Positions 1 through 64,000 of a stretch of DNA of 64,000 nt are shown here, piece by piece. Each line of letters opens with the position of its first letter. The stretch's first letter is position 1. The DNA is taken from contig JACOSU010000081.1 in the NCBI GenBank assembly GCA_016178685.1, positions 722 to 64,721 of the forward strand, read 5' to 3'. The position numbers and the translations under genes are program-made. Under the pieces are notes generated by a model. The model was not told the origin of the DNA, searched no databases, and saw nothing but the letters and a program-made list of their open reading frames with translations. This DNA comes from Candidatus Eiseniibacteriota bacterium (GTDB taxonomy: Bacteria; Eisenbacteria; RBG-16-71-46).

Positions 1-1425
1 CCAGACTCCGCTCGCCCCCGACATCGCCTGATCGAGCCTCGGATCGAGCCGCGGCGGATCCGAGGCGAAGCCCAGCCAGAACGGCACGAGCGGAAGCGGG
101 CCCCGATAGTAGTAGATCATGGGATCGATCGAGTTGACCGCCAGCACTTTCTCTCCGGCCACCGCGCGCGCGGCCACCAGTGCGGCCGCTCCGCGATGAT
201 CGTCCTTGCCGTAGCGCGGGTCGAAGTAGTGGTGCGAAAGCGAAGCCGCCCACAGCACCGCCACCGCGCCCGCCATGATCCAGCGCGCTCGGGGCTTCAG
301 GTCGACCAGCGCCGCCGCGATCAGGAGCAAGAACGCCGGATACGACGCGGCGAGATAACGCGGACGGAACGCCTTGAAGTTGGAGAGCGCGAACCAGCTC
401 ACGACCGCGGCCGGAGCCGCCAGCCACAGAGCCGCATCACCGAGCCGCCGCCGCCGGCGGAGCGCCGCCAGCCCCGCGAACCCCAGCCCTGCGAACACCA
501 GGGCGGTCGCGGCGATCTCCAGGGCGTGGCGCGCGAGGGTGCAGGCCGACGAATCGGCGATCAGCTCGCGCAGCGAGGGTCCCAGCGTGTAGCCGACCGC
601 GAAACTGTGGATCGCGAACGGCAGCGCCGCGGCGTGAAACGTGGCGGCGCCGCGCAGCCGCTCCTCGCTCGCCGCCCGCTCACGACCCGGATGCAGCCGC
701 TGCCAGTCCCACGTGCGAAGCGCCTGCGGCGCCCACGGCAGCGCGAGCGCCGCCAGCGCGACCCCGGCGATCGCCGCAAAGCGCATGCGACGGGCGCGGG
801 CGCCGGAATCGGCGAGCCACCAGCGCAGGTGAAGCGGAAGCACGAACGCGAACGACGGATTCGCGAGCAGGCCCACGATCGAGGCCGTGGTCCACGCGAA
901 CGCGGTGCGGGCGCGCGCCGCGCGCGACAGCTCCAGCATCAGGGCGCCGCTCACGCATGTGAACAGGATCAGCATCGCGTAGGGCCTGGCCTCCTGCGAA
1001 TACCACACCAGAAACGGCGAAACCGCGGCCAGCCACGCCGCCCACTCGGCCTCTCGCCGGCCCAGCCAGCGCGCGGCCACCCACGCCATCGCCGGCACCG
1101 TGGCGACGCCGCACAGCGCCGACGGCAGGCGCAGCGTCCACTCGTCTGAACCGCGGAGCGAGGCCACCGCGTGCACCAGAAGCGCGTAAAGCGGACCGTG
1201 CACGTTGCCGGTCAGGTCCCGCACGCCGAACGCGCTTCCCACGTTCGCGCTGTACCAGGTGAGCACCTCGTCGATCCACAGGCTCTGCGCGCCGAGACGA
1301 TAGAAGCGCAGCGCCGCCGCCACGACGGTTGCGGCGAGCACGGACCAGGCGAAGGCCGGAGACGGGACGAAAGGCGCGAAGGGCGGAGACGACCGGGAAT
1401 CGAGAGGCTCGGACTTCTGGTTCAT
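1..1425 (-). CDS. GT-C family polytopic membrane glycosyltransferase (PMT_2/ArnT-like). The 3' end runs off the left edge of the window; the start is ATG at 1425..1423.
   Basis: My own minus-strand translation gives MNQKSEPLDSRSSPPFAPFVPSPAFAWSVLAATVVAAALRFYRLGAQSLWIDEV... followed by many hydrophobic segments. It is absent from the ORF track because there is no in-window stop. It lies in the same operon as the downstream sugar transferase. Confidence 0.55.
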   Translation of the reverse strand, partial: MNQKSEPLDSRSSPPFAPFVPSPAFAWSVLAATVVAAALRFYRLGAQSLWIDEVLTWYSANVGSAFGVRDLTGNVHGPLYALLVHAVASLRGSDEWTLRLPSALCGVATVPAMAWVAARWLGRREAEWAAWLAAVSPFLVWYSQEARPYAMLILFTCVSGALMLELSRAARARTAFAWTTASIVGLLANPSFAFVLPLHLRWWLADSGARARRMRFAAIAGVALAALALPWAPQALRTWDWQRLHPGRERAASEERLRGAATFHAAALPFAIHSFAVGYTLGPSLRELIADSSACTLARHALEIAATALVFAGLGFAGLAALRRRRRLGDAALWLAAPAAVVSWFALSNFKAFRPRYLAASYPAFLLLIAAALVDLKPRARWIMAGAVAVLWAASLSHHYFDPRYGKDDHRGAAALVAARAVAGEKVLAVNSIDPMIYYYRGPLPLVPFWLGFASDPPRLDPRLDQAMSGASGVW

Positions 1426-1430
1426 TCCCG

Positions 1431-2363
1431 TCAGTATGCGCCCTCCCGGGACAGCACGGCGGGGATGGTGCGCAGGAGGATCTTGAGGTCGAGCATCGGG
1501 GACTGCTGCCGGATGTATTCGAGGTCGAGCCGCATCCACTCCTGAAACCCGATGCGGCTGCGACCGCTGATCTGCCACAGGCACGTGAGGCCGGGGCGCA
1601 CATCGAGGCGGTGCAGCTGCCATGGCTCGTACTGCGCCACCTCCTCGGGAATCGGCGGCCGCGGGCCCACCAGTGACATCTCGCCGGCGAGCACGTGGAA
1701 GAATTGCGGGATCTCGTCGATGCTGGTGCTGCGCAGGAAGCGGCCAATGCGTGTGATGCGCGGATCGTTGCTGATCTTGAAGACCGGTCCGTCCGCTTCG
1801 TTCAAGTGCGTGAGGTGGTGGCGGTGACGATCCGCTCCGTTCACCATCGAGCGCAGCTTGTAGAACGTAAACGGCCGGCCACCCCGGCCGATGCGCGTGG
1901 ACTTGTAGAATACCGGGCCTCGCGACTCCAGCTTGATCGCGAGCGCGGCGAGCAGCAGCACCGGCGATGTCAGCACCAGCGCGACCGTGGCGCCGAACAG
2001 ATCGAGAACGCGCTTTCCGGCTCGGGAGTAGAACCCTTGCTCGCGCTCGAGGGCCAGATGGGCCACTCCCTGCGGCACCGAAGCCAGCGAGACGGAGGCT
2101 CCGACCGTGACCCACAGGCGCGCCTCCGCGGCATGCTCAACGCCGTTGGAGTGAGCAGCGCGCGCGACGCCGTTGGTGGCATGCGGATGAGGAGCCGTCG
2201 AAGTGTAGGCCGGCGCGGCTGTCATGCTGAGACTCTCCACCGGGAGGCTGGACGCGGTAGGCTGGACCCGCGCGGACCACTCGGGTTCGCGGGCCATCGG
2301 TTCGCTGGGGGTAGCGAGGACGTCGGGCTCCATGATGCCGCTCTGATGTTGTGCCGCCCGCAC
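1431..2363 (-). CDS. Polyprenyl-phosphate sugar-phosphotransferase (bacterial sugar transferase, WbaP/PglC-like initiating enzyme). The N-terminal start is uncertain (alternative M at 2333).
   Basis: The C-terminal domain carries the hallmark motifs KLRSM, DEIPQFFHVLAGEMSLVGPRP and TCLWQISGRS, and there is a TM helix before the catalytic domain. Confidence 0.85.
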   Translation of the reverse strand: MRAAQHQSGIMEPDVLATPSEPMAREPEWSARVQPTASSLPVESLSMTAAPAYTSTAPHPHATNGVARAAHSNGVEHAAEARLWVTVGASVSLASVPQGVAHLALEREQGFYSRAGKRVLDLFGATVALVLTSPVLLLAALAIKLESRGPVFYKSTRIGRGGRPFTFYKLRSMVNGADRHRHHLTHLNEADGPVFKISNDPRITRIGRFLRSTSIDEIPQFFHVLAGEMSLVGPRPPIPEEVAQYEPWQLHRLDVRPGLTCLWQISGRSRIGFQEWMRLDLEYIRQQSPMLDLKILLRTIPAVLSREGAY

Positions 2364-2819
2364 AAAAAAACCGGGGGGATAGAAAACCCCTCGGTCAAAG
2401 CTCCCGCTTCATCCGTTCGGACAGAGTCCTGGACTGGTCGAGTGCGAGCGACGGGGGAAACAACAAGATGTCGAACCTCGGATGCATGTCCTGGCTACTT
2501 GCCAGGCAGCCGGGCAACTTCACGGGCCCGGTTGTGTGGCTCGCTCTTCAACGACGAACCCAGTTAGCAATGGATCCGCGCTGTCCCCTCCGGTGGTGAG
2601 ATTCTCTTCTGCTGCGGACAGAAGTTACGTTAGCAAAGGCCTGACAGCGAATCAAGTACCAAAGAGGGGCCACGGGAAGGCCTCTCCAGGGTCCCCGGTC
2701 GGGGGGCGGCATCGCGGCACGAAATCGGCATAGAATGAGCGTCGTCAGACTTCCAGCAAGATTCGGCCCCCTGCGGCGATAGGGGCCGTCGGGTCGATGG
2801 AACAACCCCGGGGAGCGCC
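2364..2819. promoter_or_regulatory. Long (~450 bp), noticeably lower-GC divergent intergenic region between the sugar-transferase operon (minus strand) and the GT-C/GT2 operon (plus strand). It probably holds divergent promoters or operators, and an sRNA is possible.
   Basis: No credible ORF is present. GC is lower than the flanks and there is an A-run (cacaaaaaaacc). A small imperfect inverted repeat ccgggggg-atagaaaa-cccctcgg lies near 2370..2400. It sits between divergently transcribed genes. Confidence 0.35.
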
Positions 2820-4340
2820 GTGGCAGGCATTGAAAATGCGCGTCCAGTGCGGCTGAAATCAAGCCCGCGCCGCGGTTCGGCCGGGGCGGGCGAAGCCCGG
2901 GTGAACGGCGGCCTGGATCGCGCGCCCGCGGCGGGCCTGGGGCAATCCACCCCGCTCGCGGCGCATTCTCCCCTTCCGGCACGGGTCGCGGAACCTGGCC
3001 CGCGCCCGGCAGACGCGGGTTCGGCCCGGATCTCGATCGCGATCTGGCTCGCTCTCGCAGCCGCGTTCGTGGCCTCGCGCGCACCCCTCATTTCTCATGG
3101 TTACGGATCCGATCCGGACGCGTGGCGGAACGCGGTGGCCGCGCTTCACATGAGGGCCGCGGGCCGCTACATCCCATCGCGGCCCCCTGGATTCCCCGTT
3201 TTCGAAGGGCTGATGGCGCTGCTCGTTCCCTGCGGATGGATCGCGACCAATCTCGCGGCGGTGATCGCCGAGCTCGGTGCGATCGCAGCGTTCGCGATGG
3301 TGCTCGCACGACGCGGCGTGCGCGAGAGGCTGTGGCCGCTGATCGCGTTCGCGTTCGGTGCGGCGCTGTGGGTGCATGCCACGCAGACCATGGATTACGC
3401 GTTCGGGCTCGCGTTTTTTCTCGCCGCCTACGCGGCACTGCTCTCGCGACAATTCACGTGGGCAGGCGTGATGCTGGCGCTCGCCGTCGGCTGCCGTCCG
3501 AGCTATGGCCTGCTGCTGGTCCCCGCGGCGACGTTTCTCTGGATGCGCGGCCGGCTCGCCGCCGTCGTTTCATTCGCGGTCGGATTCGCGCCGGCCGTGC
3601 TCGTGGTCGAAGCCCCGGTGCTGTTCGCTCCCGAAACGCGCGACCTCGCGGGTCATCTCGCGCGCCACGCCGCGCATCACGCCACGGGCTCGACGCTGAT
3701 CCCGCTGCTGCGGGGGTCGGTGGTGTTCCTGATCGGCAAATGGGCGGCGGCTGCGTTCGCGATCGCGGTTCCGCTCGCCGCGGCGCGGCGCATGCGAGGT
3801 TCGCGGCCCGCGGAAGCACCGCCCGATCGCGCGGCGTTCGCGTTCGAGGTGCTCGCCGCGGTCGCGGTCGCTGGCTTCTTTCTCGTCATCCCGTATGAAC
3901 CGGCGTACTTGCTGCCCGTGCTGCCGCTGATTCTGATCACGGCCGCTCGTGCACTGCCGCGGCCCTGGACGGCGGTGGTCGCGATCGCGATGGCGCTTCA
4001 GTCCCTCCTGTCGTTCGAGTTTGCCGATCGTCGTCTTGCTCCGGGCGACCTGTTCGTCGAGCTGGCCGAGCGGCACGCCCTGCTCGACCGGTCGAACTCC
4101 CAGCTTGCCGCGCGCCCCACGGCACCCACCGCGTACACGATCGGGCGCTTCGGCATCCACCGGCTGATCGCGCTGGGTGGCGGCCTCGAGGTCGGTGCCG
4201 CCGGATGGTCTTCGTTCAGCGCTTCCGGGGTCGCGCTGCAATCGAGCGACGGGCGGCGCATCTACGCCGAGCGGTTCACCGCGGCCGGGGCGGAAAGCTT
4301 GAGAAACTCGGGCTGGCGGATCCGGGGTGAGGCTCCGTGA
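2820..4340 (+). CDS. GT-C family polytopic membrane glycosyltransferase (ArnT/PMT_2-like). The true start is probably downstream of 2820.
   Basis: There are more than 10 hydrophobic helices. The first loop, SHGYGSDPDAW...RYIPSRPPGFPVFEGLMALLVP, resembles the ArnT/PMT periplasmic loop. Its neighbour is a DPM1-like GT2. Confidence 0.55.
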   Translation: MAGIENARPVRLKSSPRRGSAGAGEARVNGGLDRAPAAGLGQSTPLAAHSPLPARVAEPGPRPADAGSARISIAIWLALAAAFVASRAPLISHGYGSDPDAWRNAVAALHMRAAGRYIPSRPPGFPVFEGLMALLVPCGWIATNLAAVIAELGAIAAFAMVLARRGVRERLWPLIAFAFGAALWVHATQTMDYAFGLAFFLAAYAALLSRQFTWAGVMLALAVGCRPSYGLLLVPAATFLWMRGRLAAVVSFAVGFAPAVLVVEAPVLFAPETRDLAGHLARHAAHHATGSTLIPLLRGSVVFLIGKWAAAAFAIAVPLAAARRMRGSRPAEAPPDRAAFAFEVLAAVAVAGFFLVIPYEPAYLLPVLPLILITAARALPRPWTAVVAIAMALQSLLSFEFADRRLAPGDLFVELAERHALLDRSNSQLAARPTAPTAYTIGRFGIHRLIALGGGLEVGAAGWSSFSASGVALQSSDGRRIYAERFTAAGAESLRNSGWRIRGEAP

Positions 4341-4517
4341 GGCGCATGCTCTCTCGAGGTCCCCGTCGCGAGGTCCGCGCGAGCGCATTCCTGTGCTATT
4401 CTCTTTCGCCCATCGCATCGTCCGCCCGCAGCGCGAGCGCGCGTGGACGCGCCGCGCGGCTCGGCTCGGCTCGCCGGGTGCTTTGCCCCCGCCCACGATG
4501 TTCTCGGAGGAAGATTG

Positions 4518-5282
4518 GTGACGTTCTGGCTCACTCTTCCCGCCTACAACGAGGAACGTTCGCTCCCCGCGCTGCTCGAGCGCTGCGTACCGCTCGCGCG
4601 AGACCTTGATGCGATGGGAGAGCGGCTTCGCGTGCTGGTGGTGGATGACGGCAGCCGGGACGGGACCATCGCGGCGGCGCGAACCTTCGAAGGCCGGCTC
4701 GGGATCGAGGTGGTGCCGCACGTCGTCAACCGCGGCCTGGGCGCTGCGCTCAGAACCGGGATCGCAGCGGCGCTCGAGCGCGCCTCGGACGACGACCTGA
4801 TCGCGACCATGGACGCCGATAACACGCACGATCCGGCGCTGATTCCCGAGCTGCACCGGCGCATGCGCGAAAAGAGCGCCGACGTGGTGATCGCGTCGCG
4901 CTACGCGCCGGGCGGCGCGGAAGTGGGGCTGACCTCGCTGAGAAGGGTGCTCTCGCGCGGCGCGAGCTTCCTCCTCACGGTCATGACTCCGGTCGCGGGC
5001 GCTCGCGATTACACGTGCGGCTTCCGGCTCTATCGCGCCTCGACGCTCCGGCGCGCGGCCCGGGCCTGGGATGACGCCCTGATCGAGGAGGCGGGCTTCA
5101 CGTGCATGGCGGAACTGCTGCTCAAGCTCGGGCGCGGCGGCGCGCGCGTGGCCGAATCGCCTCTGGTGCTGCGCTACGACCTCAAGGAGGGCGCCAGCAA
5201 GATGAAGATGATGCGCACCATCTCGCGCTATTTCGCGCTGATCCGCCGCATCCGCTCGCGACCGCTGCCGCGCGTGGCGTGA
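4518..5282 (+). CDS. GT2 family polyprenyl-phosphate glycosyltransferase (DPM1/ArnC/GtrB-like).
   Basis: Motifs LTLPAYNEE, VVDDGSRDGT, DADNTHDP and a C-terminal amphipathic tail. GTG start at 4518 is preceded by GGAGG at 4507..4511. Confidence 0.8.
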   Translation: MTFWLTLPAYNEERSLPALLERCVPLARDLDAMGERLRVLVVDDGSRDGTIAAARTFEGRLGIEVVPHVVNRGLGAALRTGIAAALERASDDDLIATMDADNTHDPALIPELHRRMREKSADVVIASRYAPGGAEVGLTSLRRVLSRGASFLLTVMTPVAGARDYTCGFRLYRASTLRRAARAWDDALIEEAGFTCMAELLLKLGRGGARVAESPLVLRYDLKEGASKMKMMRTISRYFALIRRIRSRPLPRVA

Positions 5283-5369
5283 GGTTCAGAGGATGTTCGA
5301 GGATGATCGAGTGAGGGACCGCCGCGGCTCGCCGGGTCCGCCCTGCCAGGCATCGACCGGAGCGTCGAG

Positions 5370-7001
5370 ATGAGCCTCCATCGTGACGCGCCGCCGACCG
5401 GCAACGCCGCCGGCGCGCGCAAGCGAGTGCCGTTCGGTGACGTGTTCACAATCGGGCTCGCGGCGCTGGGCGCGCGGCTCTTCGCGTTGCCCGGATCGGG
5501 GCCCGAAACTCTGGGGCCCGACTCCGCCCATTTTCTCAATGTCGCCCGCTGCTTCGTCCGCGGCCAGGGTTTCTCGAATGTCGAAGCGTGGCCGTCGTGG
5601 ATGCACCCGGCGCGACTTCCGAGCCCCGAGACGTTCAAGGAGCCGGCCTATTCGTGGCTGATCGCTGCGGGGGCGCGCCTCGGCTGCGATCCGTTCGCCA
5701 CCGGCCGGATGATCGCGCTCTTGGCGGGCATTCTGATCCCATGGCTGACCTACGCGCTCGCGCGCGCCATCCATCCGGAACGCAGAGTGGCGCTGCTCGC
5801 GGGGCTGCTCGCGGCGTGCAGTCCGCTCTTGATTCAGCATTCCGTGGTGGTGACGGCCGACACGCTGTTCGCCGCGCTCACGACCGCCATGTTTCTCGCG
5901 GCCTGCGAGGGAGCGCGCGCGACCGGAGCCGTGCGCAGGTCGGTGTTCGACCTCGCCACCGGAGCCTGCTTCGGTCTCGCCTACCTGACGCGGGCCCAGG
6001 TGATGCTCGCGGTCCCCGCGCTCCTCGTGCTGTGGCTCGGACGCCCTACCCTGAGGTCGCGGCTTCAGAGCGTGGCGCTCGCGTTCTCCGCCGCCGTGGT
6101 GCTCGCTTCGCCCCTGCTGCTGCGAAATCTCCGGCAGTTCGGCGAGCCGCTCCACAGCGACGTGGTGCGGCTCGGCATCCTGCCGTACCTGGACCAGTTC
6201 GTGGTCTACAACTCGATCGACCTGCCCCCGGCAGCGATTCCCTACGCGCTCGCCCACCCCGCGCAGGTGGCCGCGCGCGTCGCCTCGAGCCTGCAAGGCC
6301 TGGCGCTGTCCACGTTCCCGCACAACATCCTCGGTCATCCGGTCTGGATGCTGCAGTTCGTCGCGGGGTTGCTGCTCGGACTCGGGCAGCGACGAGCACT
6401 CGGCTTCGCGTATCTCTACGGTGCGGTGACCGTCGCCTTCATCGCCGCCGTGTGGTGGGCGCCCTATTATTTCTGCAGCCTGACGCCGATCGCCTGCCTG
6501 TTCACCGCGATCGGCGCGGGCTGGATCGCCGATCGGATCGGCGATGTGCCGCTGGCTGGACCGGTCACCGGGGGTGCCCTGTTGTTCGCGACGCTCGCCG
6601 TGACGCTTCTGCTTCAGGTCGGCGTCGCGCGCCGCGATGTGCGCGCTTACCACGACCCGGAACTTGCCGCAACGCTGCACGAGGCTCCGTTCCTGCGCGC
6701 GCACCTGGCGCCCGGCGAATCCGTGATGGTGATGAAGACGTCGTACTGGGCCTGGTTCACCGACCACCCGGCCGTGAGCTTCACGCTCGCGGACGAGCCG
6801 CGTTTCATGGAAGTGATCCGGCGCCTTCGGGTGCGTTACGCGGCGCTGCCCACCAGCCTGTTGCCGAAGCTGGCCGCCCGGTCGCCATCGGGACGCCTGC
6901 CGCGCTCGCTGGTGTTCGATCACGCGGATTCCGCGCGCGATGTGACGGTGTTCCGGATCGAGGATCCGGCCGGTGCCGAGGGCGGCCATGCCACTCGATG
7001 A
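5370..7001 (+). CDS. GT-C family membrane glycosyltransferase (ArnT/GT83/GT39-like).
   Basis: N-terminal TM region then PAYSWLIAAGARLGCDPFATGRMIALLAGILIPWLTYALARAI, a typical ArnT/PMT_2 core. About 12 TM helices plus a C-terminal soluble domain. Confidence 0.7.
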   Translation: MSLHRDAPPTGNAAGARKRVPFGDVFTIGLAALGARLFALPGSGPETLGPDSAHFLNVARCFVRGQGFSNVEAWPSWMHPARLPSPETFKEPAYSWLIAAGARLGCDPFATGRMIALLAGILIPWLTYALARAIHPERRVALLAGLLAACSPLLIQHSVVVTADTLFAALTTAMFLAACEGARATGAVRRSVFDLATGACFGLAYLTRAQVMLAVPALLVLWLGRPTLRSRLQSVALAFSAAVVLASPLLLRNLRQFGEPLHSDVVRLGILPYLDQFVVYNSIDLPPAAIPYALAHPAQVAARVASSLQGLALSTFPHNILGHPVWMLQFVAGLLLGLGQRRALGFAYLYGAVTVAFIAAVWWAPYYFCSLTPIACLFTAIGAGWIADRIGDVPLAGPVTGGALLFATLAVTLLLQVGVARRDVRAYHDPELAATLHEAPFLRAHLAPGESVMVMKTSYWAWFTDHPAVSFTLADEPRFMEVIRRLRVRYAALPTSLLPKLAARSPSGRLPRSLVFDHADSARDVTVFRIEDPAGAEGGHATR

Positions 7002-7158
7002 GGGCGCCGCGGCCGATGCGATTCGCACGATGGATTGCGAAGAGCCCGCCCGCCCGCGCCGTGGAGTGCGAGGTTCCGTTTTCGAATCGTGGGCGTGGCG
7101 CGACGACGCGCGATTCCTTGCCCGCGGCCGGACCCCGCTGATAGACTTTTCATCCGGT

Positions 7159-7182
7159 TCCATCCGGGTGTCTCCGGATGGA
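7159..7182 (+). other. Stem-loop with a perfect 9-bp stem (tccatccgg / ccggatgga) and a 6-nt loop, in the 213-bp spacer upstream of the GT2 gene. The catccgg motif is also repeated at 7151..7157.
   Basis: Read directly from the sequence ttccatccgggtgtctccggatgga. No U-run follows, so it is not a classical intrinsic terminator. It may be an attenuator, an RNA processing site or a protein-binding site. Confidence 0.3.
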
Positions 7183-7214
7183 CGAACCCCGCAACGCACC
7201 TTTCACCCTCCCGA

Positions 7215-7889
7215 ATGCACCGCGATCTGAAGCTCAGCGTCGTCATCCCCTGCTATAATGAAGAAGATGGCGTGCGCGAAGTCATCGGGCGCATGCCGAA
7301 GGCGGTGGATGAAGTCGTCGTCGTCGACAACAACTGCACCGACCGCACGGCCGAGGTGGCGCGCGGCCTGGGGGCGCGGGTGGTGACCGAGACCACACCG
7401 GGCTACGGTGCGGCCTACAAGGCCGGATTGCGCGCCGCCTCGGGGGACGTCGTCATCACGCTCGACGGCGACGGCACCTACCCGCCCGAAGAGATCCCGC
7501 GGCTGGTGGAGGAACTCGTGGACCATGGCTGGGACTTCCTTTCGGCGAGCCGCTTTCCGCTCACCGACCCGAACGCCATGCAGTTCACGAACCGGCTCGG
7601 CAACGGGGTGCTGACGGTGGCGACGGCGGTGTTGTTCTTCAAGCCGATCCGCGACAGCCAGTCGGGGATGTGGGTGTTCCACCGCAGCGTGCTCGATCGC
7701 ATGCGCCTCACGTCCGACGGCATGGCGTTCAGCGAGGAGATCAAGCTCGAGGCCCTGCTGCGGGGCCTCAAGTTCGGAGAGGGTCACATTCCGTACGGAG
7801 AGCGCATCGGCGAGGTGAAACTTCAGAAGTGGCGCGACGGCTGGGAGAATCTCGCATTCCTGGTGCGGAAACGTTTGGGAGCGGTGTGA
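7215..7889 (+). CDS. GT2 family glycosyltransferase (DPM1-like polyprenyl-phosphate sugar synthase).
   Basis: MHRDLKLSVVIPCYNEEDGV, VVVDNNCTDRT, ITLDGDGTYPPEE and FSEEIKLEAL. ATG at 7215. Confidence 0.8.
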   Translation: MHRDLKLSVVIPCYNEEDGVREVIGRMPKAVDEVVVVDNNCTDRTAEVARGLGARVVTETTPGYGAAYKAGLRAASGDVVITLDGDGTYPPEEIPRLVEELVDHGWDFLSASRFPLTDPNAMQFTNRLGNGVLTVATAVLFFKPIRDSQSGMWVFHRSVLDRMRLTSDGMAFSEEIKLEALLRGLKFGEGHIPYGERIGEVKLQKWRDGWENLAFLVRKRLGAV

Positions 7890-9346
7890 TGGCGATGTCG
7901 GTTCGGCTCAAGCACTGGTGGCACGCCGATCGCGATCCTCTGATGCGGGTGATTCAAATTCTCGCCGTGGTGGCGCTCGGCATCGTGATCGGGACGCAGT
8001 ACATGACGCCCGACAAGCGCATGCTCTCGGTGGCGGCGGGGGCCCTCGTGTTCGGAATCGCATGGCGCCTCGACACCCTGACCGGACTCGGCCTTCTGAT
8101 CATCGCATTGCCCTATCCGCGCCCCACCGTGTTCGGGGGCACGAACTTCGCATTCATCCTGTTACTGCTGCTGATCTGGCTGCTGCGCGTCGCGCAGCGC
8201 ATGAGTCCTCGGCCGCGTGCGACGCCGCTGGACATCCCGATCGCCGGGTGGGTGCTGGCCTACGCGATCTCGTTTTACAATGTCGCGAACGCGGAGGACC
8301 TGGGCTACGCCATGCAGAGTACGGAGCAGTTCATCGTATGTCTTCTGCTCTTCTATCTGCTGGTCAGCAACATCCGGACCGTGGCCGATCTACAGCGCAT
8401 ACAGGCGTTCCAGGCGGTCTCGCTCGCCACCATCCTGCTGATCGCCGTCTACGAGCTGAACCATCCGAACGGAACCCTGATTCCGGGATGGATCATCTTC
8501 ACGAACACGTCGGGCGGCGAATTCAACTTGAAGAACGTGCGGGTGGGCGGTCCGTTCTTCGACTTCGAACTGCTCTCGGAGTTCTGTGCGGTGAGCAGCC
8601 TGCTCGTGGCGTTCCTGTATCTGCGCGCGCGCTCGATCTATGGCCGCGCCGCGCTCGCGGCGCTGCTCCTGCTCGACATCTTCGTGCTGTTCGCGACCGT
8701 CACGCGCGGCGCGATGATCTCGCTCGGCGTGGGCCTGCTGTACCTGCTGTTCCGGGTGCGGCGGCGCGTGCGCGTGGTCCCGCTCACGCTGGTGGCGGGC
8801 GCGATCGCGGGGTTGGCGACCGGAATGAATTTCTTCGTCTCCCACTTCACGCGCTCGGGCGATGTGGGGGCCCGGCTCCGGGGGACGCATTTCGTGGGCC
8901 TGGTGCCCGACAGCCGCGTGCAGGCGTGGGCCGGCGCCTGGGACCGTTTTCTCGAACATCCCTTGATCGGCCATGGCCCCTACTACTCGTCGCAAACCGG
9001 ATCGCACATCTGGTACTGGCCGCACAACGGATATCTGTACATTGCGAATCTGTTCGGCCTGTTCGGCCTGACGTTCTACTTCGCGCTGCTGATCACGCTC
9101 TTCAGAATCACGAACCGGTCGAGCGAGGATCTTCACGATCCGGATTACGCGCGCGCGTTCCTGCTGGTCGCGAACGTTCAGCTCGTGGTCTTCATCGTCG
9201 ATCAGATCAAGATCGACTACCTGCGCAACACGATCTACCAGTTCGAAGTGTGGGTGATGTTCGCGATGATGGTCGCCGCCTCCCGCGTGGCTCAGTCCGA
9301 AACTGTTCGCGCGAAGATCACGCGGCCATTGCCGTTCGCGGCATGA
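7889..9346 (+). CDS. O-antigen ligase / Wzy-type polysaccharide polymerase family membrane protein (Wzy_C-like).
   Basis: About 10-12 TM helices. The characteristic periplasmic loop reads LFATVTRGAMISLGVGLLYLLF...HPLIGHGPYYSS, with the R and H/G motifs of the O-antigen ligase/polymerase family. Its start shares 1 nt with the preceding stop (TGATG). Confidence 0.7.
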   Translation: MAMSVRLKHWWHADRDPLMRVIQILAVVALGIVIGTQYMTPDKRMLSVAAGALVFGIAWRLDTLTGLGLLIIALPYPRPTVFGGTNFAFILLLLLIWLLRVAQRMSPRPRATPLDIPIAGWVLAYAISFYNVANAEDLGYAMQSTEQFIVCLLLFYLLVSNIRTVADLQRIQAFQAVSLATILLIAVYELNHPNGTLIPGWIIFTNTSGGEFNLKNVRVGGPFFDFELLSEFCAVSSLLVAFLYLRARSIYGRAALAALLLLDIFVLFATVTRGAMISLGVGLLYLLFRVRRRVRVVPLTLVAGAIAGLATGMNFFVSHFTRSGDVGARLRGTHFVGLVPDSRVQAWAGAWDRFLEHPLIGHGPYYSSQTGSHIWYWPHNGYLYIANLFGLFGLTFYFALLITLFRITNRSSEDLHDPDYARAFLLVANVQLVVFIVDQIKIDYLRNTIYQFEVWVMFAMMVAASRVAQSETVRAKITRPLPFAA

Positions 9347-9410
9347 GCCGCACCTCTGCGCCACGGCCCATCGCGGCGCCGGATCCGCGGCCCGGGATCG
9401 GGAAGACGCC

Positions 9411-10478
9411 ATGCGTGATGCGCCGCGCCGCGGCTCCGGAGCGCGGCGCGTGAGCGTGAACGTGAAGGCGCTCGAGCCCGCCGGCTTCGCGCGGTGGGAC
9501 GACTACATCCAGCGCGCACCCGGGTCGAACTTCGCATCGCGCAGCGGGTGGAAGGGCGTGGTCGAGAGTCAGTTCGGCTGCCGGTCCGACTGGCGCTACG
9601 CCGAGCGCGACGGACGCGTGGTGGGCGTGCTGCCGCTGTTCGAGAAGCCCGCAGGCGGAAGGGCGCGCATGCTGTTCTCGGCGCCCGGCGGCCTGCTCGC
9701 CGACGACGAGGAGGCCGCGGCCGAGCTGCTGTCTCCGGCGCGCGAGCGCGTCCGGAGCGAGAAGCTCGAGCTGATCGAGCTGCGCGATCAACGCCGGCGC
9801 TGGGACGGACTCGAGACCAGCGAGGAGCATTGCACCATGATCCTGCGGCTCGAGGCGGACGTGGACGCGCAATGGAAGGCATTCGGCTTCAAGCTCCGCA
9901 ACAAGATCCGCAAGGCTCAGAAAAGCGATCTCACGACGCGCTGGGGACCGGAGCATCTCCCGGCGTGGCACCGCGTGATGCTCGAGAACCTGCGCGACCT
10001 CGGCACCCCGCTGCCCGGCGCCGGCTACTTTCGCGCGGTGCTGGATGCCTACGGCCCGGACATCGAGATCGAAGTGCTGGAATGCGGGGGCCGCACGATC
10101 GGCGCGCTGGCCGCGGTGCGCCATGCCGACGGATGCGCGAACCCGTGGTCGTCTTCGCTGCGTTCCGAACGCGACCGCTGCCCCAATCACATGCTCTACT
10201 GGGACGCGATCCAGCGGGCGATCGGCCAGGGTCTCAAGTGGTTCGATTTCGGGCGCAGCCAGTGGAACAGCAACACGTTCGAATTCAAGCGGGGCTGGGG
10301 CACCGAGCCCGCGCCGCTCTACTATCAGTACGTGCTCGGCACCGCGAAGCGCGTGCCCAGCCTTGATGATCAGAAACGGGCGTTCGCGCTCGCCGTGTGG
10401 CTGTGGCAGCGTCTCCCGCTCGCCGCGGCCGGCGCGCTGGGACCGGTAGCGCGGCGGCGTTTCCCGGAGGCGTTATGA
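9411..10478 (+). CDS. FemAB-like / BioF2-like GNAT-fold acyltransferase, of the type associated with PEP-CTERM EPS loci (TIGR03019-like).
   Basis: Size ~355 aa. Contains LPLFEKPAGGRARMLFSAPGG, WGPEHLPAWHRVMLENLRDLGTPLPGAGYF and a C-terminal WFDFGRS...FKRGWG, which is the FemAB-family fold pattern. It sits in an operon with polysaccharide-modifying enzymes. Confidence 0.5.
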   Translation: MRDAPRRGSGARRVSVNVKALEPAGFARWDDYIQRAPGSNFASRSGWKGVVESQFGCRSDWRYAERDGRVVGVLPLFEKPAGGRARMLFSAPGGLLADDEEAAAELLSPARERVRSEKLELIELRDQRRRWDGLETSEEHCTMILRLEADVDAQWKAFGFKLRNKIRKAQKSDLTTRWGPEHLPAWHRVMLENLRDLGTPLPGAGYFRAVLDAYGPDIEIEVLECGGRTIGALAAVRHADGCANPWSSSLRSERDRCPNHMLYWDAIQRAIGQGLKWFDFGRSQWNSNTFEFKRGWGTEPAPLYYQYVLGTAKRVPSLDDQKRAFALAVWLWQRLPLAAAGALGPVARRRFPEAL

Positions 10479-10981
10479 AGCGGATCGAGGGCCGCACCGA
10501 CCGGCAGGAGTACGAGCGCCGCATCGCGCCACGCAGCCTGCTGCGCATTCTGTGGCAGAAGCAGCTGCACATCCTGGCGCGCGTCACGATTCCGCTCGGG
10601 GCGCGCCTCGCGATCTATCGCGCGATGGGGATCCGCATCGGCCACGGCGTTTTCGTGGGCCTCGACACTTACCTCGGCTGCCAGTTCCCGGAGCTGATCG
10701 AGATCGAGGACGACGTGACGATCTCGTTCCGCGTCACGGTCGTGGTGCACGATGACGCGCGCCGCATGAGCGGCGTCATTCCCGGCCAGCTTGAGGGAAC
10801 CGTCGCCCCGGTGCGGTTCAGGCGCGGCTGCTATATCGGCGCCGGAGCGCTGATCCTGCCCGGCATCACGGTGGGCGAAGGCGCGGTGGTCGCGGCCGGC
10901 GCGGTTGTGACGCGCGACGTGCCACCGCACCAGGTGGTGGCGGGCGTCCCGGCGCGCACGATCAAGGAAACCGACGGATGA
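10475..10981 (+). CDS. Hexapeptide-repeat (left-handed beta-helix) O-acetyltransferase, WbbJ/WcaF/maltose-acetyltransferase-like.
   Basis: Repeats IGHGVFVG...IEIEDDVTISFRVTVV...GCYIGAGALILPGITVGEGAVVAAGAVVTRDVPPHQVVAGVPAR. Its ATG overlaps the upstream stop (ATGA). Confidence 0.8.
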   Translation: MKRIEGRTDRQEYERRIAPRSLLRILWQKQLHILARVTIPLGARLAIYRAMGIRIGHGVFVGLDTYLGCQFPELIEIEDDVTISFRVTVVVHDDARRMSGVIPGQLEGTVAPVRFRRGCYIGAGALILPGITVGEGAVVAAGAVVTRDVPPHQVVAGVPARTIKETDG

Positions 10982-13116
10982 CGCAACCATCGCGCGCGAT
11001 CCGCGGAGTCGCGACCGCGTGCGCGCTCGCGCTGATCGTGATCCTCTCGGAATTTCTGCGCGGCGTCCCCGGCGAGATCGCGCTCTACCCGCTGCTCGGC
11101 GCATTCCCCGGACTCGCGCTCGGCTGGGCGCTGCTGCCGCGCGCGTCCTCCACCACGCGCTGGGTGGTGGGGCTGGTGCTGGCGCCGCTCGCGAGCTCGA
11201 TCGCGGGCTGGGCGCTGCTGGCCGCGGGAATCCACGCCGCCGCCGCGGCGCGGGCGATCGGCTGGGTGGCGTGGGCGTTGTGGGCGGTTCAGCTCGCGCG
11301 CGAGCGGGCGGAATCCTCGCCCCGCGATGCCGCGCGCGCGAGAGACGTCGCCCGCGCGGCCGCGACCGGATCGCCGGGAGCCCCGGATGCGAACCCCGAT
11401 CCCGGCGACCGGACGCCGACGAGCGGCGCGGTGTGGGCGCTCAGCCTTGGCCTCTCACTCGCGATCGCGATTCCCCATTTCATCAATCCGTGGATGCTGG
11501 TCAAGTCCGACGCCTGGAATCACTGCGGGATCGTGTATCAGATTCTCGAGCGCGGCATGCCGCCCGAGGATCCGCGCTTCGCCGGACTTCACCTGAACTA
11601 CGTGTGGTTCTTCAATCTATTCGTGGGGCTCCTGTCGAGCGTCCACGACGGCGATCCGTTCGTGTTCATGAGCACACTCAATGTCGCCGACGTGGCGCTC
11701 ATCGCGTGGCTCGCCTACCTCGCGGGATGGATGCTGTGGCGCCGTTGCGAGGGGGCGCTCGGCGCGGCGCTGCTCACCTGTTTCGGATTCAACGCGTTCA
11801 TGTACCTGACATGGCCGTTGCGAGGACTGCGCGGGATGTCGGGGCTGCCGAATGGCGGGGGGGGGCCCACCTGGACGCTTCCGGCGCTCCACCTCGACTC
11901 CTCGCGCGTCCTCAACGACCTGGGCGCCCCGCATTCCTGGATCGAGAATTTCTTCGACAAGTTCATCGTCGGCACGTCGATCAACTATGCATGGCTGATG
12001 ATGATCCTGTTCCTGTGGGCCCTCGTCCGCCTGATGCGCGGGCGCGCCGGCGGCGTGTGGCTGATCGCCGCGCTGGCCGCGGCCGGAATGCAGTTGTGGC
12101 ATGGCGTCGTGGGCCTCTCGGTGGTTCCGGTCGCGGCCTGCACCCTGGTCCTCACGCTCGCGCTCCGTTCCGGGTGGAGATGGCTCCCGCCCGCTTCGCG
12201 CCTGCTGGATTTTGCGGCCGCGACGGCGGTCGGATTTTTCGCGGTGACCGGTTACACCCTGTCCATCTCGCGTGGGTGGGACGCGAAACAGACCGGGCTC
12301 CACGTCTCGCCGCTCCATCTGGATCCGATCGTGACGATCACGCTGGTCACGTCGTGCGCGCTGGCGGCGGCGCTGGCATGGAAACCGATGGTCTCCACGC
12401 TGCGCGGGCGCCGCGGGGACGCCGCGCCGCTCGTGGCCTATGCGGTTGGGATGTACGTGTTTTCGCTTCTGATCGCGCTGCCGAACCAGAACGAGGCCAA
12501 GTTCGCGTTCGAGGCATTCGTGCCGCTCGCGTTGTTTGGCGGGCCCGTGTTCACGGCGTGGGCGGGACGGATCCGCGCGCGCGCGGGCGCGCCGGGGATC
12601 GTCGCGCTGGCCGTGCTGCTCGCGGCGCCGCATGTGCTGACGCTGGTGGGCTTCACGCTCGATCGCGAGCGGAACACCTATCCGGCGCTCCACCCGGCCC
12701 CGGGTGAGACGGCGCTCTACGACCGGATCCGGGCGCAGACGCCTCGCGGAATGGTGTTCGTGGACGATCACTACCGCGATCTGATCATGGTGCGCGCGCG
12801 GCGGCAGATGTACCTGGGCTCGGCTTCGGGCCCCGAGCGCGCCGCCTTCCCGCTCGCACAGGTCATCGAGCGCCGAGCCGTGATGGCGGACCTCTATGGC
12901 CCGGCGCGCGATCTGGATCGCGATGTCGCCTCTCTTGCGCAGCTCGGCCGTCCGGCATGCGTGGTGTTCCGATCGCAGGACGTTCCGGCGGGCGCGCGGC
13001 CGGGCGCGGCGCTCGAGAGGCGGCCTGACCTGTTCCGGCGCTGGTACGACCACGACGGCTTCGTGCTCTATGCTGTCGCGACACCGTCCTCGACATCCGG
13101 AGCCGCACGCCCATGA
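10978..13116 (+). CDS. Large (712 aa) polytopic integral membrane protein of unknown function. It may be a GT-C-like glycosyltransferase or a polymerase-type protein.
   Basis: It has more than 12 hydrophobic helices and a ~150 aa C-terminal soluble domain. ATGA overlaps link it to both neighbours. I could not recognise a diagnostic motif. Confidence 0.5.
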   Translation: MTQPSRAIRGVATACALALIVILSEFLRGVPGEIALYPLLGAFPGLALGWALLPRASSTTRWVVGLVLAPLASSIAGWALLAAGIHAAAAARAIGWVAWALWAVQLARERAESSPRDAARARDVARAAATGSPGAPDANPDPGDRTPTSGAVWALSLGLSLAIAIPHFINPWMLVKSDAWNHCGIVYQILERGMPPEDPRFAGLHLNYVWFFNLFVGLLSSVHDGDPFVFMSTLNVADVALIAWLAYLAGWMLWRRCEGALGAALLTCFGFNAFMYLTWPLRGLRGMSGLPNGGGGPTWTLPALHLDSSRVLNDLGAPHSWIENFFDKFIVGTSINYAWLMMILFLWALVRLMRGRAGGVWLIAALAAAGMQLWHGVVGLSVVPVAACTLVLTLALRSGWRWLPPASRLLDFAAATAVGFFAVTGYTLSISRGWDAKQTGLHVSPLHLDPIVTITLVTSCALAAALAWKPMVSTLRGRRGDAAPLVAYAVGMYVFSLLIALPNQNEAKFAFEAFVPLALFGGPVFTAWAGRIRARAGAPGIVALAVLLAAPHVLTLVGFTLDRERNTYPALHPAPGETALYDRIRAQTPRGMVFVDDHYRDLIMVRARRQMYLGSASGPERAAFPLAQVIERRAVMADLYGPARDLDRDVASLAQLGRPACVVFRSQDVPAGARPGAALERRPDLFRRWYDHDGFVLYAVATPSSTSGAARP

Positions 13117-13919
13117 GCGATCGACCGCCAGTTCGAACCGCAGGCACCCTGGCGACGCAGCCCGTGGCGTCCGGTGTAGCGCGACCGGCGCGCGGGGGCC
13201 CTCCGCGAGTGCTGGTGCTGATGCCGGCGCACAACGAAGAGGACAGCATCGGCGCGACCCTCGCCGAAATCCGCCGGCACCTGCCGGAGGCGGACGCGGT
13301 CGTGATCAACGATTACTCGAGCGACGCGACCACCCGGGTCGCAGAAGGGCTCGGCGCGCATGTGGTCGAGCTGCCGTGGAATCTCGGCTACGGCGGCGCG
13401 GTGCAGGCCGGATTCAAGTACGCGCTCGCGCACGATTACGACTTTGTGATTCAGATGGACGCCGACGGCCAGCACGATCCCGCGAGCGCGCGCGACCTGC
13501 TCGCTCCGGTGCTGGCCGGCACCACCGACGTGGCGATCGGCTCGCGTTTTCTCGGCAGCGTCCGGTACCGCATTCCGGCTTTTCGCCGGTTCGGCATGAG
13601 CGTGTTCGGAGCGATCGTCACGTTCGTGACGCGCCGCAGCTTCTCGGACCCCACGTCGGGCTACCAGGCCATGAACCGCCGCGTGATGGAATTCTTCGCG
13701 CGCGACAATTACCCGAGCGATTTTCCGGACGCCGACACCATCATCCTGCTCGCGCTCGCCGGATTCCGCGTGAGCGAGGTGCCGGTCACGATGCAGGCGC
13801 GCGTCGCCGGCGCCTCGATGCACTCGAACCTGAAGGCGATCTACTACGTTTCGAAGATGACGCTGTCGATCCTGATGGTGCTTCTGCGTCACCGGCGGCT
13901 GCGCGCCTCGGCACCATGA
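13113..13919 (+). CDS. GT2 family polyprenyl-phosphate glycosyltransferase (DPM1/GtrB-like). It is a paralog of the gene at 41132..41842.
   Basis: VLVLMPAHNEEDSI, VINDYSSDAT, QMDADGQHDP and a C-terminal TM tail. ATGA overlap with the upstream gene. Confidence 0.8.
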   Translation: MSDRPPVRTAGTLATQPVASGVARPARGGPPRVLVLMPAHNEEDSIGATLAEIRRHLPEADAVVINDYSSDATTRVAEGLGAHVVELPWNLGYGGAVQAGFKYALAHDYDFVIQMDADGQHDPASARDLLAPVLAGTTDVAIGSRFLGSVRYRIPAFRRFGMSVFGAIVTFVTRRSFSDPTSGYQAMNRRVMEFFARDNYPSDFPDADTIILLALAGFRVSEVPVTMQARVAGASMHSNLKAIYYVSKMTLSILMVLLRHRRLRASAP

Positions 13920-14794
13920 CCGGCTCTGGATTTCATCCTGCGGCGGTCTCGTTCGACATCGAGGACTGGTTCCACCCCGAACTGCTCCGCGGTCACGTCG
14001 CGCCGGACGATTCGCGCAGCGTGGTGCGCCAAGGCACCCACGCGATCCTCCTCCTGCTCGAGCGTCGCCGGGTCCCGGCCACATTCTTCGTGCTGGGCGA
14101 CGTCGCGCGACGCCACCCCGATCTGGTGCGCGCGATCGAAGCGGGCGGGCACGAAATCGCCTGCCACGGCATGACGCACCGGCCGCTCTGGAATCTCGAT
14201 CGGGAAAGTTTCCGCGGCGAGCTGCGCGACTTTCGCGCCGCGATTCGCGCGGCGCTCGGGCACGACCGCGCGGTGGGATTCCGCGCCCCCACGTTCAGCC
14301 TCGACCGATCGACCGCGTGGGCGCTCGATGTGCTGAGTGAAGAGGGCTTCAGGTGGGACTCGAGCGTGTTCCCGCTGCGCGTTGGCCTTTATGGGGTCCC
14401 GGGCGCGCCACTCGGCATCTATCGACCCTCCCGGTCGAACCTCGCGCGCCACGATCCGCGCGGCGCTCTGGTGGAATTCCCGGTCGCGGTCGGCGCTCTG
14501 GGGCCGCTGCGGCTTCCGGTCGCGGGTGGATTCTACCTGCGCGCGCTGCCGCTCGCGCTGATTCAGACCACGCTCGATCGCATCGCGCGTCGGCGCCCGT
14601 TCGCGCTCTACCTTCACCCCTGGGAATGCGCGCCGGACCTGCCGCGCGTGCGGCTCGCTCCCGCCGATGCGTTCGTCACCTACTGCAATCTCGGCACCGT
14701 GATGCGCAAGCTCGATGCGCTGCTCGGGCGTTACGCGTTCATGACCATGTCCGGCATCCTCGAGCGGTACGCGCCGCTCGCGCCGGCCGCGTGA
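13916..14794 (+). CDS. Polysaccharide deacetylase family protein (NodB-like; resembles the PEP-CTERM-locus subfamily TIGR03006).
   Basis: The N-terminus VSFDIEDWFHPELL, together with FFVLGDVARRHPDLVRAIEAGGHEIACHGMTH and LHPWE, gives the NodB-type DxD / H-H metal motifs. ATGA overlap with the upstream GT2. Confidence 0.7.
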   Translation: MTGSGFHPAAVSFDIEDWFHPELLRGHVAPDDSRSVVRQGTHAILLLLERRRVPATFFVLGDVARRHPDLVRAIEAGGHEIACHGMTHRPLWNLDRESFRGELRDFRAAIRAALGHDRAVGFRAPTFSLDRSTAWALDVLSEEGFRWDSSVFPLRVGLYGVPGAPLGIYRPSRSNLARHDPRGALVEFPVAVGALGPLRLPVAGGFYLRALPLALIQTTLDRIARRRPFALYLHPWECAPDLPRVRLAPADAFVTYCNLGTVMRKLDALLGRYAFMTMSGILERYAPLAPAA

Positions 14795-14809
14795 AACGGA
14801 GGACCCTCG

Positions 14810-15211
14810 ATGCCATCCGCCGTGATGTACACCGGGATCCAGCTTCGCACCCAGCTGTTCGTGGTGGCGGTCGGGATCGCGATGCTGCTGTTCATCCTGA
14901 ATCTCGTGAGACGCAAGCAGCTGCGCGAGCAATACTCGCTGCTGTGGATTTTGTCGGCGGTGGTGCTGGTGCTGAGCGCGGTGTTCATCCGCTCGGTGGA
15001 CCGGCTGGCGCACGTGGTGGGAATCTACTATCCGCCCGCGTTTCTGTTCCTGATCGCGATCCTGATGGTGCTGATCCTGCAGTTCCACTTCTCGACCGTG
15101 ATCTCGAACCTGCGCGAGCAGAACAAGAGCCTCACGCAGGACCTCGGCATCCTGAGCGCCGAGGTACGTGAGCTGCGCCGCGCTCTCGAGGCGCGGGGCC
15201 GCACGACGTGA
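14810..15211 (+). CDS. Small 3-4 TM membrane protein (DUF2304-like), the usual partner of DPM1-like GT2 enzymes. It is a paralog of the gene at 40740..41120.
   Basis: 133 aa with LLFILNLVRRKQLREQYSLLWIL...IYYPPAFLFLIAILMVLILQFHF and a C-terminal coiled tail. GGAGG lies 8 nt upstream of the ATG. Confidence 0.55.
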   Translation: MPSAVMYTGIQLRTQLFVVAVGIAMLLFILNLVRRKQLREQYSLLWILSAVVLVLSAVFIRSVDRLAHVVGIYYPPAFLFLIAILMVLILQFHFSTVISNLREQNKSLTQDLGILSAEVRELRRALEARGRTT

Positions 15212-15693
15212 ACACGCCCGGCCACGCGGAAACTCGCGGCGCCGCGACTCACGGTGCGGCGGCCGACATCGCGGCTGCCGACGTCGCCGAGGCCACGGAC
15301 GACGCCACGGCGCGGCGCGTGGCGCGTTTCCTGATCCGCGAGGAGCCGCGACCCGAAGAGATCGCACGCTGGCGAGACGCGGTGCGCGCGCACGGCGCGG
15401 CGCTCACGCGCGAGCGCGACCGGAGGCTGTGGAGCCTGCTGCGCTCGGCGCCATGGCTCACGAGCATGGTGGATGCGGGTCTCGCGCTTTCGGACCCGCA
15501 TTCCCCGGTGCGCCACCGCCACTACCTGATGCTGGTGGTGCTCGAAGCCTCCCCCCATCACACCCGGCGCTTCCTGCCGTGCGATACTTCACGCTTCGCG
15601 TTGATCGCGCTCGGCGGGCGCATGGTCCTTGCCGTCTTGAGCGCGACGCTCGGCGTCGTGCTGGTGCGGGCCACGGCGTGGATCTGGCGATGA
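15208..15693 (+). CDS. Hypothetical protein (161 aa) with a hydrophobic C-terminus. It may be a small partner subunit of the downstream GMC oxidoreductase.
   Basis: GTG start overlaps the upstream stop (GTGA). Codon usage is consistent with the neighbours. No recognisable domain. Confidence 0.35.
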   Translation: MNTPGHAETRGAATHGAAADIAAADVAEATDDATARRVARFLIREEPRPEEIARWRDAVRAHGAALTRERDRRLWSLLRSAPWLTSMVDAGLALSDPHSPVRHRHYLMLVVLEASPHHTRRFLPCDTSRFALIALGGRMVLAVLSATLGVVLVRATAWIWR

Positions 15694-15760
15694 CGGAAGC
15701 GATCCGGCATGCGCTGAAGCTTGCGAAGCGCGGCGTGCCGCCCTCGCCCGGGATGCGGCC

Positions 15761-17374
15761 GTGACCACCCGCGAATTCATCGTGGTGGGCTCGGGCATGA
15801 CCGGCGCCCACGCGGCACGGACGCTGGTCGACGCCGGGCGTGACGTGCTGATGGTGGATGCGGGCGTGCGGCCGCGACCCGGGGAGGCGCAGCCGCCCGA
15901 GACCGATTTCATCTCGGCGCGAGAAACCGACCCGGAGCAGCATCGCTACTTCCTGGGCGATCGATTCGAAGGGGTGCCGTGGGGTGAGACCGAACACACG
16001 CTCACCCCCCCGCGGCAGCACATCGTCGAGGGCGCCGCACGCTGGCTGCCGCTCGTCACGGAAACGTTTCAGCGCATGGAGAGCCTCGCCTACGGCGGGC
16101 TCGGCGCCGGCTGGGGCGCGGGCGCCGCGGTCTACACCCGGCCCGAGCTGTCCGCGATGGGACTCGACGCGGCATCGCTCGCGCCCGCCTACCGCGAGAT
16201 CGCGCGGCGCATCGGTCTCGCCGCCGAGAGCGACGATGCCACGGCGCTGTGCGGCGAGGGGCTCGAGGACACGCAGGCGCCGCTGCACATGGACGGCAGC
16301 ATCGCCGCGATCCACGCCGCCTACCGGCGCCGACGGAACCAGCTCAACGCACGCGGCATCGTGATGGGCAAGGTGCCGATGGCGGTGCTCACCTCCGATC
16401 TCGAAGATCGGCGCGGCACCGCCTACACCGACATGGAGTTCTGGGCCGATCACGGGCATTCCGTGTACCGGCCGTGGATGACGGTCGAATCCCTGCGTGC
16501 CGCGCCGCGCTTCGAATACCGCGGCGGGTTGCTGGTGACCGCGTTTCGCGAACGCTCCGATGCCATCGAAATCGAAGCGATGCGCCTCGAGGACGGCGCG
16601 CTCGAGACCTTTCGCGGGAGGCGCCTGGTGCTCGGCGCCGGCACGCTCGGCACCGCGCGCATCGTGCTGCGTTCGATGCCCGGCGTCCCCTCGCTGCCGC
16701 TGCTCTCGAACGGCTACTGCATCGCTCCCTGTCTCCACCTGCGCCGGCTGGGCCGCGCGCTCGAGCGGCGCCGCACCAGCCTCGGCCAGCTCGAGATGTT
16801 CTTCGATCCGGGCCGTGGCGGACTGGATGTGCGCATGGTGTCGCTCTACACCTATCGCTCGCTGCTGCTGTTCAAGCTGGTGCGCGAGGTGCCGCTCGCG
16901 CTCGGGGACGGCCTCGCGCTGATGCACGCGCTCTCGAGCGCGATCGTGCTCGCCACCATCAATCACCCCGACCACGCCGCGCCCGGCAAGCTCGTGCGGC
17001 GCCTGCCGGACGACCGGTCGCCGACCGGGGACGCGCTGCGCGTGGACTTCGCCCCCACGGCGGACGAGCGGCACGACAACGATCGCGCCGAACGCGCGAT
17101 CCTGAGCGCGATGCGAAAACTCGGCGCGCCCGCGCTCAAGCGCCAGAGCATGAAGCCGGGTTCGACCGTTCACTACGCCGGCACGCTGCCGTTCGGCGAC
17201 GGCGAACGTCCGTTCACACTCGGGACGGACGGGCGCCTGGCCGGCACCCTGCGCGTGTTCGTGGCCGACGGCTCCGGCTTCCGCTACCTTCCGTCGAACG
17301 GTCTCACGCTCACCCTGATGGCGAACGCCCATCTCGTGGCGAAGGGCCTGTGTGCGAGGAACGATGGCGACTGA
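15761..17374 (+). CDS. GMC family FAD-dependent oxidoreductase (glucose-methanol-choline type).
   Basis: The N-terminal Rossmann motif is FIVVGSGMTGAHAARTL...DVLMVDAG. The C-terminal GMC_oxred_C-like region is STVHYAGTLPFG...LRVFVADGSGFRYLPSNGLTLTLMANAHLVA. Confidence 0.75.
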   Translation: MTTREFIVVGSGMTGAHAARTLVDAGRDVLMVDAGVRPRPGEAQPPETDFISARETDPEQHRYFLGDRFEGVPWGETEHTLTPPRQHIVEGAARWLPLVTETFQRMESLAYGGLGAGWGAGAAVYTRPELSAMGLDAASLAPAYREIARRIGLAAESDDATALCGEGLEDTQAPLHMDGSIAAIHAAYRRRRNQLNARGIVMGKVPMAVLTSDLEDRRGTAYTDMEFWADHGHSVYRPWMTVESLRAAPRFEYRGGLLVTAFRERSDAIEIEAMRLEDGALETFRGRRLVLGAGTLGTARIVLRSMPGVPSLPLLSNGYCIAPCLHLRRLGRALERRRTSLGQLEMFFDPGRGGLDVRMVSLYTYRSLLLFKLVREVPLALGDGLALMHALSSAIVLATINHPDHAAPGKLVRRLPDDRSPTGDALRVDFAPTADERHDNDRAERAILSAMRKLGAPALKRQSMKPGSTVHYAGTLPFGDGERPFTLGTDGRLAGTLRVFVADGSGFRYLPSNGLTLTLMANAHLVAKGLCARNDGD

Positions 17375-18219
17375 TCACCGGTTGCGGATCGGCATCACCG
17401 GCGCCTCCGGCTTCATCGGCAGCCATGCCGTGGCGCGATTCTCCGCGCGCGAAGGTTGCCGTTCATCGCTTCGAGATGCCGGGCGCGATCGAGAGCCGCG
17501 AATTCGAAGGCCTCGACGTTCTGATCCATGGCGCGCTGGTCGAGTACGGCCCCGCGCATCGCGACGCCGATGCGACGAACCGCGCCGGCGCGGAACGCGT
17601 GATCGAGATCGCGCGCCGCCACGGCATCCGCGTGATCTTTCTCTCCACGCTCTCGGCCCACGCGGACGCCCGGTCGCACTACGGCCGGAACAAGCTCGAG
17701 CTCGAGCGGCTGTTCGATCCCGATCGGGACTGCATTCTGCGTCTGGGGCTGGTGCTCGGACAGGGCGGGCTGTTCGGCAACATGGTCGGCATGATCCGCA
17801 GCGCGTCGTTCATTCCGCTGCCCGATGGCGGAAAGCAGCCCATCCAGACGCTGTGGATGGAGGACCTGCTCGATGTGTTCGAGCGGGTCGCCACACGTGG
17901 CATCGCCGGCGGGTACGCTCTCGCGACCGCCGAGGTCACCACCATGCGCGAACTCTACGAAACCGTGATCGCGGGCCTCGGCGTCAAGCGAACGCTGGTT
18001 CCCGTGCCGCTCGCGCTGGTCGGAGCCGGCGTCGCCGTGCTCGAGGCGTTGCGCATCCCGTTCGGAATCAACAGCGAGAACGTGCTCGGCATCAAGTGCC
18101 TGCGCGCGTACGACCTTGCACTCGACCTCGCCGCGCTCGGGATCACGCCGCTGCCGCTGCGCGAGTCGGTGGCGCGGCTGCTGACGATGGAGAGCGACCG
18201 AAAGAGAGAGAGAGCCTAG
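17364..18219 (+). CDS. NAD-dependent epimerase/dehydratase family protein, apparently interrupted by a +1 frameshift at about 17445..17454. It is either a pseudogene or a sequencing error.
   Basis: The Rossmann N-terminus MATDHRLRIGITGASGFIGSHAVARFSAR is in frame 0. The rest of the protein (KVAVHRFEMPG...LDVLIHGALVEYG...NKLELERLF...) is in frame +1, inside the artefactual 16249..18219 ORF. The shift lies in a GCGCGCG run. Confidence 0.5.
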
Positions 18220-18230
18220 CGAAGCTTCGC
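18219..18230. terminator. Perfect 12-bp palindrome gcgaagcttcgc directly after the epimerase stop, between convergent genes. It is a candidate bidirectional terminator hairpin or a protein-binding palindrome.
   Basis: Seen directly in the sequence. The convergent minus-strand gene stops at 18241. No T-run follows, so assignment as an intrinsic terminator is weak. Confidence 0.25.
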
Positions 18231-18240
18231 CGTGCGGGTC

Positions 18241-19893
18241 TCAAGGATCGAGCATGCGCGTACCCGCCCCGGGGCGCGCGGCGAAGTCAATTCCGGGCGG
18301 AGAGGCGGCGGGAAGCCGCACGTCGTTTCGCACCAGCAGCACGAGCCCCCTGTCGTGAGGAGAATCGGGCCAGAAGGAATGGACCCGGTAGCTGCGCTCG
18401 AACCACGGTCGCTCCGCCGAGAGCAGGCCCAGCCAGGCTCCTTTCGAGCTGCCGTAGAGAGCGATCAGTTCCGGGTTTCGCCGACGAACCTCGGCAGCCA
18501 GCAGCGCATAGCCCGCCCCGCGGTGGTACAGGCGCGCGAGCAAGCGGTCGGTGAGGCCGAACAGATCGATGATCGGCAGCTCCGACTGATAGCCGAGTCC
18601 TCCGATGTCATTCGCGGCCAGACGGCTCCCCGGCGGCGCCTGGACGCGCAGCCAGTCCCCGAGCGGCATGTGCGCCCGGTGAATGTTGTTCGAGTTGTCA
18701 ACGACGTAGGCCGGCCCGCACTGATCGTGAGGGGATAGAGCGCGCGCGTTTTCATGGAACGCGAGTCCCGCCCAGACCACACCGAGAGCGATCGCCCCAC
18801 GACCCGCACGGAATTCCCGGCGGGGCAGGAGCGCCTCCCACAGTGAATTCAGTCCGGTCGCGACACATGCCACCCATAGGGGCAGGATGTGAACGTAGAA
18901 GCGCAGACGAAGCACGTCCCCGCCCGCGAGCACGACGTAAGCCAGAAACGACGCCACGGCGCCGAACAGAAATCGCAGGGGTGTCGTGCGCGCGCGCGTG
19001 ACGGCGAGCGCCAGCAGAACCAGCAGCACGACGAGAACGCCCGCATCCGCGGCGAAGTCCCCGATCGAGGCCAGGCCCCGGTAAATCCGGGGCGCGTTCA
19101 GCGCGGTCTTGGCGTAGAACGTGTTCGGAAGAAAGTCCCCGTAGTAGCTCCAGCGCCAGATCCAGTAGGGAACCGCAAGCACCCCGCAGACGGCGGCCCA
19201 CGCCATCGGTCTCTGAAGCCGGCTGGCGCCCCGCGACGGTGCAACCAGCAGCGCGGTCCAGGCGATCGCCGCGAACAGAATCCCTTCGGGTCGCGCGAGG
19301 ATCAGCAGCCCGAAGAGAAGGGCGCTCACCGGTCGGGCATGATGCGCGCGATCTTCGGCGGCAAACGCGAGTGCCGCCCAGCTCAGGATCGCAGCGAACA
19401 GCGGCGCATCCATGCCGGCCACCGCCCACGCCGCGTAGAGCGGGCTCAGGGCGAGCAGCAGCGGGGCGAGCTTCGCCGCCCGCTCTCCGAGCCCCATCGA
19501 CCGGACCAGCTGATGGACCGCCGGGAGCGTGGCGATCGCCGACGAGATTCCCAGCACCTTCGCCGCGAGTTCGATCTGAATTCCGAGATGCCGGGCGAGC
19601 GAGAGCAACGAGATCCAGAGGAAGCACGTGTAGCCCTCCACGTGGTCTCCCGGCTGGTAGATCGGCCCCAGCCCGTTCGCCCAGTTGCGGGCGAACTGGA
19701 ATGCGATGAACGCGTCGTCCACCGTGAAACGCCAGTAGAGCGAGGCCTGCACGAGCAACAGCGCGCACGCGGCGATGACCGCGGTCCATCCCCTCCCGCT
19801 CGGCGAAAGCGCGGCCCGGAAACCCCACGCGGCGAGCGCGGTCGCGGCCAGCAGTCGGGCGAGAAACGGGTAATTGATCCACGAGAGACCCAT
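18241..19893 (-). CDS. Polytopic membrane protein, probably a GT-C-like glycosyltransferase (arabinofuranosyl/mannosyltransferase-like fold).
   Basis: Starts MGLSWINYPFLARLL. The first loop, RFTVDDAFIAFQFARNWANGLGPIYQPGDHVEGYTCFLW, carries a DD motif as in GT-C enzymes. There are more than 10 TM helices and a C-terminal soluble domain. Confidence 0.5.
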   Translation of the reverse strand: MGLSWINYPFLARLLAATALAAWGFRAALSPSGRGWTAVIAACALLLVQASLYWRFTVDDAFIAFQFARNWANGLGPIYQPGDHVEGYTCFLWISLLSLARHLGIQIELAAKVLGISSAIATLPAVHQLVRSMGLGERAAKLAPLLLALSPLYAAWAVAGMDAPLFAAILSWAALAFAAEDRAHHARPVSALLFGLLILARPEGILFAAIAWTALLVAPSRGASRLQRPMAWAAVCGVLAVPYWIWRWSYYGDFLPNTFYAKTALNAPRIYRGLASIGDFAADAGVLVVLLVLLALAVTRARTTPLRFLFGAVASFLAYVVLAGGDVLRLRFYVHILPLWVACVATGLNSLWEALLPRREFRAGRGAIALGVVWAGLAFHENARALSPHDQCGPAYVVDNSNNIHRAHMPLGDWLRVQAPPGSRLAANDIGGLGYQSELPIIDLFGLTDRLLARLYHRGAGYALLAAEVRRRNPELIALYGSSKGAWLGLLSAERPWFERSYRVHSFWPDSPHDRGLVLLVRNDVRLPAASPPGIDFAARPGAGTRMLDP

Positions 19894-19969
19894 CGCGCGA
19901 CCTCGCGGGACGGCATGAGAGAGAGTCCGGGTTCGGCGACGATCCGCCGTCGCGGCCATCGAGTCTAAA

Positions 19970-21463
19970 TCACTTCTCCCGCATCGGTGAAGCAGACCTC
20001 CCCGCCCGGACCGCGCGCCGGGAACGCGGCAGATCCTTCAGGATCGCCACGGCAATCTCTCGGCACAGCCGAGGACTGTAGTGCGTGAAGTCCACGTAGC
20101 AGGAGTTACAGCCCCGGTCCGCGTCCGAAATGTCGTAGAAATGCGGCAGTTCACCGGCGGCGATCGCGGCGCGCACGGTGTCGCGCATCGCGGCGAAGTA
20201 GCGGTACATGGGATCCCGGTCATAGTGCACGGGATCGCGATGAAACGCGTTAGAGGGCGAGAGCGGCCCGAGCGGCTGCAGAAACACTTCGAAGTCGAAT
20301 CCGTACGCCGCAGCAATCCGGTCGAGGAAACGGCCGTTCATCGAGTAGTAGGCCAGGATCTTGGTCTGATACCGGTGGACGTCCCTGGCCGCACCATCGA
20401 AATCGGGGGCCAGCCGCGCGTGGGCGCGATAGTGCAATAGCGGGTCCACATGGTAGAGGGCGGAAGGCACGTCGAGATCCGCATCGCGGTCGAGCTCCGA
20501 GTTTGGAATCCGCCGCTCCCGTCCGCTCTCGATCCCCGTGAGAAGCGCATCGAGCAGCGGCAGGCGCCTCACGATGAAGGAGGCGGGCGGGTGCTGCGCG
20601 CTCGAGATGTTGAAGCCCCAGCCATAGGCGTTGGAGAGACGGGACGGCGACTCCGCAGGCGCGAAGGGCACCTCATGCATTCGGGTAAAGTCGTTGAGAC
20701 CATCAACGAAGATCACCCGAGACGGCCGGTATCCCTTCTTGAGCAGCAGCAGCAGCTTGTCAATCTCAAGGTTCTGGTGGTAGGCCTCCACCGCGAAGTT
20801 GAGGTAGGTCGCCCCGGAGTCCAGCTCGTTGAGATACGCCGCGATGGTCTCGTCATCGGTGACCGCGTGGCCAAACGCGGTCGAGCCTCCCATCACCCAG
20901 GTCGCACCGTCGATCTTCTCCCGCGCGTTGCGAGCATTCACGAAGCGCGTGTATCGCATGTTTTCCAGACCCACGTTGTAGAACCGGGACGTCACCGGGC
21001 CCTCCATGAACTCAAGCGTCGGGTGCCAGGTGAGGTTTGGGGGTTGGAGCAGCAACTGGATTTCCTCGTCGGTGTGCCCCCCCATCAGGGCGCGGAACTG
21101 GCCGGGGTGCCTCGCGTGCATCTCCTCGACCGACACGAAGTTTGAAGCAGGCGCGGCACGCGGTGAACGCAGCACGAAGGCGGCGAGATTCGCGAGACCG
21201 AAGAGGAGAAGCGTATTAAAGGTCGAAAGCGCCACCGCCACGTAGAGGTTCCCGGCCCCCGCGAGCGGCGGCGCGCGACGCCTCGCGAGGAGAAAGATCG
21301 TGCCGAGAGTGATCGCGGCTGTCTCGAAAACCCAGATGAGCGTCGTGGTCGACTGGCTCAACCTGCCGTCCGGGCTGAACGCGCGGGCGAGCAGCCACGG
21401 GTTGCAGAGGATCCCAACGAGGATGAGGAACCACCCGACGAAACGCAGCCACCGATGGTGCAC
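19970..21463 (-). CDS. Membrane-anchored SGNH/DltD/AlgJ-like protein, a putative polysaccharide O-acyl transfer or esterase component.
   Basis: A single N-terminal TM (WLRFVGWFLILVGILC) is followed by a large soluble domain with GGSTAFGHAV and VIFVDGLNDF motifs. The call is tentative. Confidence 0.45.
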   Translation of the reverse strand: MHHRWLRFVGWFLILVGILCNPWLLARAFSPDGRLSQSTTTLIWVFETAAITLGTIFLLARRRAPPLAGAGNLYVAVALSTFNTLLLFGLANLAAFVLRSPRAAPASNFVSVEEMHARHPGQFRALMGGHTDEEIQLLLQPPNLTWHPTLEFMEGPVTSRFYNVGLENMRYTRFVNARNAREKIDGATWVMGGSTAFGHAVTDDETIAAYLNELDSGATYLNFAVEAYHQNLEIDKLLLLLKKGYRPSRVIFVDGLNDFTRMHEVPFAPAESPSRLSNAYGWGFNISSAQHPPASFIVRRLPLLDALLTGIESGRERRIPNSELDRDADLDVPSALYHVDPLLHYRAHARLAPDFDGAARDVHRYQTKILAYYSMNGRFLDRIAAAYGFDFEVFLQPLGPLSPSNAFHRDPVHYDRDPMYRYFAAMRDTVRAAIAAGELPHFYDISDADRGCNSCYVDFTHYSPRLCREIAVAILKDLPRSRRAVRAGRSASPMREK

Positions 21464-21859
21464 AGCAGTCTCCCCTCAGGTGTAGAAACGGCCTTACACG
21501 CACCTGCGTGGCAAGTTGACGATGCAGCCGGGCTGGACGAGGTCCGGGTACGCAGGACCCGGAGGATTTCGTTCAGCGCCTGTCGAACGTCGCACCACGG
21601 CCACCCCGCCCGTCGGAGCGACGCGAGGGCTTCGGAATCATCGGCTCGAGGATATTCCACGGTTCGTCGGTGAGGTCCGTGGCCCCCTGCTCGGCGCCAG
21701 CCATGACGCATTCGGGGAGCAGGCTACCTCAACTACCGCTGCCGGACCATGCGAGCGCTGCTGGCCGACCTCCTCCGCCGGCTCGAGACGCGGTTCTCGA
21801 CCGGGGAGGAGTACGCCCTTGCAGCCTGACCTCAGCTTCACCGTTTCGGGCGAAGTGAT

Positions 21860-22864
21860 TCAGCCGATCGCGTCTCGCAGCACCTGGCGCACACGCTCGA
21901 CCCCGATCTCGATCGCGAATTCGCGCGCCGCGCGAGCGCGAACGTGTGCCGACATGCGCCGCCGCAACGGTTCGTCGTCGAGCAGTCGGATGATCCGGTC
22001 CGCGAGCTGCGCCGGTTCGTGGGGCGGCACCAGGAATCCGTCCTCGCCGTCCCGGATGAAGTCGGGAATCGCGCCCACCGAAGTAACGACCATCGGAAGG
22101 CCGGCCGCCATCGCTTCGGGAATGACGAGCGGAAACGCTTCGGTCCAGGACGGCGAAACGAACACGTGCGACGAGACATAGGCCCGCGCGAGATCGGCGT
22201 CTTCGAGCGATCCGAGAAACGTCACGTGCGGGGCGAGAGCGCGGCGCTCGACCTCATCGCGCAGCCGCGGCTCCAGGGCGGCGCTCTCCGCGACGCCACA
22301 GAGGACGAACCGGGTCTCGGGATGCTTCGCGAGCACGGCCGGCGCCGCCTCGATGAGATCGCCGAAACCCTTGGGCGCTGACAGCCGTCCGACGAACAGC
22401 ACCGAGCGCTCGCCCGGCTGAAGCCACGGCGCCGCCGCGCCCGGCTTCGCGGCCTCGAAGCGCGCGACCTCCACCGGATTCGGCGACCAGGTCACGCCGT
22501 CGTGCCGCCAGGCCCGCGACATCTCCCTTTGAAACGTCGGGCCCAGCACGATCACGCGGTGGGCGGTCCGCATCATGACGCGACCCGCCCATCGTCCGAA
22601 CGGCGTGCGCGGCGAGGGGAACGCGGTGTGCAGCGTGCCGTGGTAGACCCGGGGCCGCACGCGGGCCAGCGCCAGGATCAGCCGCCACACGTTGCGGACG
22701 AAGTAGAGTGGCGAGGTCCAGTCCTGTTTTTCGACCGCCCAGCGCAACGCGCCTTTCGAAGTGTCCACGGTGTGGATCTCGAAGTCGCGCGCGAGGCTCG
22801 ATTCCACCAGCATGCGGTTGACGATCTGAACGCCGCCGAGCGGCGGCGGAAGCGGCCCGATCAT
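21860..22864 (-). CDS. GT4 family glycosyltransferase (GT-B fold).
   Basis: N-terminal MIGPLPPPLGGV. The C-terminal half, FVGRLSAPKGFGDLIEA...EAFPLVIPEAMAAGLPMVVTSVGAIPDFIRDGEDGFLV, is the classic GT4 E-x7-E region. The 290-codon upstream extension in the track ORF is Arg-rich and was rejected. Confidence 0.8.
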   Translation of the reverse strand: MIGPLPPPLGGVQIVNRMLVESSLARDFEIHTVDTSKGALRWAVEKQDWTSPLYFVRNVWRLILALARVRPRVYHGTLHTAFPSPRTPFGRWAGRVMMRTAHRVIVLGPTFQREMSRAWRHDGVTWSPNPVEVARFEAAKPGAAAPWLQPGERSVLFVGRLSAPKGFGDLIEAAPAVLAKHPETRFVLCGVAESAALEPRLRDEVERRALAPHVTFLGSLEDADLARAYVSSHVFVSPSWTEAFPLVIPEAMAAGLPMVVTSVGAIPDFIRDGEDGFLVPPHEPAQLADRIIRLLDDEPLRRRMSAHVRARAAREFAIEIGVERVRQVLRDAIG

Positions 22865-22980
22865 CAGGACCCGGGGGCGTGCGGCCTTCCCGTTCGCCGC
22901 TCGCGCGGATCCGGCCGGCCCCGCGCTCCCCAAATCGGTGAGGCGAGCGGAAAGCGGCGACTCGGTCACGGGTCCCGAGC

Positions 22981-25167
22981 TCAGGTCGAAGCGAACGGGA
23001 AGTGCGTGTCCATGAGCACCACGCGGCGCTCGGCGATCGAACGCCGCGCCGCGATCAGCGCCTGCGCCGCGACCACGAAGCTCTCGGTGTGATCCGGGGC
23101 GCCGCCCGCTCGCGAGAACTGGGCGGCCATCGCTTCGAGCATCGCCTTCTGCCCCAGATCCGGCTGAAGCTTCGAGGTTTTTCCGTCCGATGCGCCGCCG
23201 CGCAGCGTGAGCGAGCGGAATCCCGAGATGCGCGCCGAACGGCCGCCGCCCTGGATGTCGATGGTTTCGCGCTCCCAGCCCCGCTGGCTGCCGCACACGT
23301 AATGCACCGCGCCCAGGCCGCCGTTCGCGAAACGCATCTGGATCGCCCAGCTTTCTTCGCGATGCCCGGGATCGGGGGTCGCGAGCGCGTGCATTTCGAC
23401 CGGCAGGCTCTGCTGAAAATGAATCGCGAGATCGATGAAGTGGCACACGTCGCCGAACAGGATGCCGCCTCCAACCGACGGATCCTGGTACCAGCTGTCG
23501 GACGGAATCCCGGCGGCGCGCACGGTGCACGTCACCTGCCGCACCGGCACGCCCTCGAAGTGAACGAGCGCGCGGCGGCTGAGCGGCGCGAAGCGGCGGT
23601 TGTGCCCCAGCCACAGCGTGGGTCCGCCTTCGGCATGGCGCGCGAGCAGGGGCAGGATGGGATCGAGCTGTTCGCCCGAGAGCGCGAGCGGTTTCTCGAC
23701 GTACACGTGCTTGCCGGCTGCGAGCGCCTCGCACGTCAGGCGCGCGTGACTGTCGTGGCGCGTGGCGATCGCGATCGCGGTGATCTCGGGATCGCGCATC
23801 AGCTCGCCGGCGTCGGTGGTGGCGATGCGGAACCCGTAGCGCTTCGCGAGCGTTTCGGCGTTCATGCCCTTCGTGGTGCAGATCGCTTCGAGGCTCAGGC
23901 CGTCGAGCGCGGCGAGGTGCGGCAGAATCATCGACTTCGCGTAATTGCCGGCGCCGATCATGCCGAGCCGGACCGTTGCGCGCGCTCTCGTGCTCTCGAA
24001 GCGTACGGTGCGCGTCTCAGTCCCGGGCGCCGCGGCTTCGGCTTCGGGATACTCGAACACGATCCCGACCGCCGAGGCCAGCTCCCCGCCCGCAATTCGG
24101 TCAAACACGCCTATCGCCTCGCCGAACGGAAAGCGATGCGTGATCAGGCGCGCGAGGTCGAGCCGGCCCTGCGCGATCAGATCGAGGAACGCCGCCATGT
24201 TGCGATTCGCGGTCCAGCGCACGTATCCGATCGGGTAGTCCCTGCCGCGCGCCAGATACTCGGCGTCGAACATGCCCGCTCCCATCGCGCGGCTGAACCG
24301 GAAATCGATCTCCTTGCCGAACCAGGTGCGCCATTCGAGCTCGATCTGCGTGTTGCCCAGGCACACCACGCGCCCGCGGTCGCGCACCAGCTGCGCCGCC
24401 ATCTCGACCGGCTGGTTGCTGCGCGTCGAGGTGGTGAGCAGCACCGCGTCCACGCCTGCGCCGGCCGTCATGCGGAGCGCATGGGGCAGCGCTTCGTCCG
24501 CCGATGACGCGCACGCCGCCTCGGCTCCGTTCGCGATCGCGAGCGCGCACTTGGAGGCATCGAGGTCCACGCCCATCACGCGGCAGCCGTTCGCGCGGCA
24601 TAGCTGCACCAGGAACTGGCCGAGCAGCCCGAGCCCGATGATCGCGACGCTCTCGCCGAGTTCGAGCCGGGCCTGGCGCACCGACTGGAGCGCGATTGCG
24701 CCGATCGCGCTCGAACTCGCGGCCTCGAGGCTCACGCCCGCCGGCACCGCCACCACCAGATTGCGCGGCACCGCGTTGTACTCGGCATGGGTCGCGAGGC
24801 CTTCGCCGATGCACGCCACGCGGTCGCCGACCCGGAACTCGTCGACCTGCGATCCCACCGAACTCACCGTTCCCGCGCAGCTGTAGCCCAGCGTGGTCGG
24901 AGCCTTGAGACGCTCCTGCACCTTTCGCACGGTGGGCATCAGCCCCTGGTCGCGCAGCGTCTCGATCACGTGGCGCACCTGGTCGGGGCGCTCCCTGGCT
25001 TTTTCGGCCAGGTTCATGCGCGCCTGAGTGACCTTCATCTTTTCGGTCCCGACGCTCACGAACGAATAATGCGTGCGCACCAGCACGTCACCGGGGCCGA
25101 CGTTCGGCAGCGGAACGTCGCCCGCTTCCAGCCGGCCGTCTCGGAGGTACTGGCGGATCTGCTTCAA
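22981..25167 (-). CDS. Bi-domain oxidoreductase: an N-terminal Zn-dependent alcohol dehydrogenase (MDR) domain fused to a C-terminal Gfo/Idh/MocA NAD(P)-dependent oxidoreductase domain.
   Basis: The N-terminal part has VGPGDVLVRTHYSFVSVGTE, GDRVAC and IIGLGLLGQF. The C-terminal part has LGMIGAGNYAKSMILPHL, EKPLALS, FDSHA-like region. This fusion is known from EPS loci. Confidence 0.8.
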   Translation of the reverse strand: MKQIRQYLRDGRLEAGDVPLPNVGPGDVLVRTHYSFVSVGTEKMKVTQARMNLAEKARERPDQVRHVIETLRDQGLMPTVRKVQERLKAPTTLGYSCAGTVSSVGSQVDEFRVGDRVACIGEGLATHAEYNAVPRNLVVAVPAGVSLEAASSSAIGAIALQSVRQARLELGESVAIIGLGLLGQFLVQLCRANGCRVMGVDLDASKCALAIANGAEAACASSADEALPHALRMTAGAGVDAVLLTTSTRSNQPVEMAAQLVRDRGRVVCLGNTQIELEWRTWFGKEIDFRFSRAMGAGMFDAEYLARGRDYPIGYVRWTANRNMAAFLDLIAQGRLDLARLITHRFPFGEAIGVFDRIAGGELASAVGIVFEYPEAEAAAPGTETRTVRFESTRARATVRLGMIGAGNYAKSMILPHLAALDGLSLEAICTTKGMNAETLAKRYGFRIATTDAGELMRDPEITAIAIATRHDSHARLTCEALAAGKHVYVEKPLALSGEQLDPILPLLARHAEGGPTLWLGHNRRFAPLSRRALVHFEGVPVRQVTCTVRAAGIPSDSWYQDPSVGGGILFGDVCHFIDLAIHFQQSLPVEMHALATPDPGHREESWAIQMRFANGGLGAVHYVCGSQRGWERETIDIQGGGRSARISGFRSLTLRGGASDGKTSKLQPDLGQKAMLEAMAAQFSRAGGAPDHTESFVVAAQALIAARRSIAERRVVLMDTHFPFAST

Positions 25168-25476
25168 TGAAGCCTCGAGTTCTGGGGGTGAGGGCGCCTC
25201 GGCCGGGGGGCCGTGGAAGGCGAACGTGGGGTCGGCGGCGGGCGCACGTCGGTTGAGTTTATCACGTGCGCGTGCGCCAGTTCCACCGCGCGGCGAGGCG
25301 GGTTCGGGCGCGCAAATGGTAGAATGGAGAGCCCGCAGGCTCCCTGCGGGGCCACATCAACGCGAAGCCCGGGCCCCACCCCGTGCACGCCCCGCCCGAC
25401 GCAATCCGGCGGTTGCGCGCGGCGGCGTGTTGCGCCACCTTGGGCGGGATCGGAAGTGCTGCTCGAGGAGGCGTTC

Positions 25477-27195
25477 GTGAGTACGGGCGGAAGACGCTTT
25501 TTCGTGTCCCTCGCATTGATCGTGGCAATCGGCGCCGCGCTCCGGATCCCGCTCGTCGCCCTGGCCGCGGACTCCTACCGGCTGACCGAGTCGTTCAACA
25601 TCGAGGAAGTCGAAAACATCCGGCTCTCGACCGGCATGCTGCACAAGCACGACCCGAATCCCCACGCCTTCGAATATCCGAGCCTGTTCTACTACCTGAG
25701 CTTGATCGTCGAAGCGCCGCTGCGGGCCCCAAGTCACGACGCGTGGCGCGCGTATCTGGTCGGCGTGCGGGGGCTCTCCCTCCTGTTCGGCCTCGGCATC
25801 ATCTGGAACGTCGCGCTGCTGGCCCGACGGCTGGCCGGGGATCTGGCCGGGCTGCTCGCGGCGGCGCTGATTCTGTTCGACCGCACCATGATCGACATCT
25901 CGACACTGGCCAAGCCCAACGCCGCGCAGGTCTTCTTCGTGCTCGCGGCGTTTCTCGCATTTCTCTCGCTGGCCCACAGGCCGCGCGTCTCGACCGCGTC
26001 TTTCGCAGCCGCGCTGCTGGCCTTCGCCACCGCCAGCAAGTGGCTTGGCGCGCTCGCGCTCGCGCCTCTCGCGCTCGCGCCGCTGCTGTCCTCTCCCTCG
26101 ACGGCGCCGCGCGGTCTCCGCCGCCTGCTCGACACGCTGCGGGCCGGTCTCCGCGCGCCGGTCGCGCCGTGGCAGGTCGCTCTTCCGGTCGCCACGTTCG
26201 TCGTTCTGTTTCTCGCCATGGTGCCGTTCTCCATTCTATCGCCGCGCGAATTTGGCTTCGGCCTCGCGCAGACCTTCACCGCTCAGTCGGTCCACCAGCG
26301 CGCGGTTTCGATCTGGACGCCGCTGGCGTTCGCCATCCAATCGCTGGGGCCGCTCGGCGCTCTGTTCGCAGGGCTGGGCCTGCTCGCGGCGCTCGCGCGG
26401 CTCGCGCGGTGGGAAGCAACTCGCGCCGAACGCGGACTTCTTCTGGTGCTTGGATGGGCTCTGGCCTATGGCGCACTGCTGATCCTGGTGTTCGTGAAGC
26501 TGCCCTCCTACATCGATCTGTGGATTCCGTTCCTGGCGATTCTCGCAGGCGTTGCGCTGGCGGGCCCTCGCGGCCGGTTCGGCTCCCCGGTCCTTCGCGC
26601 CTCCGCGGTGGCGGCGGCCCTGATCGCCGGCCTGCTCTCGAACGGCGGGTACGCCGCGGCCCGCGCCCTGACCGCGCGCGTGGCCGACACCCGGATCTCC
26701 GCGGGGCAATGGATGGATGCTCACGCCGCGGCCGGAGATTCGATCCTCGCCGATCTGGGCGCGTTCGTTCCGGATCGGCTCACGCACGTGCGCTGGAACG
26801 GGTGGGGCAGCCCGCCGCGCACGGTGTACGACGAGAATGCGACGTGGGGATGGGATCCGGTGTGGCCCGAATGGTATGGAGGGCACCGCCGGCTGTCGTT
26901 CGAGAACGTCAAGTGGAAGGACCCGATGATGCTCCTCGCCGAGCGGCCGCGCTGGATCGTCACGTCGGATGCGTGGTCACAGATTCGTGCGCGACCTTCC
27001 CACGCGAGTGAGACCGCCGCGCCCGAGTACGACGCGACGCTCGCGGACGGCAGCGCCGGGTATGCGCTCTGCGCACGATTCGACCCCGCCCCGGCCCCCG
27101 CGAACCCGTGGAAACTGCTCGCCGCGCTTCGTCCCCCGCGTTCCGCGGTTCAGTATGGCGGTCCGGATCTGCGGATCTACGAGCGGGTGCGCTAG
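25477..27195 (+). CDS. GT-C family membrane glycosyltransferase (ArnT/PMT_2-like).
   Basis: GTG start with GGAGG at 25466..25470. First TM then the loop LTESFNIEEVENIRLSTGMLHKHDPNPHAFEYPSLFYYLSLIV. About 12 TM helices and a C-terminal periplasmic domain. Confidence 0.65.
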   Translation: MSTGGRRFFVSLALIVAIGAALRIPLVALAADSYRLTESFNIEEVENIRLSTGMLHKHDPNPHAFEYPSLFYYLSLIVEAPLRAPSHDAWRAYLVGVRGLSLLFGLGIIWNVALLARRLAGDLAGLLAAALILFDRTMIDISTLAKPNAAQVFFVLAAFLAFLSLAHRPRVSTASFAAALLAFATASKWLGALALAPLALAPLLSSPSTAPRGLRRLLDTLRAGLRAPVAPWQVALPVATFVVLFLAMVPFSILSPREFGFGLAQTFTAQSVHQRAVSIWTPLAFAIQSLGPLGALFAGLGLLAALARLARWEATRAERGLLLVLGWALAYGALLILVFVKLPSYIDLWIPFLAILAGVALAGPRGRFGSPVLRASAVAAALIAGLLSNGGYAAARALTARVADTRISAGQWMDAHAAAGDSILADLGAFVPDRLTHVRWNGWGSPPRTVYDENATWGWDPVWPEWYGGHRRLSFENVKWKDPMMLLAERPRWIVTSDAWSQIRARPSHASETAAPEYDATLADGSAGYALCARFDPAPAPANPWKLLAALRPPRSAVQYGGPDLRIYERVR

Positions 27196-27347
27196 ATCGT
27201 GGGCGCCTGGACGAGGCGGCCCCGAGCACCTCGCCCGCCGGCGCCTCCGGTCGGCAGCGACGCCTTGCGGCTGCATTCGGCCCCGGCTAACGTAGGGTGC
27301 GTTTCGAACGCGCCACGCTGGCGGCGGCGGCGGCCCCGGCCATCGAG

Positions 27348-27938
27348 ATGGAGGAGACGGTGAAGCAGAAGCTTCCCCACTTTCGGGGGGCATTGGTCGA
27401 ATTGTTCGCCCGGATTCGGTGGAAGCTGCTGATGATGATGCCGAACGAGGGCCGGATTCGCGTGTTGCGGCAGCACGGCGTCCGCATCGGCGAGGATTGT
27501 CTGATCTACACCACACTGTTCTCGACCGAGCCGTATCTGGTCGAGATCGGCGACCACGTCGCGATCTCCTCGGGGACCAGCTTCGTCACGCATGACGCCT
27601 CGGGCTGGGTCTTCAGGGAGCACCCCAAGATGGATGTCTTCGGACGCATCCACGTGGGGAACAACACGTTTTTCGGCACCAGCTGCACGGTGCTGCCCGG
27701 CACGCAGATCGGTTCGAATTGCATCATCGGGTCGGGCTCGGTGGTGCGCGGGGTCATTCCCGACGATTCCGTCGTGTTCGGGAATCCAGCCCGGGTCATC
27801 ATGAAGACTTCATTGATGAAACAGCTGCTCGTGAATCACAAGCACCGGCTCGACACCAAGTACCTTCCAGCGAAGGACAAGGAAAAGGTTCTGCGGCGCC
27901 ACTTCGGGCTCCCGGAGACCGGATCCAGGGGGGAATGA
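27348..27938 (+). CDS. Hexapeptide-repeat acetyltransferase (WcaF/WbbJ-like).
   Basis: IGEDCLIYTTLFSTEPYLVEIGDHVAISSGTSFVTHD...IHVGNNTFFGTSCTVLPGTQIGSNCIIGSGSVVRGVIPDDSVVFGNPARV. Confidence 0.75.
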   Translation: MEETVKQKLPHFRGALVELFARIRWKLLMMMPNEGRIRVLRQHGVRIGEDCLIYTTLFSTEPYLVEIGDHVAISSGTSFVTHDASGWVFREHPKMDVFGRIHVGNNTFFGTSCTVLPGTQIGSNCIIGSGSVVRGVIPDDSVVFGNPARVIMKTSLMKQLLVNHKHRLDTKYLPAKDKEKVLRRHFGLPETGSRGE

Positions 27939-27941
27939 GTC

Positions 27942-28190
27942 TTGGCCTCGGATACCATGACGGAGATCCACGACTACGTGCGGATGGAGTTCGCGCCGGA
28001 GCGGGCATCGGTCGCTCCCGATGAGAATCTTCTGGCCCAGGGGATCGTCGATTCGCTCGGCATTCTCAAGCTCGTGACGTTTCTCGAGCAGCGATTCGGG
28101 TTCGAGGCCGCCGATGACGACCTGGTCCCCGAGAATTTCTCGACGCTCGAGATGATCCGGGATTTCGTGGAGAGGAAGAGGAAGCCCTGA
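27942..28190 (+). CDS. Acyl carrier protein (phosphopantetheine-binding).
   Basis: 77-82 aa, acidic, with the 4'-PP attachment motif LAQGIVDSLGILKLV. The start is TTG at 27942 (GGGGGGA 5 nt upstream) or ATG at 27957. Confidence 0.75.
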   Translation: MASDTMTEIHDYVRMEFAPERASVAPDENLLAQGIVDSLGILKLVTFLEQRFGFEAADDDLVPENFSTLEMIRDFVERKRKP

Positions 28191-28192
28191 CG

Positions 28193-29338
28193 ATGGATCT
28201 CTCGTTCACGCCCGAGCAGCTCGCCCTGCGCGGCGAAGTCGTCAAGTTCGCCCGCAAGGAGCTGAACGCCGGGCTCGTCGAGCGCGACCACCAGCAGGCG
28301 TTCTCACGCGAGGGCTGGGACAAGTGCGCCGCGATGGGAATCCATGGTCTGCCGTTTCCGCGCGAGCATGGCGGGTCGGGGGCCGACGTCCTGACCACGA
28401 TGCTGGCGATGGAGGGGCTGGGCTACGGCTGCCGGGACAGCGGGCTGATCTTCGCGATCAACGCCCAGATGTGGGCCGTGCAGATGCCGATCCTCAACTT
28501 CGGCACCGAGGAGCAGAAGCGCAGGTACCTGCCCCGCCTGTGCGGCGGCGAATGGATCGGCGCCCACGGCATGACGGAGCCGGGCTCGGGTTCCGATTCG
28601 TCGGCGCTCGCGACCACCGCGGTCCGACGCGGACACCGCTGGATTCTGAACGGAACCAAGACCTTCGTGACGAACGCGCCGATCGCCGACGTGTTCGTGG
28701 TGTTCGCCACCACCGACCGAGCGCGGGGCTTCATGGGCGTGACCGGCTTCGTGGTGGAGAAGGGCGCCCCCGGCTTTCACGTGGGCAAACCGATCGAAAA
28801 AATGGGCCTCAAGACCTCGCCGATGGCGGAGCTCGTCTTCGAAGACTGCGAGCTCCCGCTCGACGCCCTGCTCGGAGAGGAGGGCGGCGGCACGCGGGTG
28901 TTCAGTTCCTCCATGGAGTGGGAGCGCGGCTGCCTGCTCGCGAGTTCCCTGGGCGCCATGGAGCGCCAGCTCGAGACCTGCGTCGATTACGCCACGAACC
29001 GCCGGCAATTCAACCGCCCGATCGGCAAGTTCCAGTCGGTCGCGAACAAGATCGTGGACATGAAGGTGCGTCTCGAGACGTCGCGTCTCCTTCTTTACAA
29101 GCTCGCGTGGCTCAAGTCGGCCGGCGGAGAGGCCGTGATCGACGCCGCGATCGCGAAACTCCACTTGAGCGAGTCGTGGGTCCAGTCGTGTCTGGACGCG
29201 ATCCAGATTCACGGAGGCTACGGCTACACGACCGAGTTCGAACTGGAACGTGACCTGCGCGATGCGATCGCCGGCCGGATCTATTCGGGAACCTCCGAAA
29301 TCCAGCGGAACATCATCGCCGCGCAGCTTGGATTGTGA
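28193..29338 (+). CDS. Acyl-CoA (acyl-ACP) dehydrogenase family flavoprotein.
   Basis: GAHGMTEPGSGSD, ILNGTKTFVTNAP, QIHGGYGYT and the C-terminal catalytic E region. 381 aa, full ACAD architecture. Confidence 0.85.
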   Translation: MDLSFTPEQLALRGEVVKFARKELNAGLVERDHQQAFSREGWDKCAAMGIHGLPFPREHGGSGADVLTTMLAMEGLGYGCRDSGLIFAINAQMWAVQMPILNFGTEEQKRRYLPRLCGGEWIGAHGMTEPGSGSDSSALATTAVRRGHRWILNGTKTFVTNAPIADVFVVFATTDRARGFMGVTGFVVEKGAPGFHVGKPIEKMGLKTSPMAELVFEDCELPLDALLGEEGGGTRVFSSSMEWERGCLLASSLGAMERQLETCVDYATNRRQFNRPIGKFQSVANKIVDMKVRLETSRLLLYKLAWLKSAGGEAVIDAAIAKLHLSESWVQSCLDAIQIHGGYGYTTEFELERDLRDAIAGRIYSGTSEIQRNIIAAQLGL

Positions 29339-29356
29339 CGCCAGGGACCTAGGGAC

Positions 29357-30940
29357 GTGACGAGCTTCCTGCTCCAGCACCTGCTGATGGACGCCGCCCG
29401 GCGCGCGCCGGATGCGGCGGCGGTCCGCTTCGAAGAGGAGACGCTGAGCTACGGCGAGCTCGACCGGCTCTCCGATCGGCTGGCCCACGCGCTCGCCGCG
29501 CACGACGTGCGGCGCGGCGACCGGGTCGCGATCTACCTGCCGAAGTCCACGGCCTCGCTGATCGCGATCCATGGCATTCTCAAGGCCGGAGGCGTCTACG
29601 TGCCGCTCGATCCCGGCGCCCCGGTCCAGAGGCTCGCCTACATCCTGGAGGACTGCGGCGTGCGATGCGTCGTCGCGGCCAGCGCGAAAGCCGCCGCGAT
29701 CCGCACCATGGTCGAGGGGGGCGCGCGGGTGCGGACGGCGGTGTTCACCGACGATGGAGGTGATGCGGGCCTCGGAGACCTCGGGATTCAGACGGTGCCG
29801 TGGGCGCGCGTGCTCGGCGGCGCGGAGGTGGGGCCGCCCGTGATCGCGTCGATCGCGACCGATCTCGCCTACATCCTTTATACCTCGGGTTCCACCGGCA
29901 CTCCCAAGGGAGTGATGATTTCGCACCTCAACTCGCTCACGTGCGTCCACTGGGCCGCCGCGGAGTTCGGCGTCACGAAGGCCGACCGGCTCTCGAGCCA
30001 CGCGCCGTTTCATTTCGACCTTTCGATTCTCGACCTGTTCGTGGCGATGAAGGCCGGAGCGAGCGTGGCGCTGGTGCCGGATGGTACCTCGACGTTCCCG
30101 ATCCGGCTCGGCCAGTGGATCGAGAAGAACCAGATCACGATCTGGTATTCGGTCCCCTCGATCCTGACCCTGCTGCTGCTGAAGGGCCGGCTCGACCGGC
30201 TGGATCTCTCCTCCCTGCGCCATGTGCTGTTCGCGGGCGAAGTGTTCCCGAACAAGTACCTGGCCGCCGCGATGCGCGCGGTGCCGCACGCGGAGTTCGT
30301 CAACCTTTACGGCCCGACCGAGACCAACGTCATCACGTTCTATCGGGTGCCGGCCGCCCGCGGGGAGCAGGGCGAACCGATCCCGATCGGGCGGCCGTGC
30401 GCGAACGGCGACGTATTCGTGGTCGGCGAGGATGGGAAGGTGGTCACGGAGCCGGGCGTGACGGGCGAGCTGTTCGCGCGCGGCACGACGGTGGCGCTGG
30501 GTTACTGGGGCGACCCTGAGAAAACCGCTCGCGGTTTCCTGCAGAACCCGCATCAGATGGATTTCGCGGAGCGCGTCTATCGCACCGGGGACATCGTGTC
30601 GCTCGGGACCGACGGGAACTACCGGCTGCTGGGCCGCCGCGATCGCATGATCAAGAGCCGCGGCTACCGCATCGAGCTGGACGAGATCGAGATCATCCTC
30701 AACGCGCATCCTTCGATCCGGGAGGCGGCGGTGGTCGCGGTCCCGGACGAGTTGAGCGGGAACCGAATCCTGGCTTTCGTGGCGGGCACCGACGGCCGGG
30801 AGCTGAACGCCGGATTCCTGCGCGACTACTGCCTCGAGAGACTGCCGCGCTACATGGTGCCGGAGAGCTTCAATCTGCTCGACGAGCTTCCGAAGACTTC
30901 AACCGGGAAAATCGACCGCGCGCGGCTCGCGCGCGGATAG
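29357..30940 (+). CDS. AMP-dependent adenylating enzyme (amino-acid adenylation / acyl-CoA ligase-like; resembles the exosortase-associated AMP-ligase and DltA).
   Basis: LSYGELD, YILYTSGSTGTPKGV (A3 core), NLYGPTET, YRTGD and PKTSTGKIDR (A10 Lys). Confidence 0.85.
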   Translation: MTSFLLQHLLMDAARRAPDAAAVRFEEETLSYGELDRLSDRLAHALAAHDVRRGDRVAIYLPKSTASLIAIHGILKAGGVYVPLDPGAPVQRLAYILEDCGVRCVVAASAKAAAIRTMVEGGARVRTAVFTDDGGDAGLGDLGIQTVPWARVLGGAEVGPPVIASIATDLAYILYTSGSTGTPKGVMISHLNSLTCVHWAAAEFGVTKADRLSSHAPFHFDLSILDLFVAMKAGASVALVPDGTSTFPIRLGQWIEKNQITIWYSVPSILTLLLLKGRLDRLDLSSLRHVLFAGEVFPNKYLAAAMRAVPHAEFVNLYGPTETNVITFYRVPAARGEQGEPIPIGRPCANGDVFVVGEDGKVVTEPGVTGELFARGTTVALGYWGDPEKTARGFLQNPHQMDFAERVYRTGDIVSLGTDGNYRLLGRRDRMIKSRGYRIELDEIEIILNAHPSIREAAVVAVPDELSGNRILAFVAGTDGRELNAGFLRDYCLERLPRYMVPESFNLLDELPKTSTGKIDRARLARG

Positions 30941-32095
30941 GCGCCGACCGGCCCGCTGCTTCCGCACATGCGCGACCACGCGGTCGAGGATCTCGCTCAG
31001 CCGATCGTAGATCATATCGGGCGCATGATTCGAGGTCACGTAGGAGCGAGCGCGCGCTCCCGCGGCGCGGCGCGCCTCGGGGTCCGAGAGCAGCCGGCCG
31101 ACTTCGCGCACGAGTTGCGGGTACTCCGAGACCAGGGCTCCCAGGCCCTGCCGCGTGACGAGCGCGTCCGGATCCACCGCGGACACGGTGGGCAGCCCGC
31201 ACGACCACGCCTCGAGCATCACGTTCGAAAAACCTTCGACCGGCGAAGTGTGCACCAGCAGCGACGCTCCCGCGAACAGCTCCGCGATCCCGGTGGGATC
31301 GACGAAACCGCGCACCGAGAGATTCGGGGTTCGATTCGCGGCCTCCTGCGCTCGGCCCCAGTGCTCCCGCGTGAGTGGCGGCGGTGGGATCACGCCCGCC
31401 ATCACGAAGCGGCGATCCGGGAACTCGCGCGCAAGATCGGTGAACCACTGCGGTCGCTTGATGTCCTTGTACGTGCCGAGCCACACCACCGTGCCGTCCT
31501 GCCCGGAATCGACCGCGTGCGCGGGAATTTCGACCACGTTGTGCAACACCTGGCTGTCGAGTCCGAACTCGAGGCGCAGACTCCGGCCCTGCGCTTCGGT
31601 CTGGGCGATCCGCAGATCGGCCTGTTTCAGCGCCCGCCGGTACCACACGCGATCGAGGATGCTCGGCTGCCGGGGCAGACTCGCGATCACCTCGTAGTCG
31701 CTCGCGACGTGCAGCACGAATCCCGCGCGGCGGGAGCGCGCCATGTCGAACGTGATCCCGGACGGCACTCCGGAGCCGTTCACGTAATACACCTCGGCGT
31801 CGGCGCGACGCAGAGCCGCAATCGAACGAGTCAGCCGCGGGTGGAAGAACCGCACCACCGGGATTGGGCTCACGAGCCGGAACGAGCGCAGCACGAGGAT
31901 GCCGTCGATCACGAGGCGCTCGGGTTGTCCGAAATCGCACGTCACGATGCTCACGTCGAAGCCGCGCGCCTGGAGCCCGCGCGCCAGCTTCAGCTGCTGG
32001 GTTTCCGCGCCGCCCGCGAATTCGACCCGCGGGCCGCTCCCGAGCAGCGGGAACAGGTACTCGCAGTTGAAACAGATGCGGCCCCGCCCGCTCAC
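30899..32095 (-). CDS. GT4 family glycosyltransferase.
   Basis: GT-B C-terminal domain with the EGFSNVMLEAWSCGLPTVSAVD motif. GTG start overlaps the upstream stop (GTGA). The 3' end overlaps the convergent adenylation gene by ~40 bp. Confidence 0.75.
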   Translation of the reverse strand: MSGRGRICFNCEYLFPLLGSGPRVEFAGGAETQQLKLARGLQARGFDVSIVTCDFGQPERLVIDGILVLRSFRLVSPIPVVRFFHPRLTRSIAALRRADAEVYYVNGSGVPSGITFDMARSRRAGFVLHVASDYEVIASLPRQPSILDRVWYRRALKQADLRIAQTEAQGRSLRLEFGLDSQVLHNVVEIPAHAVDSGQDGTVVWLGTYKDIKRPQWFTDLAREFPDRRFVMAGVIPPPPLTREHWGRAQEAANRTPNLSVRGFVDPTGIAELFAGASLLVHTSPVEGFSNVMLEAWSCGLPTVSAVDPDALVTRQGLGALVSEYPQLVREVGRLLSDPEARRAAGARARSYVTSNHAPDMIYDRLSEILDRVVAHVRKQRAGRRLSAREPRAVDFPG

Positions 32096-33216
32096 GAAGC
32101 CCACCGCTCGAGCGCGGCTTCGAGTCGCGGGCGCACCTGCTCCCACGCGTACTCCAGGGCGGTGCGTCGTCCGCCTGCCGCGAGCCGGTCCGCGAGCTCC
32201 GGATCCCGGATCAGCCGCTGAAACGCCGCCTTGAGCGCGGCGGGATCATCGGGCGGGATCAGGAGTCCGTTCTCCTCGTGGCGCACCAGGTCGCGAACCC
32301 CCGCGACCGGCGTCGCGATCACCGGCCGGCCGAACGCCATCGCTTCGAGCAGCACGTTCGGCAGCCCCTCGCCCTTGCGCGCCGCCAGCACCACGAAGGC
32401 GCTCTCCCGATAGAGAGTCGCCAGGCGCTCACGCTCCACGAATCCTTCGAAGCGCGCGGGCACGCCGCGCGCTCGAGCCAGCGCCTCGAGCCGCGCGCGC
32501 TCCGGCCCGGTGCCGGCCACCACCAGCGGGAACGCGAGTCCGGCCGAGGCATCGATCACGGTGTCCATGCCCTTGTCGCGGATCAGCCTCCCGACCGCGA
32601 GCACGCATGAGCCCCGGCGAGCGAGCGTGTCTGCCCGGGGAAGATCGAGCCCGTTCGGCACCACCTCGAGATGCGCTTCGACCGTTCGCCGCGTCCCGGG
32701 CGCGAAGCGCTCCATCTCGCGCAGCAGGGCGGCCCGGTTCTCCTCGCTCTGCACCAGCACGCCGTCCGCCTCCCGCCAGACGCGCGGGCCGACCCAGCGC
32801 GCCCACCGGGAATCCTCCAAGCGATACTCCCCCTCGCCGCGGATCCAGACCACCGCCGGGATACCGAGCCGTCTCTTGAGTCGCACGCCGGCATAGCCGC
32901 TGATGAAGGTCTGGAAGCACAGCACGACATCGGGCCGCGGCTTGAGCGCCGTCACCGCGCGCGTGATCGCCGAGAGGTCCCGCACCGCGCGCCACAGCGG
33001 CACTCCCGAGAGCGGCAGGCGCATCACGGTGAATCCGTCGCGTCGCTCGGTGCCGGGCGGCGCGGGCGGCTCCCGCCGCGTCACTACGGTCACGCGATGG
33101 CGGTCCGAGAGGCGGCGCGCCCAGCACTCGGCCTGATGCTCGGCTCCGCCCAGCGCGCCGGGTGGAAAACGCCCGATCAGGATCGCGATGTGGAGCGGTC
33201 GGATCGAATCGTTCAC
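32092..33216 (-). CDS. GT4 family glycosyltransferase.
   Basis: N-terminal HIAILIGRFPPGALGGAEHQ. C-terminal GEGLPNVLLEAMAFGRPVIATPVAGVRDLVRHEENGLLIPPDD. GTGA overlap with the upstream methyltransferase. Confidence 0.8.
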   Translation of the reverse strand: MNDSIRPLHIAILIGRFPPGALGGAEHQAECWARRLSDRHRVTVVTRREPPAPPGTERRDGFTVMRLPLSGVPLWRAVRDLSAITRAVTALKPRPDVVLCFQTFISGYAGVRLKRRLGIPAVVWIRGEGEYRLEDSRWARWVGPRVWREADGVLVQSEENRAALLREMERFAPGTRRTVEAHLEVVPNGLDLPRADTLARRGSCVLAVGRLIRDKGMDTVIDASAGLAFPLVVAGTGPERARLEALARARGVPARFEGFVERERLATLYRESAFVVLAARKGEGLPNVLLEAMAFGRPVIATPVAGVRDLVRHEENGLLIPPDDPAALKAAFQRLIRDPELADRLAAGGRRTALEYAWEQVRPRLEAALERWAS

Positions 33217-34166
33217 GTCACCAGGTCCGTGATTTCGCTGCCGCCGCCGGCGTGCTGCTCCACCCGCAGCTGATTCCCGACCCGGCGGAACATGGTTCCG
33301 CGATTCGTCGGCCGGTCGCTTCCGGTGCGGGTCACGAGCAGGAGGCCCCCTTCGATCAGACGCGCGCTCAGGGCCTGCACCATGCGGCGGATCGTGTCGG
33401 AGCCAAAGTATCCGAGATTCAGGATGTTTGCGGCGCGGATGATCGCGAAGGAGCCGGTGAGCGTGGGCCGCAGGATGTCCTCTTCGTGAAAGTGAACGCC
33501 CGGGACATCTTCAGCCTCCGGCGAGATCAGCGATACGCTGGACAACGCATAGCCGGCGAGCGGCTCGTGCAGCGCGACACGGAAGCGCCTCACGTCTTCC
33601 CGCATCAGCCGCCGCGCGAGCGCATAGAAATGCGGGCGCAGCACCAGATCGCGAGGCCGGAACCTCCACGGAGATGCCCAGCCGCCGACCTCGATCTGAA
33701 TCACCTGCTGGTCGGCGTCGAACAGCAGATTGCAACCATCGACACGACGGACATGGCGGGCGGAGATCATCAGGTCCGTGCCCCACGCCTCGCACGGGAT
33801 TCCAGCCGCACTGAAGGCTCTATGCATCTCGACGGTCGAGATTCCCGAGGAACAGGCCACGTCGAGAACGCGCAGCGGGAGGCGCTCGAGGTCGCTCGCG
33901 AGGCGGACCAGCATCGGAAACAGGTCGTTCATGCGGTTCGGGAGCGTGGCCTTGTACACGCCGTTGCGCAGCACCAGGCTCTGGAAGAACTCGTGCTGAA
34001 TCTCGGCGTTTCCGGACCGGCAGGCCTCCCGGTATTCTGCCACCGGAATGCAGCGCGCGTCACCGTGTGGCCCGAACCGGCGCAGGACATCCCGCAGCGT
34101 GACGGCCGTCCACATGTCGGGACGCATTGCGTGACGCGCCAGCGTGTGCACACCAGGATTGATCAC
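33213..34166 (-). CDS. Class I SAM-dependent methyltransferase.
   Basis: Motif I is LRVLDVACSSGISTVEM and motif II-like is LLFDAD. GTG start at 34166 overlaps the upstream stop (GTGA), with GGAGG just upstream. Confidence 0.65.
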   Translation of the reverse strand: MINPGVHTLARHAMRPDMWTAVTLRDVLRRFGPHGDARCIPVAEYREACRSGNAEIQHEFFQSLVLRNGVYKATLPNRMNDLFPMLVRLASDLERLPLRVLDVACSSGISTVEMHRAFSAAGIPCEAWGTDLMISARHVRRVDGCNLLFDADQQVIQIEVGGWASPWRFRPRDLVLRPHFYALARRLMREDVRRFRVALHEPLAGYALSSVSLISPEAEDVPGVHFHEEDILRPTLTGSFAIIRAANILNLGYFGSDTIRRMVQALSARLIEGGLLLVTRTGSDRPTNRGTMFRRVGNQLRVEQHAGGGSEITDLVT

Positions 34167-36890
34167 CGCTCCTCCCCCTCGCTCGCGGCCCGGGGCCGCG
34201 GTTTTTCCACGCGCGGCGGGTGCATCGACGCGCCCGCCGCACTCAGCACCGCAGCATAGCATCGCGGCTCGGAGACGTCGCGGCGCGCCACGCTCCGGCG
34301 GGCGACCCGGAAGAATCCGACCGGCAGTCCCGAGAAGTAATCGTTGTCGAAGAAATAGTCGCTGAGCCGCAGGTTCGCATAGTGCGGCTGGCGGATCATG
34401 CGCGCCTGGACCTGGTAGTCGCCGTTCGCGACGTCGAGCGGCACGACCAGAGAAAACGAGTCGCGCACCGCCTGATCCGGCGTCCAGAGGTCCACGCCGT
34501 ATTCGCCGCCGACCGGCAGATGATCGGCGCGGAAACGATAGCGCTCGTGATGAAGGCGCTCGATCAGCTTGCGAAGCGGCTTCGAAATGCACGCGGGCGG
34601 CGTGAATCCGCCCGGCAGCGGGCGATCGAATCGCACTGCGATCTGGTAGGAGCCGGCCGGCAGGCGCTCGATGGCCCGCCACACGATCACGCCGCGCACC
34701 GTGTCCCCGGGGGCCGCGACGCGGGGGGAGAGAGCGAAACCGAGCAGCGCCGGGGCCCCGGGCGCCACGCGCCGCGCGATGCCGTCCGTCCCGGGCCGGT
34801 AGCGGTTCACGAACGGGCGCGACGCGACGGGGGTGCGCAGCGTGTCGAGCGCGGCACGATGGACCCAATACACCACGAAGTCGCCGCGGTCGTACACGCG
34901 CTCGAACGCCGAAGGGAAGCGATCGAGCCGCCCCCGTTCCTCAACGAACCACTCCGGCCGCGGGGTCCAGTAGTCGAGCGCCGGCACCTCTGCAAAGCGC
35001 CGGTTGAGCGCGATCGCGTCCACGCCGTAGCGTGCCAGCAGGGCGCGCATGCGGGCCCAGTCTCCGAATGGGTCGAGCGCGTCGCGCGCATCGAGCAGGC
35101 GGCGGAGCGCCTGGGGGTCGCTCGGCGAGCTGTGCTGATCGAGCAGGGTGACCACGTAGTCGTGCGTCATCATGGGGACCGCGTAGCTGGTCAGGGGATC
35201 CGACAGCACGACGCTCCCGCGCGGCAGGTGGGCATCCATCCACTCGAGATCGGCGCGCCAGACCAGAGGGCTCAGGCGCCGTTCGTCGGCCGCGATCTCA
35301 CCGGAGTGCCGCGCGACCCGCGCCGCATCGAGCAGGGCGGGAGCGAGCAGCAACGCGACGGCGCCGAGCTGCGCGGCGGCCATCCCGCGCGCGCGCGGCG
35401 CGCCGGAACGCAGATCGGCGATCAGTCGGGGCAGCGCCCAGGCCACAAGGGCGGCCAGCGGCGTCATCCACACCACGCGCATCAGCAGATACCCGACGCG
35501 GGGCTGGAGCACGCTCACCACCGGCGGCACGAACAGGATCGTCCCGACCGCGGCCGCCGTGGTGAGCAGGAACAGCGCGGCCGCATCGCCGCGTCCCTCT
35601 CGCCACAGCCGGGGCGTGAGCATCGGAAACAGCAGCCATGCGCTTCCCATCCAATCCCACAGCACGCCCGGCGAGACCACGCGGACGCCGTCCCACAGCG
35701 TCAGCAGACCCTGGGCCTCGGTGTGAATGGGGTTGACCGGCGCCGGGGTGCGCAGCAGCTGCCACAGGGCGAACGGCGCCACCGCTCCTCCCACGGCGAG
35801 AGCGGTGCCGATCAGCCGTCGCAGCGACGGACCGATCCCACGCTCGCGCAGCGCGAGCCCCGCTGCGAGCGCCGAGAACACGATCGCGAACTGAAGCGCG
35901 GCGAACACGTGGGCGGCGACCGCCCCGATCGCGAGAGCGGCCGCGGCTAGCCGTGTGCCGCGCGACGGCCGGGCCAGATCCGCGAGCACCGCGACCGCGG
36001 TCGCCAGCGCGAGATGGTCGGCGAGCTTGGCGGCGTACACCGTCTCGCGCATCGGGGTCGATGCGAGCGAGCCGCCGTAAGTGAGAAGCAGCGCCCAGGC
36101 CGCGAACGCCGCTCCCGGGCCGCCCGCGAGCAGAGCGCCGAACGCCGCGACGTTGAGGATCAGGAGCGGCGAGAGCAGGATCGGCAGGTCGCGCCACGCG
36201 ACCAGCGGCGTGACTCGCGCGATCACCGCGATCAGCGCGGCCTCGCCGTGCCACAGGAACTTTCGCGGATCCACGCCGGCCCCGCCCGCATCGCGGAAGA
36301 ACGCGTCGTTCGGAAACAGCACCCCGTGCTCGAGCATGCGGCGGATGGTCCCTACGTGATCGGGCGAGTCCGAGACGTAGTGGAGCGGCGCACCCAGTCG
36401 CGCCGCGTACGCGCATGCGCACAGCGCCGCCAGCATCGTGAGCGCGAGGGCCGCACCCGCCGGCGCTTCCGGGGCGGATTCCCGGTGCCCCCCCGCGAGC
36501 GGCGCGGTCTCCCGTTCGAGCGCGGTCACGACCTCCCGGGCCACGCCGCCCGAACGGCGCGCCAGCACCACCGCCCACAGCAGCGCGTTCGCGGGCAGGA
36601 GGGCGGTCGCCAGGTGCGTGAAGGGAACGCGCGCGATCGCGCACAGCGACAGCAGCACCGCGTTCCATGCCACGCCGAGACCCAGCGCCCAGCCCGGGGC
36701 GAGCCACGGGCCGCCCGGTGGCCGCGCGTGGAGCAGCTTCAGCCACGCGAAGCCCGGGACGAGCAGCAGCGTGATCCCGGTCAGAACCACGCGCAGCGCG
36801 GGCGGGCACGATGCCAGCAGCCCGGCCGCGAGCGCGGCCTGGAGCAGCAGCTCGCCCGACAACGCGATCAGCGTCGACCGAGTTCTCATG
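34163..36890 (-). CDS. Very large (909 aa) polytopic membrane protein of unknown function: ~14 TM helices plus a ~330 aa C-terminal extracytoplasmic domain.
   Basis: The track ORF 34163..38479 (1438 aa) is a chimera. The real start is the ATG at 36890, which overlaps the Wzx stop (ATGA). The C-terminal domain is rich in W/Y/D (DYWTPRPEWF, YFFDNDYF). No recognisable catalytic motif. Confidence 0.55.
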
Positions 36891-38400
36891 CGTCCGCGGA
36901 GTCGGCGCGCCGCATCCAGGCCGGACGCAGATCCGTCATCATCTGCCGCAGCCCGGTGCCGCGCCCAAACGGATAGGCCAGCACCGAATAGAGCGGCAGG
37001 AACAGCGCGAGTTCCACGAGCATGTGCCCGGCGTGCGCGGTCAGGCTCTCCGCTCCGGGCCACGGCACCAGGCGATCGATGCCGAACGCGAGTCCATAGC
37101 TGATCGCGAGCGGCATGAAGGTCCTGAGCACACGCGCCGGCACGCCCCGCGTGGTGCCGCGCAGGCCGGCGAACGCCATCCAGCTCATCACCACTCCGTT
37201 GAGCACGTACGCGATCAGGGTGGCGCACGCCACGCCGGTGATGCCGGATCCCAGCCGCACCGCCACCAGGTCGAGCGCGGCGCCGAGCAGGGATCCCGCG
37301 AGCGCCACCGGGACCAAGAACGCCTGGCGCCGCAGCGTCATCAACACGATCGCCGAGAAGCCGACGAACGCGATTCCACCCGCCCCGAAGCACATCAGAC
37401 GCAACGCCGGGAGCCCCGGGAGGAACTTCGGCAGCAGCACGAACATCAGGTCCCGCGACCACAGAAACGTCACGCCGCACAGCACCGGCGTCATCACGGC
37501 CAGCGTCTGGTAGGTGCGCTCGACCTGGGAGCGCACCGCCTCGGGCCGGTCCCCGCCCTCCCGGTAGCGCTTGAGCAGCTGCGGATAGAGCACGAAGCTC
37601 ACCGAGTCCGGAAGGTAGAGCAGCAGCGTCATGGCGGTCACGGCCAGGCTGTAGTAGCCGAGCGAAATCGTGTTGAGACACTTGATGATGATGACGCGGT
37701 CGAGCGATCGCAGGATGACGGACGCCGAGTAGAGGTACATCGGGGCGCCGGCGCGCAGCAGCGCCAGGCATTCCGAGGAAGCCTGCGGGGCGAACGGCGC
37801 GATGTGCCGCGCCTGCCATTGGCTGACGATCGAAGCGATCACGGTGCCGACCAGCCAGCCGCCGAGCAGCGCCCACATGCCGAACCGGGGCATCAGGGCC
37901 AGCGCGAGGCCCGCTCCGATCACGCCCTGCACCAGGTACCAGCCGCTCACCGCGGTCATGTTGTTGTGCGCCCGCAGCAGATTGATGCGGTAGGAACCCA
38001 GGTTGCTGAGCACCACGCAGACGCCGGCCACGATCATGCCCCGCATTCCCCAGAAGTACTTGATCTTTCCGTTCGAGAACGTGAAATAGACCACGGTTCC
38101 GATCGCGTAGAGCGACGAGAGCAGCAGCACGTTGAACAATCCCGAACTCTTGGTGCGCCGGATCGCCTCCGCATCGCCGTCCACCAGCCGTGGCGGCAGC
38201 GTCTGGTCGAGACCCTGAAACGTGCCCGCGGTGGCGAGCATGCCGTAGTCCATGACCAGCTGGATGGCGTTCCACGCCCCGTAGGTGACCGGGCCCAGCA
38301 GGCGCGCCGCGATCAGCCCGCGCGCCATGAGCAGCACGCGGAAGACGTACTGGGAGGTCGCGAAGAAGATGGAATCCCGCAGAAACCTTCGTGGGTGCAT
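36886..38400 (-). CDS. MOP-superfamily polysaccharide biosynthesis protein (Wzx-type oligosaccharide flippase).
   Basis: The start MHPRRFLRDSIFFATSQYVFRVLLMARGLIAARLLGPVTYGAWNAIQLV is the canonical Wzx/polysacc_synt N-terminus. 12-14 TM helices. Confidence 0.75.
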   Translation of the reverse strand: MHPRRFLRDSIFFATSQYVFRVLLMARGLIAARLLGPVTYGAWNAIQLVMDYGMLATAGTFQGLDQTLPPRLVDGDAEAIRRTKSSGLFNVLLLSSLYAIGTVVYFTFSNGKIKYFWGMRGMIVAGVCVVLSNLGSYRINLLRAHNNMTAVSGWYLVQGVIGAGLALALMPRFGMWALLGGWLVGTVIASIVSQWQARHIAPFAPQASSECLALLRAGAPMYLYSASVILRSLDRVIIIKCLNTISLGYYSLAVTAMTLLLYLPDSVSFVLYPQLLKRYREGGDRPEAVRSQVERTYQTLAVMTPVLCGVTFLWSRDLMFVLLPKFLPGLPALRLMCFGAGGIAFVGFSAIVLMTLRRQAFLVPVALAGSLLGAALDLVAVRLGSGITGVACATLIAYVLNGVVMSWMAFAGLRGTTRGVPARVLRTFMPLAISYGLAFGIDRLVPWPGAESLTAHAGHMLVELALFLPLYSVLAYPFGRGTGLRQMMTDLRPAWMRRADSADA

Positions 38401-38516
38401 GGGGGGAGTTCCGATCAGCCCGCGCGGCCGCGGCGGGACACCTGGCGGGCGGCGGTTCGCTCGCATAGTATTGAAGCACTCATGCACATCCATTCGACCC
38501 GTTTTCCCTCACGATC

Positions 38517-39725
38517 GTGAAGCTCAACACCCCGGGGACGCTCGCTTCGGACGGCGGCACGCCGGTGCGTTCCACGTTTCTCCCGCTCGCCCTGCCGTCG
38601 ATCGGCGAATCCGAAAAGCGCCGCGTCATCGAGACGCTGGAGTCGGGCTGGATCACGACCGGCCCGCGCTCCCACGAGCTGGCGACCCGGGTCGCGGAGC
38701 TGGCCGGCGCGCGTCACGGCCTCGCGGTGAATTCGGCGACCGGCGCCCTCCACCTCGCGCTCGCGGCGCTCGGCGCGGGCGCGGGCGACGAGGTCATCAC
38801 CTCCACGTACACGTTCGCGGCGTGCGTCAACGTGATCGAGCACGTCGGCGCGACCCCGGTGCTGGTGGACGTCGAGGCCGACACCCTTTCGCTCGATCCC
38901 CAGGCGGTCGAGGCCGCGATCACGCCGCGCACCCGTGTGATCCTCCCGGTCGATTACGCCGGGCATCCGTGCGCGATCGAGGAGATCGTGGCGCTGGCCC
39001 GCTCGCGCGGGTTGCGCGTGGTCGAGGATGCCGCGCATGCGCTGGGAGCGGCGTGGCGCGGTCGTCCGATCGGCTCGTTCGCGGACATCACCGCGTTCTC
39101 GTTCTACGCCACCAAGAACCTGACCACCGGCGAGGGCGGCGCGGCGGTCACGGACGACGAAGCGCTGGCCGAGCGCATGCAGGTGCTGTCGCTGCACGGC
39201 ATGAATCGAGACGCGTGGAAGCGTTACGCGGACACCGGATCGTGGTACTACGAAGTCGTCGCGCCGGGATTCAAGTACAACCTGAGCGATGTGCTGGCGG
39301 CGATCGGGCTCGGCCAGCTCGAACGCTTCACCGAGATGCAGCGGCGCCGTTCCGCGCTGGCGGTGCGCTACCACGCCGCTCTCGCCGAGGTGCCCGAGGT
39401 GCGGCGCCCCATCACGCGCGAGGGAGCCACTCACGCGTGGCACCTGTATCCGGTCGCGCTCCAGCTCGAACGCCTGAGCTGCGATCGCGCGCGCTTCGCG
39501 CGCGAGCTGCGAGCCGAGAACATCGGGTCTTCCGTGCATTTCATTCCGATCCACTTCCATCCCCATTTCCGCGACACGCTTCCCTACCGGGCCGGCGCCT
39601 TTCCGGTGGCCGAGGAGGCCTACCGCCGCGCGCTCACGCTGCCGCTCTACCCGGCCATGACCGACCGCGACGTCGACGACGTGGTGGCCGCGGTTCGCAA
39701 GATCGCGCGGCATTTCCGGGCCTGA
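38517..39725 (+). CDS. DegT/DnrJ/EryC1/StrS family PLP-dependent sugar aminotransferase.
   Basis: TGPRSHELATRVAELAG, DEVITSTYTFAA and FSFYATKNLTTGEGG (PLP-binding Lys). Length ~400 aa. Confidence 0.85.
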   Translation: MKLNTPGTLASDGGTPVRSTFLPLALPSIGESEKRRVIETLESGWITTGPRSHELATRVAELAGARHGLAVNSATGALHLALAALGAGAGDEVITSTYTFAACVNVIEHVGATPVLVDVEADTLSLDPQAVEAAITPRTRVILPVDYAGHPCAIEEIVALARSRGLRVVEDAAHALGAAWRGRPIGSFADITAFSFYATKNLTTGEGGAAVTDDEALAERMQVLSLHGMNRDAWKRYADTGSWYYEVVAPGFKYNLSDVLAAIGLGQLERFTEMQRRRSALAVRYHAALAEVPEVRRPITREGATHAWHLYPVALQLERLSCDRARFARELRAENIGSSVHFIPIHFHPHFRDTLPYRAGAFPVAEEAYRRALTLPLYPAMTDRDVDDVVAAVRKIARHFRA

Positions 39726-39747
39726 TCCGCCGCCGGAACGCACCGGC

Positions 39748-40743
39748 TCACCGGGAGGCCTCGCCCAGTGAGCGCAGCGACAGACCCTCGCGATTCAGGT
39801 ACCAGAGTCCGACCGCTGTGATCGGAAGCCACTGGCTCGCGAAGTAGAACCAGGAGAACGGCACCGCGGCCTCCTTCCCGACGTGGAACAGCGCGAGCCC
39901 CGCCACGCACGCCAGATTCAGCGTGCCGATGTAGCCGGGCGCAGCCGGCACCATGATCCCGATCGCGGTGATCACCAGCATGATGAGCCCGCCGTACCAC
40001 GCGATCTGGATGTGCAGCGCTGCCATGCTGATCGTGAGCCCCAGGGAGAAAGTGAGGAACATCACGAACGACAGAAAAAACACCCAGGACAGGCGCTTGA
40101 GATCGCGGAACAACCCGAGACCTTCCAGAAAGTGATCGAGCGCCCGCGTCACGCGTTCGCGAGCCGAGGCCGGCAGGAACCCGGCGGTCCAGCCGATCAT
40201 CGCGTGCGCGAGGCGCGGCTGGCGCTCGAGCGCCACCACGAACGCCGTGAGCGCCACGCTCAGCAACAGCAGCAGGCCGGCGCCGGCCTGCACCATGCGC
40301 CCGGCCTCGGTGTCGCCGCGCAGTGGATAGACCGCGAGCGCCATGCCGAGAATCGCAAGCAGCGTCAGCATGTCGACCGCGCGCTCCACCACGACGGTGG
40401 CGAGCAGCGTGGTCTTCGAAAGACTCTCGCGCCGCGCCAGCGCCCACGGCCGCACGAACTCACCGAGCCGGAACGGGAGCACGTTGTTCGCCATGAACCC
40501 GATCATGGTGGCGCTGAACAGGCTGCCGGTGCCGATCCGTCGCGGAGCGGTGATCAGCGAACGCCATCGCACCGCGCGAATCCAGAATCCCGCGAGCGTG
40601 ACCGCCATGACACCGATGAAGCCCCAGTAATTGGCGTGTCGCAGCGCCGCTCCCACCTCACCCACGTGAATGTCGCGCATCGAGATCCAGACGCACACCG
40701 CCGAGATCGTGAGGCCCACGAGCAGCCGGACGAGGCGGTTCAC
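39748..40743 (-). CDS. UPF0104 / LPG_synthase_TM-like (flippase-like domain) membrane protein.
   Basis: VNRLVRLLVGLTISAVCVWISMRDIHVGEVGAALRHANYWGFIGVMAVTLAGFWIRAVRWRSLI, then 6-8 further TM helices. GTG start overlaps the DUF2304 stop (GTGA). The N-terminal ~90 codons of the track ORF were rejected. Confidence 0.6.
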   Translation of the reverse strand: MNRLVRLLVGLTISAVCVWISMRDIHVGEVGAALRHANYWGFIGVMAVTLAGFWIRAVRWRSLITAPRRIGTGSLFSATMIGFMANNVLPFRLGEFVRPWALARRESLSKTTLLATVVVERAVDMLTLLAILGMALAVYPLRGDTEAGRMVQAGAGLLLLLSVALTAFVVALERQPRLAHAMIGWTAGFLPASARERVTRALDHFLEGLGLFRDLKRLSWVFFLSFVMFLTFSLGLTISMAALHIQIAWYGGLIMLVITAIGIMVPAAPGYIGTLNLACVAGLALFHVGKEAAVPFSWFYFASQWLPITAVGLWYLNREGLSLRSLGEASR

Positions 40744-41120
40744 GCGTTCCCCCGCGGGACACCGGCCGGGCCGCGCAGGGATTCGATCTGGTTCTGCAGC
40801 AGCCCCAGTTCGCGGGTCAGAACGCGATTCTCGCGGCCGAGACGCGACATCTGGATCGACATGTAGAGCAGCATCACGACCCCGAACGTGACTCCGAACG
40901 CGAACGCGGTCGAGCTTTCGTAGAGAATGCCCATGGCCCGCGTGATCGCCTGAAGCAGCGGCGTACTGAACCCGAGCGCTGCCATCGCGAGCGACGACAC
41001 CACCCACAGCAGTGAGTATTCCTCGGAAAGCCGGCGGCGGCGCACCAGCTCCAACACGATCAGCACCAGCGCCACCGCGCCGAACGCGAAGATCGCCTGG
41101 GTGCGCGAGAGAAAGTGCAT
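40740..41120 (-). CDS. Small membrane protein (DUF2304-like), GT2 partner. Paralog of 14810..15211.
   Basis: 126 aa: MHFLSRTQAIFAFGAVALVLIVLELVRRRRLSEEYSLLWVVSS...LTRELGLLQNQIESLR. Same architecture as the plus-strand copy. Confidence 0.55.
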   Translation of the reverse strand: MHFLSRTQAIFAFGAVALVLIVLELVRRRRLSEEYSLLWVVSSLAMAALGFSTPLLQAITRAMGILYESSTAFAFGVTFGVVMLLYMSIQMSRLGRENRVLTRELGLLQNQIESLRGPAGVPRGNA

Positions 41121-41131
41121 GGAACCCTCCT

Positions 41132-41842
41132 TCAGCGGGCCTGCGGACGCCGCAACATCGCCATGAGCGACGCGAGCAGGTTCTTGTACGGGTAATACAG
41201 CGATTTTCCGAGCGTGTAAAACGAACGGCCCGCGCGCCGCTCGCGCATGTGGGCCGGCACTTCGCACAGCCGGAACCCGGAGCGCGCCAGCGCGATCAGC
41301 AGCGGCGCGTCGGGAAAATCGTGAGGCAGATCGTGCTGGAACGCTTCCATGACTCCGCGCGAGTAGGCCCGGAACCCCGACGTGGTATCCGCGATCGCGT
41401 TCCCGATCGCGAGCCCCGTGACCGCCGAGAACAGCCGCATGCCGAGCCGGCGCGTGGCGGGCGCCTGATACCCGGTCGGAGTCCGGTAGCGCGATCCGAT
41501 CGACACGTCGAAACGACCGGCCAGCACCGGCTCGACCAGCACCGCGAGATCGGCGGGATCGTGCTGGCCGTCCGCGTCGAGCTGCACCGCGGCCTGGTAG
41601 CCTCGCGCGAGCGCGTACCGGAACCCGGTCTGGAGCGCGCCGCCCACGCCCAGATTCACGACGTGCCGCACGACCGGAACGCAGAGGGCGCGGGCGACGG
41701 CGCCCGTCGCATCGCGCGAACCGTCGTCCACCACCAGCAGGTCGAACTCGGGCGCGAGGTCGCGCACCTCGGCGATCGTGCGCGGCAGACTCTCCTCTTC
41801 GTCGTGGGCCGGGATCACGATGAGGCAACGCGCGCCGCTCAT
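41132..41842 (-). CDS. GT2 family polyprenyl-phosphate glycosyltransferase (DPM1/GtrB-like). Paralog of 13113..13919.
   Basis: MSGARCLIVIPAHDEEESL, LLVVDDGSRDAT and QLDADGQHDP. ATG at 41842 overlaps the flippase stop (ATGA). The upstream 370 codons of the track ORF were rejected. Confidence 0.8.
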   Translation of the reverse strand: MSGARCLIVIPAHDEEESLPRTIAEVRDLAPEFDLLVVDDGSRDATGAVARALCVPVVRHVVNLGVGGALQTGFRYALARGYQAAVQLDADGQHDPADLAVLVEPVLAGRFDVSIGSRYRTPTGYQAPATRRLGMRLFSAVTGLAIGNAIADTTSGFRAYSRGVMEAFQHDLPHDFPDAPLLIALARSGFRLCEVPAHMRERRAGRSFYTLGKSLYYPYKNLLASLMAMLRRPQAR

Positions 41843-43416
41843 TCCGCCCCCCGCGGCTCGGACGAGGGCACCAGGCGGCCCGCGGCCGCCACCAGCCCAT
41901 CGCGCGAGCGCCGCAACCATGCCCCCTGCACCGGCAACGACGAGAGTTTCTCGAGGTCGTAGCCGGTCACGAGCTGCAGCGCGAACAGCGCGAACACGCC
42001 GAGCGGCACCAGAGCGAGTCGCGCCGCGAAGCTCCAGCCGAAGATCGGCGGCCGGTCGAGCAGCAGGCCCGCCACCAGCAACGGCACGGTGACCGCGATC
42101 GCGGTCAGGGCCGCGCGCGCGCGGTCGGCCGCGCCTTCGCGCACCATGCGCGACAGAAGAACCAGCGCCGCGATGTACGAGACCACCGCTCCCGCGAGAT
42201 TGGCCCAGCCCGCCCCCATCATTCCGACCGTCGGGACCAGCGCGAAGTAACAGCTGAACTCGGTGCCGAACTTGATCAGCGCCAGGGTCAGCACGGTGCC
42301 GGGCCGGCGCATCGCCTGGAACAGCATGGTGAGGGGCTGCTGGGCGGTGCGCGCAATCGGAACCAGCGCCATCACGCGCAGCAGCGGCACCGCCGGCAGA
42401 AACAGCGGGCTTCCGACCAGCAGCGTGAGCTCGCGCGCGAACACGAACACTCCGAACGAGAGCACGCAGGCCGCGACCTGGATCAGCCGGAACGCCTGGT
42501 CGAACACGTTGCGCAGTCGCTGGCGTTCCTCGCGAGCGACCAGATGAGTGAGCGAGGGCAGCAGCGAGGAGGGAAGCGTGTGCGCCAGTTCGATGAAGCG
42601 CTCCAGGGTCTGAAACGCGAACGAGAAGTAGCCGAGCTGCGCCGAATCGAACAGCTTTCCGAGCACCACCTTGCCGAGATTCTGGCCCGACAGGAACGTG
42701 ATGCGCGCGCCGAGCAGCGGAAGGCAATACGCCGTGATCGAGCGCATCAACTCGCGCGGCCCGGCTTCGGGCTCGTCCGCCCGGTTGTCCCCGCGACGCA
42801 GCAGCCACAGCAGCACCAGCGTGCTCACGATGCCCTGCACGACCGTGAGCACGGTGAGCCCGACCGCCAGAGCCGCAAGACCCTGTCGCGTGAACCACAG
42901 CAGACCGACCATCAGCGTCTTCAGCACATGAAACACCACCGCCAGCAGGCATACCCATCCGAAGCGCTGCATGCCGTAGAGCGCCGCGCGCCCGGTGGTC
43001 GAGAACCCGTCGAACACCACCATCAGCGTGAGGAGCGGCAGCAGCATCGCGAGATCGGGGGTATGAAACTGGCCCGCGAGCACCGGCGAGATCACGAGCA
43101 GCAGCGCGCCCGCCACCGCGCCGAGCGCGAGTTTGAATCCGAGTGCCAGCAGGTGCGCCCGCCTGAGCGTCCGCAGCGCGCCTCGCGCCTGGTATTCGGC
43201 GGCGAATCGTTCGAGGTAGGTTTCGAAGTTGCCGGTCGCCATGGTCGCGAGCCCGGCGAACGAAAGCGCCAGCGTCATGATCCCGTACTTGGTGGGGCCC
43301 AGCCAGCGCAGCAGGAGCGCGAAATACATCGTGCCCGAGACCAGCGCCGCGACCTTTTCGATCGCGAGATAGAAAGCGCCCCGCGAGACGCTGCGCGCGA
43401 TTTCTCCGCTCTTCAT
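41839..43416 (-). CDS. MOP-superfamily polysaccharide biosynthesis protein (second Wzx-type flippase).
   Basis: The N-terminus SRGAFYLAIEKVAALVSGTMYFALLLRWLGPTKYGIMTLALSF is typical of polysacc_synt. 14 TM helices. Confidence 0.75.
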   Translation of the reverse strand: MKSGEIARSVSRGAFYLAIEKVAALVSGTMYFALLLRWLGPTKYGIMTLALSFAGLATMATGNFETYLERFAAEYQARGALRTLRRAHLLALGFKLALGAVAGALLLVISPVLAGQFHTPDLAMLLPLLTLMVVFDGFSTTGRAALYGMQRFGWVCLLAVVFHVLKTLMVGLLWFTRQGLAALAVGLTVLTVVQGIVSTLVLLWLLRRGDNRADEPEAGPRELMRSITAYCLPLLGARITFLSGQNLGKVVLGKLFDSAQLGYFSFAFQTLERFIELAHTLPSSLLPSLTHLVAREERQRLRNVFDQAFRLIQVAACVLSFGVFVFARELTLLVGSPLFLPAVPLLRVMALVPIARTAQQPLTMLFQAMRRPGTVLTLALIKFGTEFSCYFALVPTVGMMGAGWANLAGAVVSYIAALVLLSRMVREGAADRARAALTAIAVTVPLLVAGLLLDRPPIFGWSFAARLALVPLGVFALFALQLVTGYDLEKLSSLPVQGAWLRRSRDGLVAAAGRLVPSSEPRGAE

Positions 43417-43432
43417 GCGTCCCCCGCCCCCC

Positions 43433-44575
43433 TCACGCGGCGCTCCCCGTGAGCGCGTCGAGCTCCGACTCGAGAAATCCGCGCACGTCCCGCAGGTGCC
43501 CGACCTCTCGCGGGATCGGACGGTTGGACCACAGCAGGGCCGCCATGTCGGGGTGAGAGGGATCGTAGCCGTGCATGGCCGCGAGCGGACTCGTGCCCAT
43601 GAACGAGGGCACCATCAGAACGCCGGGATCGAGCAGGAACAGGTCTTCCCCGTACGCCGCGTCCGCGAACCGGGTTCCTTCGCGATCGAGATCTCCGGCA
43701 TCGAGCCAGCGGCCGGGCGCGCCTTCGAGCGCCGCGCGCACGGATTCGCGTGCCGCCCGACGGCGCCACCAGAATCGCGCCATGGTGGAATCGAAGAACG
43801 CGACGTAATCGCGCGGCCAGCCTACGGCGAGGCCCGCGAGCCGGGCCATCACATCCTCCGTGCGCGCCACGTCGACCATGCCGTGATCGGACAGCAGGTA
43901 GATCCACAGATCCTCGCCGCTCCGCTTCGCGCGCTCGGTCAGCCGCCCCACCACGGCGTCGTAGCGCGAAAGCGATTCGCGCACGCCGCTCCCGCGGCTG
44001 CCTTCGTGATGAAGCTGCGCGTCGAGATCCGCGGTGTAGACGAACAGGAATTCAGTGCTCTCGAGCTCGCGCTCGAGCCACGCCAGGTTGTCCTGCTCCG
44101 GCGTGCGCCAGTCGCGGTGAGCCCAGGGGACGCCGCTCTTTTCGAGCGTGTCCCACAGCGAAGGCAGCGGCAGGCCGCCCGGCGAAAACACATCGGCGCG
44201 CTCCGCGAGATCGAATTCCGCGAGGATCGGGCGCGGGACCTCGTAGAGGTTGAAGTATCCGCGCACGCCGCGGCGCCGGACCAGTCGCGTGAGGGCGCGG
44301 GACAGCATTCCGCTGCTCTGGAGCCGCTTCGGGAGCGCACGAAGCGCGCCGAAGCCGCGAAACGGCGAATCTGCGGAGCGGCGGCGATACATGAGAAAGC
44401 GACCGTGTTCGCACGGCATCCGCCCGGTGAACAGGGTGGGCAGGGCGCCAGAACTGAAACCCAGCACGGTGTCGAGCTTGCGCCGGTGTTCGAGCGGCGC
44501 CGCGAATCCCGGCGCCGCCGACGCCAGGTTCCAGCCCAGAGCGTCCACCAGCAGCACCACCATGCGGCGCTTCAT
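43433..44575 (-). CDS. Alkaline-phosphatase-superfamily enzyme of the type I phosphodiesterase / nucleotide pyrophosphatase (NPP, PF01663-like) family.
   Basis: MVVLLVDALGW (metal-binding Asp) and SSGALPTLFTGRMPCEHG (the T-x-P-x-x-x-TG-x-x-P-x-x-HG NPP motif). Also LLSDHGM and MHGYD. ATG at 44575 overlaps the upstream stop (ATGA). The N-terminal 150 codons of the track ORF were rejected. Confidence 0.65.
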   Translation of the reverse strand: MKRRMVVLLVDALGWNLASAAPGFAAPLEHRRKLDTVLGFSSGALPTLFTGRMPCEHGRFLMYRRRSADSPFRGFGALRALPKRLQSSGMLSRALTRLVRRRGVRGYFNLYEVPRPILAEFDLAERADVFSPGGLPLPSLWDTLEKSGVPWAHRDWRTPEQDNLAWLERELESTEFLFVYTADLDAQLHHEGSRGSGVRESLSRYDAVVGRLTERAKRSGEDLWIYLLSDHGMVDVARTEDVMARLAGLAVGWPRDYVAFFDSTMARFWWRRRAARESVRAALEGAPGRWLDAGDLDREGTRFADAAYGEDLFLLDPGVLMVPSFMGTSPLAAMHGYDPSHPDMAALLWSNRPIPREVGHLRDVRGFLESELDALTGSAA

Positions 44576-45813
44576 CGCGCTTCCTCGCTGCGCTGGCCAT
44601 CCAGGATCCAGCGATCCCACGCCCGCACCGCCATGGCCGCGGCCGCGCTCCACCCGGCCGCGCCGCCGGCCGGGATCACGCCCAGCCGGGCGAGCGCGGC
44701 ATTCGCCCGCGGCGCGAGCGCGGCCTCCCGCGGGAACGGCGCGTCGCGCGGATCCACCGGGGTTCCCGGCTCGAGCGCCGCGAGCAACAGGATCGCGGCC
44801 GAGGCATTCAAGCGATGTTGCGGCGTTCCGGCCGGCGCGAATCGCCAGCGGTTCCACGCCGATGGTCCGAGAGCGCCGCGCGTATCGAACGCTATCGCCT
44901 GCCGGACCCGGCTGCGAAAGCGGGAGCGGGAAGCGCTCGCGAGCGAGAGCGCGAAATCGTCGAGCGTCGCGGACCCGGCGATCGCGCGGGCGCGCCGCCG
45001 CCATGCAACGCACCACGCGCGCACCACGCGCTTCCATTCATCGTGGGCCTCGGAGCGTGAGGCCAGGAGCGTGGGTTCGCGGCGCCACGCCAGAGCGGCA
45101 TCCCACAGCGCCGTGGCCGACCCGTCCCTGGCCGCGTGCGTTCGAGCCCACTCCACGCGCGCCGCCGCACCGTCGGGCCACGCGCCGCGCTCGAGCGCCG
45201 CGACCGAGGCGAGGTCGAGCGCGACCTTGAGCGTCGCGTGCCGCGCGCGCCAGCGATCGAGCGGTGAGCGGCCGAGCGACGCGTGCGCGGCGAGCAGCTC
45301 GAAACCGCGATTCTCGAGCAGCAGCGTGATCTCTTCGCTCGTGACGTCGCCCGGTGCGTGATCGGGCACGCGATCGAGCCACGACGGTTCGCCTTCGAGC
45401 ACGCGACCGTGCCGTCGCAGTTCGAGCGTGCCGGGGCGCGCGCAGAGACGGGTGAGGCCCTCGGCCGTCAGGAATGCGGCCTCGAGCGGCGCCGCGAGCC
45501 CCGCATCGAGCAGCCTCGCGGCCAGCGTGGGCCGCGCGTCGCGTGCCCGGGCCCGGGCGGCGCGGCAGGAGGATTCGTCCGCGAGCACGACGTAGAGATC
45601 CACATCCGAAAGGCTGACCCGCCTTCCTTCCCACGCGATCCACACCGCCTCGGTGGTCGCGTGGCTGCCCGAGAGCAGCACCGCGCGCCGGGCCGGGCCC
45701 GCCCACGCGAGCGCGATTTCGAGCACGGCGTCCGGGGGGCCCGAAGCGAACGAGCCCGTGCGATCGGAATGGGACGGCACGGGCTCCTCGTGACTGTGCT
45801 GGAGCGGGATCAT
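44572..45813 (-). CDS. Hypothetical protein, possibly with a minimal nucleotidyltransferase (Pol-beta-like) fold.
   Basis: LLSGSHATTEAVWIAWEGRRVSLSDVDLYVVLAD fits the GS...[DE]xD nucleotidyltransferase signature. The rest is uncharacterised. Co-operonic with the NPP-family enzyme. Confidence 0.4.
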   Translation of the reverse strand: MIPLQHSHEEPVPSHSDRTGSFASGPPDAVLEIALAWAGPARRAVLLSGSHATTEAVWIAWEGRRVSLSDVDLYVVLADESSCRAARARARDARPTLAARLLDAGLAAPLEAAFLTAEGLTRLCARPGTLELRRHGRVLEGEPSWLDRVPDHAPGDVTSEEITLLLENRGFELLAAHASLGRSPLDRWRARHATLKVALDLASVAALERGAWPDGAAARVEWARTHAARDGSATALWDAALAWRREPTLLASRSEAHDEWKRVVRAWCVAWRRRARAIAGSATLDDFALSLASASRSRFRSRVRQAIAFDTRGALGPSAWNRWRFAPAGTPQHRLNASAAILLLAALEPGTPVDPRDAPFPREAALAPRANAALARLGVIPAGGAAGWSAAAAMAVRAWDRWILDGQRSEEAR

Positions 45814-45832
45814 CGGGCGGACCGGGCGGGGG

Positions 45833-46627
45833 TCAGATGCGGCGGTAGATGAACTCCGGAATCTCGAGCAGACGCCGGTTGAGCACGCTGCCCAGCACCC
45901 GCGCGCCCGCCTTGCGCAGCAGGTCCACCGAGCGGCTGAGCACGGGCTTCTTGGTGCGGCCCGCCTCGACCACCATCACGACACACTCGGCCACCGCTGC
46001 CAGCGAGGAGGCTTCCGCTGCGTAGAGCACCGGCGGGCCGTCGAGCACGATCCAGTCGTAGCGCGAGCCGAGCGCATCGAGCCGCGCTTCCAGGTCGGCC
46101 GGCGAGTAGATCTCCGTACCGCGAATCGCCTCGGGCACCGGCAGCAGGTCCACGACCGGGGCGCCTTGCGCATCGCTCCCGACGCCGAACAGGCCCGCCA
46201 GCGAGCCCGGTTCTCCCGGCCGAAGCGCGGGGCGCTGTGCGTTGGCATCCACGAACAGCACGCGAGAGCGAGGATCGCTGGCGAGCGCGATCACGAACTG
46301 CGCGGCGACGGTGCTGGTGCCCTCTCCCCCCTGCGCGCTCATGAAGACCACGGTGCGCGGCTCCCGATCCACGATCGACGACTCGAGGCTTACGCGCAGC
46401 GTGGTCATCTCGCGCATCACCTGATCCGGAAGGCCGGCCAGCACCGTCGCATGGAGCACCGTCGCCTGGGCCGCGGAGCCGAGCGCGCGGGCCGCAGAAT
46501 GGGCGGACGACGAAGGAATCGGCGTGACGGACGCGGGCGGCGGCGTCATCGCCGGAGCCGCCAGCGCGGGTGGTGGCGCGGAGCGCCCGGCCTCGGCTTT
46601 TCTCAGGGCGTCAAAGATCCGGCTCAT
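45833..46627 (-). CDS. Bacterial tyrosine (BY) kinase-type P-loop ATPase (Wzc C-terminal domain / EpsG/CpsD-like chain-length regulator ATPase).
   Basis: Walker A is VVFMSAQGGEGTSTVAAQFVIALA, Walker A' is VLFVDAN and Walker B is DWIVLDGPPV. ATG start at 46627 (MSRIFDALRKAEAG); an alternative GTG lies at 46651. Confidence 0.7.
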   Translation of the reverse strand: MSRIFDALRKAEAGRSAPPPALAAPAMTPPPASVTPIPSSSAHSAARALGSAAQATVLHATVLAGLPDQVMREMTTLRVSLESSIVDREPRTVVFMSAQGGEGTSTVAAQFVIALASDPRSRVLFVDANAQRPALRPGEPGSLAGLFGVGSDAQGAPVVDLLPVPEAIRGTEIYSPADLEARLDALGSRYDWIVLDGPPVLYAAEASSLAAVAECVVMVVEAGRTKKPVLSRSVDLLRKAGARVLGSVLNRRLLEIPEFIYRRI

Positions 46628-46652
46628 GTGCGGGGCCTTCCTCCTCGACACA

Positions 46653-48017
46653 TCAACGGGCCCGGCGCCGCTCGTTGAGCGTCGCCAGCACCGGAAGTTC
46701 GAGAGCTTCCTCGGCCTGGCTGGCGGTTCTCACCGTCAGGTCGAGGCCGTCGAGAAAGAACGCCAGCCCGATGCCCACCACCAGGCTGAACATGGGCGCG
46801 AGCGCCAGACGCACGTAATCGTGCGTGGTCTTCGAGGTGGCCCGGCCGGCCGGGCTCATCAGAACGATGCTCAGCGTCGGCGTCGTGTGCTGCGTGACGC
46901 GAGCCTGGTCGCTGACCCTGGACAGGTTTTCGAGGCGCGTCCTGAGCACGCCGATCTCGCGGTCCATCTCGGCCAGCCTGACCTGCTGGTCGGGCACGAC
47001 GGCCAGCTGGGTCTGGTAGGTGGCGAGGTTGCGATCGATGACCCGGCCCGAGGATTCGAGCGCGTGGATGCGCGCGTTCGACATGTCCATGCGCGTTCCC
47101 ACTTCCCGATGCAGAAGATTTCGTAGCGTATCGAGCGTCGCGGTCGCGTTCACCACTTCGGGCGAATCGTCGCGGTAGTGCTCCCGCAGCGTCGCGACCC
47201 GGGTCTCCTGATCGAGCACCTTGCGTTTGAAATCGACCAGCGCGTCGCTCGAGCCCTGGCCGCCCAGACCCGGCAACTCGATGTCCTGGCGGTCACGCAT
47301 GGTCTCCATGGCGGCCACCGTCGAACGCATCTGCGCGAGATCCGCGTCGAGAGCGTCACGCTTCTTCTGCAGATCGCCGATCAGGTTCACGAGGCTTCGG
47401 GTCTGCTCCTCCGTGTCTGCGATGTGATTCTCATTCGTGAAGCGACGCCGGCGCTCCACCCAGTCCTCCAGTTCCTTCCGCACCCCCAGGATCTCGCCCT
47501 CGAAGAAGCCCTCGGGATAGCTCAGCGTCATGACGTTCTGGTGGTAATCGATGTAGGCGCTCAGCATCGCCCTGCACACCTGCTGCGCGATGATGGGATC
47601 GCGGTCCTCGTAGGCGAGCGCCACCAGGTTGCTCTTGCCCACGACCTCGGCATCCACCCGGCGCACGTCGATGCGCGGCACGGCGCCGGCGGACTCCTTC
47701 TCGAGAATCTTTCTCGCGAGCTCGAGGACGGGACCGCTGCGCGCGATCGCCATCTCGGTCGCCAGGTCGGATTCCCAGTCGTTCATCACCCGGCGGTCGG
47801 GCACCAGCACGCTCTGCTGTTCACCGCGCTTGATGAGGATGCGCCCGCTCGACACGTAGGACTTCGGCGTGCTGAGGGCGATCACCACCACCGTGACGGT
47901 CGCGACCGCGAACAATCCGATGATCAGCCACTTGCGCCGGAACACCACGGCGAGGAATTCGCGCGCGGTCGCCTGGCGGCCGGGGGCGGGGGCAAACTGC
48001 AGGGGGTTGTCGTTCAT
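46653..48017 (-). CDS. Polysaccharide co-polymerase / chain-length determinant protein (Wzz/PCP family, EpsF-like).
   Basis: TM1 (WLIIGLFAVATVTVVVIALS), a long coiled-coil periplasmic region, a C-terminal TM2 (FSLVVGIGLAFFLDGLDL) and a basic tail. Confidence 0.7.
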   Translation of the reverse strand: MNDNPLQFAPAPGRQATAREFLAVVFRRKWLIIGLFAVATVTVVVIALSTPKSYVSSGRILIKRGEQQSVLVPDRRVMNDWESDLATEMAIARSGPVLELARKILEKESAGAVPRIDVRRVDAEVVGKSNLVALAYEDRDPIIAQQVCRAMLSAYIDYHQNVMTLSYPEGFFEGEILGVRKELEDWVERRRRFTNENHIADTEEQTRSLVNLIGDLQKKRDALDADLAQMRSTVAAMETMRDRQDIELPGLGGQGSSDALVDFKRKVLDQETRVATLREHYRDDSPEVVNATATLDTLRNLLHREVGTRMDMSNARIHALESSGRVIDRNLATYQTQLAVVPDQQVRLAEMDREIGVLRTRLENLSRVSDQARVTQHTTPTLSIVLMSPAGRATSKTTHDYVRLALAPMFSLVVGIGLAFFLDGLDLTVRTASQAEEALELPVLATLNERRRAR

Positions 48018-48026
48018 GGCGATCGG

Positions 48027-48839
48027 CTACTTATGACCCGGGACGATGAACACCCGGTCGAGGTTGAACAGCTCCCAGCCCTCGAAGGCGAACGAGGTGA
48101 CGTTCGTCAGGCCGCCGAAGAACATCCGCGTGAACACCTCGATGTTGCCGACGGTCGAGCGCGGCACGTACACGATGTCGAAGCGCGACAGCCGCAGATC
48201 ACCCTTCAGGCCGCCGAACTTGAGAACGTCGTCCACCCGGACCTCGGCCACGCGCACCGTATTCGCGCCGTTGCGGTTGAACACGAGAACGTTGTTCCGG
48301 GCGGCGCCCTCCTTGAATCCCCCCGCCGCGGTGATGGCCTGGACCACGGTCATGTAGGGGTCCGCGGTCACCGGTCCGACCCTCACGACTTCGCCGATCA
48401 CGTGAACCTGGTTCACGGCCAGCCTTGACAGCTCGACGATCACCCGCGGAGCCCGGATGTCGCCCGCCAGGAGTTTGACCAGCGCGCCTTCGAGCTCGCG
48501 AGGCGTGCGCCCGGCCGCGATCACGTCGCCGACCGGGAACACAGAGATGCGCCCGTCGGGACGGACCACCATTTCTCTCAGGATATCGCCGTTCAGATCC
48601 GCGCGAGGTCCAAAATCGAGCGTGAGCTCGTCGCCGGGAACGATCCGGTACTCGGGGACCGAGCTCCAGTCGAGCGCGAGCGAGTCGGCGTCTCCATAGG
48701 ACGAAGCGGGGGTCAGATCGGCATGCGGCGCCGGGGTCGTCTCGGCGTGCGATGCGCTGAAAATCGCTGCCGTGGACGCGAGCGGGGCGCCGGCGAGCAG
48801 CGCGGCCGCGAACCACGGACGCAGAACGTTTCGAATCAA
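48027..48839 (-). CDS. Outer-membrane polysaccharide export protein (Wza/OPX family; Poly_export + SLBB domains).
   Basis: Signal peptide MIRNVLRPWFAAALLAGAPLASTAAIFSA. Also PEYRIVPGDELTLDF, SVFPVGDVIAAGRTPRELE and VIGEVVRVGPV (SLBB). TTG start with GAGGAG 5 nt upstream. Confidence 0.8.
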   Translation of the reverse strand: MIRNVLRPWFAAALLAGAPLASTAAIFSASHAETTPAPHADLTPASSYGDADSLALDWSSVPEYRIVPGDELTLDFGPRADLNGDILREMVVRPDGRISVFPVGDVIAAGRTPRELEGALVKLLAGDIRAPRVIVELSRLAVNQVHVIGEVVRVGPVTADPYMTVVQAITAAGGFKEGAARNNVLVFNRNGANTVRVAEVRVDDVLKFGGLKGDLRLSRFDIVYVPRSTVGNIEVFTRMFFGGLTNVTSFAFEGWELFNLDRVFIVPGHK

Positions 48840-49081
48840 AATCGCTCCTCAGGACGAAGTATCACGAGGCCCCCCACGCTTCGGAGTTCCCAGACAGTCG
48901 TTGGGGACCGCCAAGGAAGGCACCGGACGCGGGGTGCCGGTCGGCCCTCTGGCCCCACCGGCAACCGGATTACCGGGCCGAAATCCCGTTGATTTCGACC
49001 CCAGCAGTAACAAGATGCGTCTCGGCTGGCCTCCGCCCTGTGGATCGAACCGCTGGCTGCTGCGCTACTTGAGCGCGACCG

Positions 49082-49111
49082 AGTATAGGGAGTCGGGAAG
49101 TCCGCTGTCAA
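49082..49111 (-). promoter_or_regulatory. Near-consensus sigma70-type promoter (TTGACA-N18-TATACT) on the minus strand, ~235 nt upstream of wza. It is the likely promoter of the wza-wzz-kinase operon, with a long structured 5'-UTR.
   Basis: The minus-strand sequence reads ...aaTTGACAgcggacttcccgactcccTATACTcggtcg. Whether this organism's housekeeping sigma uses the E. coli consensus is an assumption. Confidence 0.35.
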
Positions 49112-49168
49112 TTCGCATCTGGTCCCACCGTGGACAAGTGAGAACCACGCAAAGGGTGTGCCCGCCTC

Positions 49169-50116
49169 TCAGCGGTCGATCTCGGCCAGAATCGCGGCCG
49201 AGAGCAGCGGGACCATGATTTCGTGATGTCCGGTGAGGGCGAAACCGCGCGCTCCCGGCGCCCGGGTGGGTCTTTCCACCACATTCACGCGCGGGCGGTA
49301 ATGCTGGATCTGGTCGAGATTCACGGTCGTGAGCCCGGACAGGTCGGCACCCAGATTGCGGGCCACGGACAGGGCCTTGAGGAAAACCTCGGGCATCAGA
49401 ACCGCCGACCCGAAGTTGATCGCAACCGCGCCCTGCGCCCGCTCGAGGGTTGCGGCCAGGATCCGGAAGTCTCGGAGCGTGGTCTCCCCGAGCGCCGCTC
49501 CATCGCAGCGCGGATGATGATGGATCGTGTCGGTCCCGATCGCGACGTGCACGGTGGCCGGCACGCCGAGCCGCCACGCCGTGGCCAGCAGGCTGGCCGA
49601 GGCGTGCGGCGGACCCTCGCGGTCGAGCGCGCGCCCCCACGCCTCGCCCAGGCCCTCGCCGCGCTCGCGTCCTGCGATCATCTCGGCGTTCATGAAGTCG
49701 CCGGTCTCATCCACCATGCCGAAGGTCCCGGCGTGAAGAGCGGACTCGACGTCCTCGGAGGTCGTGCCGATGCGCGCGATCTCGACGTCGTGGATCGCGG
49801 CCGCGCCGTTCATCGCCAGGTGGGTGACCACGCCGCGCTCCATCAGCGCGATCAGGCACGGCGAGACGCCGACCTTGATCACGTGGCCGCCGATCATGGC
49901 CAGCACCGGCCGCCCGCCGCGGTGCGCGGCCGCGACGCGCTGGATCACCTCGCGGATCGCACGGGCTGCCAGCTGGTCGGGCAGCGCGTCGATCACGGCG
50001 CGCGCGGCAGCCGGATCGAGCGGACGGGCGAATTCCTCGACCCGGACGCGTGTCGGCCGCGTCGCGACCGAGCCCACGGTGAGACGCGACAGATCCGCTG
50101 CGCGATAGCGCGACAT
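49169..50116 (-). CDS. Deoxyhypusine synthase-like (DHS-like) NAD-binding protein.
   Basis: GGHVIKVGVSPCLIALMERGVVTHLAMNGAAAIHDVE and VHVAIGTDTIHHHP resemble the DHS family core regions. I recognised the family from its sequence pattern only. Confidence 0.45.
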   Translation of the reverse strand: MSRYRAADLSRLTVGSVATRPTRVRVEEFARPLDPAAARAVIDALPDQLAARAIREVIQRVAAAHRGGRPVLAMIGGHVIKVGVSPCLIALMERGVVTHLAMNGAAAIHDVEIARIGTTSEDVESALHAGTFGMVDETGDFMNAEMIAGRERGEGLGEAWGRALDREGPPHASASLLATAWRLGVPATVHVAIGTDTIHHHPRCDGAALGETTLRDFRILAATLERAQGAVAINFGSAVLMPEVFLKALSVARNLGADLSGLTTVNLDQIQHYRPRVNVVERPTRAPGARGFALTGHHEIMVPLLSAAILAEIDR

Positions 50117-51120
50117 CAGGCTCCTGCTTTCGCGTCCTGCAGCACGACGCTGATGGACCCGATCGTGACCTTGCTCTTCATGAGGACGGGAATGCGCCGA
50201 TCGTCCGCGGTCAGCCAGATCAACAGCCGGCCGTTGTGTTTGAAGATGCCCCCGGCTTTCAGGATGGGCTCGACCACCACGCAGTCGAACGTCCCGGCCG
50301 GCACGTGAACGCGATCGCGTCCCAGGATCCGGACTTCGAGCGGCTGGCTGCGCCGGCTCGCGTGGTAATCGAACACGACGCTTCCCCCCACCGGCAGGGC
50401 CTGGGTTCGCGTGAAGTAGAACGACGATAGCGCATCCTGAACGTGCGGCGGGACCGGAAACGTGCGGCCGTCGCTGTAACGCGCTTCACCGTTCGTCGAG
50501 TCGAAGACGATCCTGCTCTGCGTTCTGGACCCGCCCTCGTGTCGATCCTCGCGATAGCTGAGGCTGAAACGCCCCTGCGAGTCCCACACCGACTCAATGC
50601 GATTGCGCACCTTGTACGTGAGGCTGAAGAATGCGTTGGACTCGGCGCGCGCCACCAGAGTATCCACCGGCCGGCCGGCGAAGCTTCCGTTGCCGTGCAC
50701 TTCGAGCCACGCGCTGCCGGCATGGATTGGCCCGTACTGAACCGAGAAGCGCAGCGATTCTCCGGGGCGAAACGGCCGCTCGACAGCCGGCAGCACATCG
50801 CCCAGTCCACCGCCCCTCGAGGCGGTCGCGGTGTCGGGATCGAACCCGGGGCCCTGCGAATCCGCAGCCGGTGCGAGACAGAGTATCGCGAGTGCGAGCA
50901 GCGCCGCGATCCGGTGGCGGCCGGGGCGGCCAGGTTGGGTAGCCGGGGCGCATGGCTCGAAGGCCGGCGCGGCCCGCCGCACGGCCACTGCCGGACCCGG
51001 ACGCGGCGGTTCCGGATCGGGAGAGCGGGAACCCGATTGTGGGAATGCGCCGCCGGCTCTAGAATCACGGACACGCACCATCTCGAACGCGTTTAAGGCA
51101 ATTCCAGTGCCGCCCTTCAC
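50116..51120 (-). CDS. Secreted/lipoprotein-like hypothetical protein with a beta-rich domain (possibly DUF3108-like). The true start is probably near 50990.
   Basis: A signal-peptide-like segment HRIAALLALAILCLAPAADS is followed by a soluble domain (FSVQYGPIHAGSAWLEVHG...TYKVRNRIESVWDS...). The N-terminal ~45 codons of the track ORF are uncertain. A 1-nt stop/start overlap links it to the DHS-like gene. Confidence 0.4.
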   Translation of the reverse strand: MKGGTGIALNAFEMVRVRDSRAGGAFPQSGSRSPDPEPPRPGPAVAVRRAAPAFEPCAPATQPGRPGRHRIAALLALAILCLAPAADSQGPGFDPDTATASRGGGLGDVLPAVERPFRPGESLRFSVQYGPIHAGSAWLEVHGNGSFAGRPVDTLVARAESNAFFSLTYKVRNRIESVWDSQGRFSLSYREDRHEGGSRTQSRIVFDSTNGEARYSDGRTFPVPPHVQDALSSFYFTRTQALPVGGSVVFDYHASRRSQPLEVRILGRDRVHVPAGTFDCVVVEPILKAGGIFKHNGRLLIWLTADDRRIPVLMKSKVTIGSISVVLQDAKAGA

Positions 51121-51140
51121 AGGGCCCTCATGAGGACACT

Positions 51141-52352
51141 ATGTCATCCAGCCAATCGCCTGTCAAACCTGTGCTTGCGGCGTCGGATCGGCTCCAGAAC
51201 GTGGCGCCCTACGCGCTCGCCAGGGTGTTTCAGGATCGCGACGAGAAGGTGCGGCAGGGTGCGGACGTGATCGATCTGGGCGTGGGAAATCCCGACCTGC
51301 GACCGCCCGCGCTCGCGATCGAGGCGCTGAAGGCGGCGCTCGACGATCCCTCGGTGCAGAACCACCGCTACCCTTCATTCAACGGCCTGCCCGAGTTCCG
51401 GGCGGGGATCGCGCAGTGGTACCGCACGCGTTTCAGCGTGACGATCGATCCCGAGGGCGAGGCTCTCCCGCTGGTCGGTTCGAAGGAGGGCATCGCGAAA
51501 CTTCTGTTCGCGCACCTGAACCCCGGCGATACGGTGTTGATGTGCACGCCGTGCTATCCGGCCTACCTGGGGGCCGCCGCGCTCACGCAGAGCCGGCTGG
51601 TCGAGGTCCCGCTGCTCGCGCGCAACCGCTTCCTGCCCGATCTCGGCGCGATCGACCCCGAGGACGCGCAACGCGCGAAGTTCATCTGCGTGAACTTTCC
51701 GAACAACCCGACCGGAGCGATCGAGACGCCCGAGTTCTACCAGGAGTTGCTGAGCTTCGCGCGCCGGCACGACCTGTTCGTGATCTCGGACATCGCGTAT
51801 TGCGACCTGTCCCTCGATCCGTCGTACCGCGCGAGATCGTTCCTCGAGTTCGACCGCGACCACGAGCGAACCGTCGAATTTCACTCGTTCTCGAAGTCGT
51901 ACTCGATGCAGGGCTGGCGCATCGGATTCGCGGTCGGAAATCGCGAGGGGATGGCGAACCTGTTGAAGATCAAATCGAACATGGATTTCGGCGTGTTCAT
52001 GGCGATCCAGCGCGCGGCGCTCGCGGTGCTGACCGGTCCGCAGGACTATTGCCGCGAAGCGGCGAACACGTACCGTTTCCGGCGTGACGCGTTCCTCAGC
52101 GCGATCCAGCCGCTCGGCTATCCGGTCGATCCCCCGCTCGCGACGCTCTACGTGTGGCTTCCCATCCCGCGGCGTTACGGCTCGTCCATGGAGTTCGCGC
52201 GCGACCTGCTCGATCGGACCGGGGTCGTGGTCGCGCCCGGAATCGGCTTTGGCCGGGCCGGCGAGGGCTACGTGCGCGTGGCGCTGTGCGTTTCCGAGAA
52301 TCGGCTGCGCGAGGTTGGGCGGCGCATGTCGGACGCGGGCTTTCGCTACTGA
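51141..52352 (+). CDS. Class I/II PLP-dependent aminotransferase (aspartate / LL-diaminopimelate aminotransferase-like).
   Basis: NFPNNPTGA and SFSKSYSMQGWRIGFAVG (PLP Lys), with a C-terminal arginine. 403 aa. Confidence 0.85.
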   Translation: MSSSQSPVKPVLAASDRLQNVAPYALARVFQDRDEKVRQGADVIDLGVGNPDLRPPALAIEALKAALDDPSVQNHRYPSFNGLPEFRAGIAQWYRTRFSVTIDPEGEALPLVGSKEGIAKLLFAHLNPGDTVLMCTPCYPAYLGAAALTQSRLVEVPLLARNRFLPDLGAIDPEDAQRAKFICVNFPNNPTGAIETPEFYQELLSFARRHDLFVISDIAYCDLSLDPSYRARSFLEFDRDHERTVEFHSFSKSYSMQGWRIGFAVGNREGMANLLKIKSNMDFGVFMAIQRAALAVLTGPQDYCREAANTYRFRRDAFLSAIQPLGYPVDPPLATLYVWLPIPRRYGSSMEFARDLLDRTGVVVAPGIGFGRAGEGYVRVALCVSENRLREVGRRMSDAGFRY

Positions 52353-52461
52353 GCCGCTCGTCGCTTCGGCCATCGAGACTCCGGGGGCGGAATCTTCCCG
52401 GGCACGGTCGACGGACGCTGCGCCGCAGCCCGCTGCGGTACGGCTCGCCGCGGGACGTCCC

Positions 52462-52491
52462 TTGACCGCTCGCTAACCGGTTGGATAGAAT
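52462..52491 (+). promoter_or_regulatory. Promoter-like element TTGACC-N18-TAGAAT upstream of the small-protein / carbamoyltransferase operon.
   Basis: cTTGACCgctcgctaaccggttggaTAGAATcat, located ~10 nt before the first ORF. Confidence 0.3.
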
Positions 52492-52499
52492 CATTTCCC

Positions 52500-52733
52500 T
52501 TGCTCGTGAACGATGTGGTACCCGCGTTGGGAGCTTCACTCGTGAAAACCGTCAAGCGCTTCTTCCGCAACCTGTTCGCCCGCGTCGGCCTGGCGGGGGG
52601 ATTGCTGTCGTTCTTCTGGCGCCGGAAGATCTGGTGGATGATCCCGCTGGTGGGAGCCATCCTGATCCTCGGTGTGCTGGTGATCTTCGGACAGTCTTCC
52701 GCGATCAGCGCATTCATCTACACCCTGTTCTAG
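52500..52733 (+). CDS. Small hydrophobic membrane protein (~64-77 aa). It may belong to the small-protein family that accompanies NodU/CmcH-type carbamoyltransferases (SxtK/DUF5989-like).
   Basis: The more likely start is GTG at 52541 (GGGAG 8 nt upstream): VKTVKRFFRNLFARVGLAGGLLSFFWRRKIWWMIPLVGAILILGVLVIF. It lies immediately upstream of a second small ORF and the carbamoyltransferase. Confidence 0.4.
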   Translation: MLVNDVVPALGASLVKTVKRFFRNLFARVGLAGGLLSFFWRRKIWWMIPLVGAILILGVLVIFGQSSAISAFIYTLF

Positions 52734-52736
52734 TCG

Positions 52737-53030
52737 ATGAGAACCAGTTCGCCCGCGGTGCAGCTGGGCTCCATCCGCCGCATCGCGCCCCTTCCGGCCG
52801 ACGCTCCGTTCTACAGGCGCCTGTGGCACGCGTGGCAGGCGATCGCGCGCGTCATCGGAAATCTCCTCTCCCGCATCGTGACCAGCGTCGCGTTCGTCGT
52901 CCTCCTGCCGCTGTTCGCGATCGGCGTGCGGCTTTTCTCGGATCCTCTCCAGCTCAAGCCACGGCCCGCGCGCTGGATCCCGCTTCCACCGCCACCGTCG
53001 AACATTGATGAGGCACGGCTCGGGCTCTAG
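52737..53030 (+). CDS. Small membrane protein (97 aa). It may be SxtJ-like, the second carbamoyltransferase-associated small protein.
   Basis: The ATG lies 3 nt after the previous stop. A hydrophobic core IVTSVAFVVLLPLFAIGVRLF sits between polar ends. Confidence 0.4.
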   Translation: MRTSSPAVQLGSIRRIAPLPADAPFYRRLWHAWQAIARVIGNLLSRIVTSVAFVVLLPLFAIGVRLFSDPLQLKPRPARWIPLPPPPSNIDEARLGL

Positions 53031-53054
53031 GCCCGACGCCTGAACGTCCATTCC

Positions 53055-54833
53055 ATGAACGTACTCGGAATTTCATGCTTCTATCACGATTCCGCGGCCG
53101 CCCTGGTGCGCGACGGGGTGCTGATTGCCGCCGCCGAAGAGGAGCGATTTTCGCGAATCAAGCACGACTTCGGTTACCCGGAGCAGGCGATCGCGTTCTG
53201 CCTCGCTGAGGCCGGCCTCACCGCACAGGATCTCGATCACGTCGTGTACTACGAGAAACCATTCCTCAAGTTCGAGCGGATCCTCACGAGTTGCCTGCAG
53301 ACCTTTCCTCGCAGCTATGAGGTCTTTCGCGAAGGAATGATCGCGTGGCTGACCGACAAGCTGTGGGTTCAGAATCTGATCAGCGACCGGCTCGGAGTGC
53401 CGGCGAAACGCGTGATCGCCATCGACCATCACGCCGCCCACGCGGCGAGCGCCTTCTATCCGTCGCCGTTCGACGAAGCGGCGATCCTGACCGTGGACGG
53501 CGTTGGCGAGTGGGCCACCGCGACGTTCGGCAGCGGAACGGGGAGCCGGCTCTCGCTGAGTCACGAGATCCGCTTCCCGCACTCGCTCGGCCTGCTCTAC
53601 AGCGCGTTCACGGCGTTTCTCGGGTTCGAAGTCAACGAGGGCGAGTACAAGGTGATGGGCATGGCGCCCTACGGGAAGCCGCGCTATCTCGACGACGTGT
53701 GGAAGCTGATCACGCTCGGCGACGACGGATCGTTCCGCCTCAACATGGAATATTTCAGCTTCCAATACTCCGCCCGGCACACGTACAACCACCGGTTCAT
53801 CAAGCGGTTCGGCCCGCCGCGGCCGCCCGGGATACACTTCTTCACCTCCACTTCGGGCTATCCCTCCTACTTCGGCCCGAAACCCGCCGACTATGAAGCG
53901 CTGGCGCGCACGAACCAGCACTACGCCGACATCGCGGCCTCGATCCAGCGGGTGACGGAAGAGGTGCTGCTTCACATGGCGCGCGCGCTCCATCGCCGGA
54001 GCGGGATGAAGAAGTTGTGCATGGCGGGCGGCGTCGCGCTCAACTCCGTCGCGAACGGCCGTATCCTGCGCGAAACGCCGTTCGAAGAACTGTATATCCA
54101 GCCCGCGGCCGGGGACGGTGGCGGCGCGGTCGGCGCCGCGTTCTATGCCTACCACCAGCTTCTCGGGAAACCCCGCGGCTTCATCATGAAGCACGGCGCC
54201 TGGGGCAAGGAATACAGCCAGGGCGAGACGCTCGACTGGCTGCGCGCGCAGAACATCGCGCACGAGATCGTGGACAGCGAAGACGTGCTGCTCGACCGGG
54301 TGGTTGACTCTCTGGTGCGCGGCGAGGTGGTCGGCTGGCATCAGGGCCGCTTCGAGTGGGGCCCGCGCGCGCTCGGCTGCCGCAGCATCCTCGCCGATCC
54401 GCGGCGCGCGGACATGAAGGACATCGTCAATACGAAGATCAAGTTCCGCGAGCCCTACCGGCCGTTCGCGCCCTCAGTGGTCGCCGAGGCCGCTGAACGA
54501 TATTTCGACCTGCCGGACGCGGCCCGCCATTACCCCGCGCGCTTCATGCTTCTGGTCGCGCCGGTGCGGCCGGAACATCACGCGACATTGCCCGCCACGA
54601 CTCACGTGGATGGATCCGGGCGGCTGCAGACGGTGTTTCGCGAGGAAAGCCCGCTCTATCACGGGCTGATCGAGCGCTTCGGCCGCGCCACCGGCGTGCC
54701 GGTCGTGATGAACACTTCGTTCAATCTCAAGGGCGAGCCGATCGTCACGACCCCGGCGAATGCGCACAGCACGTTTACGCGGTCGGAGATGGACCTGCTG
54801 GTGGTCGGCAATGTGCTGGTGCGCAAGAGCTGA
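53055..54833 (+). CDS. Carbamoyltransferase (NodU/CmcH/NovN family; carbamoyl-phosphate dependent O-carbamoyltransferase).
   Basis: MNVLGISCFYHDSAAALVRDG, AEEERFSR (YrdC/Kae1-like N-domain), CMAGGVALNSVANG and the C-terminal HVDGSGRLQTV...VVMNTSFNLKGEPIV. Full length, 592 aa. Confidence 0.9.
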   Translation: MNVLGISCFYHDSAAALVRDGVLIAAAEEERFSRIKHDFGYPEQAIAFCLAEAGLTAQDLDHVVYYEKPFLKFERILTSCLQTFPRSYEVFREGMIAWLTDKLWVQNLISDRLGVPAKRVIAIDHHAAHAASAFYPSPFDEAAILTVDGVGEWATATFGSGTGSRLSLSHEIRFPHSLGLLYSAFTAFLGFEVNEGEYKVMGMAPYGKPRYLDDVWKLITLGDDGSFRLNMEYFSFQYSARHTYNHRFIKRFGPPRPPGIHFFTSTSGYPSYFGPKPADYEALARTNQHYADIAASIQRVTEEVLLHMARALHRRSGMKKLCMAGGVALNSVANGRILRETPFEELYIQPAAGDGGGAVGAAFYAYHQLLGKPRGFIMKHGAWGKEYSQGETLDWLRAQNIAHEIVDSEDVLLDRVVDSLVRGEVVGWHQGRFEWGPRALGCRSILADPRRADMKDIVNTKIKFREPYRPFAPSVVAEAAERYFDLPDAARHYPARFMLLVAPVRPEHHATLPATTHVDGSGRLQTVFREESPLYHGLIERFGRATGVPVVMNTSFNLKGEPIVTTPANAHSTFTRSEMDLLVVGNVLVRKS

Positions 54834-54848
54834 ACGCGAGCGCACTCC

Positions 54849-56024
54849 GTGAGACGCCTGCTCCCGAATCTCGCCCTGCTCGCGGGGAGCATCCTCTTCT
54901 CCCTTCTGCTGGTCGAGGGAGCGCTGCGTCTCCTCGGCTTCTATCCCTCGTTCGCGACCCCCGACCCCACGATCGGCCCGCGCTGGCTTGCCCACGCGCC
55001 GTACCGCTATTCGCTGGAGGGTTTCTCGCAGGGCCGCATGAACGCCGCCGGCTGGCGGGACCGCGATTACTCCGAGAAGAAGCCGGTGGGGACCAGGCGC
55101 ATCCTCTTCCTCGGGGATTCCTTCGTCGCGGCGCTCGAGGTGCCGCTCGACAGCACGTTTCACAAGCGACTCGAGCGCCAGCTCAACGCGCGCGCGCTTC
55201 CCGGACACGGTACGGAAGTGATCGCACTCGGCCAGGGCGGCATGGGTACCACGCAGGAATATCTGACCTACCGGAAATGGGGGGTGGCCTACGATCCCGA
55301 TGTGGTCGCAGTGCTGTTCATCCTCAACGACTGCGGGGACAACTGGCGCTGGCCGGGGCCGGGCATGCTTCGCCCGTACTTCGTCGAAGACGGCGATTCG
55401 CTGCGGCTCGACATGTCGTTTGCGGAAACGCCCGAGTACAGGTACCTGGCGCGGATGGCTCCGTTCAAGCAGCATTCGAGCCTGGTGACGGTCGCGGCCA
55501 AGATCCGCCAGGATTTCGGTGCGCGCTTCCATCCGGACCCGGCCCAGGCGGGGTTCAGCGGCCCGCACGGCTGGTATACGACATGGAACTTCGACAAATC
55601 TCCGCCGGTGGATTCGATCCCGGCATTCGGCCTCACGGAGAAGATTCTGGCCCGCTTCGCGCGCGAGGTTCAGCGGGATGGCCGGCGTTTCGTGCTGTTC
55701 GCGGCCGGGGCGGCCGAGCAGGAAGCCCGCGAGTGTCTCATCCGCAGGTCGGGCGACCCCAATTTCGACCCGGACAAGACGCAGCAATGGCTGGTTTCGG
55801 TGGGTGCGCGCAACGGGTTCGAGGTGGTCCCGCTGACGCCGACCTTCCGCTCGGTCTGTGCGGTCGATGGCCGGCGCCTGTGGTGGGGCAGCGGTGACCG
55901 GTACGGGCATTGGAACTCAGCCGGCCATGCCGTCGCGTCCGACGTGATGGCCCGCTACTTCACCTCGCGACCCGAAGGTCTCGAGAGCGCTCCCGCCGCA
56001 GGCGCCCGGTTCCGGGCGCGGTGA
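54849..56024 (+). CDS. SGNH/GDSL-hydrolase-fold protein with an N-terminal membrane anchor (AlgX/AlgJ-like). Paralog of 60445..61620.
   Basis: N-terminal TM LLPNLALLAGSILFSLLLV. RILFLGDSFVAA (GDS block), GQGGMG and HWNSAGH (catalytic His block). Confidence 0.6.
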   Translation: MRRLLPNLALLAGSILFSLLLVEGALRLLGFYPSFATPDPTIGPRWLAHAPYRYSLEGFSQGRMNAAGWRDRDYSEKKPVGTRRILFLGDSFVAALEVPLDSTFHKRLERQLNARALPGHGTEVIALGQGGMGTTQEYLTYRKWGVAYDPDVVAVLFILNDCGDNWRWPGPGMLRPYFVEDGDSLRLDMSFAETPEYRYLARMAPFKQHSSLVTVAAKIRQDFGARFHPDPAQAGFSGPHGWYTTWNFDKSPPVDSIPAFGLTEKILARFAREVQRDGRRFVLFAAGAAEQEARECLIRRSGDPNFDPDKTQQWLVSVGARNGFEVVPLTPTFRSVCAVDGRRLWWGSGDRYGHWNSAGHAVASDVMARYFTSRPEGLESAPAAGARFRAR

Positions 56025-56029
56025 CCGCT

Positions 56030-59000
56030 TCACCCGCGCGTCGCGGCGGCCTCCGCCTGCAGCTCCTGAAGACTCACGACTTCGATCGCTCCCTCCCGCA
56101 GCTCCTCGATCGCATCGGCGGCCGCGGCCGCCCCCGCCAGCGTCGGGATGCAGGGCACGCGGTATTGCAGTGCCGCAGTGCGCAGACGCCAGCCATCGCG
56201 GAAGGACGAAGCGCCGAGCGGCGTGTTGACGAGCAGATGGATCTGCCCGCTGCGAATGGCGTCCACTCCGTTCGGGCGGCCCTCGCTGACCTTGAGCACC
56301 TCTTCGACCTCCAACCCCGCTGCGCGCAGTGAGGACGCGGTGCCTCGCGTGGCGGCGAGCTGGAAACCCAGGGCCGCGAGCCGGCGCGCGGTGGGCGCCA
56401 CGGCGGTCCGATCGCGCTGGTTGACGGTGATGAAGGCGGTCCCGCTCGCGGGAAGCCGGGTCCCCGCGGCGAGCTGGGCTTTGTAGAACGCCATCCCGAA
56501 CGTGCGCGCTACGCCCATGACTTCGCCGGTCGAGCGCATCTCGGGCGAAAGCCTCGGATCCACTCCCGGAAATTTGACGAACGGAAAGACCGGCGCCTTG
56601 ACGTAATAGCGGTCCACGGTGAGGTCGCGCGTGAGCCCCAGACCGGCCAGCGTCTTGCCCAGCATGAGCCGCGTCGCGATCTTGGCGAGAGGGACGCCGG
56701 TCGCCTTGGAAACGTAGGGAACGGTGCGCGAGGCGCGCGGGTTCACTTCGAGCACGTACAGCCGGCCATCGGCGATCGCGAACTGGAGATTGATCAGGCC
56801 CACCACCTTGAGCGCGTGCGCGATCGTGCGGGTCGTGCTCCGGATCTCGGCCAGGTGGCGCTCCGAGACCTTGTAGGTGGGCAGCACACAACACGAGTCT
56901 CCGCTGTGAACCCCGGCCTCCTCGATGTGCTCCATGATGCCGCCGATCACGCAGTCGTGTCCGTCGGCGAGGGCATCCACGTCCAGCTCGACGGCGTCCT
57001 CGAGGTAGCGGTCGATCAGGATCGCGCCGAGCGGGGCGGTCTCGAGCGCCTGCGTCATGTAATGGCGCAGATCGTCCTCGGAATAGACGATCGCCATGCC
57101 GCGACCGCCCAGCACGAATGAGGGCCGCAGCAGCAGCGGAAACCGGAGTTCGGCCGCGGCGGCTACGGCCTCCTCCAGGTTGCGAGCGATGGCGTGCTCC
57201 GGGTGCGTCAGACCCAGCGAGTCGAGGAACGTGGCGAAGCGCTCGCGGTCCTCCGCCAGATCCACCGAGTCGGGCGGCGTGCCGAGGATGGGCACCCCGG
57301 CGCGGTGGAGCGGCATGGTGAGATTCAGCGGCGTCTGCCCGCCGAACTGAACGATGACGCCATCCGGACGCTCGCGCTCCACGATCTCGAGCACGTCCTC
57401 GAGAGTGAGCGGCTCGAAATAGAGACGGTCGCTGGTGTCGTAATCGGTCGAGACGGTCTCGGGATTGCAGTTCACCATGATGCTCTCCACGCCCTCATCG
57501 CGCAGCGCGAACGAGGCGTGGCAGCAGCAGTAGTCGAACTCGATTCCCTGGCCGATGCGGTTGGGCCCGCTTCCCAGGATGATCACCTTGCGACCCGGGC
57601 GCGGGTCGCTTTCGTCCTCCTCCTCGTACGTCGAGTAGAGGTACGGAGTGAACGATTCGAACTCGGCAGCGCAGGTGTCCACGCGCTTGTAGACCGGCCG
57701 GATGCCGGCGGCGTGCCGCTGCGCTCGAACCGCGTCCTCGCCGCCGCCCGTCAGGTAGGCGATGCGACGGTCCGAGAATCCGTACTGCTTCGCGGTGCGA
57801 AGCCGCTCGGCGCTCAGGGATTCGAGCGGCCGGCCGCGGATCGCCCGCTGCAGCTCCGCGAACTGTTGCACCTGGTCCAGAAACCAGGGATCCACGTGGG
57901 TGAGCAGGTTGAGCTCCGCCACGCTCCAGCCCGCTTCCAGCGCGTGCACGATCAGGTGCAGGCGGTTTTCGCTGGGGGTCCCCAGCATGCGCGCCAGCTC
58001 GTCCCGGTTGCGGATCTCGGGCCGGAACGGCCGCACCGCCTCCAGCGAGCGCAGCGCCTTGAACAGCGATTCCTTGAACGTGCACCCGATCGCCATGACC
58101 TCCCCGACCGACTTCATCTGGGTGCCCAGTGTGACGTCGGCGCCCGGGAACTTCTCGAACGCGAATTTCGGAATCTTGGTGACCACGTAGTCGAGCGCGG
58201 GCTCGAAGGCCGCCGGCGTCTTGCGCGTGATGTCGTTGGGAATCTCGTCCAGCGTGTAGCCCACGGCGAGCCGTGCGGCGATCTTGGCGATCGGGAAGCC
58301 GGTGGCCTTGGAAGCGAGCGCCGATGAGCGCGAGACGCGCGGATTCATCTCGATCACCACCAGCCGGCCGTTCTCGGGATTCACGCCGAACTGCACGTTG
58401 GACCCGCCGGTATCCACGCGCACCGCCCGCATGATCGCGGTCGCCGCGTCGCGCATGCGCTGGTATTCCTTGTCGGTCAGGGTCTGGGCGGGCGCCACGG
58501 TGAGCGAGTCGCCGGTGTGCACTCCCATCGGATCGAAGTTCTCGATCGAACAAATGACGACCACGTTGTCGTTGAGATCACGCATGACCTCGAGCTCGTA
58601 TTCCTTCCAGCCCAGCAGCGACTCCTCGACCAGCACCTGCCCCGCAGGCGACAGATCGAGACCGCGGCGTACGATGGTCTCGCACTCCTCGTCGTTGTAC
58701 GCGATGCCGCCGCCGCTGCCGCCCAGGGTGAACGAGGGGCGCAGCACGACCGGGTAGCCGTTGCCTGAGGCGAACGCGAGGGCGGCGTCCACGCTCGAGA
58801 CCAGGACGCTCACCGGCACCTCGAGACCGATCTGCTGCATCGCGCGCTTGAACGCGTCCCGATCCTCGGCGATGCGGATCGCCTCGATGCTCGCGCCGAT
58901 CACCTCGACGCTGTAGCGCTCCAGCGCGCCGCACTGCGCCATCGCGAGCGTGAGGTTCAAGGCGGTCTGGCCGCCCACCGTGGGCAGCAAGGCGTCGGGC

Positions 59001-59245
59001 CGCTCGCGCGCGATGATCGCCTCGAGGTACTCGGGCGTGAGAGGCTCGACATAGGTCCGGTCCGCGAGTTCAGGGTCGGTCATGATGGTGGCCGGATTCG
59101 AATTCACGAGCACGACCTCGAACCCCTCGGCCTTCAGGGCCTTGATGGCCTGCGTGCCGGAGTAGTCGAACTCGCAGGCCTGGCCGATCACGATGGGACC
59201 GGAGCCCACGGTCAGGATCCGCTTCAAATCACGGCGACACGGCAT
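56030..59245 (-). CDS. carB: Carbamoyl-phosphate synthase large subunit.
   Basis: 1071 aa, with the two ATP-grasp halves ([24 protein letters not shown]... and [25 protein letters not shown]...) and the MGS-like C-terminus. Confidence 0.95.
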
Positions 59246-60423
59246 CAGCGCACCCCGCCCGCGTGCGCGCGCATCAGGTCGGCAAACCGTTCGAACAGGT
59301 AATGCGCGTCGTGCGGCCCCGGCGAGGCCTCGGGGTGGTATTGCACGCCGAACGCCGGCGCATTGCGCAAGCGCAGGCCTTCCAGCGTCTGGTCGTTCAG
59401 GTTGATGTGGGTGCGCTCGACTTCGCGATCGGGAAGCGAGTCGGGATCCACCGCGAACCCGTGATTGTGAGCCGTGATTTCGACTTTTCCGGTCGTCAGA
59501 TCCATCACCGGATGATTGCCGCCGCGGTGACCGAACTTGAGTTTATAGGTCCTGCCGCCGCAGGCGAGACCGAGGATCTGGTGCCCGAGACAGATGCCGA
59601 AGATCGGCACGCGTCCGAGCAGCGCGCGCACTGTCCGCACCGCGTAGGCGACGGGCTCGGGATCGCCGGGGCCATTGGAGAGCACCACGCCGTCGGGCTC
59701 GAGCTTGAGGAGATCCTCCGCGGCTGTGGTGGCCGGAACCACGGTCACGCGGCAGCCGACATCCACGATGCGGCGGAGAATGTTCCACTTGACGCCGTAG
59801 TCGTAGACCGCGACGTGGAACGCGCGCCCGGCGCCCCGGTCCCCCGCCTCCAGACCGGCTGCCGCGCGTCCGCCCAGCCGCGTTCGAGCGTCGTGCGGCG
59901 GGAGCCAGCTGCGCCGGTCCCAGCGGTATTCCTCGATCATGGTCACGGCGCTCGCGAGATCGCATCCCGCCATCGGCGTCACGGCGCGCGCCCGCGCGGC
60001 CAGCGCATCCACACCGTGGCCCTCGTTTCCGATCGCGCCGCGCTTCGCGCCATGCGTGCGCAGGTGGCGCACCAGCGCGCGGGTGTCGAAGTCGCAGAAC
60101 CCGGGGATCCCGCTCGCCGCCAGATATTCTTCGAGCGTGCGCTCGTGGCGCCAGTTGCTCGCGATGCGGCTCGGCTCCTTGACCACCAGCGCGGCGAGGA
60201 ACGGCTTCCGAGACTCGAAGTCTTCGGCAGCGATGCCGTAGTTGCCGATCATGGGATGCGTCATCACCACGATCTGGCCCGCGTAGGACGGGTCTCCCAG
60301 GATCTCCTGGTAGCCGCTCATCGACGTGTTGAACACCACCTCGCCCGCGGCATCGGACGGGGCTCCGAAACGCCGGCCGCGAAACGCGCGGCCATCTTCG
60401 AGCACCAGCAGGGAAGTCGACAT
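59245..60423 (-). CDS. carA: Carbamoyl-phosphate synthase small (glutamine amidotransferase) subunit.
   Basis: [26 protein letters not shown] and the GATase triad region [12 protein letters not shown]...HNHGFAV. A 1-nt stop/start overlap links it to carB. Confidence 0.95.
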
Positions 60424-60444
60424 GGGAGAGTTCAGACGACCAGT

Positions 60445-61620
60445 CTACGGACTGCGCCCGCCGAGTTCAACGCCGAGCCCGGTGGTGTCGAGGCCTGCGA
60501 GCGTTCGCGCGAGGTATCGCTCCATCACGCTCGCGGCGACGGCGTGGCCGGCGCTGTTCCAGTGCCCGTACAAAGGGGATTTTCCGAACCAGAGCGGCGC
60601 GCCCAGTTCGCGGCTGGCGGCTCGAAAGGCGGGGCTGAGCGGCACCACGTCGAATCCATGGCGCGCTCCCACCGCCGTCAACCATCGCCGGGTCTTTTCC
60701 GGATCGAAGAACGGATCGCGGCCGAACGTGGCCAGCAGCGCCCGGTCCTCCTGCGGCGCGAAGCCGGACGCGAAAACGATGAACCGACGGTGGTCGCTCG
60801 CGACTTCGCGCGCGAATCGCGCGAGAATTTTCTCGGTCAGTCGGAAGGCCGGGATCGAATCCGCGGGCAGGCGCGCATCGAAGTTCCAGGCCGGAATGTA
60901 GCCGTCCCATGTCGCCCCGGTCGGCTGCCTGGGAGGCGAGAACCGGGCGCGAAGGGTCGCGAGGGCCCCACGCAACTGGGCCCACAGGACCGAACGGGAC
61001 TTGAGCCACAGCAGGCGCTCGCCCTTAAGAAACGCCGCCGTGTCCCTGAACGAGGTATCGAGCCCGAGGGAATCTCCCTGTTCCACGAAGAACGGGTGCT
61101 CCTGCTGGAGCGCGGACGGACGCCAGTCGTCCGCAGGATCGTTGAGGACGAAGAGGACGGCCACCAGGTCCGGATCGTAGCGCACGCCCCAGCGTTTGTA
61201 GGTCAGATACTCGGTGGTGGTCCCGTTCCCGTTCTGCCCGAGCGCGATCACCTCGAAGCGCTGTCCGGTCCGCGCGCGCTGGTTCAGCGCGCTCTCGAGT
61301 CGCCGGTGGAACGTGCTGTCGAGCGGCACCTGGAACGCCGCCACGAAGGAATCCCCCAGCAGGAGGATCCGGGTGGTGTGAGCGGGCTTCGCTTTCGGGT
61401 GCTCGACGTCACGCCACCCTTCGGAATTGAATCGCCCGGTCGAGCCCCCCTCGGTGATCCAGCGATAATGAGCGTGCGGAATGTATCGATAGCCGATCGT
61501 CGGGTCCGGCACCGTCTCGTAGGTGCCGAAGCCGGCCAGTCGCAGGATGGCCTCGAGCAGCAGCAGGCCCCCGGCCAGCCCGACCAGCATGACGACCAGC
61601 TTGCCCGCGAGATTTTTCAC
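60445..61620 (-). CDS. SGNH/GDSL-hydrolase-fold membrane-anchored protein. It is an inverted paralog of 54849..56024, with roughly 70% aa identity over the core.
   Basis: RILLLGDSFVAAFQVPLDSTFHRRLE, GQNGNGTTTEYLTYKRWG and HWNSAGHAVAASVMERY. GTG start at 61620 overlaps the M16 stop (GTGA). The track ORF 60445..62916 is a chimera. Confidence 0.6.
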   Translation of the reverse strand: MKNLAGKLVVMLVGLAGGLLLLEAILRLAGFGTYETVPDPTIGYRYIPHAHYRWITEGGSTGRFNSEGWRDVEHPKAKPAHTTRILLLGDSFVAAFQVPLDSTFHRRLESALNQRARTGQRFEVIALGQNGNGTTTEYLTYKRWGVRYDPDLVAVLFVLNDPADDWRPSALQQEHPFFVEQGDSLGLDTSFRDTAAFLKGERLLWLKSRSVLWAQLRGALATLRARFSPPRQPTGATWDGYIPAWNFDARLPADSIPAFRLTEKILARFAREVASDHRRFIVFASGFAPQEDRALLATFGRDPFFDPEKTRRWLTAVGARHGFDVVPLSPAFRAASRELGAPLWFGKSPLYGHWNSAGHAVAASVMERYLARTLAGLDTTGLGVELGGRSP

Positions 61621-62900
61621 CGCGACTCCGCCACCGGCCAGTCGGTCGCGGTGAGCGGGCCGTCCGGCGCCGGCCCCAGCGCCGCGAGCGCGAATGCGCC
61701 CGGATCGAGCAGCCGTTTCGCGACCGCGGCCACCTGATCGCGTGTGACGGCGCGCACGCGCTCCACCTGCTCCTCGGGCGTGACGTTGCGGCCGCAGTAG
61801 AGTTCTTCCTGGGCCAGGTGCGACATGCGGTTCGATACGCTTTCGGCTCCAATCATCACGCTGCCGCACAGCTGCTGCCGTCCCATCGCGACCTCTTCTT
61901 CGGACGGTCCCCGGTCGCCCAGCTTGAGCAATTCGTCGCGCACGCGATTCAGCGCTTCGCGCGCGCGCCCGGGTGAAACAGCGAGGTGGATCGACAGCAT
62001 TCCCGCGTCGCGGTGGAAATCGGGAACCGAGAACACCGAGTAGGCGAGCCCCGCCTCCTCTCGCACGCTCTGGAACAGGCGCGAACTCATGCCTCCACCG
62101 AGCAGCGTGTTCAGCACCACCAGCGGGAAGCGCTCCTCGTCCCGGTAGGCCATGCCGCGGGTCCCGAGCGAGAGGTACACCTGCTGGAGGTCGTCGCTCA
62201 CCTCGTGCCGCACGCTGGGCGCGTAGGCCGGCGGCAGGCCCGAGTGCGGCATCGGCTTCCCGGCCGGCGCGCCGTGGTGCGTCGTGACCAGATCGAGGAG
62301 CGCGTCGTGCTCCAGCGCGCCGGCCGCGGCCAGCACCAGCTGATCGCCGCGGTAGCGGCTCTCGAAATAGGCCCGCAGCGCCGCGACGTCGAGGCCATCC
62401 ACGGTTTCGACCCTTCCCAGAATCGGAAGGCCGAGCTCGTGCCCGCTCCAGACCTGCGCGGCCAACTGCTCGCTCACCTTGTCCTCGGGATTGTCCTCGG
62501 ACGCGAAGATCTCCTCGCGCACCACGGATTTCTCGCGCTCCACGTCGGGCGCGGCGAAGCGCGGACGCCCCACCAGATCGAACAGCACATCCACCACTTC
62601 GGGCAGATGCTCCGCGAGCGCGCGGGCGTAATAACAAACCTGCTCGCGGCCGGTGAACGCATCGAGGTGGCCGCCGAGCGACTCGAGGCTCTGCGCGATC
62701 GCCTTCGCGTCGCGCCGCTCGGTGCCCTTGAACATCATGTGTTCGATGAAGTGCGAGATTCCGAGCCGCTCGGCGGGCTCGTCCCGCGCCCCGTTGCGCA
62801 CCCAGATGCCGACCGACACCGAGCGCCGGTCCGGCATGGCCTCGGTCAGCACGCTGAGCCCGGAGGGCATCACGGTCTTCTGGAATGGGCCTGCGATCAT
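61617..62900 (-). CDS. M16 family zinc metallopeptidase (insulinase/pitrilysin-like, PqqL/YmxG type).
   Basis: Inverted zincin motif HFIEHMMFKGT plus the downstream E. 427 aa with two M16 halves. The conserved pnp-M16 gene order supports the call. Confidence 0.85.
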   Translation of the reverse strand: MIAGPFQKTVMPSGLSVLTEAMPDRRSVSVGIWVRNGARDEPAERLGISHFIEHMMFKGTERRDAKAIAQSLESLGGHLDAFTGREQVCYYARALAEHLPEVVDVLFDLVGRPRFAAPDVEREKSVVREEIFASEDNPEDKVSEQLAAQVWSGHELGLPILGRVETVDGLDVAALRAYFESRYRGDQLVLAAAGALEHDALLDLVTTHHGAPAGKPMPHSGLPPAYAPSVRHEVSDDLQQVYLSLGTRGMAYRDEERFPLVVLNTLLGGGMSSRLFQSVREEAGLAYSVFSVPDFHRDAGMLSIHLAVSPGRAREALNRVRDELLKLGDRGPSEEEVAMGRQQLCGSVMIGAESVSNRMSHLAQEELYCGRNVTPEEQVERVRAVTRDQVAAVAKRLLDPGAFALAALGPAPDGPLTATDWPVAESR

Positions 62901-62973
62901 CCGGTCTCCGGGGCAAAACGCCGAGTGGCAGGTCGCCCTGCCACTCGGTCCGCCACGATGCGAGGGTGCGAGG

Positions 62974-64000
62974 CTAGCGGCGACGGCCCCGATCGCGGTC
63001 TCCGCGATCGCGCTCTCCGCGTTCCCGGCCTCCGGAACCTGCTCCCGCTCCCGCGGGAACTCCGCCCTCGGGTTCCGGCAACAGCGCTTTGCGCGACAGC
63101 TTGATCTTGCCGTCGCGGTCCACGCCGATGACCTTGACCATGACCATGTCTCCGAGATTCAACACATCCTCGGTGCGCTCCACCCGATGATGCTCGATCT
63201 CGGAGATGTGCAGCAGTCCGTCCCGACCGGGCACGATCTCGACGAACGCGCCGAACGCCACCACGCTGCGCACCTTGCCCTGGTAGATCTTGCCTACCTC
63301 GGGATCCTCGGTGATGTTGCGGATCATCTCCTCCGCGCGCTTCCCGCCCTCGCCATTGACGGCGGCGATGCGCACCTCTCCGGTATCCTCGATGTCGATC
63401 TGCGTTCCGGTCTCCTCGGTGATGCGCTTGATGATCTTGCCGCCCGGGCCGATCACTTCGCGGATCTTGTCCGGGTGGATGTGCAGGATGATGATGCGCG
63501 GCGCGTACGGCGACATTTCGGCGCGCGCCTCGGGCAGGGCCTGCCGCATCAGGTTCAGGATGTGCATGCGCCCCTTCTTCGCCCGCTCGAGCGCGCTCAT
63601 CATGACCAGGAACGAGATGCCGCCGATCTTGGTGTCCATCTGGAACGCGGTCACGCCGTCGGTGGTGCCGGTGACCTTGAAGTCCATGTCGCCGAGATGA
63701 TCCTCGACGCCCAGGATGTCGGTCAGCACCGCGACTTTGTCGCCCTCCTTGATCAGGCCCATCGCGATGCCCGCGACCGGCGCCTTGATCGGGCAGCCCG
63801 CGTCCATCAGCGCCATCGAGCCGCCGCACACCGAAGCCATCGACGACGATCCGTTCGACTCGAGGATGTCGCTGACGATGCGGATGGTGTAGGGGAACGT
63901 CGTGTCGGCCGGGATCACCGGCTCGATCGAGCGCTCCGCCAGCGCGCCGTGTCCGATCTCACGCCGGCCGGGCCCGCGGATCGGGCGCACTTCGCCGACG
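62974..64000 (-). CDS. pnp: Polynucleotide phosphorylase, 3' (C-terminal) part. The gene continues beyond the right window edge.
   Basis: Second RNase PH domain ([15 protein letters not shown]), KH domain ([17 protein letters not shown]), S1 domain ([15 protein letters not shown]) and an Arg/Gly/Asp-rich tail. Confidence 0.9.

Follow-up and report, generated by a model that had tools for sequence, protein, structure and literature searches.

A DUF6541-related membrane protein with a GT-C fold as a candidate periplasmic transferase of a four-component module in an Eisenbacteria polysaccharide cluster

The minus-strand gene at positions 34163 to 36889 (stop codon included) of the 64,000-nucleotide stretch of DNA analyzed here (the window) encodes a 908-residue polytopic membrane protein related to Pfam DUF6541. 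Its open reading frame and junctions, codon-position GC, homologs, AlphaFold model, and structural matches together strongly support its assignment, by fold, as a GT-C glycosyltransferase; that is, the modeled fold is a known one and the protein is not an orphan. [quoted passage not shown] What is gained is annotation of the family; the system itself is not of a new kind.

By ORF analysis, the gene is a single coding sequence running from ATG (36889-36887) to TGA (34165-34163). The original prediction of one coupled gene holds, although its start (36890) and its length (909 aa) were each off by one. Both ends overlap a neighbor, as it had also proposed: the start shares ATGA (36886-36889) with the TGA of the Wzx-family gene upstream, and the stop shares GTGA with the GTG (34166) that opens the gene downstream. 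Codon-position GC switches frame at about 36880 and about 34150, and because of this switch the upstream 530 codons of a 1438-aa ORF, already suspected of being spurious, can be set aside as an artifact of high GC (70% in this genome). For the downstream, methyltransferase-like gene, the GTG start is backed by the conserved N terminus of a homolog in locus L007; a later ATG, which would abolish the overlap, was rejected since that homolog keeps the same N terminus. A division of the region into two genes, the outcome that was to have counted against the prediction, was rejected as well: the coding frame is continuous, the homologs are full length (850 to 880 aa), and both domains pack into a single compact AlphaFold model (pLDDT 90.6, pTM 0.90). 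Because four-base overlaps run all along the operon, translational coupling is not specific to this gene.

The protein is identical to one from an Eisenbacteria MAG (NCBI HYR73_04015); the host lineage is uncultured and known from its MAG. The labels "orphan" and "no motif I can assign" do not survive a look at the family. More than 190 homologs were found in NCBI, and a profile search returned 1320 cluster representatives, most of about 850 aa. The match to DUF6541 (PF20176) spans residues 41 to 580 at 19.5 bits (E 3e-4), short of the gathering threshold of 29 bits, but the same model matches 19 of 41 family members (best E 6.6e-10), and NCBI names one homolog a "DUF6541 family protein." By sequence, then, the protein is a divergent relative of DUF6541; its family is uncharacterized but widespread in two uncultured phyla. 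The Pfam model covers the membrane domain only and has no function recorded, NCBIfam has no family for the protein, and our literature searches found no paper mentioning DUF6541 and none on exopolysaccharide in Eisenbacteria. Searches of PDB sequences with the protein and with the family profile gave nothing meaningful, and no sequence-level link to any characterized GT-C family was found. Specifically, Pfam STT3 (PF02516) has no match at E ≤ 1 in 41 family members, and neither Wzy_C (PF04932) nor PMT_2/ArnT (PF13231) matches the protein or the family members searched. Profile alignment (hhalign) of the family to two PMT_2 proteins of the window gave probabilities of 0.4% and 3%, a weak test with a single sequence on one side.

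The structural comparisons point consistently in one direction. All 22 Foldseek matches in the PDB with E ≤ 1e-3 are GT-C enzymes (DPY19, STT3, AftA, AglB, and PglB), while no Wzy or WaaL structure is among the matches listed. The GT-C superfamily core consists of a conserved seven-helix module plus a variable module, and the membrane core of the protein superposes on solved GT-C structures, with 321 to 370 of 548 membrane-domain residues aligned. A GT-C-like transferase was one of three roles first put forward, and with every significant structural match a GT-C glycosyltransferase, it is the one now strongly supported.

The membrane domain (residues 1-545; 35255..36889, minus strand) would comprise about 15 helices, with the N terminus in and the C terminus out, as judged from the model together with the positive-inside rule; the initial count of about 14 was close. 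Its first four helices (residues 1-128; 36506..36889) precede the first long periplasmic loop; given that the membrane domain aligns only in part to GT-C structures and that distant homologs align from about residue 130 to 170 onward, these helices probably add to the canonical GT-C core. GT-C_A enzymes are defined by a first extracytoplasmic loop with two helices, the first of which bears the catalytic Asp or Glu (PMC13503287). In the modeled secondary structure, the first long periplasmic loop (residues 166-235; 36185..36394), a candidate for this hallmark loop, has two helices (175-188 and 212-234), is preceded by four helices, and has D174 at the start of its first helix.

Beyond the membrane lies a predicted periplasmic alpha/beta domain (residues 555-680; 34850..35227) that resembles the central core of the oligosaccharyltransferase C-terminal domain and has the globular core fold found in STT3, AglB, and PglB. 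It is followed by a carbohydrate-binding-module-like beta-sandwich (residues 694-866; 34292..34810) and by a disordered, nonconserved tail of 42 residues (867-908; 34166..34291; pLDDT <50); the closest relative ends before this tail, and a 92-nt intergenic gap is found there. The C-terminal part had been described as Trp/Tyr/Asp rich, which overstates the case: residues 561 to 908 contain 13% R, 11.5% A, 9% P, 7.8% D, 4.3% Y, and 1.7% W. Emb and AftD enzymes have carbohydrate-binding modules, and the beta-sandwich parallels them; AftA, AftD, AftB, and EmbA are also among the structural matches. Could the protein be a processive polymerase of the Emb/AftD type, one that moves sugars singly and repeatedly from a polyprenyl-phosphate donor into a homopolymeric side chain or domain, and not an enzyme that adds a single decoration? 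We consider this very unlikely, and the sequence offers nothing to tell single from processive transfer.

Conservation adds a second line of evidence. Residues D174, D207, R209, H327, and R471 are invariant among homologs of 21 to 52% identity, and D177 and H178 are at least 90% conserved over the same range. The motif D174-S-P-D177-H178 (36356..36370, coordinates checked by translation) starts the first loop helix, and its position makes D174 a candidate catalytic base; the positive-inside pattern would place D174, D207, R209, H327, and R471 on the periplasmic side. In the soluble domain, a second conserved motif, S-D564-P-x-T567-S-Y569 (35183..35203), follows the first strand, and D564, T567, H586, P589, and D591 are invariant. 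These residues bear on the suggestion that the protein is a membrane scaffold, which we now frame as a noncatalytic scaffold or co-polymerase of the assembly-export complex that retains a GT-C fold, as PIG-U or GAB1 does in the GPI transamidase. Such a part would lie within Wza/Wzc clusters, as the gene always does at the loci compared, but the Asp, Arg, and His residues where an active site is expected do not vary over 21 to 52% identity, acidic and basic residues clustering where GT-C active sites lie, and catalytic GT-C enzymes score about twice as high. A pure scaffold is therefore extremely improbable.

AglB and STT3, both oligosaccharyltransferases, are the closest structures for both domains, with a modest margin over ArnT, and they use diphosphate-linked oligosaccharide donors, which speaks against the four-component model. 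One may instead posit an oligosaccharyltransferase-, ligase-, or polymerase-like GT-C enzyme that moves an undecaprenyl-diphosphate (Und-PP) repeat unit, delivered by the adjacent Wzx, en bloc to a protein, to a lipid or glycan anchor, or to a growing chain, the last being a Wzy-like role. We regard this as a tentative possibility, on the doubtful side. The overlap of the Wzx stop with the start of the gene fits it, and the conserved D174, D177, H178, H327, and H389 could form a metal site for a diphosphate leaving group, as oligosaccharyltransferases have. Yet the WWDYG motif is missing: no WWD sequence occurs in the protein or in any family member inspected, and the presumed equivalent position reads SDPxTSY (VVLSDPLTSY here). 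A further form of the idea, in which an oligosaccharyltransferase-derived GT-C enzyme lacking WWDYG was recruited to Wza/Wzc export and moves or polymerizes Und-PP repeat units from the coupled Wzx, is unlikely in our estimation; if true, the Eisenbacteria and Krumholzibacteriota lineages would have a counterpart of Wzy or of a ligase that descends from GT66.

The neighboring genes favor the four-component module. Such a system consists of a GT-A-fold polyprenyl-phosphate-sugar synthase, a small DUF2304 activator, a Wzx-family flippase, and a GT-C transferase, and all four gene types lie here in one minus-strand operon (41842-34163). The synthase candidate is a GT2 protein of 236 aa without a hydrophobic segment (41132..41842, minus strand; PF00535) and of polyprenyl-phosphate-sugar synthase-like (GacI/PpgS/ArnC) type; its best NCBIfam match is PpgS at 97 bits, below the cutoff, and its best PDB sequence matches are ArnC and Dol-P-Man synthase. 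Next to it is a small DUF2304 membrane protein with three hydrophobic peaks (40740..41120, minus strand; PF10066, E 2e-18), resembling the GT2 activators GacJ and WpsB; GacJ, itself a DUF2304 protein, binds GacI and stimulates its activity. A pair of this kind, a synthase-like GT2 with a small membrane partner, accompanies the gene across the loci compared and is a monophosphate-donor signature that counts against en bloc transfer, and by analogy we predict that the GT-C protein consumes the C55-P-sugar that the pair would make. The overlapping upstream gene, Wzx1 (36886..38493, minus strand; Polysacc_synt_3, E 3e-12), is a Wzx/MOP-family flippase and a candidate GacK/WpsG-like one. The expected linkage to Wzx proved real, with a Wzx1 homolog upstream in 46 of 51 Eisenbacteria-type loci, and it is explained by the published GacK and WpsG flippases, which serve the GT-C enzymes GacL and WpsJ.

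Other genes may supply, extend, or flip the sugar. Between Wzx1 and the DUF2304 gene are a DegT-family sugar aminotransferase on the plus strand (38517..39725; PF01041, E 3e-127), whose best match is ArnB-like (NCBIfam ArnB, 390 bits, below the cutoff), and, on the minus strand, an LPG_synthase_TM/flippase-like domain protein (39748..40743; PF03706, E 9e-49; TIGR00374) conserved in Eisenbacteria-type loci. A second Wzx/MOP flippase, Wzx2 (41839..43416, minus strand; Polysacc_synt, E 6e-21), is directly upstream of the GT2 gene, and the Wzx-GT2 order also occurs in the distant clade. Downstream on the minus strand are two conserved cytoplasmic glycosyltransferases, GT4a (32092..33216; Glycos_transf_1, E 8e-33) and GT4b (30899..32104; Glyco_trans_1_4 and Glyco_trans_4_4). 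The 317-aa gene that intervenes (33213..34166, minus strand) had been labeled a methyltransferase, which is too firm: it is possibly a SAM methyltransferase, but its matches are all below threshold (CheR, E 0.007; a PDB SAM methyltransferase, E 0.66). Nor is its linkage conserved, a methyltransferase-like gene being present in the window and in 3 of about 50 loci; the position is a variable slot that holds an Asn-synthase-like gene in most of them.

The window also has a canonical Wzy_C gene (7886-9346), paired with its own GT2 counterpart (7215-7889), and because of it a polymerase or ligase role is already filled. Of the roles first proposed, a Wzy-like polymerase is accordingly less likely, and the reading of the protein as the sole Wzy polymerase was downgraded; a separate Wzy_C gene in the window and in some other loci counts against en bloc transfer too. 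In all, the window contains four GT2 genes of this kind, and its GT-C genes also number four (three PMT_2 genes plus the one discussed here), so that GT2/GT-C pairings are ambiguous.

The gene block is syntenic in 29 Eisenbacteria-type loci, all flanked by 6 kb or more. Fifteen distant-clade loci belong to the type with a small EamA-like gene, and 14 of these read Wzx, GT2, EamA (ArnE/F-like, 122 aa), and the GT-C gene; in the fifteenth (L078), some 5 kb separate the GT-C match from the GT2, and the small gene had no match. The adjoining GT2 is not orthologous between the clades, which leaves the GT2 partner uncertain: the distant-clade GT2 is 58 to 62% identical to the Wzy_C-paired GT2 of Eisenbacteria-type loci and about 24 to 29% identical to the one at 41132-41842. 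Distant-clade loci carry PGT, Wza, Wzc, Wzx, and GT4 genes, with a homolog of the window's Wzy_C detected only in L078 and no Wzy_C annotated within 10 kb in L088, a gene content that argues for en bloc transfer.

The analysis shows directly the gene model, the fold, the size of the family, which residues are conserved, synteny, and the families to which the neighbors belong; to these the four-component model that we favor adds, by inference, a topology, a set of catalytic residues, and a donor and an acceptor. In it, the first step would fall to the 236-aa GT2, helped by the DUF2304 protein: on the cytoplasmic side it would charge polyprenyl phosphate with a sugar, perhaps an amino sugar whose synthesis involves the DegT aminotransferase. 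Extension of the lipid-linked sugar by the two GT4 enzymes may follow, and Wzx1 and/or the LPG_synthase_TM protein are candidates for flipping it to the periplasmic leaflet, a place that the ArnE/F-like EamA protein would take in the sister clade. Finally, the GT-C protein would pass the flipped sugar on to an acceptor polysaccharide, D174 acting as the catalytic base; R209, H214, H327, and R471 would hold the phosphate, and the oligosaccharyltransferase-core-like domain and beta-sandwich would hold the acceptor. The model gives a testable function to a family of some 1300 cluster representatives in two uncultured phyla that is annotated just as "hypothetical" or DUF6541. It also suggests that the four-component periplasmic glycosylation logic of streptococci and lactococci may extend to Wza/Wzc-type clusters such as this one, and an oligosaccharyltransferase-like body without WWDYG could inform how the acceptor domains of GT-C enzymes diversified.

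How does the protein compare with known systems? Like the Wzy_C family (Wzy polymerases and WaaL ligases), it is polytopic and encoded beside Wzx in a Wza/Wzc cluster, but it has no PF04932 match, and the genuine Wzy_C gene is a separate one. With AglB, STT3, and PglB (CAZy GT66), it shares an overall plan in which the N-terminal domain is polytopic and the C-terminal one is globular and extracytoplasmic; it differs in lacking WWDYG and any recognized DK or MI motif, in its four extra N-terminal helices, in having no Pfam STT3 match, and in a context of polysaccharide assembly with monophosphate-sugar synthases instead of protein glycosylation. The locus recalls the ArnT system in its ArnB-like aminotransferase and ArnC-like GT2, and in the ArnE/F-like EamA protein of the sister clade, whereas the protein shows no homology in sequence with PMT_2/ArnT proteins, carries a large periplasmic domain at its C terminus, and is encoded in an exopolysaccharide/capsule-type cluster, so that lipid A is not the expected acceptor.

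A close parallel is to GacL of Streptococcus pyogenes and WpsJ of Lactococcus lactis (the WpsJ of an Actinoplanes paper is an unrelated Wzy-like protein). The likeness is one of gene set, with no sequence similarity claimed; according to reviews, the GT-C components of four-component systems are not conserved in sequence. GacL has 12 to 13 membrane segments, whereas our protein, at 908 aa, is much larger: its helices number about 15, and its soluble domain spans about 310 aa; the GacL/WpsJ hosts are Gram positive with rhamnan, whereas this one is uncultured with Wza/Wzc export genes, and its locus has the additional LPG_synthase_TM flippase-like gene. Nonetheless, all three are polytopic GT-C proteins encoded with a GacI-like GT2, a DUF2304 protein (GacJ/WpsB), and a Wzx-family flippase, in the Lactococcus variant as here alongside extra cytoplasmic glycosyltransferases, and for all three the predicted site of action is outside the cytoplasmic membrane, with a polysaccharide as acceptor.

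On balance, we favor a reading in which the 908-aa polytopic membrane protein encoded at 34163-36889 (-) (the target) is a GT-C glycosyltransferase facing the periplasm, where it would move a sugar or a short oligosaccharide from a polyprenyl-monophosphate carrier to the envelope polysaccharide. The AlphaFold2 model, built from an alignment of 41 sequences (pLDDT, 90.6; pTM, 0.90), comprises a helical, hydrophobic region (residues 1 to 545), an alpha/beta domain (555 to 680), a beta-sandwich (694 to 866), and a disordered, unconserved tail (867 to 908). When this model was compared with the PDB by Foldseek, all 22 matches at an E value of ≤1e-3 were GT-C glycosyltransferases (DPY19, STT3, AftA, AglB, and PglB), and therefore the predicted fold can be assigned securely. 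It supports one of the three functions originally predicted, a GT-C-like transferase, and not the other two, a polymerase or a scaffold of the assembly complex; we regard a processive Emb/AftD-like enzyme as improbable and a non-catalytic scaffold as very improbable indeed. Since four helices precede the hallmark loop, and 321 to 370 of the 548 membrane-domain residues can be aligned to known GT-C structures, the four N-terminal helices of the model are probably an extension. At the other end, the last 42 residues (34166-34291 (-)) correspond to intergenic DNA at that place in the closest relative, and the tail looks like a lineage-specific read-through that produced the overlap with the next gene.

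In the model, both domains of the target are nearest to oligosaccharyltransferases, by a modest margin. This AglB/STT3-like structure is what would be expected under the main rival proposal, that of an oligosaccharyltransferase-, ligase-, or Wzy-like enzyme acting on a diphosphate-linked repeat unit, which we consider unlikely but worth weighing. The target lacks the oligosaccharyltransferase motif WWDYG, which speaks against this proposal; we infer that VVLSDPLTSY occupies the corresponding strand-to-helix position. Across 47 sequences (21 to 52% identity), the invariant residues are D174, D207, R209, H327, P455, and R471 in the membrane domain; D564, T567, H586, P589, and D591 in the alpha/beta domain; and K770, R773, and W802 in the beta-sandwich, with D177, H178, H214, H389, and Q393 at least 90% conserved. 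In GT-C_A enzymes, by definition, the first luminal loop contains a pair of helices, and the catalytic base is on the first of them (PMC13503287); the first long loop of the target (residues 166 to 235) would fit this definition, its model having two helices and the candidate base D174 opening the first (175 to 188). Because Arg-rich loops (approximately 111 to 145, 307 to 313, 350 to 358, 429 to 437, and 493 to 501) alternate on one side, the positive-inside rule would place the N terminus in the cytoplasm and thus the C-terminal domain, like the conserved loops, in the periplasm.

The GC content of the window is ~69%, and long spurious open reading frames (ORFs) are therefore common. One of these is the 1,438-codon ORF at 34163-38479 (-): by codon-position GC, the coding frame changes at ~36880, 3' of which third-position GC is 0.85 to 0.93 in the target frame and 5' of which it is high solely in the frame of the 535-aa flippase gene Wzx1 (36886-38493 (-)). 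The target starts at ATG 36889-36887, within GCATGAGAAC, sharing bases with the Wzx1 TGA (36888-36886), and its stop (TGA, 34165-34163) is overlapped by the GTG (34166) opening a 317-aa gene (33213-34166 (-)), a start backed by an N terminus conserved in the homologue from one fetched locus (L007). The gene model originally predicted was essentially right, its start (36890) and length (909 aa) each being one off. Coupling of the target to Wzx1 also fits a diphosphate-linked donor. Such four-base overlaps join most genes of the minus-strand operon (Wzx2/GT2, DUF2304/LPG_synthase_TM, Wzx1/target, target/317-aa gene, and 317-aa gene/first GT4), and thus coupling characterizes the operon as a whole and is not specific to the target. 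In the Wzx1 ORF, ~31 Pro/Arg-rich residues precede a second Met (MHPRRFLRD...), which may be the true start.

The target has an identical counterpart in NCBI, HYR73_04015, annotated as a "hypothetical protein" of a Candidatus Eisenbacteria metagenome-assembled genome (MAG). It is not the orphan it was first taken to be: at least 197 homologues share 50 to 74% identity (nearly all 850 to 880 aa), and of 1.84 billion cluster representatives searched with a profile, 1,320 matched at an E value of ≤1e-3 (304 at ≤1e-30), most of them along both halves of its length. In GTDB species genomes, a scan detected the family at 91 loci, almost all in Eisenbacteria, with a clade at 24 to 30% identity in Krumholzibacteriota and related MAGs. 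The Pfam model DUF6541 scores 19.5 bits against residues 41 to 580, below its cut-off of 29; 19 of 41 family members match it (best E value, 6.6e-10), and our literature search found no mention of it.

A single envelope-polysaccharide supercluster of ~48 kb fills the window from ~1.4 to 49 kb (1431-48839). In transcription order, the target's block reads Wzx2 (41839-43416 (-)), GT2 (41132-41842 (-)), DUF2304, LPG_synthase_TM, DegT (on the opposite strand; nearest match, ArnB), Wzx1, target, 317-aa gene, and two GT4 genes (32092-33216 (-) and 30899-32104 (-)). The GT2 protein (236 aa, no membrane segment) most closely matches PpgS (a polyprenyl-phospho-GalNAc synthase), AglJ, ArnC, and Dol-P-Man synthase. 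Elsewhere lie a Bac_transf initiating enzyme (PGT), a deacetylase, an acyl-activation module, and Wzz, AAA_31, and Wza genes, as well as a Wzy_C gene (7886-9346), whose separate existence argues against a Wzy-like role for the target. Counting the block, the supercluster holds four GT-C-fold genes (the target and three PMT_2 genes at 5370-7001, 18241-19893, and 25456-27195), four ~230-aa GT2 genes resembling polyprenyl-P-sugar synthases (three outside the block), two DUF2304 genes, and two Wzx genes, alongside Wzy_C, PGT, and Wza/Wzc, which suggests several parallel periplasmic glycosylation branches.

Three genes at 13209-15211 (+), encoding GT2, polysaccharide deacetylase/DUF3473 (deacetylase homologues in 21 fetched loci), and DUF2304, are reminiscent of ArnC, ArnD, and ArnE/F; their products could synthesize an amino sugar on a lipid carrier and deacylate it ahead of flipping. 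The genes at 27297-30940 (+), a set repeated in L007 (hexapeptide acyltransferase, a possible acyl carrier protein encoded by an 82-aa ORF, acyl-CoA dehydrogenase, and AMP-binding enzyme), may decorate an amino sugar with acyl groups. A carbamoyltransferase (53055-54833) near both carbamoyl-phosphate synthase subunits (large and small, 56030-60423) may carbamoylate a glycan; two genes for GDSL-like lipases flank this group (53055-60423 overall). A 712-aa polytopic protein (10978-13116 (+); ~10 hydrophobic peaks, no Pfam match) is uncharacterised and conserved in 16 loci, including L001 (17654-19672); in L002 and L003, genes of 680 to 703 aa close to the target, also without a Pfam match, may be related to it.

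Synteny of the block extends across 29 Eisenbacteria-type loci whose flanks reach at least 6 kb. In 46 of 51 loci of this type, a Wzx1 homologue is encoded upstream of the target (directly adjacent in ~20 to 25); the 3' slot varies, usually holding an asparagine-synthase-like gene, the window and three fetched loci being the only ones with the 317-aa gene there. Of 15 loci with a small EamA-like gene in the distant, Krumholzibacteriota-type clade, 14 share the order Wzx, GT2, 122-aa EamA-family (ArnE/F-like) gene, target, and GT4, after PGT, Wza, Wzz, AAA_31, and Phosphodiest genes. The constant presence of a GT2 resembling monophosphate-sugar synthases counts against a diphosphate-linked donor. 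The distant-clade GT2 is only ~24 to 29% identical to the block GT2 (41132-41842); its best Eisenbacteria matches (58 to 62% identity) adjoin Wzy_C. In the window, that Dol-P-hexose-transferase-type GT2 (7215-7889) overlaps the Wzy_C gene immediately 3' of it (7215-9346 (+)), a pairing seen again in L005 (18779-20904). Orthologous GT2 genes pair with Wzy_C in one clade and with the target family in the other, so partner genes have been swapped between clades. A Phosphodiest gene (PF01663; 43433-45813 (-) region) is a very constant neighbor of the module in either clade, where it invariably lies between Wzc and Wzx; the 413-aa protein beside it, with no Pfam match or membrane segment, occurs in most Eisenbacteria-type loci and was detected in only three distant-clade loci.

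The target belongs to a new, uncharacterised family, and the kind of enzyme and system is already known. In Streptococcus pyogenes, Rush et al. (bioRxiv 10.1101/180810) showed that the GT2 enzyme GacI produces GlcNAc-P-undecaprenol and is bound and activated by GacJ, a DUF2304 protein that has three membrane helices; the Wzx-family protein GacK is the proposed flippase for this lipid, and polyrhamnose receives its GlcNAc from the GT-C protein GacL. A review (PMC9574508) terms this a four-component glycosylation system and points out that the GT-C components, having no conserved sequence, are identified by their fold. It also describes a complex Lactococcus variant (WpsA/B, WpsC-F, WpsG, and WpsJ), in which glycosyltransferases acting in the cytoplasm lengthen the C55-P-sugar, which is then flipped before GT-C transfer. 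The window block has every component, with two GT4 genes for possible extension, and by analogy the target would take the role of GacL or WpsJ. In the sister clade, the trio of GT2, EamA, and target mirrors ArnC, ArnE/F, and ArnT.
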